Assembly (NCBI GenBank): GCA_052426225.1
Contig: JBNJNM010000009.1
Coordinates: 434,001 to 498,000 of the forward strand
DNA: 64,000 bases
Reading direction: 5' to 3'
Source: Zancudomyces culisetae HAW-14-8
Taxonomy: Eukaryota; Fungi; Kickxellomycota
Below, piece after piece: positions 1 to 64,000 of this stretch. The stretch's first letter is position 1. Each line of letters starts with the position of its first letter. The notes beneath the pieces were generated by a model. That model was not told where the DNA came from, did no database searches, and saw only the letters and a program-made list of their open reading frames with translations. Both the position numbers and the translations under genes were made by a program.

Positions 1-3000
1 CATCAATTGCTGTGGATCAATAAACACCTTGTCAGTATCTCGAAGTACGTTGTATATTCTAGTTGTGGTATGTAATGGAACCATATCTTTACGAGCTATA
101 CCAAACCCTAGCCCTAACCCAAAACCAAAAAAAAAGTCATCATCATTATTACTCTTCTTTTTGTCAAACTTGTAATAATCCGACCATCCAATCGTCGTAC
201 TCGATGATATATACTTGCCCTCAACACCACATTTATTATTTCTGGTAATTGTATCATTATTGTCAATTCCAAAACAATATCTTATACATTTAAGCATTTC
301 CATGCTGCGAATTATAACGGTATCTTTACAACTCGAATCAAACAACGTATCCACCATATATCCAAGGTACCGAGCCAAGACCTCAAGTGTATCTTGTTTG
401 CATCTTTCCTGACGTTTATTCTGATTTTGATTTTGATTTTGATTTTGATTTTGATTTTGATTTTGATTTTGATTTTGATTCTGCTGTTGCATTATAATAT
501 CCTTGCAAATGGAACTGGTATTATGATTATTCTGAAATGTCAATGTTACAAGTAGTGATAGTGTTGGTAAATGATGTGAACTGCTAATTCTTCCTATTCC
601 AGATACATCCTGTCCCGATATTTCGGTGCTTGCAAGTAGCTTTTCCTTTTCCAGAATAATATTGTATATCGTTGATTTGTAGCTGTCTGTATCTATATTC
701 CGCGTGTATTTCTGTTGGTTGGTATCCTTGGTCAAAAATAATAGCAGGTAATTAACTATATATATTGAATTTGAACCATGTAGAGTAGTCATGTTCTTGA
801 TAGCATAGTCCAGAACCATTATACAAACCTTTGAACTATTATTATTATTATTATTATTATTATCATTGATAAAGTAATTTGTATATATTATTATCAACAA
901 TAATACCAACACATTTTCCCATTTTTTAATCCGATTGCTATATTTGCTACTCATAATGCTAGCCGGCTGAGTCTGGCTAGTTATTTTCGTTAATATCCCA
1001 ACACAACCTTCTGCGCTCAATAAATATAGCCTGTCATTCACACTGCCTGCCACAACTGCCCACAAATGTACTGTTTTCAACAACACTACCGCCAATGTTT
1101 GAACACTAACCAGTCTCCGTTTGATCTGTTCGGTATCAAAACCATTGGTATCGACTATCTCTCCAATCAGCTCTTGTAAACAGCTTGGTTCATCTTGCTC
1201 TTGCCCGTCATTGCCCCGCCTGAAGGTATTTTGATCTTTATTATGCTTGTTGGTTTGTTGATGTAATTGTAGTTTTAATTGTAATTGTTGTTGTGTTTTA
1301 TAATTTAGTATTACAATATCGCTTGCAATTTCCAAATACAACCACTCAAAGACTGTATTGTTCAGAACGATAACATCACCACTGCTCTCAATCATTATAT
1401 ATTTCAACACGTTGTCCCATACATTGCCACCCACCAGTCTCGCCAATCCCAATGTCATTTGTTCATAGCTATGTGAAGGATTAAATAGTTCGTACACAAA
1501 CACTTCATTGATTTTCTCAAAACTTGTCGTTTCTCCAAACATCGAATGATCCAAATTAACGAGTCTATTTACCAATGCCTTGTTTTCAAGAATCTCACGC
1601 TCCAAAACTATTTCATAATCCTTTTCTTCCTCACTTTTAACAGCCGGGCTACCACAAAACAATGTCGGAATTGTTGGTCCCTTGAGCCACCGTCCATATA
1701 TATACGCCAATTTTAAACTCATCAACTGAATGTCCATGTTATACGAACTGGAATACTTCATTATTGTATGCTTAATCCCTTTTGATACAAGTTTTAAAAG
1801 CTTTGTTCTGTTTTTTCTAGTCTCCTTCAACTTCATTATTGAACTATAAAACACTTTTAAAATATTTAATTGTACTGCTCCTTCACGTCGACCCCCAAAA
1901 CTACCAAAACTACCACCACCACCATTGCCTCCAATACTACTACCTCCAATACCAACTCCAACTCCAACACTACCTCTCCCTTCACTCCCACTTTTACTAA
2001 TACCACTTCCACTCCCACTTCCACTCCCACTCCCACTTCTACTTCCACTTCCACTTCCGTTGATCCTGGAACTACCAAGCCCAATACTATACTCACTATC
2101 GCTATGCGATTCCATTGTTGATATTACCATGCCTCCACTAATATACAATACACAAAACTCTGCCACCAATACGTCATGCTGCTCATATTCACTTTGAAGC
2201 ACACTGCCGCCTTTACTATTCACCACTAACAACAACACACTTGACAACTCCATTTCATACCCTACTTTTTTATTTTGCATGCTAGTAGTGCTGTATGAAT
2301 TATACCCTCTTTTTCCAAACACCATTTGATCATCTTGCTCATTCACACCATAATAGTTTTTACCATCGCTTCTCCCATTGGCATTAATATTCGACTGCTC
2401 GTTGCTTCCACTATTCAACACAATAATTTCGTTGATCACCACACTCAGCATTCTTTCGTATTCTTTCATTTTGTAAATAGCTTCAATATTTTGCCGTGAA
2501 TATAATATCACGTATTTAAGAATCTGTACATAATTAAGCTTGACTGTCTCGTTATTTAAACTAACCGAAGCGTCTTCGCTTTCATTATCATTTGCATCGC
2601 TGTTATATTCGTTATCACTAGATTCATATCCTCGTCTCTGAAGCTTTCTTGTCCGTGATAAACCTAATGATCTCAATGTCGTTTTTCTAAATGGTGATGT
2701 GGGTGCCGAAACTGTGTCTGCTCGTGAAAACTTGCTCCCTTGCGAATCCATTTTTACTCTTTTAGCCTCTCTCAGTATCTCAGTATTTTCTCTTTTACCA
2801 CCAAATGTACGTTTGTTTCCTCCATCACTACAATATTCAAAACTATCATTGCTATCACTTTCTTGGCTGTTGCTCATCTCTGTATCTTTTTCTTTTTCTT
2901 CTTCTTCATCTTCCCGTCTTGTTTCTCTGGAAATCATCCTCTTTCTACTGTCAAGCTTCATGATTGTTTTATACTCCTTATTACATTGTCTATTCTTTTC

Positions 3001-3795
3001 TTGATATACTTTGTTGCTTTCAAGTAGATTTTGTATTTTCCCAGAAACCATCTGTAAATTGACTACTCCATTCTTTGATAATACCTGCAGCACATGCTTT
3101 ACCAGCACTTTATTGCTCGTATAGTTTGGAACAAACACCTCCCCAGAAATACCACTCCCATAATTGCACTCTTCTAACCCACCTCTATCAACATTTCTAT
3201 CAACATTTCTATTTTTATTTTTATTTTTATCTTTATTTGTATCACTTGGAGAATACAGTATTTGAAAGATATTCCTCGCCAACATTACGTTTTTTTCGAG
3301 ACGAGCAAACACACGCATTTCACTGGCCTCAATGCTCTTGATTTTACTTTTATTCCCCCCATATATCATTCTTGTCTTATTGATACCACGTACTTTGGTT
3401 TGATACAGCCGAATTTCCAACTCTAGAAAACTCACCAGTGTTGTTATTAATTTGTTGTACATTTCATTCTCATTTACTGCTGTTGTTTCTTCTGTTGTTG
3501 CTGTTGCTGTTGTTGTTGTTGTTGTTGTTGCCCCAAGAGCTTGTATCACTCCTTCGTTTGATCTACCGACCCTATTTCCAACACTCGAACTACTTGTGCC
3601 AAATTCGTACTCTTGTATCGATTCTGTGTTTGTTTGTGACTCCAAATCTAAATCCAGGTCTAAATCTCGTTCTTGAACCCTTCTATTTCGCTCGCTTTCG
3701 GTTTCCAAAATACATGATATTGAAACTATCGCATTTTGTCGCTCCGTTAACCCTGTCGACACGAGTTTGTCTATATGTTCTACTATTGCCTCCAT
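1..3795 (-). CDS. TEL1: Large protein, partial (runs off left edge); N-terminus resembles the Tel1/ATM TAN domain
   Basis: Manual translation from ATG at 3795: MEAIVEHIDKLVSTGLTERQNAIVSISCILE...LELEIRLYQ...ARLEKNVMLARNIF...KVLVKHVLQVL...LNYVQILKYVILYSRQNIEAI. No stop seen in the stretches translated (1-1080, 2461-3795, spot checks between), and position 1 is in the same frame. Pattern matches the TAN L-x-S-x-x-x-x-ER-x-x-A motif and later helices. Kinase domain not in window, so identity is less certain than the ORF. Confidence 0.6.
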   Translation of the reverse strand, partial: MEAIVEHIDKLVSTGLTERQNAIVSISCILETESERNRRVQERDLDLDLDLESQTNTESIQEYEFGTSSSSVGNRVGRSNEGVIQALGATTTTTTTATATTEETTAVNENEMYNKLITTLVSFLELEIRLYQTKVRGINKTRMIYGGNKSKIKSIEASEMRVFARLEKNVMLARNIFQILYSPSDTNKDKNKNKNRNVDRNVDRGGLEECNYGSGISGEVFVPNYTSNKVLVKHVLQVLSKNGVVNLQMVSGKIQNLLESNKVYQEKNRQCNKEYKTIMKLDSRKRMISRETRREDEEEEKEKDTEMSNSQESDSNDSFEYCSDGGNKRTFGGKRENTEILREAKRVKMDSQGSKFSRADTVSAPTSPFRKTTLRSLGLSRTRKLQRRGYESSDNEYNSDANDNESEDASVSLNNETVKLNYVQILKYVILYSRQNIEAIYKMKEYERMLSVVINEIIVLNSGSNEQSNINANGRSDGKNYYGVNEQDDQMVFGKRGYNSYSTTSMQNKKVGYEMELSSVLLLVVNSKGGSVLQSEYEQHDVLVAEFCVLYISGGMVISTMESHSDSEYSIGLGSSRINGSGSGSRSGSGSGSGSGSGISKSGSEGRGSVGVGVGIGGSSIGGNGGGGSFGSFGGRREGAVQLNILKVFYSSIMKLKETRKNRTKLLKLVSKGIKHTIMKYSSSYNMDIQLMSLKLAYIYGRWLKGPTIPTLFCGSPAVKSEEEKDYEIVLEREILENKALVNRLVNLDHSMFGETTSFEKINEVFVYELFNPSHSYEQMTLGLARLVGGNVWDNVLKYIMIESSGDVIVLNNTVFEWLYLEIASDIVILNYKTQQQLQLKLQLHQQTNKHNKDQNTFRRGNDGQEQDEPSCLQELIGEIVDTNGFDTEQIKRRLVSVQTLAVVLLKTVHLWAVVAGSVNDRLYLLSAEGCVGILTKITSQTQPASIMSSKYSNRIKKWENVLVLLLIIIYTNYFINDNNNNNNNNSSKVCIMVLDYAIKNMTTLHGSNSIYIVNYLLLFLTKDTNQQKYTRNIDTDSYKSTIYNIILEKEKLLASTEISGQDVSGIGRISSSHHLPTLSLLVTLTFQNNHNTSSICKDIIMQQQNQNQNQNQNQNQNQNQNQNQNKRQERCKQDTLEVLARYLGYMVDTLFDSSCKDTVIIRSMEMLKCIRYCFGIDNNDTITRNNKCGVEGKYISSSTTIGWSDYYKFDKKKSNNDDDFFFGFGLGLGFGIARKDMVPLHTTTRIYNVLRDTDKVFIDPQQLM
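421..483. repeat. (TTTTGA)n hexamer repeat, coding (QN)n in the minus-strand ORF
   Basis: About 10 tandem hexamers. Confidence 0.9.
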
Positions 3796-6196
3796 TCTTT
3801 GTACATTTATTTATTTACTTGTTTATTTACTTGTTTGTTTGTTTATTTATTTTTATTTCTCAATTTCTTTTTTCTTTTCTCTTTTCTCTTCTTTTTTTTT
3901 CTGTAGTTTAAAGTATAAATCTTTAGTAATGAAAAACAAAAAGAAATGACAATACTAATAATAATAATAATAATAATAGTAATGTGTCAATCGAGTATTA
4001 AAAAAGTTATCAAACTATACTTTTCCAAACACCACAAATTTAGATTTGTTTGTTGACTGGTTTTCTTTTCCGCTTTAATTGTTTTCATTAAATTTTTTTT
4101 TTTTACATTTTAAGATTATTATCTTTTGATCACTTGATACAAATCACGCTTTACATTTGCGAAAATATACAAGATTATTTATATCAACAAAAAAGAAATA
4201 AGAAAATAAAAACAGCTCAACTCTAAAGTGATGGGAAAGCGGTAGAATGCAAGACAAAAGACAAAATACAAGAAAGGAGAAGGGAAAAAATGAAAAAGTG
4301 AAAAAGTGGCTACTTGGAGTAACATTACAGAAAATTACATCACCCCTTCGTTTTTTTTCCTCTACTCTCTGGTAATCAATACTAAGTAAGGATGCTACAA
4401 TTTTTTAGCATTGAGCTGGAACCTTATTTTTATTTGGAAAGTTTTGTACATGATGGTGGGGGGGGAGAGGGGGGGCTTGCAACTTGATTTTTCTATTCAT
4501 TTATTTCCATTCACGTGCTTTTCCGAGTTTGAAAGCATGAGAGACTTGAGAAACCTTTTTAGTTTGCAATCATAGAGTGGAATAAGGTAATTAGACAATA
4601 CTGAACTATTTAAAGGCTTGAGGGTCGCTTCAGGACCAAATTACTTTAAACTATTCATTATTAATAAACTGGGTTCAAGAATACAATAAAAGCAAAATAA
4701 AACATAAATATGTATATAGGATATTCAAATTGGATGCCAGTTTTTATTGAATCAAATCCAAAATATAATCGATCAGTTATTGACTCCTATAGTCGAAACA
4801 TAGTAGAATGTACATTTATCTAGTGAATTAATACGTAGATGCATATGAACCTGTCACAGCTATGCTTTTACGTTTCAGTATGCTTTATTAAACATGTCAC
4901 TGAATATCAAACGCAATGCAATCATAATTAGTAATTCTCTCACACTTCACACTTCACACTTCACACTTTCACTCTCACTACCCCCTCCTGCTAACAGATT
5001 CAAGACTATTTTTCATATCTGTATTTTTCCGATTATCCTGTCCATACTTGGTTGGTTTTTTTTGGTTAATCAAAAATAATAATAAAAGATTATAAAAAAA
5101 GCTTTTTTTTTCTCCTTAATCCTACTTTTTGTTTTTCGCCTCGACATAATATCATTCTTCAAATAATAATATATCAAGCAACACAAAACATTTTTTCTTG
5201 GGTATTAAATCGTTTTACCTTTGAAATACTATTCTGTTTAAATGTAGATAATAAGAGACCAACAGTAATCCGTGGTGTAAATTACCATTCGAATGTTTGT
5301 AACATATTATATACGCCATTTGTAAACTCCTAGCTATTAGCAAAATGATGAATTGTTATAAAATCTTTTGAAAAAAAAAAAAAAAAAAAAGATAATTAAA
5401 ATTTTTACTTTTACAAGTAGTTTCACTCCCCCTTTGTGTTGAAAAAAAAAATACTTAATCAATAATAACTTTAAAGAGTTTAACCATGATCAGCCAGTGT
5501 TTGTGCTATATTTTTTACCATTTTGAGAATGCATCCGACTATTCATTCAGCCTATTCTAATTAAATTTAGAGGTACCAGCAATACTTTTATAAAGGCATT
5601 ATTTCCGTGCTATACTTAACTCTTAGCATTATACAATGTTTTACATAAACCAATTTGTTATATTACTACATTTGCTGTTACTAAGAAAAATAAATATTAT
5701 CGCTTTGATCTTTTTTTAGAATAAAAACACTATTATCTCACAAATTCCGTTGGTCGGGTTTGCTATTAAAAAAAAATTTCCAGCGATAACCAAAACGAAA
5801 ATCAAAAATATAAAATTTTATCGAATTTATTGAATTTATAAATAGATTATATCCTCAATCTTGTAATATAATTTACAAGTTTACCTAACTAGTATGTTAA
5901 AAATAGAAGTTCTATTATTATACTATATTTATTCAATTTATATACATATGAAAATAATTAAAACTTTTATTTTTTTTTTCTTGATGAATTCATTAATGGT
6001 CAAAGATATCCTTTTTTTTTCGTATTTAAACAAACTTGCTTTGCCTTGTTTCACTTTATCTTTAATATTCAAAACGATTTTTCATTATTAAATAGCATTA
6101 CACTCCAAGATATTCATTCAAACTAAAAGTTCCATTAAACCACTTCAACTTTAATAAAATAAAATAAAATAAAATAAAAACAACAACAGATTAAAA

Positions 6197-6784
6197 ATGC
6201 AATATACACACGCCATATACACGATCTTTATGCTGATGGCAACTTACATTGAGGGTAAGCCTGCAAGCGAAATGAACTTGGCACACGGAAGCGATAGTAC
6301 TGCTGGACTTTTGAAGAGAAAGCTCGTGTTAAACTCGCCACTAATCCATCTAGAAGACAATGAAATGATAAAAGACGATTCACAATCCCTCGAAAATGAA
6401 CTTGTGAAGAAGGGTGATTTCAAGATTGCAAACTACCTGAGCACATCACAAAAAAATCTCAGAAAGCGCAATGAACAAAGTAACAGCAGTAGTCTATCCG
6501 ACAGATTATTGTGTCTATTTGGAGGTTGCCCCCCTCCACCACCACCACCACCACCAGTTGTTTATCAGTACGTTACTTGTTATGAAACCCGCCACATACC
6601 AGTCTACACCACAGTATACTATAAGCCTGATGTAAGCACCAAATGGATTACAAATACTGTAACAGGTACAACTTCTGTAAGCAACACAAAGGCAACAACA
6701 GTAACTACAACTGTTCCGGCCACAGCATCAACTACAAGTTATACTACAGTGACTAGAACTTCCACTCTAACAGACCAGTGTTAA
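6197..6784 (+). CDS. Secreted Pro/Thr-rich protein with pro-region
   Basis: Hydrophobic N-terminal signal peptide, dibasic KR sites, LSDR, poly-Pro then Thr-rich tail. Confidence 0.8.
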   Translation: MQYTHAIYTIFMLMATYIEGKPASEMNLAHGSDSTAGLLKRKLVLNSPLIHLEDNEMIKDDSQSLENELVKKGDFKIANYLSTSQKNLRKRNEQSNSSSLSDRLLCLFGGCPPPPPPPPPVVYQYVTCYETRHIPVYTTVYYKPDVSTKWITNTVTGTTSVSNTKATTVTTTVPATASTTSYTTVTRTSTLTDQC

Positions 6785-7037
6785 TCTTGACTTTTTTTTT
6801 TTTTTCACTCTCATTTTTTCGTTTTTCATTTTTGTTTTTTGTTTTTTCATTAGTGATATTTAACTTTGGCAATTAGCATTTGGATTATTTTTAGAATTTA
6901 GGCAAGACTCTTACTCACACTCTCACTCACCTTTTCCCTCTCTCTTTTGTTTCTCTTTCTATTCTCTTTTATGAACAATATAAAACCTTTTTTTTTTTTG
7001 CTTTTTCCTTTTTGCCTCTCCTCCTCCTCCTCCTCCT

Positions 7038-7082
7038 CCCCATCCCCATCCCCATCCCCATCCCCATCCCCATCCCCATCCC
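7038..7082. repeat. (CCCCAT)7 microsatellite preceded by (CCT)n
   Basis: Seven perfect tandem hexamers. Confidence 0.9.
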
Positions 7083-7710
7083 AGGAAAAGTCATATTATT
7101 TTGTTTTTTCAAAAGAGTTACCCATTTAGCATTAAAAAATAAAAAATTTTGAAAAGTTTTTACCATATAATAATAACAACAAGTAAAACTATAAAAGCAA
7201 GGAAAGGTGGGAGCAAAAGTTATAAAAGTACCATAAAATGACATTTAAAAGTGGAATTACAACAATCCTTTTTTTTTTGTCTTTTTGTCTTTTCTGTCAC
7301 CACCACATTTTCTTTTTGTTTTGATGTCTTTACAATTTTTTAAAAGTCAACTAAATAAAAGAAAAAGAAAACAAATAATAATATAGTAATATTAAAGATC
7401 TATAAAAATCTGAAAACATTTAAATATTAAACTTTCAATTACAATATTCCTAAAAAGTAAAAAAAAATTTTTTAATTTTTATTTCAAATTATTAGTATAA
7501 TTATTGGAAAAATTATAGAAAATAAGAGAAATGAGCAATAAAAAAATAATAATAAAAACTAAAATAAAAAATAAAAAAACTAAATCGTAAATAAAGCTAG
7601 CTTGTGTTTATAAACAAATATAAACAATTGTTTTATTATTATTTGACTTGCATGATTTAATTGTAAACAAAGAAAAAAAGAAAAAAAAGTAAAGGGAAAA
7701 GTAAAAGGAA

Positions 7711-9547
7711 ATGGAAATGGAGCGGCAAGATCAGGAAAGTATATACTTTAAAAAGTACCGAAAGGTGGTGGTGGCCAAGCTGGCATATTCACTAGCAAGT
7801 TGTGTAGGGCTAAATCTGCTCTTGAGTGCGTTGTTGGAGATTGTATATTTCAATTGGGTATTTGGTAAGTTGAAGAAAAAGGATCTAGTCTTTTAAATGT
7901 TAAATATAAAAGTAATCGAAACAATGTTTTATTAATGGAATAATTTATATTCTTGGTGTGTGGTATGGAAATTAGGAATAGTATACAATTCAATATTGGG
8001 AGGAATCCTTGGAATGACGATTGTACTGAGTGTTGTCAGTGGGATAAAGCATTTTGAAAAGTACAAGGAGCTTATGGGTAAGTAAAGCCAACTTGTAAAC
8101 AAAATAAAAATACTTGATAGTAAGTATAAATATATAAAAGAAAAATGGAATAAAAAAGAGGTATTGATAATTGGAAAATATAGCAAAGGGAAAAGTAAAA
8201 CAGTACCAGAGTCCAATTGAGAAAAAAGTGGCGATTAATGTAATGATTGAAGGGATGGTGATTTTAGCATTGAGTCGGTTTGGGGGGAGAGGGGGAAGAG
8301 GAAGAGTAGGAGGAGGAGGAGGAAGTGGGTATGGAGAATTTTGGATGTTTCCGGAGGGAGCTAGAGGGTACCCACAAGTAAATCCTAGTATGGTTATGGG
8401 AATGGTGATGGCAGTTTACTATGGAATAGTTTATAGTGGGATAAAAGAAATGATATGTCGAGAACAAAGCAAAAGTAAAAATAAAAATAAAAGCAAAAAT
8501 GGAAAGGAGAAAGTATTAGAGTTAAGATTGACACGAGCAATAGTAAACAAGAGGGTGATTAAGGCGAGTTTGTCATATGGGGTACGGATATGGATAGGAT
8601 TTGTAGGGGTATACGCGGTGATGGGGGACAAGATGTATCAAGTAATAAGTAGGATAGTATCGATGGCGTATGAAACAGTTGAGTATTCGGTAGGAAATCC
8701 GATAATGTATATAGGAGACAGCATATTTGTGTTAGTTTGTATATGTATAGGAAGTTTGATTACAGAGATTGCAGAGAATCAAATGGAAAAGATGATTGAA
8801 CATAAAATGACATTGATGGAAGGAACAGCAGTAATGGTACAAATAGTTAATGATATAAAAGAACAAGAACAAGAACAAAAACAAAAACAAGATCAACAAA
8901 AGAATTCGAGGTATAATGATTATAATGGAGAGAAAAAAGACAAGAAAAGGGGAGGACGTACAGCATTACTTGGATCGCTTATGGAAGAATCGATGCGACT
9001 TCCAATGGCATCAGAACAACTATTAAGAATATGTATGAGTGAACCTTTGGTTCGAGAAATGATATATTTGGAAATGGGAGATGGAGAATTGGAAAAGTAC
9101 ATAAATGGAGTGATAGAAATGATCAATAGAGAAACGAAAAAAATAGAAAATAGAGAATTGAAAGTAGACAAAAAGGAGTGTGTAGAACGAATAGATGTAG
9201 GTGTAGGTGTAGGTGTAGATATTCAGATACAGATAAATACAATTCGAACAGTGTTTGGACTGATTGTTTGGTCAAAAACGCAGGATAAATATGGACGAGT
9301 ACAACGTCATGTGGCTAAAATGATATCAGCAAGCAGCAAATACTATGAAGTATTGGGATTATCACTGATAGAAAAAAACAGAAAACAGGAAGAGGTAAAA
9401 GTAGAAAGGGAAGATGGGAAGGTAAAAGAGGAGGTAGAGGTAGAGGAAGAAGAAGAGGAAGAAGCATTGAGAAGAGTAATTGCACAAGGAATATACGCAG
9501 TAAAAATAGAGTTTTATCAATATATGGACGAGCTAATGAATTGTTAG
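7711..9547 (+). CDS. NDC1: Nucleoporin NDC1-like, 3 exons (7711-7864, 7976-8077, 8184-9547)
   Basis: GTAAGT..TAG introns 7865-7975 and 8078-8183 join in frame; multiple N-terminal TM segments; C-terminal LIVWSKTQDKYGRVQ and LRRVIAQGIYAVKIEF match the NDC1 'S-x-x-EDxYGxVQ' and 'IYxIxxxF' pattern. Confidence 0.75.
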
Positions 9548-11412
9548 TTGAAAAAGAGATCCGGATGAAGGGATTGAGAGTCAATGTCTGCCTTGTAGAA
9601 TTGGTGGTTTGGAAGGATTGAAGAGTCGACAAAGCAATGGTCAATAACGCCCTGTTCTGCCAAGAATTCAAGAACCAAATGGTTTGACGTATGAATAATC
9701 TGTGCTGGATCTCCATCATACTTGTTTCCGCGTCGTAGCCGCGCAACCCACGGAAGAATCGAAATTACATCCGAGAAATGCTGGTGTCCTGCCCGTTTGA
9801 CTGTCACTGAGTACAGCGGTGGCTTTGGTATTGCTGTGTTGCCGTTAAAGTATGCGTGTGCATCCAAATTGTGTTCTGGCCATCGGTGGAAATGCTCGCT
9901 GTGTATCGCAATCGATGGCACATCAATATACGGCTTTTCCTTATCTACTGGAAACATCCACGGATCAAACGTTACTGCCGCCTTGAATATCGACCACGGC
10001 TGCTTGATTGCTTCCAGTGTCGACGTTCCTCCAAAACTGTGTCCCATCATCACTATTCTGTTGCGGTCTATACGTCCTGCCAGCTGTCTTCCAACATCTA
10101 TTTCTCTCTTATTCCCAATTTCTTCTTTTTCTTTTTCTCCTTCTTCAAAATAGTTTGTACGTATATTTTCTTCTTTTCCTTCATCAAATTCTAATATCAC
10201 TTTCACTGTTTCCTTGATTTCCCGGATTCTTTGATCCAATTTCGCTTTTTGAAATACTAATCGTTGTGGCCCAAACTCTTCCTCCTCCTTAATCCCCCGT
10301 TCTGCCGCATAGTCTCTAAAATCATCGTACCCTAGCGCCTGTTTTTGATCTGCCAGGTACGTCGTACTCGCTGTGCCATCGCGATGCTCCATTGCTACCA
10401 CTATTGCCCCGTACGATGCCATTTCCCGGCATATCGCTGAATATGTTGTCCGGTTTCCTGCCAGTCCATGGCTAAATATTATCACTGGCATCTTTTTGTT
10501 TCGTAGTATACTCTCTCCTTCTCCTTCTTCTTTTCCTTCCCTTTCCATTTCTCTTTTTGTTTCTATTTTTGTTTCTGTCTCTTGTTTTTCTTGCTTTTCT
10601 TGCTTTTCTTGCTTTTCTTGGTTATTAGTTCCCACCAGTTCTACTTCCTCATAATTCTTTTTCCCTCCTCCCTCTTTATAATCAATCAACTGCGCTCTAT
10701 TAAACACTGGCATTTTGATCCCCTTCAAGAATATCCTGAACACTGCTATTGTTACCCACTTGGGCAACTTGGCAAAGTTTCCGTACCCAAGCGCATATCC
10801 TCTCTTGGGTTCTGGCAACCACTCTGGCTGTTGCTGCTCGTCTTTTTTTTTATGTTCATGGTTTTTATTTTCTTGCTGGCCTACTCGTTGTGCCTCAACT
10901 GATGTTGTACTTTTGGGATCTGCTGGGTAATACAATCTAAAACATAATGTACTGGGAATAACCCGCTTCTTTTTAATATCCAACTGGTGTTCCTTGATTT
11001 TATCAATACCACTACTATTACTAGCTGTTCTACTAACGGTTCCACTTGCCGTGTTGCTGGTTGTTGGTGTTAAAAAAAATGCAGAGTTGAAATCAAATTC
11101 TCCTTCCGGCTTCCACTCATAATCATATATTCCCACCGGGTACGGCCCCGTCTGCTTTGGCAACTCGGGATTTATCCCCCGTCTAATCTTGCTAAACAAC
11201 GACTTGATGTGCCCCAACCCACTTTCCTTTTTTCCTCCACTTTCATTGCTACCACCCATTTCAATCCCTGTATTATCTGGAATATCCTTCCCCTCTCCTT
11301 GCATCCGAATCGATTCGTCTCTGCCAACAAATTTTGACTCTGCCCCTGACTCATTTACCGTGGTTATACCACTACTACTGGGTACTGCACTGGTACTTTG
11401 TTGCGCTTCCAT
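9544..11412 (-). CDS. Platelet-activating factor acetylhydrolase (PAF-AH II family) alpha/beta hydrolase
   Basis: GPYPVG, RLYYP, FSHGLAGNRTTYS, EHRDGTA, GHSFGG nucleophile motif, DPWMFP, HQHFSD. Confidence 0.9.
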   Translation of the reverse strand: MEAQQSTSAVPSSSGITTVNESGAESKFVGRDESIRMQGEGKDIPDNTGIEMGGSNESGGKKESGLGHIKSLFSKIRRGINPELPKQTGPYPVGIYDYEWKPEGEFDFNSAFFLTPTTSNTASGTVSRTASNSSGIDKIKEHQLDIKKKRVIPSTLCFRLYYPADPKSTTSVEAQRVGQQENKNHEHKKKDEQQQPEWLPEPKRGYALGYGNFAKLPKWVTIAVFRIFLKGIKMPVFNRAQLIDYKEGGGKKNYEEVELVGTNNQEKQEKQEKQEKQETETKIETKREMEREGKEEGEGESILRNKKMPVIIFSHGLAGNRTTYSAICREMASYGAIVVAMEHRDGTASTTYLADQKQALGYDDFRDYAAERGIKEEEEFGPQRLVFQKAKLDQRIREIKETVKVILEFDEGKEENIRTNYFEEGEKEKEEIGNKREIDVGRQLAGRIDRNRIVMMGHSFGGTSTLEAIKQPWSIFKAAVTFDPWMFPVDKEKPYIDVPSIAIHSEHFHRWPEHNLDAHAYFNGNTAIPKPPLYSVTVKRAGHQHFSDVISILPWVARLRRGNKYDGDPAQIIHTSNHLVLEFLAEQGVIDHCFVDSSILPNHQFYKADIDSQSLHPDLFFN

Positions 11413-13098
11413 TCCAAGACTCTTTTTTTCTTTTTTCTTTTTCCTTTTTTCTTTAATTTTATTGTATTCTATCTTTATTTTTTTTTAATAAAATTAAACT
11501 GGGGTTTTTATTTACTATGTATATACATTTACAACGTTGGTTAGTCTCTCTATACCTCCCGCCTATTGATTCTTTTTATCTATTCTTTTTATGTTTTCTT
11601 TATTTTATTTTTGCCCCTCCCCCTTTCTTTATACAATGATTGTTCTTTTCAACGATTGAATGCTGGAATCAAAATATTTGGATGTTTTTATTTTTCTATT
11701 TATATTTTCTACCACTTTAAAAATCGCAAAATACCAAGCTTTAAGTTTATTTACTTTTTTTTATTTTATCTTACTATTATTGGCAATAAATATTTCATGC
11801 AATTATTTTTTTTTTTACAACTTTTTTTATTATTAGACTTTTTATCGTTTTTCATATTTTCATATTTTCATGCTTTCATATTTTCATATTCGGATAATTC
11901 GGATAGTTCCTTACTCAAATGGATCGTTATAGTTTTTTTGGGTTTTTTTAGCCTTATATTTTATATTTTATTTTACCAAACTGAACATACTAATAGCTTT
12001 ATGCAAAAATAAGGTAAAATGATAATTAAAATTGCACGTGTGATTATAAATATAATTCCCTTTTATATTTCTGCATTTCTGAATCTCCCCAATAAAAAAA
12101 AGCACATGTTGTATCCATGTTAATGTAACCAAAGATATCTTTATTAACCAATAAATATTTCCCCCTCCCACCCTTCTTATACTCACCCTTATACTCATCC
12201 TTCCTCTTACTCCTCACTTATTTAACCTCTCATGTTTTTTTTATTTATATATACAGGGAGGAAGACGAAGGAATGAGGATGAGGATGAGTATAAGAAGAA
12301 GAAGGGCATAATATTTTGAATTACGAAAAAAAATATAAAAATCTTGTTGGTTCCGTTCAAACTAGTTTTTATCAAAAAAAAAAAAGAATTCTTTAGTTTA
12401 GGTTCCTTTTCATATTCATTCAATAAACCCAACCCCACTCTCCCACCTCTCCCACCCAAAAAAAAAAAAAAATTATCGTAATTCTAGTAAAGTGGCTATT
12501 TAAAAAAATAATCTTGTGAAAATTCTACATTTTTCCAAAAAAAAAAAAAACGAGTAAAAGAAATAATTTTCAAAAGCCAAATATTTCCAACGTATCAATT
12601 TGTATTTTTTTATATTTTTTCACCATGTTGGGTTGTATAATACATATATAATTTTTTTTTTTTACTTGGCATGTGATTTCTTGTATTTTAATGCATAGAA
12701 TTCATACGGATGTTTACTCGAATTAACAAGGGTGGGAAGGAAAAATATAAAGGAAAAAAAAGTGTAATTATTGCCGAGCTTGATATTTACAGTTAGTTAC
12801 ACCTTGAATGGGGAAGAGGGAGAATTAATTCCGTATTGCCCAAATATTATGTTTATATGATAATACCAAGTTTCTGTGTTTCTTTTTTTTCCTGAACAGT
12901 TCATTTTCAATTTTATCAAACACTGAGCACTATTAGCCTCAAATATAAATTGAAATTCTACCCCTTGAATCCTATCTTTATTAACACATTTATTACAGAT
13001 ATGCTATTCATCAGTCACAAGAATGAAGAGTTTATATTTATCATTAAGAAACTCTAATTAAACATCAAGATATAGATCAAAAAAAACCATAAACAGAT

Positions 13099-14148
13099 CT
13101 AAAATAGTAAAGCCAATACTGATGATAAGAGTATCACTAGCGTAAATCCAGTATTCTGGAAAATAACCGGAGAAGAAACAAAAACACCATAGCTTCCATA
13201 AGTCCATATATTAGTAATTGTTGAGTAATTGGGCGATTGTCGTGCAGTTGTATCTAATAGGTACGATTTTTCAAGTCCCGTGACATTTGCAATCCAGTCA
13301 ATGTAGCTATATACACGGGTAAAGTAATTTATTTCAACACTTCCCGAATCATCAAGTTGATCAGCATGGGAATGTCCTGTACTACTCGCGACACCAGCAA
13401 GTAAATTAGTCCCATTTTTTATGTACACCAAGGGGTTTCCACGATCACCATGTAATGAAGCTAAGAAATCCTTTCCTGTTGTACAGATTAGATTTTCGTT
13501 GTTGTCCGACCAGCTTTCACTGAGTTCTCTACAGAAATTTGAAGAGGATGGCGATTGATTAATACGGTGTAGTCAATAAATTGTTTCAGGTTGCATATAG
13601 CGTCGAACGTGATCCCATCCTGCTGTAACCAAATCCATATCATCCGCTACATTTCCACTGTATATCGCTACTGGTGTAGCAATGTCCTTTGATACCGGAG
13701 ATTCTAGTTCAATAACTGCAATATCATTTTCCAATGACTTTGGAGAAAACTCGGGATGAATATGCACCTTACGTGCTCCAAATACGCCAGTGCTGTTGTA
13801 ATTTGGTATCCCTTCGCTAATAATAACTTTTGTAGAATCAAGGTGTTTTGATAATTTACCTTTCCGGTCTAAGAAACAGCTAGCTGCAGTTACTGCAGTT
13901 TGATTAGATATTAGCAAAACACTGCAGTTTTCTCCCATGTTCAAGGCTCCAATATATGGAAAATCTTCTCTCTTTGCTTGTACCCAGCTTATCATTCTCG
14001 CATTGCCATGAATGTCACTTGCCCCGTTTTGTGGAGTTACAACATTCGAATATGCATTATTAACTGAGGAAGCATGTACATTGAGAATACTTCCAAGTGG
14101 TAAGGCTGTAATAATATTTTTCAAAATTGATTTCTTGTTCAATTTCAT
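13099..14148 (-). pseudogene. Trypsin-like serine protease homologue (non-catalytic) interrupted by one in-frame TGA at 13573-13575
   Basis: Signal peptide, VTAASC, HIHPEF, ENDIAVIEL, AGW, then after the TGA the same frame continues LHRINQSPSSSNFC...GDRGNPLVY...YFTRVYSYIDWI plus hydrophobic tail; colinear with 51535-52599. Confidence 0.8.
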
Positions 14149-14649
14149 CGTTGTTGTATACTGAGTCGTTAAGTATTTGTCCGATCGTTAAGGCCAAGTT
14201 AGGAAAGGGTGAAATTCGCAATTTTAAAGAAGGAAAACTGAACTACTTGAAATAACAACTAAAAAGTCGTTAGTTTTATTCAGTTATTGCCTTACATATT
14301 CACAAATGAAATCCATCTGTATTTTACTAATGATTAAAAACCCAAAAATGAATATACGTTGATGGATTTCGTAGTTTATTTGCCAGAATTGCTAGATTGG
14401 CTTTATAATCTTTTTTTTTTTCATGCAATCAAAAGTATTGCTCTAGTGTTTATCTTTTATAATTTCAAGCAATGAAATCCCAATACCAAAAATAAATAAA
14501 AAATTAGATTATAAAATATCCCAAATTGTGGAATATTTGCGAGTATTTTATATTTTTTTAGATGAATTTATTAAATTAATATCACATAAAACTACAAAAA
14601 AAAAATAATTCCACACCATATCAATCTACTCTATTCTTTTCTGTCTCTG

Positions 14650-14685
14650 CTATGAATTACACTCCCAGCAGGCGTTGATTCAAGG
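14650..14685 (+). repeat. Dispersed inter-gene motif, copy A
   Basis: ctatgaattacactcccagcaggcgttgattcaagg; upstream AT-rich ~80 bp also resembles 26011-26090. Confidence 0.55.
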
Positions 14686-14741
14686 CTATATACGACCAGA
14701 TAGACTAATTGATATTTCAACTAGTGATTTTGATTTTTGCA

Positions 14742-17700
14742 TTAACATGACCGCTTCACTTTTTTATACCCTCCAGTCCTATACTGACAAAACTCAATTA
14801 AATATTTATCATTTACTTCTTTCGCAATCCTCATGATTGATCTCCTGTGCACAGTTACATCAGCACCATGTTTAATCAACAGTTTGATTATTTCCTCATT
14901 TTCCTGCTCGATGGCCTCCTTCAACCCATAATCCCGGTTTAGCACCAAATTTGGATCGCTTTTAAACAAAAGTTTCAACATTTCCAGATTATCGTTTTTA
15001 CAAGCCTGGATTATTCCACTTTCACTTCCACTTTCTATTTTTGCTCCCTTTTCAAGCAATAATTTCAGGATTTCCAAATAGTTGCCCTTGCATGCCCAGA
15101 GAACATAGTTGGAATTGTTAAATCCCAAGGAAACAGTATATTTTAAAAGCAACATAACTGCTTCTATATTGTTTTCTTCAATGGCGGATCTAAGATAAAA
15201 TGAACTATTACTAATTTCTGGACAGTAGAAAAGTAATAGTTCCAATATTTCAGTATCATCTAGAATGGAATACCCTAGAAAAAATGTTTTATCTCTTAAC
15301 TTTGCGCCATATTGCAATAACAGTCTGATTATTTCAATATTATTTGTGTAGAGTGCCGCAATTATAGCTATATAGTCATCTTTAACACTTATTCCATTCT
15401 CCAAAAATAATTGCACCATTTCGAAATTTTCATTTTTTATTGCAAATTTCAATAGTTCAGGATCATTGTTGAGATCGATCTTGTAAGCTAGTAGGAGTTT
15501 CAATATTTCAATATTATTTGCTCTAGCTGCTTCCTTTATACCATTTACCAAATCACTATTCTGGATAGCCTCACCCTTTTCAATTAATACCTTGGTGATC
15601 ATGTATTCTTCAGAACGATCAGGGTTTTCATCATCCAACCAAGAAACATTCTTTGTCTCTCTTTTCTTTGAGCTTGAGTTATCTTTTCTTTCCAATACTC
15701 CTAAACTGTCATAATGCTCCAGAGTCGTTTTTACCAATTCAATATTTTCAGTCATGCATGCATATTCCAATTGGTGATGACGAACACCCTTTATCACAGC
15801 ATTATTATCCAATAGATATTTCAGTGTTCTCTTGAGACCCAATTTACATGCGATTCTGACTCCATTCCGCTCTGGGTCGCTTAAATCTACTCCACTTTCT
15901 ACCAGCCATTTAACCATATTGAAACTACCAAGTAAACATGCCATGCTAATACAATCATACTCTGAATTCTTGGGTACCACACCACCATTCCTAATCCAGT
16001 GCTCCAACACCTCAACTTTATCTGATTTACACGCTTCTTCAAAACCACTCGATTCTTCATTCAGTTTTGCACCCTTACTAATAAAGTAATTTATCCAGTC
16101 AATATCACCAGCTTTATATGCTGTTCTTAAGACCAAACTATCGTATGAATTAATATCAATTCCATAATCTATCAATAGTTTCAGTATTTCAAAGTTTCGG
16201 TTGATTAATTCTGATTTTGCTTGCTCGTAGTGTCTATCATTCAACACCTCTGCATTTTTCTCGTATCCGAATTCGTTAATTTCGTCAAATTGAGTGTCGT
16301 CGAATGTGCTTTGTAGATTATTCTCAATAACGTATCTAATAATTTCAACTAAGTTATCAAGACATGCACTTTTAGCGTGGTTTTCGCGAATAGAGTATAG
16401 ATTATTTCCAAAAAGCGATTCACATGCGTAATAAATGCGCTCAGTCCTGGAATATATAATCTCTATAACTCTCTCATATATATCCACATGCTTTAGAAAC
16501 CCATCAAAATCAACATTGTTATCTGGATAGTATTGATCATAGGACTGACAAACTTCAATAAGACATAAAATTGTTTTATTAAATTTTAGCCTTGTACCAG
16601 CCTTGCTTTCCGTTTCTGAATCATTGGGTTTAGTCTTGTCCTCACTTAACAGTTTTAATAGACGCGTTATTATTTCACAATTCTTTATTTTACATAACTC
16701 TTGAATCCCTTGTGGAGCTTCCAAACCAATAGAAGAATCATGTTCCAATAAAAATCTTAGCATATCCATATTTCTGTTTTTGCTTGCAATTCTTATTCCC
16801 TTAAACTCGGGTGATTTTAAATCCGCTCCAGATTCGATAAGTAATTTGGCAACTTTGATGTTTCCAGTTTGTACTGCGTACTCTAGGCAGTGAACACTTG
16901 CCAAATTGGAGTATTTGTTGATGATTCTTTGTGCCAGCTTATAGTCGTTTTTGTATATAGCTATTTTCATTGCATTTTCGTCTAAATCACCTTTCAGTTT
17001 ATAGTTGATTCTTAAAAGATATTTTATAAGGTCGATATTACCATTTCTGTACGCCAACTCTGTTATTTTTTTAATATTTTCTGAGTTTGATCCAGATTTA
17101 AACAAGTATTTCTTGAATAAACTCTCCCTATTAAGATGTATCGCTACATCGAACAATATCTGAATGTGTCTACTACTACTAGAGTAGTTCTTTTCAAGGT
17201 ATGATATAAACTTTTTTTTATCACAGAGAATTGATTGATACGCACATAGTGTAAAGTTCAATAATACCATCTTATCTGTATTGTCATCATCCCTAATAAA
17301 AGTATAAAATTCATAATCAAAGTGTGACCCGCGAGCATCATTAATCGAATCTAAATTCTGAACAGAAAAGTTTGTGCAGATTTCTAAATCCAGAACCCTT
17401 TTAAAGAACCCAAGGTTGTTCAACCGACAACTTTGACGCCCAGCCACCAAAACACATGATATCATAAATCTATCATCAACACACCTAATACCTCTTTCAG
17501 TAGAACCACATATCTCTGGAGGAAACTCAAATTTGGTGTTGCAGATATCTATTAGCATTTCGACGCCGTTTTCCTCGGCTATAGCATTCATTCCCCAAAG
17601 CAAAAGCTCTGAAACCTGGTTAACCCTGAATAGTGATCTAATATAATGAGAATCGGTGATTTCAATATCAGCCACTTCTCTCCGTGATTTGCTTTCTTCT

Positions 17701-18158
17701 GAGAGTAAATTATCAATATCAATATCTAGGTACTCGTCCTCGTTCATAAATAAAGTACCCCTATGTAAAATCGTTGATGTACTTCTATTGATCACCACGT
17801 ACATCTTGAGCAATCTGTTTAGAACATTCCTCCACCTAAAATCGAATGCCATATCTAGTACTTTTTCGTAGTTCAGGTCTTTGAGTTTTCTCAAAACCAG
17901 TATTCCAACTGCCTCATTAGCTCCGATTCTTGTGTGTTTATCGAATAGATATCTCAACCACCATATATAGTCACTTTCTATGTTGTATAAGACATATTGG
18001 AGAATGTACTTGCTAACAACATTATCTTTTTGTGAGATATGGTGCATATTTTTGTTCAAAAGCGATAGTTGAGGATTTTGAGCAAGTGCGAATATGGTTG
18101 ACAGGATACTTGCTGGAAGTTTGTTGAAAAGATTGTTGCCTTTGTTTTTGATACCCAT
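14742..18158 (-). CDS. F-box-like / ankyrin-repeat protein (1138 aa)
   Basis: N-terminal FNKLPASILSTIFALAQNPQLSLLNK (F-box-like); many ankyrin repeats (AVQTGNIKVAKLLIESGAD, ACKGNYLEILKLLLEKGAK). Confidence 0.85.
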   Translation of the reverse strand: MGIKNKGNNLFNKLPASILSTIFALAQNPQLSLLNKNMHHISQKDNVVSKYILQYVLYNIESDYIWWLRYLFDKHTRIGANEAVGILVLRKLKDLNYEKVLDMAFDFRWRNVLNRLLKMYVVINRSTSTILHRGTLFMNEDEYLDIDIDNLLSEESKSRREVADIEITDSHYIRSLFRVNQVSELLLWGMNAIAEENGVEMLIDICNTKFEFPPEICGSTERGIRCVDDRFMISCVLVAGRQSCRLNNLGFFKRVLDLEICTNFSVQNLDSINDARGSHFDYEFYTFIRDDDNTDKMVLLNFTLCAYQSILCDKKKFISYLEKNYSSSSRHIQILFDVAIHLNRESLFKKYLFKSGSNSENIKKITELAYRNGNIDLIKYLLRINYKLKGDLDENAMKIAIYKNDYKLAQRIINKYSNLASVHCLEYAVQTGNIKVAKLLIESGADLKSPEFKGIRIASKNRNMDMLRFLLEHDSSIGLEAPQGIQELCKIKNCEIITRLLKLLSEDKTKPNDSETESKAGTRLKFNKTILCLIEVCQSYDQYYPDNNVDFDGFLKHVDIYERVIEIIYSRTERIYYACESLFGNNLYSIRENHAKSACLDNLVEIIRYVIENNLQSTFDDTQFDEINEFGYEKNAEVLNDRHYEQAKSELINRNFEILKLLIDYGIDINSYDSLVLRTAYKAGDIDWINYFISKGAKLNEESSGFEEACKSDKVEVLEHWIRNGGVVPKNSEYDCISMACLLGSFNMVKWLVESGVDLSDPERNGVRIACKLGLKRTLKYLLDNNAVIKGVRHHQLEYACMTENIELVKTTLEHYDSLGVLERKDNSSSKKRETKNVSWLDDENPDRSEEYMITKVLIEKGEAIQNSDLVNGIKEAARANNIEILKLLLAYKIDLNNDPELLKFAIKNENFEMVQLFLENGISVKDDYIAIIAALYTNNIEIIRLLLQYGAKLRDKTFFLGYSILDDTEILELLLFYCPEISNSSFYLRSAIEENNIEAVMLLLKYTVSLGFNNSNYVLWACKGNYLEILKLLLEKGAKIESGSESGIIQACKNDNLEMLKLLFKSDPNLVLNRDYGLKEAIEQENEEIIKLLIKHGADVTVHRRSIMRIAKEVNDKYLIEFCQYRTGGYKKVKRSC

Positions 18159-18820
18159 TGTGCTATGGATTTAATTATTCTTACTTTTATCTTCAATTTG
18201 ATAAGTTTGTTATGTGCTAAAGTAATGTGATCAAAATGAACAAGGTCCGAAAAGCAGAAGTGTATTGGTTTTTTTATACTATTTATCTGATTTTTTTGAT
18301 TTATTCATTTATTTTTTAGGTTTATGATTTAAATGATCGTTTGCTGCGTAATTTGAAATAACCAGCAGTTATTTGAAAATTATTGGATACATTTCAAGAT
18401 TAAACATCAAACCAGAGTGCAAGACCATTTTCAGACCAATAGCTTTATTTACTGCTGGATTTCAAGATGGAAATGTTAATGGATCAATAAGTAATATTTT
18501 TTCTTTATTATAAGACTCATTTAATGATAAAGAAAAACAACCAGGATAGGAAACGAGAATAAATAACGAGCTTTCCAAAATAAACATTATATTTTTGCTA
18601 TAATCTATCAGGCTAATGTATATTTCTTATCATTTTTGTTGTTCTCATAACCCGACATGGTTTTTATAGCTCTGGGTTATGATTACCAATGCTCAATTAT
18701 CCTTTTTACCGAGTCAACAGGTTGAGGAGATATAAGCATAGGAATCACTGTGGGTGTTTACGTAGGGAGTTTTTTTTTGATATTGCGATACTGTTCCAAA
18801 AGAATAAATTAATATCTATC

Positions 18821-18883
18821 TAATCAACCCCCCCCCCCTTTGTCACTCCAAGAACTTCATACCCACCGGAAGTTAATGCAAGG
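18821..18883 (+). repeat. Dispersed inter-gene motif, copy B
   Basis: taatcaa-C-run-tttgtcactccaagaacttcatacccaccggaagttaatgcaagg; prefix shared with copy D. Confidence 0.7.
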
Positions 18884-19109
18884 AGTATATATTAAAATGT
18901 TACTACAATTATTAAATTTCAATCTTGTGAATTTTGGTAAATTATTTTGGAAAGTAATAAAGTATTCAAAGTATTTAGATTTTTGCTTTTTTACAATATT
19001 GAATAACTTTCAAACAAAAACAGATGTGTTGTCGGTAATAAACAATATTTAAAAGGCTCAAAAACTAAAATAAATATCTATAAACTGTATTGGTGTTATG
19101 AGTAGATCA

Positions 19110-19580
19110 TTAACTGCGGCGACTGTTAGCAGTATTAATTCCACTGGCCAATCCACTAACTGCTCCGTTAATCAAGTTTCCTAAAGCACCACTGAATGGA
19201 AGAAAGCTAATGACGCTAGATACAAAGTTTCCTACTACGTTACTTTGTGCAACCCCGTTAGCAATTCCACCGAGTATGTCGTTTAAGCGAGCTTTTTCCT
19301 CAGGAGTCATATCAAAAATGCCACGATCAGAAAGTTCAGCCGCTCTAGCGTTTCGAAGCATTGAGCGTTGAGCACCATGTGGAAGTCCCGCCATACCTGA
19401 TGATGCTGACGCTGCTGCTGCTGCTGCTGCTGCTGCCACTACTGCTGCTGCCAATTGTTGGTTCTGGTATGCATTTGCAGCTGGATTTCCATACTTTCCG
19501 ACTGGCTGGGCAACTGGTGTGGCATTTGCAGCGAGCATTACACATGTAACTGATACTCCTGCTAATGTGATCTTTACCAT
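19110..19580 (-). CDS. Small secreted protein, Ala-rich pro-region and Gly-rich hydrophobic C-terminal domain
   Basis: Signal peptide (ANA-TP), poly-Ala, ELSDR-GIFD, amphipathic Gly/Ser/Asn-rich tail. Confidence 0.8.
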   Translation of the reverse strand: MVKITLAGVSVTCVMLAANATPVAQPVGKYGNPAANAYQNQQLAAAVVAAAAAAAAASASSGMAGLPHGAQRSMLRNARAAELSDRGIFDMTPEEKARLNDILGGIANGVAQSNVVGNFVSSVISFLPFSGALGNLINGAVSGLASGINTANSRRS

Positions 19581-20717
19581 TTCTTCTTAGTTTTGTTTTG
19601 TTTTAATTTTATTATTGGTATCTCGAAAAAAGAATGATGCTTTTTATGCTGATAATGTTATTTTAACTGCAGTTGATGATGTTATTGATGATCTTGTGTA
19701 TATGGACAACAGATCATGATTTATATACTTTTTTTTTCATTGCATTCTACTAAACCGATAAAAATTATTTACATTTTAGCTTAACCACAGTAAATGATGA
19801 AACAATATTTTCTCTATTTTTATAACCCTGATTCTAAAATAGAACTATAAAGTCAAAATATTTTTCTATCTTTTTACGCAAAATAGTGTAATTGAATACA
19901 TGAATATTTAGAAATGGCTTAAAATATAATTAATCAAGTGTATTGCATAATATATTAGATGTATTGGTAAATAGAACAGAAAAAAAATCACATAAATAAA
20001 TTTTCTCCATTGAACCCTTCATTCGCTTCCTCTCTATACACAGAAGTGGATCGCTAAACCTTACAATATTTTTCCACTTCCTATAACGATATTTTTGGGA
20101 GAAATGAGGTTCTAGAACAATCCTAAACATAATTTTACTTTTTATTAGTCCTATTTTTATATTTTTGGCACAAAAAGTATTCAGGAATATAGTACATATA
20201 TCAGAATTGAACTATAAAACCACTTTTCATACTAACACAAGATTGAGTTATCATTGATATATTGTGTTGTTACCTACAATAGTAATCCACAATAATTATA
20301 ATAAACTCAAATTAGATAAGCTGATTGAGGGACAAAGATAATTAACAAATGAAATAGGATGCTAATGGTTTTAATTAGAGAGTTAGTATAGAAAATATAG
20401 TAGTAAATAAAGATACAAAAAAAATTGCAATACAACAACATTTATTATTACCACATTTGCATATAGCATAATAAGATTAATCTCTCCACCTGTCACTTCT
20501 CAAGATCTCGTTGTGTTATTTTTTTAATGTTTATTATTAAATACTCTGATAATTATTTAAAAAATAATAAATGCCATACCAATCAACATCACATAATTAT
20601 ACTGAATATCGGTATTTTCCAATACATTTTGTAATTCCATTTTTTTGATAGATGAGTTTATCAAGTAAATATCAATAAAAGCATAAAAAATATCCATAAA
20701 ACATCTATCCGACTGCG

Positions 20718-20741
20718 TACCCACCGGGAGTTGGTTCAAAG
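20718..20741 (+). repeat. Dispersed inter-gene motif, copy C (3' half; a 5'-half-like piece at ~20478-20508)
   Basis: tacccaccgggagttggttcaaag. Confidence 0.6.
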
Positions 20742-21129
20742 AAGTCGTTTCCGTTCTGAGTTGAACTAAAATTTGCACACTCGTCCTACAGACTCTATCC
20801 AAGAAACTAGCTGTTCCGAGTCGAGCAATAGTACTTCGGTTTCCCTCTTCTTAGAGGAGAGAAAACCCAACCTTTTTGACTCTTCTCCAAGGAGATCACC
20901 CTACAAAAAAAAATATGCCATACTTCAACTCTTGTATCAGTTACTTCTGGGATGGGTTCCAGAATCGATAACCGCAGTGCTACTTATCTTGTACAGTCAA
21001 AATAATGTGTTCAGCTACTTTTTGCCGGTAAAAACTACCAGTCATTGATTAATAAAGTATATGGTGTCTTTATATCACTACTTTAACACATTTTGTTGAA
21101 AAACATTTGTTCAAACAACTCATAAGCAC

Positions 21130-24068
21130 CATCTTTCTATATACTTAATTTTGTCCGCCCATACTCTGACAAATATTGATCAACTTGTGATCATATAGGT
21201 TGTTTGCAACTTCCATAATCCATTTCCTATATCCTCACTTGTACTAGCATCATACTTTAACAACAGTTTGATCATCTTAGTATTTTTGTGGTTGATAGGC
21301 TTCTTCAAACCACAATCCTGGCTTAGAACCAAGTTCGGATTTCTTTCAAATAGAAGTTTCAATATTTCCAGACTATTATTCTCGCAAACCTGAATCACAC
21401 TATTTTCATGTCTATTTTTTTATTTTTGCTACCTTTTCAAATAATAGTCTCAGAATACCCATATTGTTGCTCCTACAAGCATATTACAAAAAATCTGACC
21501 CACTATTTTTAAGAAGGTGAGTATCCTTTAAAATTAATTTAACAGCCTCTAGATTTTTTTTCTCAATAGCTTCTCGAAGTAGGTAGGAGGCACCATCAAT
21601 ATCAGAACAACAGGTCAACATTAACTGCAAAGTTTCCATATCATCTAGAATAAATCACCTTAAATTGTATGAATCCTCTTTTACTTTTGCACCACGCTGC
21701 AGCAAAAACCTGATCATTTCAGTACTTCCTGCCAGAATCGCAATTTTTAGTATTTCAGTGTTCTCTTGAGACCCAATCTACATGCGATTCTGACTCCATT
21801 CCGCTCTGGGTCGCTTAAATCTACTCCACTTTCTACCAGCCATTTAACCATATTGAAACTACCAAGTAAACATGCCATGCTAATACAATCATACTCTGAA
21901 TTCTTGGGTACCACACCACCATTCCTAATCCAGTGCTCCAACACCTCAACTTTATCTGATTTACACGCTTCTTCAAAACCACTCGATTCTCCTTTTAACC
22001 TTGCACCCTTACTAATAAAGTAATTTATCCAGTCAATATCACCAGCTTTATATGCTGTTCTTAAGACCAAACTATCGTATGAATTAATATCAATTCCATA
22101 ATCTATCAACAGTTTCAGTATTTCAAAGTTTCGGTTGATTAATTCTGATTTTGCTTGCTTGTAGTGTCTATCATTCAACACCTCTGCATCATTCTCATAC
22201 CAGATCTCGCATGCTTTATACTAATTTTTTCCCAATATATTCTGCGGATTGTTTTCAATTGTATAATCAGTAGCTTCACCCAATTTATAATTTGAATCTC
22301 TTGAAATACGTATGGAATTACCAAGATTTGAAAATTCTACAAATTATAATGATCATGTATTGGAATATACAATCTCTATAACTCTCTCATATATATCCAC
22401 ATACTTTAGAAACCCATCAAAATCAACATTGTTATCTGGATAGTATTGATCATAGGACTGACAAACTTCAATAAGACACAACACCATTTTACTAAATTTC
22501 AGTCTCGTTCCAACCTAGCGTTTTCTTTCTGAGATTTTGAAGTCGATCTTATCATTGTTAAAAAGTTTTAATGTCGTTCTGCTGTTTCATTATTTTTTAT
22601 ACTACACACAGCTTTTAAATAACTTTTTGAATCGTTGTTCCAACAGAAGCACCATTTTTCAACAATAGTTGTAGCATATTCACATCTCTAATGCCAATCG
22701 TCATTCTTGCTCTTGCAAACTCGATTAATTTTAAATCAACTCCAGCTTATATAAGTTATCTTGAAATTTTGACATGACGACTTTTCATAGCCCCCTCTAA
22801 ACAAGAAATACTAAAGTGTTTGGATGCCTACTGATAATCACTTGCGTCAGTTCATATTTTTTCTTTTTTTAGCCATTATCAATGTATTTTCATCTAACTC
22901 TTCCTCCAGTTTATTGCTGTTATTTAAAAGATATTTTATGAGATCCAGACTATCATTTTTGTGCGCCAATTCTGTTATCTTTTCGATATTTCTCGAGTTT
23001 AACTCAACTTTAAAAATATATTTTTTATACAAACTCTCTCTCTCCTGTGAAATAAGGCTGCATTGAACAAAATCTGTGCGTGTCTACCACTAGAGTAGTT
23101 CTCCTCAAGAAATGTTATTAACTCTTTCCTATCCAACCCAATAGAGTAGAATGCACATATTGTATAGTTAAATAAATCTATCTCTTCCTCATATCCATAC
23201 TCCTGAATGAATATGCTCAGTTCATCATCTATCGGCACACCACGGGCGTTCACAGCCGATTCTAACTCCTGGAACGGAAAATCGAAGTTGATTTCGAAAT
23301 CCAAGATCCTTTTTAGCCACTCATTATTGTTTAATTTGCAGCTCTCGCTTGCAGCAACCGATATACAACATGTCATAAATATGTTATCGATGCATCTAAT
23401 ATTGCTTCCGACAGAACTACATATATCAGGAGGGAATTCAAACTTGGTGTTGCAAATATCCATTAGCATTTCGATATCACTCTCTCTGGCGATATTATGT
23501 ATCTGGAAGCTTAAAATAGATACGACATCAATATTAGCTATCATCGGCTTAATAATAATAGAATCAGAAACCCTGATTTTCGCTTCCTCTCTTCTTGATT
23601 CATACTCATTAGTGAATAAATTATCAATTTCAATATCTAGGTATTCACCCTCGTTCATAAATAAAATACCCTTCTGTACAACCGCAGGAGTGCTCTCATC
23701 AACTACTACATACATTTTAATCAACTTGTTTAGTATAACCCTTTACCTGTACTTGAGTGCCAGCTCCACAGCCGTTTCGTAGCTCAAGTTCTTTATTTTA
23801 CTCAAAACAAATGCCCCAACAGTCTCACTCATACACATTCGTGTGTGTTTTTCTAATATTGTTCCTAAATTTGATTCGGAACTATCTTCTTTATTTGATA
23901 AGACAAATTGAAGCGTGTATTCTTTAACAGTTTTCTCCTTTTGAGAGGCTTTGTATATACTTTTGTTTAAAAGCGATAGTTGAGGGTTCTGAGAAGTACA
24001 AATATGGTTAAATGGATGCTTGCTGGAAGTTTGTTGAAAGCACTGCTGTCGTTATTTATGGTAACCAT
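21130..24068 (-). pseudogene. Broken paralogue of the F-box-like/ankyrin gene
   Basis: Starts MVTINNDSSAFNKLPASI with an early 1-nt frameshift; fragments 22999-23724, 22847-23032, 21747-22181, 21180-21398 colinear with 14742-18158; internal deletion after 21747; 3' end approximate. Confidence 0.85.
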
Positions 24069-24956
24069 TCTATCGTAGATTGCCATATTCTTATTCCTTT
24101 CCCTCTACCTTAATTTGATTGTTGGTGTTTCGTTTAACAGGAAATATCATTAGTTAAATTGCTGATTTAAAATGAAACCAACCTCCTCATGCAGTATAGT
24201 TTTAGGCATTATAATCGGAATCTAAATAATTTTGGAGATTAAGAAATTGTCGATCCAATCTGGCTCAGATCCTGGAAACAACCTAGTAGAATCTACTAAT
24301 CTAGCATAATTCATGCTGATCATAGGCTTCTACAGCTACTGATAAGATTCACAATGTTTTCGCTTCTATTTCTTAACCTACAGTGACCAAGACAGCCTAT
24401 ATCGTACTCAAATATAAACACCACTGTTGTATAACTGTTTTGATAGTCCAAAATTATTATACTTTACTGAAAACACTTTTGATCGAGGTTTCTGGTTAAG
24501 TCAAGTTGAGCTGATGGGTGTACACAACTAGGTATTGAATGACAATATATTATCCAACGCGAGTTTATCGATTTTAGTATTTTTCGTTATTATCATTTGA
24601 CAGACTATTCTTGAGATCTTTTATTCTTAATAAATCAAAATCGTCACAATTTAACACTACATATTTCAAAAAATATTAGTTGTAGTACTTATTTATTTAT
24701 TTCTAGAGAATAGAATAACCCTAAAACTACAATACTACACAGGTTAAGGTAAAATGCAAGAGTATGCTAATAAATAATAAACAAAAAAATATCAAGAGCT
24801 CAGAGTAAAGTGGTCTTGGTTTTATTTCTAACTGTCTGTCCTTCTCAATAGTTAGAAAAAATTATGAATCTGTCAATGATATCAAAGTAAAAGCAGTGAA
24901 TACTCCAACTACAAACACGTACTGTGGGACATACAGTATGACTACTCCACTAATTC

Positions 24957-25352
24957 TTAGCATTTACATCCAGATTCACAGTGGCATTTCTCGCCTTTAT
25001 CCTCCTTGCATTCACAGGTTGCTTGTTCACATTTACATGGTCCTCCACATGTACAACCTTTACCATCTCTGCACTGACATATACTTTTTCCTTTGCACTT
25101 GCACTCATCCTCCTTGCAGATACACTTTTTACCTACTGAACACCTACAGGAGACACTGACTCCCTTATTTTCGGCACAGGTGCACTTTTCAGATTCACAA
25201 CAGCATTTTCCTTCAGAGGTGGCTGAACAACCTTGTCCCTTCTTGCAGCAGCATTCACAATTTCCAGCCTCACATGAACACCGACCCCCGGGCGTATCTC
25301 TGCACTTTCCAATATCTTTGTTGTAGCAGGCCTTTTTGTCGCATGAACTCAT
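24957..25352 (-). CDS. Long metallothionein-like Cys-rich protein (131 aa, 33 Cys)
   Basis: First ATG at 25352 (MSSCDKK); CxC and CCC motifs, Lys/Gly/Glu-rich, a single aromatic residue, no signal peptide. Confidence 0.8.
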   Translation of the reverse strand: MSSCDKKACYNKDIGKCRDTPGGRCSCEAGNCECCCKKGQGCSATSEGKCCCESEKCTCAENKGVSVSCRCSVGKKCICKEDECKCKGKSICQCRDGKGCTCGGPCKCEQATCECKEDKGEKCHCESGCKC

Positions 25353-26065
25353 CTTTGATTTACTTATTTTGGTTTGTATTGGTTTATTAGTCAACCTTAT
25401 TGGTATTATTGTTTTCTTTTTGTATTTAGTATGAAATACTAGGTGGTTTTATGATTGATATTTTCTTGTCTTTTTTGAGAAAAGTCGTGGACTATTTATG
25501 CTTTTTTATAGGTGCCAGTTTTCTTTGTACATACTCAAACTTGGATCATATTTTTATAAAAATAGAAACTTATACACTTGAAAAAGCGCATTACACGTCC
25601 GAGTTACTTTTGCCTACAATCAAGTATATATGATTATAAATCATTTAAATACACTTCTCGAGTTTCGTTATATTCATTAAAATTGCATTTACAAAACCCA
25701 TCCTGCTGCCCAATAGCGAAAATGGATCCATGCAATACATATGTGAATTTATTTGTTCATGCCTCACTATAGTTCTGTCACAAGATTTCCTGCTGTTTTT
25801 TATATAATCCCATTTCTTCCTATTCAATTGCGCTTATTCTGCTATTGCTATTTTATTAGCAAAAATATCGACCGTTTATTCACCCTCAATACACTTTTAC
25901 TATTCCAAACATTTATGAAATAATACTTTGCTTTTTTACACATTAAAATCATTTTAAACCCAGGCATTTATGTCTCTCCTACTCTGATCTTATTTTTTTC
26001 CACTATAATCTATTAATTAAACATCACATACAACTAAAAAATAATATTATTACACAACATCTTTA

Positions 26066-26126
26066 TAATCAACCCCCCCCCCCCTTTGTTCATCTAGGAA
26101 CTATATACCCACTCAAAGTTGGTTAA
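26066..26126 (+). repeat. Dispersed inter-gene motif, copy D
   Basis: taatcaa-C-run-tttgttcatctaggaactatatacccactcaaagttggttaa. Confidence 0.7.
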
Positions 26127-26250
26127 TTGAGGTTGTTTCTCATCGTATCTACCTGTATTTATTTTAATGGCAGAATAAGGTTTATTTCATTAAAAAGTTT
26201 CTAAAAAAATCAATATATAATCTAACCTCATCCTATTCCCCTTCGACACG

Positions 26251-26286
26251 CTCAAGTATTCATACCCGATGGGCATCGATTCAAGA
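26251..26286 (+). repeat. Dispersed inter-gene motif, copy E
   Basis: ctcaagtattcatacccgatgggcatcgattcaaga. Confidence 0.55.
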
Positions 26287-27945
26287 CGTTCGTTTAAGGT
26301 TTAATAAATGGCTAGCTGGAGTCACTGCTGTTTTATTAAATAGTAGTGAAACACTGTAGCCTCCGTCCACATTCTCAATTTAATAAAAGGAAATTTTTCT
26401 ATCAGCACTGGTTCCCCATTTAGGACTCTTGGATTGCTATGAGAAATTTACCTGATCCACTTTGTGGAAATATCATATGAGTCTACGTTATCACAAGCCT
26501 AAAACTCGTTAATGTGTTACTTTACTATCCCTTGGTTTGGAACTATGCTGTGGTAATCCAAAATAGTATTCCGCCCTTTTCCTACCAAACGAAGCGAATG
26601 TTGACATGAATGATTCCAAAGAGCGACGCTCTGATATAATTTATTTATTGAGAAGCTTTACAAAAATTATTTTCCGGTGGCAAGATTTTACATTTTTAGG
26701 GGAATTGCATCGTCTTATCTTTTCATTATGCTTGATGCTCAATCTTCAGTCTTCAATTTACCCAATTTTAGCTCACCTTCCAAAATATGCGTACAAATAA
26801 AAGGTAATACAAGTTTCCCTACAAAATTATGCGGGGATGTTAGTATTCAAGTATTCCACTTTAATGTTATGAACTATAGGGGATATTTTTTACTGCGTTT
26901 CAGTAAAATATACGCTGATTTGGTGTATGAAATCCTAACAAAACTGAAAAAAAAATTAGTAGAGCATGCATTTGCCGTATTTTATTGGAGAAGCAGGGAG
27001 AGGGAAGGGAGAGGGAAGGGAGACCACAAAATTGGTGGTACTTTCCGTGAAATTGAAATGATTTTCGTGACACACACTTCACTTAATTTTCTGTAAATCT
27101 GACCCGATCAGGTTCGAACGAGTATCTGTTCGTTATTGTCAGTGCTTATCGCTTTAAATAAACACTTATACTTTATAAGTGTCAAATATCTTTTCATAAA
27201 AAATTATTAGTGAATCTAGCTCGTTGAACCAACCCAAAATTTTCATTATCTACCTTGTTCAATATCATACGATATGAAAGTATCTATTCAGATAGTGAAA
27301 AAGTATATTCCACAAATCCATATGCCTCTTACTCATACGATGCACAAAAAAAAGTGCTGAAAGCAAAGTGGAGCTGTAGGACTTGGCATATTTCACATAC
27401 TTAGTTTTGTTTAAAACACATTTTTTTATTTCCACATAAGTTTACAAATTTAACTGGGAGATAATATATATATCTACAACTAGTGCCAAATAAAAAACAA
27501 AAACTCCCAGAACAATCAAATTGCATAATGTTGTACAAGAAATAATGATGAAAGAGAAAAGAAAATGCCAAGCTGTAAGTCTACTGGGTGGTGAAAACAA
27601 AGATACTAACATTCTCTTCACATAATATAATTTTCAAGCAATGAAGTGAGAGACAGCCCGTTATGTATCTTTTTGCTATTCTAAAATACTAAGTAGATTT
27701 TCTATTTGGGTTACCACGCAGTCACTTGGTAAAGAATGACTATCGTTGCTGGCAGTCTACTCTTGTGTGTATATATATATATATATGTGTATGCTTTGAT
27801 ACCATACCATACCACACCACATCATACATAAAGGTTGATGATGCAACAAGAGAAGAATCCTATGAATACTGAGGAGGAAGGATTTCCATTTCTCCTTAGA
27901 AGAGGGGCTAAAAAATACAAGACTAGATTCGCACTATAAGTAGCA

Positions 27946-28668
27946 TCAGTATTCTCTAGAGGGGGTGGGGGAGTGCGCTCTTGTAATAGGTGCCGATTTG
28001 GAGTAGAGCGTAGAAGAGGAGAATGGGCTGTATTTTGAGGATCCCATGTATGGGCTATCTATTACTGTATTCATTGGGGTTGCAGGAGTACTATAGCTGT
28101 TTTCAGGCTTCAAATAGTACTGGTCGTCATATACACGGGAGATAGCAAAGTTGGTTGAATTTAATTTTTGTTCCAATGTGGTTTGTATATCCGAGCTGAC
28201 ATGGTTGTGCGTTGCTGAATGTTTGGTGAGGCTTGTTTTTCGAGTAAACCTTTTAAGGCATCCTGGAAAGGTACACAAGTAGGGCTTTGCACCTGTATGT
28301 ATCCTCCTGTGTCTCGCAAGAGATGAAGAGTCACTAAACTTTCTAAAGCAAACCTCACAAGAGTGTGGTTTTTCTCCTGTGTGTGTTCGGATATGCACCT
28401 TAAGTGCGGATCGTTGAATAAACTTTTTATCACACCCTTCCCATGTACACTTAAAAGGTCTATCGCCTGTATGTATTCTGATGTGTCTATATAAATCCGA
28501 TTTTCTTGCAAATTCACTGGTACATCCCCCATAAGTGCATTTGAACGGCTTTGGACCATCAGCCTCAATCTTTATGGTACTTGCTGTAAAAAGATATGCA
28601 AGACCTGAGTTTTGCTTTTCGAAATAGTTGTTGCCTGTAGGCTCCGATAGTAAGTCACTAATATCCAT
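27946..28668 (-). CDS. C2H2 zinc-finger transcription factor (4 fingers)
   Basis: Four C-x2/4-C-x12-H-x3-H fingers with TGDRP/TGEKP/TGAKP linkers; S/T/P-rich tail. Confidence 0.93.
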   Translation of the reverse strand: MDISDLLSEPTGNNYFEKQNSGLAYLFTASTIKIEADGPKPFKCTYGGCTSEFARKSDLYRHIRIHTGDRPFKCTWEGCDKKFIQRSALKVHIRTHTGEKPHSCEVCFRKFSDSSSLARHRRIHTGAKPYLCTFPGCLKRFTRKTSLTKHSATHNHVSSDIQTTLEQKLNSTNFAISRVYDDQYYLKPENSYSTPATPMNTVIDSPYMGSSKYSPFSSSTLYSKSAPITRAHSPTPSREY

Positions 28669-31600
28669 TCTGATAAAGTATCTTTTGAAGGGTACAAACG
28701 CTTAATATATTGATTCTTTGCTATACTTGATTTTGTATTCTTTGTATAAAGCCTTAAAAGTATTTTTAAAAAGTTGGGGAACCAAGACTTTCAGGTTCAC
28801 AGTTTTTATATGTTTTTCAAAAAAAAAAATGTAGGAGCGAGGGAATTTCAAACCACATTAAAGAAATAGACGTTTATTTATTTATGCTTTGCTCAGGTAT
28901 GAATATAAATTAAAACATTAGACCACTGTCATTACCAAAAAAACATATACAATTGTAACATCTCGGAGAGATTGTTTTGATATGAACCAATGGTGGTTTT
29001 AAATTACACCGTTTCTACGTAAATCACGGCTTAGAAAATAGGTTAATGAATCTTCTTGGCCATTTTGATATTATCTCCCACATTGAAAATTTTTTCATAT
29101 TCCCTTCAAAATTTTTTTTTTGAATAGCGCAATAATAATAATCACACTACCAACATAAATACTTGCGCTTACTCCAAAAATCATGGCTTTTTTCAGGTCA
29201 TATTTTTTCTTTTCTCAGTTTCTCTACTTCTTCCGCATATTCCATCTGATTCTGTCATTCCTTAGCAATTTTGAACCCCAAGCAACAAAAAAAAAAACTT
29301 GAAAAAATGGAACAATCAAGACACATAAATTCTATTGGGATTGTGAAAAGTGTTTAATTAAAGCATCTCTTTGCTATTTTTGTTCATACCCGCATCCCAT
29401 TCTTATCTACAAATCACATTTGTATTGTCCATCGATAAACGTTTTATTTCAAATCAATTAGGGTAACAAAGTTCAATTTCTATAGGCTGGAAAAAAAATG
29501 CTTTGCGCTACTAATAACTGACCAATAGATCTCTAGAATAATATAATACTCGTGTAAAATAAAAACTTTTTTTTTGGGGGGAATAAAGAATAAAGAGGTA
29601 TGAGCTGAATTTGCACGTGTGGTTCAGCTTCTCATGTCCATTGCTTCTCAAAAAAAAATTTTTTTTTTCTATGGCGTCTGTTAAAAAAGCAACCACCAAT
29701 TGAAAATTTATATATTTCAAATAAGGCTCTTAGATTGTACTGATAAACGTAGATAATGGAGCACGCTAATGTCACCCTATTTATTACTTCAGTTATCTGA
29801 CCAATTTGAATTCAAAACTTTGAAATATTATGTTTTTTTACCTATTCAAATTGCCTCTGGTTCGATATAACTGATAAACTTTTTTGCATCAATAAATATT
29901 ACGTAAGTCCTAGCACTTTATTTATAAAAGTCAGTTTTTCTCATACAATGGCGTTTATGTTTGGCAAATGGGTTTTTGAGAGTTGACCATTTATTTAATA
30001 AGTTCCCCAAAAGAATGTCCTATATTTTTATTACCCAATGCACGGAATTACAAATCTACCTGTTCCTTCCGCACAATTTATCGCATCATTATTGCTAATC
30101 ATAAAAGGCCGGATTTCAGCTTGTCTTTTATTTTATTATATTTATTTATTGTTTATTTATTAATTTCCTTTCTATTACCTTCAAGGCTAAAATGGTATGA
30201 TTTTCCTCCCCACCATATAAGTGGTAAAACGTTTTTGCAGAACAGAAATCGGAAGGCCAGTTTAAAGGGAGGCTGACGGTATGACTTTGATGATAATAGA
30301 AAAACGTTTTTTTTTCCCTATTTTATGGTATGTATTAACATGGGCTGTGTTTACCTGTGCAGTTTGGACAAGTATGCAAGAAGACAATCATACTGAAATT
30401 AAGGGCCTCAGCAAGATACTAAAAAACTGGCACGTTTTTTACATTATTTCAACCTTTTCCCTGGCTTTCTTAGTAAGGAAATTTTTTGTCTGCCCTATCG
30501 TTTATTTTTTCGCTGAATTGATTAGCATGTGAAACTAACCCAACGCTGAAACCACCTTTTTGTTTAGAAATATTTCGGAATAATTAAAACAATCACACCT
30601 TGATTAAAACAAATTAATTCACCTTCCAGTTTACAAATTTTTGACTTTTTTTTTTCCAACCACTAGTCAAACTGAAACTCCTTCTTTGAACCTTGTATTG
30701 AACTCCAGATCTATGCCTCCCAATAAGGCAAAAAAGCATTGTAATCAAACAAGCAAAATTGTGGGCCCTACAACTTTTCCATACACACTTGCCTACATTT
30801 TTCCCAAAGCCACCTACCCCTAACATTAATACCTATTTGGTAACCCGGTACATCCGTGAAACAAAGATCCTAGTTAAAACCCATTCTCATAACTTAAATC
30901 CTGCTTGATTTTGGTCATCTGAGTAGTAGTAAACAGAAAAATGGACCTCTTTCCAAAAATAAATACCCATGATTTGTAAAGACCAAATGTTGTGGAGTGG
31001 GTGGGTGGGGTATTCACCCCCTTCTTCAACTCATAGTAATGAAATGATAAGAACCTTCACAAATATTGCTCTATCTTTCATCATTTTTACGTTATCTTCC
31101 AATGAGAATAATAAAAAATTCTTTACATTACGCAAAACCATTGCACCTCAGCCTCACTTCAGTTTATGCCTAATACTTTTTTTTTTTTAGTGACATGAGC
31201 AAGCAATTGCGAATGTGATTTGATACGCATGTTTTATCAAACTGTCATCAACAAACGCCAATAATATCCAATATTAAATAGATTTATTTAGCCTCCCGCA
31301 ATAAATGGTTACGAATATTAGACTGGTTCCAAGTGAACCCTGACTCCTTGAGGAATTTCCCAGTTTATCCAAATGATAATTAAGTCAAGCTAACTACACG
31401 TTCTTACCTTTGCCCTTGCCCTTCCCCCCTGACCCTGACTTTGTCCTCACACTCATCCTTATCCGTTCACATCTCTCATGATCTTAAGCATGTGAAAATT
31501 TTTTTGGTTTATTTCTTTCTGTAAACTAAACTAGTTTGACAGGTAATTATGTCACCAATCGCAATTCTTGCTGCATTCTGTATGTAAAAAAAAAGTTCTT

Positions 31601-32369
31601 ATACACATGCATATCAAAACTTATGATTTCTCATTTTATCTTCACATTCACGTTATATCTCTTTGAAAGCAAGATATGATTAATTAACGAACAACTTGCT
31701 GGTGGCCAAGATAAACCATCAGTTTTGGATATACCTGAAAAAACAATTTTGTATTATACAAATGCCCCTAATACTTTCAAAAGAAAGAGTAAATTTACGA
31801 GAAAGTGAGAGAACAAAATCTAACACTAACTTGCAAGTTATTTCTTGCTTATCTAGCTTTCCTTCTTTGTAACTCTGAACCATTTATCCCAGTTGTTTTT
31901 TGTTTTGTGTTTGAATAGAAGGGCAGAAAGAAATATGGATGCTGATAACAAAGACAATCACCATTTGTATATTAACACTTCCAACGAAAAAAATCAATAA
32001 ATAACTTGATATGACATGGCCTGATATTTTGAGGGTGGGACAATCTAGCTGAACTTAGCGTTATGTGGTTCAAAAAACGTAGAATTTCAGGTTTGTAGTA
32101 AGTTATATTTACCATTTGCAGACCAAGCCCAGACCTTATCCAGATTCGGCAACCATCAGTATTGAGCCTTTACTTGACTTGGTTTACAACGCATAAAACA
32201 AATTCAACATTAATTAATTCATATCTTCAGCATTTTTAAATGTTTGTTAAGAGTTTGGTGCGGAACTATATAATTGTCATAAATAATTCATAATTGTTGT
32301 TGTAATGTTCCCATTCATGGTTTCATCAAAGCAATACCACATTCACAATGGCATTCAAAATACCAAAAA

Positions 32370-32413
32370 TTTGAATAAGGTGATTTGAATAAGGTGATTT
32401 GAATAAGGTGATT
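32370..32413. repeat. 14-bp tandem repeat (TTTGAATAAGGTGA) x3
   Basis: Three perfect copies. Confidence 0.9.
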
Positions 32414-34765
32414 AGAAATAAAAGTTATGGTTTGCACTTGTTATAAACAAAATAATAATTATATGGCGTGATTTCTCATCATAATTGGGTTCAATTGATA
32501 CTTTTTGAGCTGAACTCTCATTTAACATAGATAACACACAATTGCATGTGAATGGTACTTTGGTAAATCCTAACTTCAAACCAACATGTTGAAACCTTTC
32601 TACTATTTTTTGTATTTCATCCTAGGTTTACTTTTAGTGGTTTGATACCAATCATATGTAACAGTTATGATGTTTTCATTTCGAGTGTGCGTCTATGTTG
32701 GTTATTTGGGTTAAGAGTAAACGAAAACAAACATTTCTTGAGTTTCTGTGCTTTTACTAGGACTATTTATGGGTTATGGCATTGACAAATAAATATGTAT
32801 ATGCGCAAGTAAGAAGAAAAAATCACTGTTAAAAGGAAACGGAAAGGTACATGAGAAAAATAGAAAAAGCTCAGTTAATGCTGTATGTGCTATAGCCAGA
32901 CGTTTTTTGGAACATTTCAGCAGAGGGGTCGAAAGCGAAACCTGAACCGAGGTACTTGAGGCTTCTTGTAAAGGCAACCCAGCACAGACCATTTTCCTCC
33001 TTTTACGTCTTCCTCCTCATCCTCCAAAAAATGAACAGCTAATTCACCAATAGTAAAGTCAACTGTCGAAAACAAAGGATCTATAGTTGACCATCCCGAA
33101 TATCTGCTGTACAACCCCATAGTGCAAAAAAAGATTCAGTGGATGGTGTAGAGGGGATAGCTAGTGGGTGAAAGTGCTATACCAAACCCAATCAAAAAAT
33201 AAAAAGACCCTAAAAAGAAGTTGTATATCCAACCGAGGAGTAGATTGATTGTGTTACAAAACAAAACATGTTATACTTCACCTGTGCATTTTAGTTCAGA
33301 ATAGCAGCTATTCTCTTCGTTCAAATACGCTTTTTGTACTAGTGAGGCTAAAAACGATGGAAAAAAGATATATCATTGTATTATACGGTTTATGAGATCG
33401 TATTTTGTTGAGCCGAAACTACCTGGTAACCGCGTATATGTGTATTATAGCATTTTTTTTCTCTGAAAAAAAAGGTAAAAGAATTATGTATAAGGTAGCT
33501 GGGACCTTATCTAAACGCTAGAAGTGCACTTACATGGAAATCTGTGACATCATTAGCTGTTGTGCTTTGCGTGCCTTACTTTCGAGATTATCAACATTCT
33601 CTTTTAATTTCCGTGTGTTGTCGTTGACTTCGGCCAATTGTGCGATCAATTGGTCGTAGAGCTGGTCTAGGCTTGTGGCATGTGCATCTGACATTATTAT
33701 GGTATTCAAGTATCGATATTTACTCTTTTCTTCTTGTATCCACCGTTATAAAACCTTCTTCTGTAAACAAAGTTTTGAATCTTGCTGTTGGTCTTGCTAA
33801 ATGTCAAGAAAATTTTATATTCTTGGAATACTTTTCAAAAGATAAACTGAATTCCTGATATTACTTTTACTCTTGGTTTTTTTATATAACTGATTGGAGG
33901 CTTTAGGTTTTTTTCCCCCGTTATTTGGTCAAATAAATAGCCTCATATTTACAAAACCGTTTAACCGCAAACAAACCACACCAATAAAATTCTCAGGTGT
34001 GTGTTATTTTCTCTACGCTTTCAAAACTTGATAAAGGGCACTCGACAAAAAAAAAAGTGAGGCTAAACCACATTCTGCACAAGAAGGTGAGGTCCTAACT
34101 CTTAGCGGGCTCGTCGAAAAAATACCAGCGATCTTCTACAAAACGAGACAGCTGAACAAAGACTAGCTGCAACATATATTATCTTTACATATGTATGTAG
34201 AATCAAGTTTGAAGCCTACTTACTGTCTTTATTGTTGCTCTAAATGACTTTCTTCCCTCCTACGTTTCTTGTTAGTTTTTTTGTAGCAGGAACAATATAT
34301 ACAAAAATCATCTCCGTTGTGGTCTAGTTTCGATTTGGTTAATAAACTCAGACGTGTTTTCAAGAGACATATCCACATCAAAGGTGCGGGGGTATGTATG
34401 TGTAAACATAGCGTCATAACGTAATAAGGCCAACTCGTCCCATTGATAAAACCTTTTCAATTGCCCCAACAATCTATCGCATGGTTTTTTGCTTATTCAC
34501 TCAATTTATATAACATCAGCATAGCCAAAACTATGGTACCTTTTCTTTTTCTACTACTTGAGTGTAATTAATACAAATATGATTGAAATAACCGCAGAAC
34601 TCGAGTAAACTTTGTTTTTATTAAATTAGGCTGTAAAACCAAAAAAGCAAAGAAACAAAAACAAAAAACTAAGTACTAAAAGCAGAAATACAATTATATG
34701 CATCTAACAAGAAAGCGGGGTTGTTCACCGAATTCGAAGTTAATTTTGTGTCGTTTTGTTGTATT

Positions 34766-34975
34766 TTAAACAGCATCAGTCACTTCATCTACTAATGTTT
34801 TTCTTGAAAAAATTATAATTAAGGCATGGATCAACCCAGGAATAAAGAAAAAGATTGTTAGTATCAAGTTTAACCAAAACTGTGCGGTGGCCTTTCTTTC
34901 CATATAAACCGCGAGAGGTGGGATGAAGATTGCGATCAGAACCAAGACGCCTTGACTTTGCCTTTGGACTGCCAT
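34766..34975 (-). CDS. PMP3: Pmp3/UPF0057 plasma-membrane proteolipid
   Basis: IAIFIPPLAVY...FWLNLILTIFFFIPGLIHALIII. Confidence 0.92.
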   Translation of the reverse strand: MAVQRQSQGVLVLIAIFIPPLAVYMERKATAQFWLNLILTIFFFIPGLIHALIIIFSRKTLVDEVTDAV

Positions 34976-36959
34976 TTTATCTTTATTTTTTGCGTAGTCG
35001 ATATTTTACTCGTGTAGTCTAAAAAACAAAAGTGAGCAAATGCTTTTACTTTTCGAAAATATATGAGGGTGTAAAGGGTGTTACAGTTTATGTACTTTTC
35101 TATAAAAAAAGAAACGGAACCTTGAATCATCATGTTCCGACGTATTTATATAGCGCATTGCATAAGCTAGAGGGGGAGAGTGGTGTCTAGGTACATGCTA
35201 CTTTAACGCACAAACTATATGGATATAGTTCTCATTCGTATTATCTAACCTTTCACAGAAAAAGTATGCTATTCGAGCAACACTTGCATGATATTAAAAC
35301 ACATTTTTTTAGCATACAGCGATCAAAAACGCGGCAGTTTTTAATCTGCATAATTTGCCCAGCTTCTTAAGAATGGGAAAAAAATGATAAATGAGGCTTA
35401 ATGGAGCTTGATGATAATGAACGGCTCAATGGGTAAGGTTTTGAATTTTGAAAAATAAAATTCGAGACTATAGAAGCTTTAACATTTAATTTAAATGTGA
35501 GGCTAAATAAATGAGACAATCGTTATTTAATTGAATTGAATATGCAAAAGTAAACTAGGGAAAGTTAGTACTTATTTGCAAATGCTAATAGAGTTTGCAA
35601 ATTTAAACGACTCTGTAAAAGTGGACACATAAAAGAGAGAATAAACTCGACAATCAGAATGAAATACGCATTATACACCGAACAGAAGCGACTCTACATT
35701 ACAAGACTGTATTTCCTCATCCAGCTTTTCTATAACTGGTTTTGGTTTTGAGAGTATATCCAACAATATAGAAAGCTCATGGCATAGGAGTTGGTGATAA
35801 TGGCGATGAATCGCTACCAAACTAACGTTTTCTCAAATAAAATTCTCTATTATAGTACAAAATCTCGAGATTTTGTGGTTAATTATATTCTTCTTTATTA
35901 ATCATGTTCTAGTAAAATACGCATAGTTGAAATATTTACTATTTCATTTCCTGTTTTGACAGTCGAGACCACTTTAATCCAATAGTAGGGAATATGTAGA
36001 TCAAAATGTGAGAAGACTAGACCAACTTTTATCTCCCAGTTCTAGCAATCCGGACCAGAACAATGTGTTGCTCCTAAAACAATGAATGTGTTTATTCTAG
36101 CACCAAGGTTCTATACTCCTTCGCAGACAAGGGCAAAAATAAAAGAACACTCAGCTGCTATGCCAAGTTATGCGATTTTGTAGTATCATTACAGAACTAT
36201 GCCACATCACCTCTTTTTTTTGATGGGAGAATAATAATATAAAAAAATAATAGTGTTTATAGAGGGCAAAGCACAATTATCAACAGATAATTGCACACTA
36301 CTATCGTAGTTGTATTAGTGTGTCATCAAGTATATCTGGTTTCCATTCATGTAATACTTATTCATATATTGTAATGAAGAATGGTTTCTCAGACCAATTT
36401 TTTTATTATTATTATCAACTAAAGCTCAGACATCTTTTAGATACTCTTTACAAGGGACATACTTGGGCAAAAAAGTGTAGTTATTATGTCCACGGGATAT
36501 ATAGCCAAAATCGTGATTTAATACCAGGTTATCAGAATATTGATCCACATCCCCGTTAATTTGAGGATGGGTATTACGTAACTAATGAGCAACTAGTGCA
36601 TTACAAGCTGTATTATTTTTTTGTTTGACTGTTTTCCTATGTTTTTAGCATGTAACAAAAGCACAGGACAAGATTCAGTCCAGATAGCGGATTGATATGA
36701 AAAGAGAAGTTTGATTCATAGTTTTATGCCTAATCCTGACCCCCAAAAAATAAATACTGCAAAAAATAAAATAAAAAAAGTTTAGCTGGTAAGAATCAAA
36801 CTAGCTAAAAAGAGGAGGCGCAAAGTCAGAACTACACTAAAGATCGACTTTCCTGACTCTGAAAGCATCCTTATACTGCATTTATTTTGATTTAATAAAA
36901 AAAACTGATTAATTGAAAAGAATAAAAAGCGTAACGACGTCACAAAATAGTAAGATAAA

Positions 36960-38186
36960 ATGATAGCGCAGAATGAAAAAAAGCAGGAAAAGGAGAGGGT
37001 CAGAGTGGGGTATTTAGGCCCAAAGGGCACATTTACGTATGAAGCAGCCCTCAAATATTTTGAAGATGTAACACAGAGCAAAAGGATCAGGGCAATAAAT
37101 GATGATACTCAGGTATCAGCCGAATATGTGGCGATCGATACAATCAGCCAAGTCTTTAGAGAATTAGAAAGTGGAAATCTGAAATACGGAGTAGTTCCTA
37201 TCGAAAACAAACTGAAGGGATTAGTGGCAGAGACTTTTAAAGAACTTGTTGGTGCTGGGAAAGACCAAGAGAAAGATAGAATAAAGGTGATTGGGATGAT
37301 CAAGATTGAAATAAGGCAAGCGTTAATGTCGATCCATAAACTGGAGGATATAGAAGTGGTATATTCACACGAAATGGCAATCAAGCAGAGTATGAAGTAT
37401 ATTAAGGAGCGATTGGGAAAGCATGTAAAGATTATCCAGGTGGAGAGCACAGGAAAGGGGGCCGAATTAGCAGCATCCAAAGGGCAAACGAATGAACAGA
37501 CCTTTACTGATGACTCTATGGGAAGTGGCAATAATGATAGTGTCGATGAAAGCAACAACCCACATACTATCAAGGCGGCATGTATTGGCAACAAAACATG
37601 TAGTCAATTATATAAAATGAACATTATAGATCCAGATATCTCTGATGAAAAAGAAAACGAGACTAAGTTTTACATCTTGAGCGGTATTGCAGGTGCAAAG
37701 GGTGGAATGGATATGATAGATATATTAAAAATAGAAGGAGAGGCAGAGGGTGGGGAGGATGATAACATGTGTGACTTTGATAGTGGCTTTGAGGGTGATT
37801 ATGATGTTAAGAAGTCTGTCAATTCTAAAATCAGACATATGCTTGGAAACGTGGAAATAATAAAAGTATACTCACTCGAAGGGCACCAAGAGTTGGGTAA
37901 ACTCATAAAAGAAAATAACAGTTGCAATTCCAAAACAGATAGCTACGAGAAAAAAGATGTAAATAGAGAATATATTGTAGAAGTAATGAAGTTGGCTAGC
38001 AGCAACAGTAATGGTGACATCAGTACAAATGGCACTAGGCTAGAGCATACTAACAGCGACGGTGAATTTAAATTAGAGGGTAACAAAAAAAGAAAACTAG
38101 AGACGAAAATAGAGTCTGTAAAGGGAAAGAACTATAAAATAGAAACGCTAGGCGGTTACAATGTTATTGATGGTATAGAACAATAA
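36960..38186 (+). CDS. PHA2: Prephenate dehydratase (divergent)
   Basis: VGYLGPKGTFTYEAA, GVVPIEN, VYSH, ST, NETKFYIL, C-terminal LGGY. Confidence 0.8.
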   Translation: MIAQNEKKQEKERVRVGYLGPKGTFTYEAALKYFEDVTQSKRIRAINDDTQVSAEYVAIDTISQVFRELESGNLKYGVVPIENKLKGLVAETFKELVGAGKDQEKDRIKVIGMIKIEIRQALMSIHKLEDIEVVYSHEMAIKQSMKYIKERLGKHVKIIQVESTGKGAELAASKGQTNEQTFTDDSMGSGNNDSVDESNNPHTIKAACIGNKTCSQLYKMNIIDPDISDEKENETKFYILSGIAGAKGGMDMIDILKIEGEAEGGEDDNMCDFDSGFEGDYDVKKSVNSKIRHMLGNVEIIKVYSLEGHQELGKLIKENNSCNSKTDSYEKKDVNREYIVEVMKLASSNSNGDISTNGTRLEHTNSDGEFKLEGNKKRKLETKIESVKGKNYKIETLGGYNVIDGIEQ

Positions 38187-38189
38187 AAA

Positions 38190-38190
38190 T

Positions 38191-38236
<46 letters not shown>
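38190..38236. repeat. (TG)n microsatellite in the short gap between convergent PHA2 and YSH1
   Basis: About 20 perfect TG units. Confidence 0.95.
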
Positions 38237-38239
<3 letters not shown>

Positions 38240-38261
38240 TTTTTCTTTTTTCTTTTCTTTC

Positions 38262-40783
38262 TCAAATTAATGGTTTTAGTGTTCTGGAAAAGCGGGACGT
38301 GATTGATTGTAGTCTTCTCTTGAAAGATTCGCTTGAAGAGTTTGTAATATCCTAATATTGGTACATTATTAATTTAGAGCATTTTTTTAAATGATTAATA
38401 TAAATAAATCAAGAAAAATGAAAAAAAAAAATTTTAAAAAAAAGATGCTTACCAAAGTTGAGAGATCTAGGGTGGCATGGTTAGAGTTGTCCAGTTTAAT
38501 ATTGAGTTTGTTGTCTTGGGTCTTTTCGACGGATGAGAATTGAAGTTCGAGGAAATCTATAAAGGTTTTTAGAGAAGTGGTCTTATCCGACCTATCAACG
38601 AACAAGGATCTGAACTGCGCTTGGCTTTCAATGGTAGGTTCATCAGAATTGCTGAGTGTGGTTTCATTTTCATTTGAGTTTCCGGCTGGAGATTTAATTT
38701 CGGCTTTAATATGGCTCTTATTCTCATTTTCGTTCTCGTTTTCATTTTTAGTATCGTTGCCCATTTCACCTGACTCTGGTTTTGTAGTTGAATGTGAGTG
38801 TGAGTGTGAATGACCACAACCACTAGATTCAGCACAAGATATCTTTACACTAGCAGGAGAGGATTCAAAGTTATATAGAATAGATAGGATCGAGTCAGCA
38901 ATCATGTCAGATAGTGTTGAACACGACCATTTTAGGTGAATTCTAGACTTTTGAGCTTCAAAACGTAACTCCACAAGCCCATAGACCTGGTAATGGTCCT
39001 TAAACAGCTGCTTTATGTCACCAAACATCGATAATAGATGAAAATACAGTAGACTGAAATTGGCATGGAAATTGATGGATAAATTCTGAGTAATAGGAAC
39101 GACAGATAAATTAGAGTATTGAGGAAGTTCGTCTTGGGTAACCATTGTGTATGGGTAGGTTAGCAATGGATTGTGCAGCAATATGGCATCCACCAGTGAA
39201 CCAGGCTTTGGCGGTCCGAGTGTTGCAAGACTGCCAACAACACGGGCCATACGCTCACCCTTGAAGTGTAGAGTGACAGGCTCAGTGTTTTTGGGATTGA
39301 AAATAGACATGAGTGAATGTTTAGTGACGAGGGCAGCCTTGAGGCGTGCCATGGTATTTTGTTCACCGTGTACCAATACAAGATTAGATGGATTAATCAG
39401 CGCTATAAACTGTGAGTTTTGAGTGTAGTCTACATGAGCCGAAAATGAAATATAGCTAACACTCATCCGGCGCTTGACTTTGACACCTTGCAGCGTTGTA
39501 ACCTCGTCAGGCTCGTTCATAATAGTACGAGCTAGTGTACCTTCAACCGAATATCCCGTCAACACAAGTCCGTTTTTTCGATCAGTGACCCACTTGTCAA
39601 ACAGCTCGCGACTAAGTCCGCTTTGCAACATTCCTGGTGATGCCAGCATTACACACGGTCCGCCATCTTCAAAGTGTGCCAAACTCTTAAGATTGGTAAT
39701 GTGTCGAAACTCAAACGGATTGCTAGTTTGAAATCGCTTTTGGATACTTTTGTTCATCATGTATATGTATGTTTGATAAACCAACAAACACCTCTTGGCT
39801 AGCGTTGATGCAAAGTACACTGGAACCCGCCCCAATTCTCGATGTTTGCCCCAATACTCATCTAGAATCAACAGTAGTTCTTGTGTCCGTCCCAATGCAA
39901 ATACTGGCATCAAACACCTTCCACCTCGTCCTACTACTTCTCGCACTTGTCCTGTCAGACGGTTCTCTCTCTCTTCTCGTCCTTCATAACTTTGCACTCC
40001 ATATGTACTCTCTGTTATCATGATATCGATTTTTTGTTTTGGATCCTCTGCTGCCATCAAATGTCGATCCTCTTCACGACTGTAATCTCCTGTATACAAT
40101 ATCTTGACACCTGCTATTTCCACCACAAACATTGCCGCTCCCAACACGTGTCCTGCATTGTATCCCGTAAATTTTATTCCCTCTACTTCCACCGTTTCAT
40201 GATAGTCAACCACTTCTATTTTTTCGTATGCTCGTAACATATCCTCTTCGTTATATAAGGCCTCTTCTGCTCCTCCAAAATTGTTACTATTTTATTTGTT
40301 TTTATTAATTAGCTTATTTTTAGCCTTTGCTATCAAAAATACACAAACCAATCCCATACAGACACACAAGAAATGTGTTAATATAAAGAAATTGCCCTTT
40401 TACCTGACTTTTACATAATCCCAGAGTAACCACCTGAATATCGCCTTTGTTGCGTGCGTCATAAACGTACGTCCATTAAATGTTGTCTTTTCCAACAGGT
40501 ATGGTACTGCGGCTGCATGATCCACATGGAAGTGCGTAACCAGCACCAAATCTATTTTGCTAACATCGATTTCATCCAAAAACGGCAAACTAGCCACCCC
40601 ATCGAAACCCGGATGCAGCCCACAATCTAGCATTACCGTTTTGTTTTTATATTCAATTACTATACATGATCGCCCCACCTCCTGTCCTGCTCCTAGCGGA
40701 GTAATCTTTAGCATATCACCAACATCATCACCAATCACTTGGATTCTTGGTCGCTTTCTATATGGTCCGCTATTGCTCTTCAT
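38262..40783 (-). CDS. YSH1: mRNA 3'-end processing endonuclease YSH1/CPSF73, 3 exons (40783-40404, 40286-38453, 38351-38262)
   Basis: [50 protein letters not shown]; GT-AG introns join in frame; last exon [15 protein letters not shown]...KPLI*. Confidence 0.95.
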
Positions 40784-41316
40784 TTTCTCTGTTTTTTCCC
40801 CTACTATCTCATCTATCTATGGCTATTTCTGTTGGTCTTTTCTGTGTTGTATCTATTAATTTATTGATTCGTTATTTTATTTGAATGCAAGAGTATAGAT
40901 CAGTTTGCACCAAGTATTATGAAAAAAAAAATTAGGGATGTTTTAAACAGTTGCGAGAACTGTAAAAGAAATTCCAATAAACTTCTGGTATAAAAATCGA
41001 TTCCCGCAGTTTTTTCACCAGTCAATTAATTAAACCAATGAAACCAAATCGAGCTTGAACATTTTAAACACTTATAAATTCATTTTTCAGGTTACTATTA
41101 CACGTTGTAAAGGAAATATAAAAAAAGATATCTGACAGCAATACTCAAAAGGTTAAAATTTCAAATAAAATACTAGTTCAACAAAGTTAGTTAAACTCAA
41201 AAATAAAAATAACATCGAGGTCAGTGGTGGCATACAGGAGTAAGAAATGGAGGAATAGGAGAAAGAGAGGAAGAAGGGGAGGGGGAAGTGGGAGGGAGGA
41301 GCCGAGAAATACAATA

Positions 41317-42192
41317 CTATTCCACAACTGAATCCATCAGTAAATCTATTTCCAGTTGAATTCTTTCTTCCTTCTCCTTTATTTGCCTTGCCTTTGTTTC
41401 TAGCTCCTTGATACTATCTAGAACCACCAGTATTTTGGTTTCCAATACTTTGGATTTTTTGAGGTAGAATTCGTTCATTGCCTCTTTATTTATCTTGCGT
41501 TTCTTAGTCCTTTCTTTGTCTTTGTGGCCTGTACTAGCCTCATTGCCGTTGCAAACAGGGATCTTTACAATATTATCTTGTTGCTGATGTAAATCCTCGT
41601 GTTGTTGTTGTTGTTGTGGCTGGCTTTGGGATCTGGCTCTGGTTTTTGGTGTGTTTTGACTTTGAATTTCTTGCTCGTTTTTCGTGTCTTTATTATCAAG
41701 ATCTTCTTTGTTAAGATTATTATCATTGTCGCTTCCATTCGTTAATTTGATTTTCTGAACAACATTTTTATTCATGCTGTCATTTGTGTCTCGCTCGCTT
41801 TCAGGTTTTGAATTTTGCTCGTTGTCTTCAGCCTCTTCTTCAATATCGACATCAATATCAGCATTGTCTTCTTGTTCCCCACTATTATCAGCCGCCTTCT
41901 CATTCACAACTTGTAGATCTTCTGACGAAAAGGATGTGTTGAAATGATTGATGAGATGCTCGAGAATCTGTTCGTCTGTTACATCCGTGGCAAAAACCCG
42001 TTGGCAATCCTGCCATTTGCATTTTTGATTTGGGCTATTCTTTTGCTCTTCATTATCCTCATCCTTAATTGTGGTTTCCCCAAGCGGTAAAAATTCCCGG
42101 ACATGTTCATACAGGTGCTCGCGCTCCTTTTCCTTTTGTATTTTCAAATTGCATTTATCCCATTTACAACTGCTTATTTTATCGATTGACAT
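41317..42192 (-). CDS. Protein with two CxWxxC...H zinc-finger-like motifs, acidic linker and C-terminal coiled coil
   Basis: CKWDKC...HLYEH and CKWQDC...HLINH; basic RTKKRK; heptad-rich tail. Confidence 0.75.
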   Translation of the reverse strand: MSIDKISSCKWDKCNLKIQKEKEREHLYEHVREFLPLGETTIKDEDNEEQKNSPNQKCKWQDCQRVFATDVTDEQILEHLINHFNTSFSSEDLQVVNEKAADNSGEQEDNADIDVDIEEEAEDNEQNSKPESERDTNDSMNKNVVQKIKLTNGSDNDNNLNKEDLDNKDTKNEQEIQSQNTPKTRARSQSQPQQQQQHEDLHQQQDNIVKIPVCNGNEASTGHKDKERTKKRKINKEAMNEFYLKKSKVLETKILVVLDSIKELETKARQIKEKEERIQLEIDLLMDSVVE

Positions 42193-45100
42193 TTTTTTAA
42201 ATTTTGTTTGGGTATGTAGATAGGGTGTCGTAACTTTCGGTATATTTCTTTACAATGTGTGATTGTTAATTTATGATTAGCTGAATATTTTGAGAATTTT
42301 CGAATTGCTCATCTTGCAAAGTTTCTATTTTCAATATACTTTAAAGTACATAATAGGAGCAAATTCTGTTATTCGTTCCGTTTTTTTTTGTGGATGAGCA
42401 ATTTTTTATTTGCTATTTTGTAATGGAAAATAAAAATATGATACTATTGGGTTAATGTAATGTTAATTAGCTGAATGTATACATTTTTTTGTTACTAGTG
42501 TGATTGAATTTCAGAATTAGATCACCTTGCATTTCAGTTTAGGTCTTGGTGCAATATTGAAAAGTAATGATTTACGAAGGAATGCAATACTACCAGAGGC
42601 TAAACCTTTAGAGTTGGAAGTATGACGCTGTATTGACAACTATACCAACAGATCGTCTGGGAAAAACTAGGTGTACAATGATGTTATGTTTCTAGGTTTT
42701 CTTGCTTCTCAACAGCTGGTAAAAATATAAACGAGTGTATACTAGGTATAAACAAGGCATTACGACCCGCACTAGTATATATTCCCTAATAGCTCGTTGG
42801 GATGTTGGTTGGCAGTGGTAGTGTGTGGTAGTGATTTTTCACACACAGGGAATTATGTATCAACACATCTACCTATAAACGTGTAAAGCAAGTAAAGAGC
42901 ATTCTATTGGCTCTCAAAAGGGAGAATGAAAAGTGGGTTAGCTATACATAAAGATGAACATGTGTGATTGTGTCTGTATATATAGCTATTAGTTACAGGT
43001 GGCATATCCTGTATAGAGTTACGGGGATATATTCCCGCACCACATCAGACTCAATTTTCTCAGCGCTTTTAGCCGGTCTATTTAAATATTAGTTTGAGGA
43101 AAAGATGGAATATAGGGTCTAAATAAAGGTCAATCCATTTTTGATAGCGCCTGAAAGTTGCACACATGGAAGGATAGTTTGGGTTTAAGGTCATTATTTT
43201 ATTTTTTGCTGCAAGGAGTTGTGGATGAAACAGAAGCTAAAATAAAAGTACAGAAAAAAAAACAAAACTAGGCAATGAAAGCTTGGTGCTTTCAAATATT
43301 TTCACGATCCAAAGCCAAAATAAGAGATACCCAAACTGGACATTAATTAGGAGAAAAGAGTAGTGCAAAAATAAGTTATAAACAAAACGCGCAAAACAAT
43401 TCCAATATTTATATTTTGAACGCTTTCCCACTTTGGGTGTGAAATGAAAAGTAATCAGGAAAAAAAAATAGACTGGATTCTTTTGGAATGAAAAGTATTG
43501 ATGTTTAGGTTATCTGCCCTATTTATTTTCGAGTTTTGTTTTCAGCTGAGAGCATGAATAGTATCAAAAAAGAAAAAACAATAGTAAAAAAAACAAAAGT
43601 ACACAATCATATTTAGAAAACTCAAATAGAATTTATCTTGTTACATCTAAAGGCAAGGTTAAGCTGGCAATCTCAAATGAATAAATGTAGATTATAATTG
43701 AAAGCAGTAATTAAAAGTCAGATAAACAACAAAAAAATAAAAGTAACAAATGGGCACCAGGAACTTGTTTGAAAAAAAAAATCCGCTGTTATTTGAGGGC
43801 TAAACTTTTTTAAGAACATCAAGTGAGGGTGCGAAAAAAAAAAGTGTTGAAATTACCTGAAATCCTAATGAGCAAAATTGCTTTTGAATAAAACAGAAAA
43901 ATGGAATAAACATAAATCATAACATATTGATTGTTTTAAAGGGTTGTAGTGTTGGGCCTAATTTTGAAATTGCAACATGTTAATGCCAATTCATTTGCCA
44001 GCTTTATTATTAAATTCTATAAAAAAATTTTGAATGTATAATCGGTGATATAGCAGCAATTGCAAACATCAATGATTCATGTAAATAACAAGCGAAAAAT
44101 AGCAAAGACAAATAGGCGATGGCAAACACAATATCAAACAACCGAAATAGTTGCTTTCGAGAAGGTAAATAAAGAAATAAATAAATAAGCGGAAAATAAA
44201 AGTGAATATAAACAAGACAAGTACAATCATATACAGTCTTAATGGCTTAGATACTAAGGTAATAGGAAAAGCGTGTGAGAGCAAGAAAAAAAAAATTAAT
44301 AGAAAATTAAAAACTAAATAAACAAAGAGCCATACAGAAATCACAAAATTACAGACCAACACGCAAATACAAAAAAAAAAGTCAAATAAAATACTATAGG
44401 CTTTGTTTTATTTACTTTTTTGCCATTACAGAAATAAGATTTCTTATGGCCTTTCAATACATCAATGTTGTTTGATAGGTTAGATTTGTATTTTGTAAAG
44501 GTAGTTAAATGTTATGTGTGTAACAAGTAGTTAATAAAAAAAAAACAAAAACCATTTAAAAATAAAAACTATACAAGTGGGTTTTGTGATACATGGCTTT
44601 TACATTTTAGAATCTGGTATATAAAAAACTATAACAAGCGCTTCTTAACTCTCTAGGAATAAGTACGCTTAAGCTATGAAATAATATATAATTACACAAA
44701 AAACAATATATAGTAAACCAAAAAAAGAGAGTTAATATCCATAGTATAGCTAATATTAGAGACATAGAGTGATATTCAAAATAATTTAAGTAGAACTTCA
44801 GTTATTTTCGTTGCTATCCAAAAAGAACAAATGCAAATAGTTGATACCAAATAAGTGGATTATATAGTATTACCAGGACCGACAAAGTAAACGACATTGT
44901 AACGTGAATATAGAACCTGATATTGGACCAAAGATACCGCAATTTTACGCCTACAAGCCCAACACATTATCGGACATCTTGGAAAAAACACAACTGTGTA
45001 CACACTTATCTAACGCTGACTGTAGATATCCACCGAGTTTTAAAGACAGCGAGGACAGACAGAGAAATAGCTGTAGAATAATATAATATACTAACTTATA

Positions 45101-45352
45101 ACAATAATCTGGTAACGGCAATACACAGTATTAACGATACTATTTAAACATCCACACATTGTAAGTTGTAAACAAACGAAACTAAGTTTTCTAGGCTATA
45201 AGAATGTTTAATAACTTTCCAATCTAAAATCAGTTGTAACTATAATATTAGGAATAGGAATAGGATCTAAAGTATAGTTAGATATAATAAACTGTTTCGT
45301 ACGACCTGAACTTGAAAAACTATAACAAGAAAAAGAAAAGAAAAGTCAAAAA

Positions 45353-47449
45353 ATGTATCAAAATAGAGGAATTGGATTAGCAAATAGAAATAGAATCGGC
45401 ATTAGACAGGCAGCCGCTACAGATGAAAACATAACTCACAAGGCCATTCTGACTAGAGCCCAGGCAGTCAAGGATTTGGCAAAATCAAATGTACCCGGTG
45501 TAAACGAAAACCTCAAAGCCGTTGCTAATAAGACACGGTCCTCGCAAGTATCCAACCAACTCCGAACCAAAAGCAACAGCTTTAACAATGGAGCAGAGCT
45601 AAAACAAAAACCGCTGCAACTTGATACCAAACAAACTAAAATCAAAGCTGTAACAAATACAAAACAGTATAGAGCTGTGAGAGCTGTGAGAGGTGGCCCC
45701 GGAGCTGGTATAACTAGGACTGGAAGTGAAATAAACACCACTGCTCCACGTGCAGGAATAGTGGCAGCCGAACTTAAAGAAAAGAGCGTATCTGATCTTC
45801 ATGCTTCACATGCAACACGCATTAACGATAAAAAAATAGTTGAGGTAGAAATATCAAAGGTTAAAGAAAGCAATGCAACTGGATTCAAGCCTCAGGCACG
45901 CCGTAATGTCTCAAACATTGTACAGGATATAGAAATAAAAACTTCCACACGTACCGCAGTGGAAAACAGAAAGATTGCAAAGCCAGCATCTATATACGCA
46001 AGACGGCGGGTCCACCTTGCACAAAGTGCATCCAGTGATGGAGCCAACGCTAGCGAAGATATTATAATAGAACCATCTAGACAGAGCACAGCTATTAGAA
46101 GGACTCATAGTGACAGCCATGGAGCGATTGTAAAAGCTGCAGAGGGCACAAGTAGCGTCTTTACTAGAGTAAGGGAAATCGAAAAGCGTAGTGTAGATGA
46201 TTTAAGGAGCATGCAAGAGGAATATGCAGACATACCAGAAATTCCAAACGAGCCAGAGAGTAGAAGCGTCAAGAAAAGCAACTCGGGAAGGCCAGAGAAT
46301 GAGGAGGCCAAGCCCATTGCTGAAGCAACATGTACTAAAACCGTGGTTGAGAGCGTAATGGAAGTAGATGAAGAACAAGAAAAAACACGCTTTAGTGACT
46401 ATGATGATGAACTACAAGATAGACAATTGGTGGTTCTAGAAAGTGACGACGAGTTTGTTCAGGTAATACAAGGTCCTAAGCCTGCCAGCCCCCAGAAAAA
46501 CGAGGATGAGGAGATTATAGCACTGAATCCTTTAATCCAGTACACACTAAAGCACACCGGACTTAAAAATGAGAAACCAATAACATTGGAGGAGATCAAG
46601 GCATTTGAGTCTGATGTGGACGAGTTTGACACTACTTTAGTTCCAGCATTCGCTGATGATATTTTTATGTACATGAAAGAGCTGGAAAACAAAATGCTTC
46701 CTGATTCGGACTATATGGATCACCAGACTGAACTCACCTGGGGAATGCGTGCAATCCTGGTCGATTGGCTTGTTCAAGTACACGCCAAGTTTAGGTTGGC
46801 AAACGAGACACTCTTTTTGACCATTAATATCATGGATAGATTTCTGTCTACCCGAGCCATTCCCTCCGAAAAAGTACAACTAGTTGGCGTTGTATCTCTG
46901 CTGATAGCTTCAAAATATGAAGAAATACAGGTTCCTTCTGTCTCAGAGATTGCCTACATGACCGACAATACCTATACCAATGAAGAAATCCTAAAAGCCG
47001 AGCGGTTTATTTTGAAAATACTAGACTTTGAGCTTGGATGGCCTGGTCCGATGTCATACCTAAGACGTGTTTCCAAGGCTGACGACTATGATATCCCAAT
47101 AAGAACTCTTTCAAAGTATCTGCTTGAGGTAACGCTGATGGACAAACACTTTATTGATGTTCCATGTTCCAAAGTCAGCGCTTTGAGTTACTACATTGCC
47201 CTAAAAATGTTGAACCGAGGCTCGTGGGGTCGGATGCATGCCTTTTATTCTGGCTACTTTGAATCTGAGCTTCTACCACTGGTTCCCAAGATGGTTGATA
47301 TGCTCTTGGAACCCAAATCTCATTCTGCTATCTATGACAAGTATGCCGACCGCAAATACATGCGTGCTTCAGAGTTTGTCACTCAGTGGTTCAAAAAGAA
47401 CAAATATAGAACCTTGTTTGAGCCCACTGAGAAAGATCTGACCCAGTGA
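45353..47449 (+). CDS. G2/M B-type cyclin (Clb3/4-like)
   Basis: MRAILVDWLVQVH, LIASKYEE, AERFIL, WPGPMSYLRRVSKADDYD. Confidence 0.93.
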   Translation: MYQNRGIGLANRNRIGIRQAAATDENITHKAILTRAQAVKDLAKSNVPGVNENLKAVANKTRSSQVSNQLRTKSNSFNNGAELKQKPLQLDTKQTKIKAVTNTKQYRAVRAVRGGPGAGITRTGSEINTTAPRAGIVAAELKEKSVSDLHASHATRINDKKIVEVEISKVKESNATGFKPQARRNVSNIVQDIEIKTSTRTAVENRKIAKPASIYARRRVHLAQSASSDGANASEDIIIEPSRQSTAIRRTHSDSHGAIVKAAEGTSSVFTRVREIEKRSVDDLRSMQEEYADIPEIPNEPESRSVKKSNSGRPENEEAKPIAEATCTKTVVESVMEVDEEQEKTRFSDYDDELQDRQLVVLESDDEFVQVIQGPKPASPQKNEDEEIIALNPLIQYTLKHTGLKNEKPITLEEIKAFESDVDEFDTTLVPAFADDIFMYMKELENKMLPDSDYMDHQTELTWGMRAILVDWLVQVHAKFRLANETLFLTINIMDRFLSTRAIPSEKVQLVGVVSLLIASKYEEIQVPSVSEIAYMTDNTYTNEEILKAERFILKILDFELGWPGPMSYLRRVSKADDYDIPIRTLSKYLLEVTLMDKHFIDVPCSKVSALSYYIALKMLNRGSWGRMHAFYSGYFESELLPLVPKMVDMLLEPKSHSAIYDKYADRKYMRASEFVTQWFKKNKYRTLFEPTEKDLTQ

Positions 47450-48236
47450 GCACTTGTAGCTTGCAAGTCAGGTCTCAGCTATGTGTTATTTACACGGACC
47501 TGTTTTAACAGATTTTGGTCGCGTGTTTGTAGTATTTCTACCCTTGTTTCTCTAATTTTTATTGATACTCTATTTTTTATTACTATGCTTTCTATTCACC
47601 AGAATATATATTGCTTAAGTGTTCACATCAGTCTATGTCAAGTAGTTGCGATCAAAACTTTGAGTAAAAATAAGCAGCATCCAAATACTCTAACGAGCAA
47701 GAAGAATGTCTTGTATGGCAATATATCCACACCCTTGGAACAGAATCTTTTAATATTTTTTGGCTTTTGATACTGTCTCCAGCTTGAACAAATCAAGTTG
47801 CTATCTTGCCCTGAGTTGGTTTCCTACACCATATTGAATTACATGGCCCGATGTTTAGGGGGGATGATTAAATTGTTATCATGTTTCCTCTTAGATAAAA
47901 AAAAACAATACTTACTATGAAACAACTTGAAAAAAAAACTGTAATGGTGAGCCCAAAATCCACCGATTTATGGCTATTTGATTGGCCAATGATTCGATCA
48001 GCAAGGCCAGTTCAATCACCAATAACGTATGATTTTTCAGCTTTAATTTTTGGTTGAGATCAACTCCAATGATAACAGATATAAACGGCACCTACCACCT
48101 TACACTGGTCTTTCCAAGAAACGAAATAAAAACCTAATATAAGTTCACGTATATTATGAAATTCTTACCTGCAAGAAAATACCTATTTAACGACTACCAA
48201 CTCTATCGAAATTCAACCAAAAACTAGGAAATTAAC

Positions 48237-50541
48237 ATGCATCGTATTATGAATCGATCAATTCAAACCGGGGGTCTAGCAAAACTCAGTGCTTTCCAAA
48301 AGATGGGTAAACTCCAAAAAGCGTGTATTATCAGAGAGTATACTCGCCTTAGAGCTAAACATGACGATATACCATCACATATACCTACATATACGCAGGG
48401 TAAGTACCAACCATGTCTTGTGCTCTACAAATTAGTGTATGAAATATAAATTTGGAAAACTAGTTTAATATTTTATGCATTATTTAGTAGTCTCACTATT
48501 ATTTTGTATCTAACATACTTTATATTCACTCGACTTGTCAACTTTATCTACTTTTTGTAGTGAATAACTACCATGCCTTTTCCACCAGGTAATTTTTGAA
48601 ATATTAATTATTGCATTTCGCCACTATTTAGTTTAATATTGACACTCAAGAATAATAACTAGAGTATCGGGTATATCTTAATATACTCACACATGCTCAG
48701 AATATTGAAAAGTGTTGTACGATTGAGAAAGAGTTGCACCAACCAGGATGAAGTAAATGTACTTACTTTAATATCTTTATATAATATACTTTCTCTAGAG
48801 CTGGGTTTATCGGCAATTGCAAAGTAAGTGTACACAATCCTTACTTACATCTAATTATAAATATATCCATTGAATTAAAAGTACAAAGTATAGCTTTAAA
48901 CTCTTTTCGTGAACTATGGTACTAACTGGTATATCGATTTAATTGACATAAATTTAATCAGAACTTGAATAGAAAAAGAGGATTTAACACAACCCTTGTC
49001 GGATATCAAAATGGGTTTACACAGATTCAGACCAGGAGGTTTTGTAATGGAAACAACAAAAAATTGGTAAACCTATGCCTCTAAAACCCCTACTTTATTG
49101 CTTTTATCTCTTGTTTAAAATTGCTGTTAATAGTGCGATAACATAAAATTAAATAGCTCGCAATTGGGTGTTGTGCAATCGATGTGATATCAAGAATATC
49201 CGATACAAGGAACGCAAACCTGAGTAAAGATGGCGGGGCACTTAAATCAACTTCATACATAGGCAAGGTGCAGTCGTCCATTGGAGGAGTTGCACAAAAT
49301 ATTTCCAGGGTGGCGCATTTGGCAGGCGCCGATGTTTATTTGGTTGCCATGGTTGGAGATGATCCCTTTGCAAATACCATCAAAAGCGAATTGGAAAAAA
49401 TACATTTAAATACTGAGTATCTTTTGAGTAACCCAGATTATGGATCAGCGGTTTATAACACAATACACAACTATGATGGTGATCTGGTAGCAGGAGTTGC
49501 TGATATGGATGTTGTTGAGCAGCTCACTCCCAGTCAGGTTAGTAAACGACTCATTTTATAAGAGAATGTATCGTTTTGCTTTGGTAATGAATTCTACTTT
49601 ATTATTTATATAATAGGCCTCTGATGCAATAGTGAGAATACAACCAAAAAATGTTGTATTTGATGGAGGTATAGCGTATGAAACTATTGCAGGAATTACA
49701 GAAACATGTAGCAATCTAGGAATTCCAAGTAAGAATATTAACTCATTATATACTGCTAGCTATGCTATTGGTCTCATAATAAATGAACCTTGACAAAAAA
49801 CACAAATATATACACGAATAGCCTTCTTCGAGCCAACATCACTACCAAAATCACTAAGGTTAATCGAGGCTATAAATCACAACCATGCCTCTGTTGATTG
49901 TATCACACCCAACTTTTCAGAACTGGAAATCATGGCCAAACATGCCATTGATACAGGACTGATCAAGGAAGATGTGGAAAATATTGACTACTATTGTAAG
50001 AGTCTATGAATATTTTGTACAAAACCACTTTACTCGCACTTGGATTAGTGTCTAAATACTGAGTATACTAAACAACGGTACTTTCTTAAACAAACTACAA
50101 ATAGGCAAGAAATACCCCGAGTTTAGCAGAGAGTTGATTACACGATCTCTACAAGTGATAAAACTGTTCCCAACCATTCTTATAACTATGGGTTCGAAGG
50201 GAGTAGTAATCGCAACATCAGCATTTGGACCAAACACTAACACCAACCAAAATGTTGGATCTAATGGCAGCCAGTCTGAGACACCAGATATAATATTCAA
50301 AAGCATACCCGCACTAACTCCACCATCCGAGATAGTCAACACCAATGGGGCAGGGGATAGTTTTATGGGTGGTCTCATGGCACAATTGAGTAGGAGTGAC
50401 TATAATTTTAAGAATACTGAGAATAAGCTGCCCTTAGAAAAGCTATGCGAGTTTGTACAAAAAGCACAACGTGCATCAATCAAGTCTTTACAGAGCGAAT
50501 GTGCGGTGAATAGTGATATTACACCCGAGTTGTTTGATTAA
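48237..50541 (+). CDS. pfkB-family kinase, pseudouridine-kinase-like, multi-exon (5' exon structure uncertain)
   Basis: LAIGCCAIDV (from ~49157), GGVAQNI, VGDD, GVADMD, FFEPTS, ITPNFSEL, ITMGSKGV, IVNTNGAGDSFMGG; several GT..AG introns; short candidate 5' exons from 48237. Confidence 0.8.
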
Positions 50542-50910
50542 TTGAGTTAGGAATCTAGTCTGTTCTAATGATTCTCGTTAATTTTATTTTTTTTAATATT
50601 TCATTCCGTACTGGCGATAATATAATATACAAGTATAACTACAGTTTTAAGAATAGCAAATATCTTTAGAATAATACTTCACTGCTGACTCGTTACGTTT
50701 TGATTAAATATAGTATCTATGGAAACAGGGATAAATAATCCATGAGCATACAGAATTAAAAAAACCACATGTACCAAAATCGGACTGTTCATAGACATCA
50801 TAACACTAGCTATCCTTTTCAATATCTTTAATTACTTGTGTTGATACAAGCATCGACCAAGTGTTTAGAATTAATTGACTACCATGCTTGTGCTGAGGTG
50901 TGTGGCACAT

Positions 50911-50945
50911 ATCATACCACCTGACTGGGATGTGCTCTTGGCAGA
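50911..50945 (-). repeat. Dispersed inter-gene motif, copy F (degenerate, closest to copy A)
   Basis: Reverse complement tctgccaagagcacatcccagtcaggtggtatgat. Confidence 0.4.
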
Positions 50946-51534
50946 TAAAACCAAATGCTGAAAAAAACATCTCATCTTATACAATTTCAACCATGAGAGG
51001 CCTTAAGGTTGCCAGTGCACTATTCAGCAGATCTATTCTTTTTTGGTTATTTTTATTTGCTCTAAGAAATGAATATTATATGGCTTTCGGTTTTGATGAT
51101 CCTCAAGATGTATTTTCCCCTTGACTTGGCATCTAATTTTGGTTAGATGTTTGTATATCCAACAAACATTCAGTATAATCTACCTACATTACCCTCAAAT
51201 AATCTACAAAGATGGTAAATACAATTTACACCAAATATTGCTTGGAATCGAGATTTGGTTGCCTGAAAATACAAAAAATAATATATTCCAATAATTCTGA
51301 TTGTATGAAAATAAAGATGGTAAATACAATATTCATCTGTGCTAATGGTTTCATCAAGTTTTATTCTTTTCCATTTTTAATCAGCAGTGAATTGTAGATG
51401 GACTTCATTCATGGATATGTAGGAAATACTATATAAACTGAGCAGCTCCATCATTAAAATATCTAATTACACTTAATCTTAATTCTTTTAACAATCAACA
51501 GATACAAGAATAATATATAATAATAACAATAACA

Positions 51535-52458
51535 ATGAAGTTAAACAACATTTCATTCTGTAAAAATATCCTCACAGCACTATCGCTTGGAGGTATTTCA
51601 GCTGTACATGCTTCCTCAGTTGATAATGTAGATACAAATACTGGCATATCACAGAGCGGAGATGGTGGCCTCATTAACAATGCGAGAATCCTAAATGGGG
51701 AACCAGCAAAGAGAGAAGATTTTCCATACATAGGAAGAATGAACGGGGTGACGGAGGGTGCTTACAGAGAATGTGGTATTTCACTCATTTCCGATCGAAT
51801 TGCAGTGACTGCAGCTAGCTGTTTATTAAAACAGGGCTCCAAATCAATTCAATATATGAACTATATACCAATTACTATTAGTAGTAGGATATCAAAAAAC
51901 AGTTCTTCAGGTTACTATTCATCAAATATTGTACATATTCATCCTGAGTTTTCTCCAAAGTCGTTGGAAAATGATATAGTAATTCTTGAATTAATGTCTC
52001 CGGTATCAAAGGATATTGCCACACCAGTAGCGATATATAGTGGAAATGTAACAGATATTATGGATTTGATTACAGCAGGTTGGGGCTCCACTTCGACTGG
52101 GATATCGGATGTATCTAGCGATATGCTGAACTCAGCTATGCAATCACCTTCTTCTTCAAGTATTTGTAAAGACGCCAACGCCATCTGGTCAGACAACAAC
52201 AAAAATCTTGTCTGTGCGCTAGTAAAGGACGGCAAAAGTTTGGCAAAAGGTGATGGTGGAAACCCTTTGGCGTACATAAACAATGGAGTTAATATACTTG
52301 TTGGTATTGCGAGTACTACAGGTAGATCTGAGAGTGGTGCTGATATTCGTCCGGAATATACTGAAACAAACTATTATACCCATGTATACAGCTTCATTGA
52401 CTGGATTGTAAATGTCACAGGACTTGAAAAGTCATACTTATTGAATACAGCTGTTTGA
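51535..52458 (+). CDS. Trypsin-like serine protease homologue (non-catalytic); homologous frame continues past TGA to 52599
   Basis: Signal peptide, R-ILNG, VTAASC, ENDIVILEL, AGWG, GDGGNP, YYTHVYSFIDWI. Confidence 0.85.
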   Translation: MKLNNISFCKNILTALSLGGISAVHASSVDNVDTNTGISQSGDGGLINNARILNGEPAKREDFPYIGRMNGVTEGAYRECGISLISDRIAVTAASCLLKQGSKSIQYMNYIPITISSRISKNSSSGYYSSNIVHIHPEFSPKSLENDIVILELMSPVSKDIATPVAIYSGNVTDIMDLITAGWGSTSTGISDVSSDMLNSAMQSPSSSSICKDANAIWSDNNKNLVCALVKDGKSLAKGDGGNPLAYINNGVNILVGIASTTGRSESGADIRPEYTETNYYTHVYSFIDWIVNVTGLEKSYLLNTAV

Positions 52459-52967
52459 CCCTTGCCTAACTACTCAACAATTGGTATTGTAAAGACCTAT
52501 GGGGATTATCCTATTTCCATTTCCGCATCAACCATTTTGCAAAATACCGGATTTACGCTAGTAATATTCTTATCATTGGTATTGGTTTTACTATTTTAGA
52601 TCTGTTTATGGTTTTTTTTGAAAAATTTGTTGATGTCAGTTATCTTTTTTACTTATAAATGTAAACTTTTGATTATTGTGACTAAGTAGTACTATATTAT
52701 TATATGAATTAATAATTTTGAAACATTAATAGAAGTTCACACACTAATAAAGCATTTTGTGTCTCATTGTATTGAAACAATTAGGGAAGGAATAGAGCGA
52801 ATAACAGATTAGAGGGAGGTTAGTGATAGTTAACAGCAATCAAAGTATAACAGTTATTACAAATTAAGAAATCTTATGCAAGTATCTACTCTTCAAAGTT
52901 AAAAAACATACACACGACCTATACAGATTAATACACCACTTCGTTTCTTACAGTAAAATATCTTGTA

Positions 52968-53005
52968 TCCTTGAACCAACACCCTGAGGGTAAGGGGGTT
53001 CTTAG
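52968..53005 (-). repeat. Dispersed inter-gene motif, copy G
   Basis: Reverse complement ctaagaacccccttaccctcagggtgttggttcaagga. Confidence 0.65.
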
Positions 53006-53430
53006 AAGGTCAGAGACTAGTAGTTTAGATGGGTATTGGATTTAATTATTTTTGAATATTAATATTTTCGTATTGAAACTCTTGAAAAAGCGTAAATTAC
53101 TGGACTGACAATAGATCAACTTTTTTGATTTGATGTTTAATCCTGAACGAGGTATCCAATCATCTGAATTATCAGTGTTTTCATTTGGCAATTATTTAGT
53201 AATTCATAAAACAAAAAGACTAGAAGGTTTTGTTGGTTATTTTAAATCGAGGCAAATGACAGCTTTAATCGAAAACTAATATATGGATAAATGGATCAAA
53301 AAAATGAAGAAAATAGTATAAAACTGACATAGTTCTGCTTTTTGGGGTCTATCCATCTGTATTCTTTACATTATATACAAACATAGAAAGTAACTTGAAG
53401 GAGAAAAAAAGGAATAACTCGACTTACGAT

Positions 53431-56400
53431 ATGATGAATACTACAAACAACGAAAACAATATTTTCAACAACCTGCCAGAAATTATCCTGTCAACTATAT
53501 TTGTACTTGCTCAAAACCCTCAACTATCACTATTGAACAAAAGTGCATCAAAGCAACTCAAAAGTTGAAAACTATTAGCGAGTATATGTTTTATTATACT
53601 TTATATAGCAATCAAAATTGATTTGGATGGAGGTTGGGTGACATATTCGAGAAACACACCAGAATAAACACGAATGAAACTGTCGGAATATTGTTTCTGG
53701 GTAGAATCAAGAGCCTAGAATTTGAAACTGCTCTAAAACTGGCATTCAAGTATAGATGGAAAAGTGTAATAAAGAAGCCAATTAGGATGTATGTAGAGAT
53801 TGATTGGAACACTTCAACAGTTGTACACAAAGGTACATTATTTATGAACGAGGGTGAGTATCTAGATATCGACTTTAGAAATTTGTTCTCTGAAAGAAAT
53901 GAATATCTGAGAGAACATACTGACATAAAAATTCCTGATTCTGAATATATAAGACCGCTAATAAGGGTAAATGAATATCCGAATAGTCAGCTGTGGGATA
54001 TCTACAACCTTACAGACAAAGCCAACATTGAAATGTTATTAGATATTATCAACACCAAGTTTGAATTTCCTCCAGAGATATTCATTTCATTTAGAAGAGA
54101 GACCAGATGTATTGATGAGATATTTATGATGTATTGCTTGTTGGTGGTTGTACGTAAAAGCTGCCAATCAAACAACCTTGAATGGTTCAAAAGAATTTTG
54201 GATCTGGAAAGTGACACAAACTTTTGTTTTAAAGCATTAGGATCGGTTATAAACCCTACTTATGATCCGATTGAGGCGGAATTAGAAGAGTTTGTAAGTA
54301 AATGTGGATATAAGAATGAGAAGGATTTGTTAGTTTACACTCTGTGCACATTTTATTCATTTAAATTAAAAACAAAAAGACTAATATCATATCTCAAAGA
54401 TAACTACACTAGTATTAGGCACGCACTAATATTTTTCGATGCAGCGGTATATAATGGATGAGTGAGTTTGATGAAGAAGTATTTTTTCAAAATCGAATTA
54501 AACTCGCAAAATATTAGAAATCTTAATGATTTTGCGTACAAGATTGGTGATGTGAATAGCATAAAATCACTTTTAAACAAAGTGATAAACACACGGGAGA
54601 GCTGGATAAGAATGCACTTAAAACATCTATAAAAAAGAAAGATCCCGAATTGGTAAAAGATGTTATATGAAAATATCCGAAAACGGTAAGTGTTCTCTGC
54701 CTAGAGGAAGCAGTGAGAAGTGGTGATGTCATGATTGCAAATTTGCTTGTCAATTCTGGATTAGGTTTAAAATTACCCGAGTTTTCTAGAATTGGTATTG
54801 CAAACGAAAATAAAAATAATGATATTCTACAAAATCCATGGGACGATAATTGGAATTCGAAATCCCCTAGTTTTGATGGAATAAAAATTGCATGCAAAAA
54901 TGTAAATACGAATGTGCTACTGCTGTTGTTAGAAAATGGTGTTTCTGCTGAACTAGCTGGTCAATTTGCGATTAAAAATCTGTGCAAAGTGACAAATTAT
55001 CAGATAGTAAAACGACTATTAGAGCTCTATGATAAAAACAAAGTTTAGGATGGTTTTAAATCGAAAATATCAGAAACTGAAGTCAAAGTAGGAAAAAGTC
55101 TGGGAATTAATGAAACAATTTTATGTCAAATTGAAGAAAACCAAAATAAGTTTGACATATGTGCTGAACGTGGGGATATTCTTCGATATATCGGTTTATA
55201 CGAAAGTGTAGTAGAGATTATAAAATCGAGTAGAAAAGGCATTGTCAATGTATATGCAATGTATTTTACGAAATCATCAGGTTATTCTCGTTTCGAGTAA
55301 ATTACAAGAGATTGTCATGATAAAAAAGTTGAAAAGGTAATTATTTCATTAAGAATACTCTACAAAGCTCATTCAACGACAATGAATCCAATGAAGCAAA
55401 CGAGTCAAAATACGGAAACAATGCAGAGGTGTTGAACGATAAAAACTACGAGCAAGCAAAATCAGAATTAATCAACCGAAACTTTGAAATACTGAAACTA
55501 TTGATAGATTATGGAATTGATATTAATTCATACGATAGTTTGGTCTTAAGAACATCATACAAAGCTGGTGATATTGACTGGATAAATTACTTTATTAGTA
55601 AGGGTGCAAAACTGAATGAAGAATCGAGTGGTTTTGAAGAAGCGTGTAAATCAGATGAAGTTGAGGTGTTGGAGCACTGGATTAGGAATGGTGGTGTAGT
55701 ACCCAAGAATCCAGAGTATGATTGTATTAGCATGGCATTTTTACTTGTTAGTTTCAATATGGATAAATGGCTGGTAGAAAGTGGAGTAGATTTAAGCGAC
55801 CCAGAGCGGAATGGAGTCAGAATCGCATGTAGATTGGGTCTCAAGAGAACACTGAAATATCTATTGGATAATAATGCTGTGATAAAGGGTGTTCGCCATA
55901 ACCAATTGGAATGTCATGCATGACTGAAAATGTTGAATTGATAAAAACGATTCTGGAGCACTATTACAGTTTAGGAGTATTGGAAAGAAAAGATAACTCT
56001 AGCTCAAAGGAAAGAGAGACAAAGAATGTTTCTTGGATGGATGATGAAAACCCTGATCGTTCTGAAGAATACATGATCACCAAAGTATTAATTGAAAAGG
56101 GTGAGCCTATCCATAATGGTGATTTGGTAAATGGTGTAAAGGAAGCAGCTAGAGCAAATAATATTGAAATATTGAAACTCCTACTAGCTTACAAGATCGA
56201 TCTCAACAATGATTTGATAATACTGAAATCTGCAATAAAAAATGAAAATTTCGAAATGGTGCAATTATTTTTGGAGAATGGACTAATTACTAAAATTCAT
56301 TCAAGCAATATAAATGAAAGATACAAAACAAAAAACTATGTCAATGAAAATATTTGTAATCAAAATGGCGCAAAGTTGGATATAATTTCACAATATCTTC

Positions 56401-56900
56401 AAATTTATTCTGATCTAGATAATATATGTATATTGAGACTAATACTTTTATATTCATCCTAGAGTGGTGCTGATCCAAACTTACTACAAGCTACTATTCA
56501 GAAAAACAAAACTGAGGGAACTAGGTTGCTTTTGATGCGTGTGGATACATTAGCCAATTATGGATATTATCTCACCTTTGATGCTAGTAAGAACAATAAC
56601 CTGGAGCTTTTAGTAATGCTGTTTACGAAGGGGACAAAAATACATAAAGGTCGAATAAGTGAAGTAGCTCAGGAATGCCTAAATAATAATCTAGAAATGT
56701 TAACGCTTTTATTTGAAAGAAATCATAATTTGGTACTAAAATGGGAATATGGGCTCAAGATAGCATGTGTTAAAAAAAACATGGTGCTGATACAAGTGAT
56801 CATATTGGTTCAATATTAGAAATAGCAAGAGGACTAAATGATATGAACTATTTGAGTATTGTCAAAGTATGGTAAATGCAAAATTTGTCTCTAAGAATTA
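53431..56900 (+). pseudogene. Broken paralogue of the F-box-like/ankyrin gene
   Basis: MMNTTNNENNIFNNLPEIILSTIFVLAQNPQLSLLNK then multiple frameshifts/stops; fragments colinear with 14742-18158; 3' end approximate. Confidence 0.85.
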
Positions 56901-57207
56901 AGTGAGATGAACCGTCTCATAAATATGTTTGTAATTAAAAGGTGGTAGTTAAAATACTAAACAACTCAATATAATTTGTTATTCAATATCTAGTGATATT
57001 TAAGAATAAGAATATATTGAAACCAAGTTTTTAAGGCAACCAAGGCGATTATGACAGCGAATATCGTTGTAGGATCAAATCGTTCAAAAAATATCAGATC
57101 GTTATAAATCACATGTATCATAACAGTATTGTTATTAAATTCAATTATAATCACTAATTATCATGAATGATAATCATTTAATATCATAAATATTATTTTA
57201 TTATTAG

Positions 57208-57427
57208 TGTCGGACGTGGCTGGACTGGCCACGCTCCTTAGTCGGGTTTCTCATGGAATCCATCTCTCTTTGAACCACTCCTTCAAGAAAAGAGAATGGA
57301 TCACGTGACGCTTCCGGTTCTATTTCCATAGAAGTAGCTTCGGAGCGATCACTATCCGAGGAGTACCGCCCCTCATCCTTGAATCTCTGGATGATGGCAG
57401 CGCGCAGATGACCCATAAGACCTGACA
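57208..57427. mobile_element. Possible solo LTR (220 bp, TGTC...GACA), coincident with a 74-aa minus-strand ORF
   Basis: Sharp GC-rich island in AT-rich DNA; ends TGTCGG / CCTGACA; flanks TTAG / TGAG. Confidence 0.4.
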
Positions 57428-58660
57428 TGAGATTTTAGTAATTTTAAACTTTTATCTTTTACTATTTTAAACTTTTAGCCGTAGCACTATTATATGATTA
57501 TATTAATTTTCAATAAACTTGTATTAAACAGAATCCTTCTTGTTCAATGTCTTTATTTCTTACTGTTATGAATATGTTTTAAACTACTAAAAGAGCTAAA
57601 GAGACTCCTAATGAGATCTCTTTGGCTTTTATATATGTTAATTGCTAATTTTAAAACTATTACTAATCTTATCCTATTAATATTTAATATATCCGCTATC
57701 TCTTCATATTATGCTTTGTGGTCGTCCTCATAGTTTGACTCATTTTTCATAGTCGATTAAATACTCTTTAATTTAATTAAATATACTAATAATAATAAAT
57801 TCTTTTTATGTCCTTATTTCATTTTGTAATTTTTCTCTTGGATTTTTGATCTGACTATTTCCTTCATTTTATGATCAGAAATAATCTTCATATTTTTGAT
57901 TGTTAATGGTTAAATAATATTCATTTCATTTTTAGATAATTGAATAATTTCCTTTGAATATTTATATATTCCCAAGAAATCGGATTAAGTTGGAATTCAA
58001 CCCAGAACACACGACATTAGACTAAATATTAAATTGTTACACTTGATCAAATTAAATGAATCACTATTAATATTGTGTTGGTTAAGAAATAAGTATTAGT
58101 TTATTAATTATATATATACAAGCTTAGTTGAAAAAATAGGTAAATATTTCATTTGATGAACAACTAAGTTTACAATCTCGTTAATTACTTAAAAGCTATA
58201 ATAAATATATATTATAATTTCAGTGTTTTTTATAAACATTAATAATAACTTTCGAAAACTAACTGTGATAGTTATTAATACCAAAATTATTAATGTTTAT
58301 AATATTGGTATCTCTCAATAATACCATAAATCGATTTCTCACATACTCGTCTATATCATTTAAATTATATATTTACTAGATTATTGTTATAAAATTAAAA
58401 ACTATTTAATCTAACTTTAAACATTTTATGAATATCAAAAAATTAAAATTTAAAAAATTATAATAAATTTTTACACAATACAATATTTATCTTTGACTCA
58501 ACCGATAGCTACTCTATAAGCAGTCATAATATAGTTAATCTATCGGCATATCTAATTAAGTCTCAATACTTATTAGAATAAAATAGAAGTATAAATCAAT
58601 AGTGCAAAAATTAAGATGAAATGTATATGAATATAAATTTGGCAATATTGATAATTATTA

Positions 58661-60265
58661 CAGTGACTCAAAAAATTGTTCAAATGTTCTGATGTCCATT
58701 AAAAAATTATACATCTAACGAATACTATATCGTATCTCTGTAAATTTTACAAATATTATACATCCATATACCATGTATAACATAATAAATTTTTAGAATA
58801 CTGAAACAGCCAATCAACTGTAGTTATACTTTTTGTATTAATATTTTATTTGAACAATTTTTTGGTTTTAAATTAAAATTATTAATTTTGATGATATCCT
58901 TTTCATAATGTTAGCTATCATTAAAAAAATTTATATGTTACTAGATATACTTACAATTATCTACACAATACATTTTATTATTAAAATTAAATTTTTGATC
59001 AATATAAATACGATGAAAAAACTAAATAATGAAAAAGTTTGGAGTGTTAAAATCTGCTGGATAATGGATACTCATATAGCCAAATTGCATCTAAACTATC
59101 TATTAGTAAAAGGACAATATCTAACATAAAAAAAAAGTATTGTCCATCAATAAAATCTTTATCACATGGCAGCCCAAATAAATTGACAAAAGCTAATGAG
59201 CGATTAATAATTTGTAAAATTACGTCTGGACAATTTGATACAGCGACAGACTCTACAAAATTCCTCAAGGATAATGGCCTCGTAGCTGTGGTTCCTCAAA
59301 AAGTGCGGAATAGCTTGAATAAATATGGTTTAAGTGCAAAACCTAAGGTCAAAAAACCTATGCTAAAATTAGGCCATATTAAACAACGACTTGCATTTGC
59401 TTAAAATAATCAGCATTGGACTGTACAAGACTGGAAACGTGTGATATGGTCAGACAAGACTAAAATTAACAGATTTGGGTCAGATGGGCGCATGTGGTGC
59501 TGGAAAAAACAAGGGAGCCAGTTAAAACCGAACCATGTTAAAAAAACTATAAAACATGGTGGAGGTTCAATCATGATATGGGGATGATGACTTCAGAAGG
59601 CTCAGGCTATCTTACTATAATTGATTGCGGACTTAATGCAGAACTGTACTGTGATATTCTTGAAGACGAACTGGTAAAATCAATGGAGTGGTACGACTTA
59701 GACAGGCAAAGTACAATTTTTCAGCATGATAACGATCCAAAACACACCGTGATAATTACTAAAGAATGGTTGCAAACTAACTGAATTCAGGCGCTTGACT
59801 GGCCAGTGCAGTCACCTGACCTAAATCTAATTGAACATTTATGGGTCAGTTTGAAAAGACGGCTGTCAGATCACGAAAATGCACCAAAAGGGATAAACGA
59901 ACTTTGGGACCGCGTACAAGACGAGTGGAATAATACATCACGTGTCGAGTGTATGTCGCTAATCAGTAGCATGCCAACAAGAATTAATGCAGTATTGAAA
60001 GCCAGGGGTGGATTTACCAAATATTAGTATAATTACGTTTATATATTTTTTTAATATTAGCAAAAAAATTGTTCAAATAAAATATTTTTACAAAAAGTTA
60101 ACTACAGTTGATTGGCTGGTTCAAGTATACTAAAATTTTGATAGGTAATACATGGTATAAGGCTGTAGAATATTTCTATTATTTATAGTGATTCGATATG
60201 GTATTCGTGAGAATAATATTTTTTAATGAACATCAAAAACATTTGAACTATTTTTACAGTCACAG
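58661..60265 (+). mobile_element. Tc1-family (DD34E) DNA transposon, decayed, ~200-bp imperfect TIRs, TA flanks
   Basis: TA|CAGTGACTCAAAAAATTGTTCAAATG ... CATTTGAACTATTTTTACAGTCACAG|TA; arms ~58661-58864 and ~60061-60265. Confidence 0.9.
59013..60027 (+). pseudogene. Tc1 transposase pseudogene
   Basis: VIWSDKTKINRFGSDG, KHGGGSIMIWG, FQHDNDPKHT, QSPDLNLIEHLW, ARGGFTKY; stops and frameshifts; start approximate. Confidence 0.9.
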
Positions 60266-62044
60266 TATGTTTCAAAAATGTCAAAAATATTGATTTTCAA
60301 CATTATATGTTTAAACTAGCTTTAAAATTTCGGAATATTAATTTTTTATATTTAAAAAAAACATAATTAATAATATATTTTTTGAAATATTTATTAACTA
60401 GATAAAAACTCATTAAATTATGATATACAAAATTTATGTGGTACGATTTTGTTATTTTTTCAAGAAATTACTTAATCTAATATAAATTCTTGAATTCGTA
60501 TCATAGATAAAATAATTTTACTTTAATAATATGAATATTTATAAACATTTTAAAAAATATATAGTTAAATAATGATATCTGAACAACGTAAGCTGGATAT
60601 AAAAAATGCGTTACTTGAAGGCAGAAGCATTGACCAAATCATTATAGAAAATGGAGTTAGTAATGCAACAATATACAGAATTAAAGCAGCAATGAATATC
60701 AATTTACCGGCTAATAGTCGCGGTCGTCCAGCGAAGATTTCACCCCAAAGCAAGCGAATATGTACTAGAATGATATTAGATGAAGAGTATAATCTGCTAC
60801 TTCGATACAAAAGAAGTTAGAACTGGATAATATCGTTAGTGCTAGTAAATTCTACATTATATAGGGCTTTTAGTGAACTTAAAGCCGCTGAAAAAAAAAA
60901 AACCTCCAAACCGAAACTGAGCCTTAAAATATTGTACAAAGGTTGAGATTCGCAAAATCTCATCGCCACTGGACTACTGATGATTGGAGACGAGTAATTT
61001 GGTCCGACGAAACTAAAATCAACCGATTTGGATCTGATGGAAATGAATGGACTTGGGTTCGTGATGGTGTGAGTCTACAGCCGCACAATATTAACCAGAC
61101 CGTAAAACACGGTGGTGGATCATTAATGATTTGGGGATGCATCACAGCATTTGGAACTGGCTACATGTGCCGAATAGAAGGAATGTTAAACAAGGAAGGT
61201 TATTTAAACATTTTAAAAGACGAGCTTAGCAATACAATAAAGTACTACAAGTTGGATCCCAAGTCAATAATATTTCAACATGACAATGATCCTAAACATA
61301 CCGCAAAGTTAGTTACCAGCTGGCTTGAAAACCAGGAATATAATACATTGGACTGGCCACCACAATCTCCAGACTTAAACCCAATCGAAACTATATGGGC
61401 AATCATCAAAAGACGCCTAAATAGATACAGTAAACCTCCGTCAGGGATGATCGAATTATGGGAGCGAATAGAAACGGAATGGAATTTAATTTCAGTGGAA
61501 ACAATACTTGGTCTTATATATAGTATGCCCAAAAGAGATGAGGCAGTTATCAAGTCTAAAGGAAGGTGGACAGATTTTTAAAGTTTTTTTTTGAAATATT
61601 CCCAAAATTGTCTCATTTTTAAAATTTTTTCAGTTTATAATTTTATAATGAATTGTTAACCAATAAAAATACAGTTTATATAAAATCGGAATATAACATA
61701 GTGCATTAAATAATATTTAAACATATAATTTCTGGATATTATTGAGCGAGATATTACACTTTGCAAATTATTTTCAATATTTTGAGACATTTTTGAATTT
61801 CATTGTATGTAGGAATTAAAATGTTTTTTTATAAATATTTCCAAATTGTCTCATATATTTAAATATTTTTATGTATAATTTCATTTTATATTTTTAATCA
61901 GTAAAACTACAGTTTACTAAAATTATAAAATAACATTTTTGAATTGAATAGTATTAAAAACATATTATTTCGGATATTATTGAGTGAGTTATTACATTAG
62001 GAAAATTCTGATCAATATTTTGAGACATTATTGAAACTCACAGT
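60263..62044 (+). mobile_element. Second Tc1-family element abutting the first, with two tandem right arms
   Basis: Left end CAGTATGTTTCAAAAATGTCAAAAATATTGAT; right ends ...TGAGACATTTTTGAATTTCATTG|TA (~61805) and ...TGAGACATTATTGAAACTCACAG|TA (~62043). Confidence 0.8.
60572..61581 (+). pseudogene. Tc1 transposase; DNA-binding region frameshifted, DD34E domain open
   Basis: HTH + GRP motif, VIWSDETK, FQHDNDPKH, SPDLNPIE with 34 residues between second D and E. Confidence 0.9.
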
Positions 62045-62332
62045 ACTTAATAATTGATAATAGCACCTTACTGTTATAGTTTACTTGTAGTTTTATTAGT
62101 ATTATATCAATATAAAAGGTATTTAATACATTCTACATACGGCAAACAGAACTATTGAAGTGATCCGAGACCTGAGTTTAACTGACATAATCAGTGCTAT
62201 ACCAAACTAGCCATTACATTAGCTAAAAAATATATAAGATAATTAATACATCTACGATTATTACAATATCATGATACTAATTCTGATATTAAAAAAATAT
62301 TATATTTATGAAAGATTATTTCATAAAAGAAA

Positions 62333-62403
62333 TGCCGTTGCCTGGAATCGAACCAAGGTCGACGCGACCACAACGCGATGTACTGCCACTATACTACAAC
62401 GGC
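62333..62403 (-). tRNA. tRNA-His (GTG)
   Basis: GCCGTTG TAGTATAGTGG...CGCG TTGTGGT CGCG...GGTTCGATTCC AGG CAACGGC A; T-rich tract downstream. Confidence 0.93.
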
Positions 62404-64000
62404 TTGTTGTGTGTTGTATAATTACATGTTTAAGGTCCTACTGAGTAATATAATTACACAGTATTATACAGGACGGGACTTTTATTATTATATATTAGGT
62501 CTATAATTATTTTGGGAGAAAAAGACAATTTATTAATTAATTCAAAACTAGACTATTTAATGCATAAAATAATACTAATTAAATTAACCAATAAAATACA
62601 AGGAAATACAGGTATATAATTCCACTATAAAACATGTGTCGTATTAGTTTTTATAGTATAGGTATGGACATTTTTTCCCACTGGGTTTTTCCTCATACAT
62701 TTGATTATTTTTATTAGTATTATTACCGTCTATTATTATCATCGCAATTTTATGTTTCAGAATAAATCAATGTAATTTATCTTAATGATAAATTACAATG
62801 TACCTCGTTAGTGAAAAACGGGGAAAAGATATGAGATGTTAATCAGGAATAGTTAAAACAAGATAAAACAAGGGGAAGAAGATAAGAAACACAATATTTA
62901 GTGAAACTTGTCAGTAAAACTCCAAAACCTGATACAAACGAGAATGTGAATCAAGGAGAAATAAAACTATATAAACCCTAGATTTTTGACAAAAGTGAAA
63001 GACATCATGATAACAACAACATTAATTTTATTAACAACTTTATTAATCTTTAAATCTATCTTTAATATAAATAACTTATAAATAAAAATATAAAATAAAT
63101 ATAAACATAAAAATATTTACAACAGTTGTGATAAAGAATTTGTATATTTATATAGAAAATCCGTTTATTTGATAGTTATGTTGGTTTTAGGGATATAAGT
63201 GGCGTAGAATCTACTTGTCGCTTCGATTAATGGGCTCACTTAATCTGTTATAATGATCTTAAAAATATCTACTAATGGCTAAATATTGCAAACTCTTAGT
63301 ATATGTGTTTATTTTCTGAAAAGATAAGATAAGAACCAAAACTTACTATCGAAATTTCTCACTAAAAAAACCTAACAAAAATTGCCAAGGAAAAAAGAGT
63401 CCAATTTCTAAAATAATTTTGATTACGTATTTCTATTGAATATCTTCAATTTCCATACACTAATTTTATAAAGTATAAAATATTATACGACAGTTGATGT
63501 GTTAGCGATTTAGGTTGTTAAGCGCTATAAAGAATAATTTTACTATGTTAACTAATATATACTAAGTACTATTTTTAATCAAGTTTTCGCTATATATGTT
63601 AAAGACTTTAGTAAATAGACCAAACTATGTTTATGTGATTTATTTGATAACGCAGTTGTTTGTGGCTCTGTTTAAGGGTTTTAGTTTTAATATCTTTTAT
63701 TTAATAAATTAATGTTATCTTAGTTCTCTTCCCTAAAAGTGAGTGTGTAAAAAAATATCTCCTAAAATATGTCCAAAAAAGAAAAATAAAAAAGATAAGT
63801 AAAGACTTCATAAAAACTCCGAGTTACCCCGTACAAAAACTTCCATCAATACTTAATCATAATGTTACTAATACTAAATAATAATAATAATTTAGATGAA
63901 ACAGGGGCAAAATTGGCTTAGTGAAATAATATCCACTCTCCCCTCCCGAAAGGCGACTTAAAACAAAGTTTTAAGTTCTCATTTCATATTTTGAAATGCG

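What the first reader, a model, noticed from the sequence alone, without database searches (positions are those of the whole stretch)
13099..26290. Cassette-like accessory array: co-oriented genes punctuated by a recurring ~35-bp motif with a CCC-NNN-GGG core
Seen: five unrelated accessory genes (protease homologue, ankyrin, secreted peptide, ankyrin pseudogene, metallothionein) all on -, with related motifs on + at 14650, 18848, 20718, 26094 and 26251 (only a weak trace near 24740-24765). The second island, whose genes are on +, has the motif on - at 50911 and 52968. So the motif keeps a fixed orientation, several hundred bp to ~1.1 kb upstream of a start codon. The best copies keep a palindrome with a variable centre (CCC-ACC-GGG, CCC-GAT-GGG, ACCC-TCA-GGGT), usually followed by GTTGGTTCAA-like sequence. 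I did not notice full copies among the core genes. Inference: the motif marks unit boundaries (motif + promoter + CDS + 3'UTR) of a gene-shuffling system, e.g. a recombination site, the end of a gene-capturing element, or a shared regulatory site. It also loosely resembles the anticodon-to-T-loop part of a tRNA-Leu. No recombinase is visible in the window.
Basis: partly seen in the sequence, partly recalled or inferred. Interest (0 to 1): 0.8.

Follow-up and report, generated by a model that had tools for sequence, protein, structure and literature searches.

The report
Mini-element joints in fungal gene arrays
In a mosquito-gut fungus, six decayed copies of one ~80-140-base DNA element sit, all facing the same way, at the joints between unrelated accessory genes, and they are likely the ends of a rolling-circle-type jumping element that carried those genes into rows.

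Summary
The window is from the insect-gut fungus Zancudomyces culisetae. The motif is real: six copies (14664, 18862, 20720, 26108, 26265 on +; 52990 on -) score 137.7 bits leave-one-out against at most 115.6 in 26 post-hoc null searches. The copies at 50911 and 24750 are not supported. The motif is the fixed end of an 80-140-bp element; its tail ends at a T-run in 4 of 6. All six lie between accessory genes, antisense to them. In the three copies where a paralogue allows the test, the element marks a joint, not a plain insertion. Copy F cuts a trypsin-like gene exactly at a TTT, which copies C and E share at the same offset. The anatomy best fits a non-autonomous Helitron2/Helentron-like end moving cargo one-endedly (0.4). 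Against it: weak hairpin, no full subterminal repeat, no transposase seen, under 1.5 kb of annotated rolling-circle DNA in this species. It fails attC, Helitron1 and tRNA tests. No genome or reads were available, so copy number, empty sites and the enzyme are untested. A dedicated eukaryotic cassette system remains possible (0.15).

The parts
13099..14148 (-). Trypsin-like (S1) gene 1, signal-peptide-like start, in-frame stop at codon 192
   Evidence: Pfam Trypsin; 98% identical to Z. culisetae OMH80899, which ends at the same codon
14553..14691 (+). Element copy A: T7 edge, tail, core at 14664, palindrome end
   Evidence: promoter homology with trypsin 2 stops at 14550
14742..18158 (-). Intact ankyrin-repeat gene, 1138 aa; N-terminus looks F-box-like by eye (no Pfam hit)
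   Evidence: closest relatives Z. culisetae 45-55%
18770..18889 (+). Element copy B: T9 edge, C11 run, core at 18862
   Evidence: blastn to E 1e-6
19110..19580 (-). Small predicted secreted protein, 156 aa, multicopy family
   Evidence: 5 Z. culisetae relatives, best 97%
20640..20747 (+). Element copy C: T7 edge, 8-bp asymmetric inverted repeat, internal deletion of about 27 bp, core at 20720, followed by TTT
21135..24069 (-). Ankyrin pseudogene (frameshifts, stops)
24720..24775 (+). Possible decayed copy D; not supported
   Evidence: null fraction 0.073; below shuffles
24957..25352 (-). Cys-rich metallothionein-like gene, 131 aa (label from composition; no Pfam hit)
   Evidence: one relative, Z. 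culisetae OMH82272, 92%
25993..26135 (+). Element copy E: T7 edge, C12 run, core at 26108, followed by TTT
26175..26292 (+). Element copy F, next to E with no gene between; core at 26265; fixed edge at 26292
   Evidence: left edge approximate
26293..26493 (-). 5' fragment of a trypsin-like gene, cut in mid-frame at F's fixed edge; the TTT at 26293-26295 aligns with the gene's own TTT
   Evidence: rest of gene not found in three places tested
51535..52600 (+). Trypsin-like gene 2, stop at codon 308 ahead of the family's usual end; no element upstream
52963..53055 (-). Element copy G: core at 52990; short tail fused to the ankyrin promoter
53431..56870 (+). Ankyrin pseudogene of island 2

Best explanation
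The motif is the fixed end of a small (80-140 bp) decayed repeat that sits at the joints between accessory genes, and it is likely a non-autonomous rolling-circle (Helitron2/Helentron-like) element that carried neighbouring genes by one-ended copying. Shown: six homologous copies with one polarity, a sharp palindrome-side edge near +27, a ragged tail, and joints at A, F and G. Inferred: a HUH transposase encoded elsewhere starts at the palindrome end and runs through the tail past the T-run edge. It copies the promoter, gene and a variable length of 3' flank, and joins the palindrome end to a T-rich target, often in or behind another accessory gene. Repeated rounds build a same-sense row in which each unit begins with an element. 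Later gene conversion between paralogues blurs the far ends. The copies are about 64% identical, so the events are likely old.
For: Fixed edge from three lines. (1) C, E and F share G|TTT at +27|+28 (null 0.034). (2) F folds as DNA with its outer stem closing at +27. (3) The trypsin fragment aligns without gaps from +28, its own TTT included. A run of 7-9 T marks the other edge in 4 of 6, and A's T-run is where trypsin promoter homology starts. C carries an 8-bp asymmetric inverted repeat between that edge and the DNA just before the palindrome (null 0.019 of 161 T-runs); by eye it has a 6-bp hairpin at the edge. Stop-to-edge distance is about 50, 220, 360 and 390 bp or mid-gene (variable end). 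Flanks do not rejoin as plain insertions. Gene order differs between islands (ankyrin then trypsin; trypsin then ankyrin), and a third trypsin-ankyrin pair has consecutive accessions on an 8,201-bp contig of the public draft. Literature passages: Helitron2 elements keep 3' ends, are 5'-ragged, capture sequence upstream of the 5' end and insert after TTTT (PMC3627910). HINE/DINE-1 have subTIRs 38-60 bp and a 5-10-bp palindrome 8-35 bp from the 3' end, T strings at the borders, and go with functional gene duplications (PMC4067079).
Against: No RepHel or other HUH gene among the 23 window ORFs scanned. RepeatMasker gave only 0-1,414 bp of rolling-circle repeats in seven Z. culisetae assemblies, against 3.0 Mb retroelements and 2.1 Mb unclassified in the best one (PMC12611240). 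Hairpin weak: 1 of 12 folds reaches z -2; no covariation above shuffles (145/500); arm self-matching is only 15/720 for outer arms, 295/720 and 114/720 for two other windows, 26 and 19/720 as DNA, not significant as RNA (windows chosen after looking). The inverted repeat is 8, 6, 5 and 5 bp in the 4 copies with a T-run, short of the 11 or more that define the families. A, B and G lack TTT at the fixed edge. T6 runs occur in 41% of such windows by chance. A TTT target does not explain why copies lie only between accessory genes. No empty site, genome-wide count or circle could be examined.
Confidence: 0.4

Rival explanations
1. Passive repeat: a small dispersed repeat of any origin, perhaps kept as a shared regulatory or terminator module. 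Homologous recombination between copies and between paralogous genes excised, moved and stacked the genes, with no enzyme of its own.
For: Core identity 0.64 and tail 0.66 are no higher than paralogue promoters and 3' flanks (0.62-0.71), so no sign of selection on a site. The ankyrin paralogues show recent conversion patches of 96-100% in a 65-73% background. Recombination between copies also gives unrelated flanks.
Against: Circle excision and re-entry should leave N+1 copies around N genes, yet the outer borders have no supported copy: 12736 (0.25), 51046 (0.67), 57264 (0.008 nominal, inside an unrelated ORF, no flank homology). It does not by itself explain a cut in mid-gene exactly at the fixed edge, or uniform polarity over four gene families.
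Confidence: 0.22
2. Dedicated cassette system: the palindrome is a site for a site-specific (tyrosine) recombinase that excises and inserts one-gene cassettes in a fixed orientation, a eukaryotic counterpart of integron arrays.
For: One site per joint, strict polarity, unrelated host-interaction-type genes, an empty unit (F-E), reshuffled order between islands. Imperfect dyad with a variable 3-nt centre, and AAC/GTT-like triplets on its arms in some copies (columns).
Against: RYYYAAC in 0 of 6 and GTTRRRY in 1 of 6, outside the dyad. Genes carry their own promoters. Arms match within a copy no worse than across a would-be cassette (outer-arm scores 5, 9, 9.5, 0, 9, 7 against 5, 1, 7). A gene is cut in mid-frame. 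No recombinase among the ORFs scanned.
Confidence: 0.15
3. Retro-derived tail: read in gene sense, the element is hairpin + purine tract + AT-rich stretch + A7-9. It could be the 3' tail or mini-LTR of a retroelement family by which transcripts were tagged and re-inserted.
For: Retroelements are the largest repeat class of this species (PMC12611240). The A-run and purine tract are visible in the sequence. F has a 9-bp flanking direct repeat (0.038 per copy).
Against: The fixed edge is on the hairpin side, not the A side. Paralogues share 400-450 bp of upstream DNA, which points to DNA-level movement. Only 1 of 6 has a candidate duplication (about 0.2 over six).
Confidence: 0.13
4. Convergent regulatory sites (transcription-factor or terminator) in co-regulated accessory genes, with no part in rearrangement.
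For: Constant polarity and position in spacers; blocky conservation.
Against: Collinear tails with shared homopolymer runs and indels show common descent. Paralogues differ in having it or in its distance (trypsin 2 none; ankyrins 441 against 704 bp). Copy F has no gene behind it.
Confidence: 0.1

Closest known systems
Non-autonomous Helitron2/Helentron elements (HINE, DINE-1; one-ended CRe-1,2,3 of Chlamydomonas; FoHeli of Fusarium)
   Same: Short non-coding repeat, conserved palindrome end, ragged other end, T-rich borders, a short asymmetric inverted repeat in one copy, link to gene duplicates (passages of PMC3627910, PMC4067079, PMC5148889, PMC11417382).
   Different: Inverted repeat at most 8 bp, hairpin weak, no partner transposase found. 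Here the copies punctuate ordered rows of whole, unrelated, co-oriented genes with promoters rather than lying dispersed.
Canonical Helitron1 gene capture (and the ToxB Helitron-like unit of Pyrenophora, bioRxiv 10.1101/2025.11.13.688278, passages)
   Same: Gene-bearing units in tandem with a short junction sequence between them; no target duplication.
   Different: No CTRR at the fixed edge, no TC start, no A|T target; units carry different genes, not copies of one.
Integron cassette arrays and attC sites (PMC5027507, passages)
   Same: One oriented imperfect palindrome per joint in a row of unrelated accessory genes.
   Different: Eukaryote; no R boxes, no L box, no stable fold; genes have own promoters; 50-90-bp tail; no integrase seen.
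Replitrons (PMC10288648, passages); IS91/ISCR and IS200/IS605 ends (recalled, apart from mentions)
   Same: HUH-type ends with a weak terminal palindrome and one imprecise end that carries flanking DNA.
   Different: No terminal direct repeat pair shown. The searched pattern found 1 match in GTDB genomes, 0 in viral and 0 in metagenome contigs, so no bacterial family with this sequence was seen.

Membership tests
Helitron2/Helentron non-autonomous element (HINE) | Subterminal inverted repeats of 11-15 bp, one at the 5' edge, one 20-60 bp from the 3' end | tested here: inconclusive
   8 bp in C (null 0.019), 6, 5 and 5 bp in B, A, E; copies are about 64% identical, so decay could hide it
Helitron2/Helentron non-autonomous element (HINE) | Short palindrome 8-35 bp from the 3' end | tested here: inconclusive
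   CCC-NNN-GGG ends 19 bp from the edge, perfect in 3 of 6; folding and covariation not above shuffles
Helitron2/Helentron non-autonomous element (HINE) | Insertion in TT / T strings at both borders | tested here: inconclusive
   T7-9 at one edge in 4 of 6, TTT at the other in 3 of 6, both in 2 of 6; no empty site available
Helitron2/Helentron non-autonomous element (HINE) | Autonomous RepHel partner with the same ends | not testable with these tools
   No genome held; none among 23 window ORFs; little annotated rolling-circle DNA in the species
Helitron1 | 3' hairpin followed by CTRR, 5' TC, A|T target | tested here: not met
   CTRR within +9..+40 in 1 of 6, beyond the edge
Integron attC | RYYYAAC / GTTRRRY boxes | tested here: not met
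   0 of 6 and 1 of 6
Integron attC | Stable single-strand hairpin with L box and extrahelical bases | tested here: not met
   inner stem 3-4 bp; 1 of 12 folds at z -2
Integron attC | IntI or other tyrosine recombinase acting on the site | not testable with these tools
   none among ORFs scanned; genome not held
tRNA or tRNA-derived SINE | Paired T-stem, cloverleaf, A and B boxes | tested here: not met
   T-stem 0-2 of 5; no ARAGORN or Rfam tRNA hit at the copies
LINE/SINE or LTR-type retro-insertion | Target-site duplication, fixed poly(A) end or TG..CA LTR with primer site | tested here: inconclusive
   one 9-bp direct repeat in 6 copies; A-run in 4 of 6 but on the variable side
TIR transposon / Pack-type (MITE, Pack-MULE) | Inverted copies at the two ends of a unit | tested here: not met
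   all five copies of island 1 are in direct orientation

The most novel reading that the evidence does not exclude
Z. culisetae has a dedicated, oriented gene-cassette system: one short element marks every joint of rows of accessory genes (proteases, ankyrin proteins, secreted peptides, metal binders), and an enzyme adds or swaps whole promoter-bearing units there, a eukaryotic analogue of integron arrays built on a domesticated single-strand recombination end.
Probability: 0.15. Interest if true: 0.9.

Novelty: new variant of a known kind. Interest (0 to 1): 0.55.

Why it matters
How small fungal symbionts assemble and reshuffle their host-interaction genes is poorly known outside Starships and a few Helitron cases in Dikarya. 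Here one short, unannotated element sits at 6 of 7 joints between accessory units of different families, with strict polarity. If it is a rolling-circle end, it is a clean case of one-ended capture building multi-gene arrays in an early-diverging fungus where such elements are thought nearly absent. If it is a recombinase site, it would be an integron-like array in a eukaryote, which my search did not find described. The long-read genome of the species exists, so both readings can be tested at once by profile search.

Tried and rejected
No whole genome is held. None of 10 window proteins is in the collection letter for letter. No metagenome locus encodes the trypsin family. Pattern scans: viral 0, metagenome 0, GTDB 1 match, about what chance gives by my rough estimate, not followed up. 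Earlier scan notes: nothing for this genome or its relatives; 8 bacterial or phage cassette notes were listed and not used. Extra copies at 12700, 24750, 50911, 51030, 57270 and 27230 were tried and not accepted. Rank-above-all-others as a significance test was rejected after the null reached it too. The first pair count used misplaced columns and was redone. tRNA-Leu, attC, Helitron1, snoRNA and other Rfam families were rejected. A coding remnant or splice acceptor was considered by eye: 1-nt indels in F and G break frame, and two host introns read in the window lack a pyrimidine tract. Likeness to IS200/IS605 right ends, IS91 tetranucleotides, Fanzor omega-RNA, SECIS and Reb1/Zap1 sites is recalled and untested. 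Papers: searches on Zancudomyces with transposon terms, Smittium with recombinase, integron-like in eukaryotes and Helitron terms showed no description of this element. Supplements searched: PMC12611240 (no hit), PMC11417382 (no Harpellales), PMC10799480 (species in the genome table only, no fusion rows). Supplements of bioRxiv preprints were not seen and could list Harpellales elements.
Full report
Organism and setting. The window is eukaryotic. Core genes include nucleoporin Ndc1, PAF acetylhydrolase, a C2H2 factor, prephenate dehydratase, CPSF73, a cyclin and a PfkB kinase. The 11 best hits of the trypsin-like protein are Zancudomyces culisetae (11 of 14 hits). Trypsin 1 is 98% identical to OMH80899 and stops at the same codon; the small secreted protein is 97% identical to AX774_g5139. 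So this is Z. culisetae, a Harpellales gut fungus of aquatic insect larvae. No genome, reads or related loci could be had, so all DNA evidence comes from these 64 kb.

Is the motif real? Six copies have the first C of the core at 14664 (A), 18862 (B), 20720 (C), 26108 (E) and 26265 (F) on +, and 52990 (G) on -. Held out in turn, each outranks every non-copy among 127,918 positions, with and without gaps. The null also reached six top ranks in 8 of 26 replicates, but its best summed scores were 96.5-115.6 bits against 137.7 for the real set, and its minima at most 14.1 against 15.7. The best family in the real non-accessory non-coding DNA scored 116.2. With the tail included, held-out nhmmer E-values are 5e-10 to 3.5e-3. 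E and F have the weakest cores; E is tied to B by a 65-bp blastn match (1e-6). The copy at 50911 and the trace at 24750 are not supported.

Anatomy. On + in island 1 the element reads: T-run, AT-rich stretch, an ATC(T/A)A block, a pyrimidine tract (C11-12 in B and E), then GAAY, 5-7 bases, CCC-NNN-GGG, and GTTGRTTCAAG. Against real decoy spacers, 9 of 15 pairs share the first 70 bp of tail, 2 of 15 (A-C, A-E) share to 120 bp, and none beyond. On the palindrome side 0 of 15 pairs match at +22..+45 and 1 of 15 at +45..+120. The unit is thus 80-140 bp with one sharp and one ragged end. Mean identity is 0.64 in the core and 0.66 in the tail, like the 0.62-0.71 of paralogue promoters and 3' flanks: old copies, no sign of extra constraint. 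The dyad is imperfect. CCC/GGG is whole in 3 of 6, 1 of 12 folds reaches z -2, and pair counts do not beat shuffles. Arms match their own copy slightly better than others in three of seven permutation tests (15, 19 and 26 of 720; the other four 114-295 of 720).

Placement. All six copies are antisense to the genes on both sides and lie between accessory genes. None lies in 22.3 kb of other non-coding DNA (p 4e-4; 1.5e-3 with E and F as one). In gene sense island 1 runs: trypsin fragment, F, nothing, E, metallothionein-like gene, (no supported copy), ankyrin pseudogene, C, secreted protein, B, ankyrin, A, trypsin 1. Island 2 runs: trypsin 2, G, ankyrin pseudogene. So 6 of 7 inner joints carry a copy and none of the 4 outer borders has a supported one. 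Three of those borders were scored: 0.25, 0.67 and a nominal 0.008 without flank homology. The fourth has no hit in the right orientation in the window-wide scan.

Breakpoints. (i) The trypsin fragment 26493-26293 aligns with trypsin 1 without a gap up to a TTT that both share; F's edge follows directly, and the rest of the gene was not found in three places tested. C and E have the same G|TTT at the same offset (null 0.034). (ii) Trypsin 1 and 2 share 400 bp upstream, ending at 14550, three bases from A's T-run; trypsin 2 has no element there. (iii) The two ankyrin promoters share DNA up to 53045, inside G's tail, while B lies about 300 bp further out. In none of five tests do the flanks of A, F or G rejoin as an empty site would. 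Against neat cassettes, 3'-flank homologies end about 60, 180 and 190 bp short of A, G and C, and the ankyrin genes show recent conversion patches. In the public draft the families are large: 11 trypsin clusters and 5 peptide clusters. Another trypsin-ankyrin pair has consecutive accessions on an 8,201-bp contig, and two peptide copies lie two loci apart on an 11,419-bp contig. Their spacers could not be read.

Mechanism. A fixed end joined even to mid-gene DNA at TTT, a ragged other side, cargo always beyond the tail, no consistent target duplication (1 of 6) and a variable loop fit one-ended, single-strand (HUH) transposition. Passages of PMC3627910 describe Helitron2 copies with intact 3' ends, ragged 5' ends, capture upstream of the 5' end and insertion after TTTT. 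Passages of PMC4067079 give HINE geometry and the link of DINE-1 to gene duplications. Copy C shows an 8-bp asymmetric repeat in about the expected places (null 0.019). I put this at 0.4. The enzyme, direction of copying and target choice are inferred. The counter-evidence is real: weak structure, short repeats, TTT in only half the copies, and at most 1.4 kb of annotated rolling-circle DNA in the species (PMC12611240; one part of the text, passages and the supplement search). Rivals are passive recombination between repeats (0.22), a dedicated recombinase site (0.15), a retro-derived tail (0.13) and a purely regulatory site (0.10).

Comparison and novelty. It works most like a non-autonomous Helitron2/Helentron end, but membership is unproven: three features inconclusive, one untestable. 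It fails the tests for Helitron1, attC, tRNA-derived and TIR elements. In layout it resembles an integron array. My searches found no account of this element or of such arrays in Harpellales; the library lacks most subscription papers. Also seen: passages of PMC10288648 and its preprint, PMC5027507, PMC5148889, PMC11417382, PMC5954228, PMC11630075, PMC10799480, and bioRxiv 2025.11.13.688278 and 2025.06.16.659975; none was read whole. Verdict: a real and undescribed feature, most likely a new variant of gene capture by a small mobile element, with a modest chance of something stranger. Interest 0.55.

Noticed in passing
window 19110-19580 (-): The secreted protein has a signal-like start, an Ala run and a C-terminal amphipathic-looking stretch after basic sites, like a peptide precursor; at least five relatives, all Z. 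culisetae, no Pfam family.
   Followed up: partly
window 14742-18158, 21135-24069, 53431-56870: Ankyrin paralogues are mosaics: 96-100% identical over nt 2100-2700 of the intact gene, 65-73% elsewhere, which points to recent gene conversion across 35 kb and opposite strands. The N-terminus looks F-box-like by eye; Atlas look-alikes of a stored homologue are mostly viral and oomycete ankyrin proteins (lead only).
   Followed up: partly
window 13099-14148 and 51535-52600: Both trypsin-like genes have a stop ahead of the family's hydrophobic C-terminal tail; the active-site His position reads AASC in the family, so these are likely non-catalytic protease homologues.
   Followed up: partly
window 58659-60267 and about 60600-61580: Two Tc1/mariner-type remnants: the first has 220-bp terminal inverted repeats (83%), the second a DDE_3 hit; a 220-bp tandem pair follows at 61578-62035.
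   Followed up: no
window 62333-62403 (-): tRNA-His(GTG) gene.
   Followed up: no
window 57207-57428 (-): A 74-codon ORF of higher GC just behind island 2, no Pfam hit; it holds a 14-of-15 match to the right half of copy C near the position expected from the paralogue, without flanking homology.
   Followed up: partly
window 28669-36959: An 8.3-kb stretch without an ORF of 100 codons upstream of the C2H2 zinc-finger gene; no copy of the element in it.
   Followed up: no
window 12167-12304: An AT-rich inverted repeat of about 42 bp arms upstream of the PAF-acetylhydrolase gene, near the border of island 1.
   Followed up: no
window 27210-27240 (-): A short match to the right half of the motif in the opposite orientation, 750 bp beyond the trypsin fragment; E 2.7-8.4, probably chance.
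   Followed up: partly
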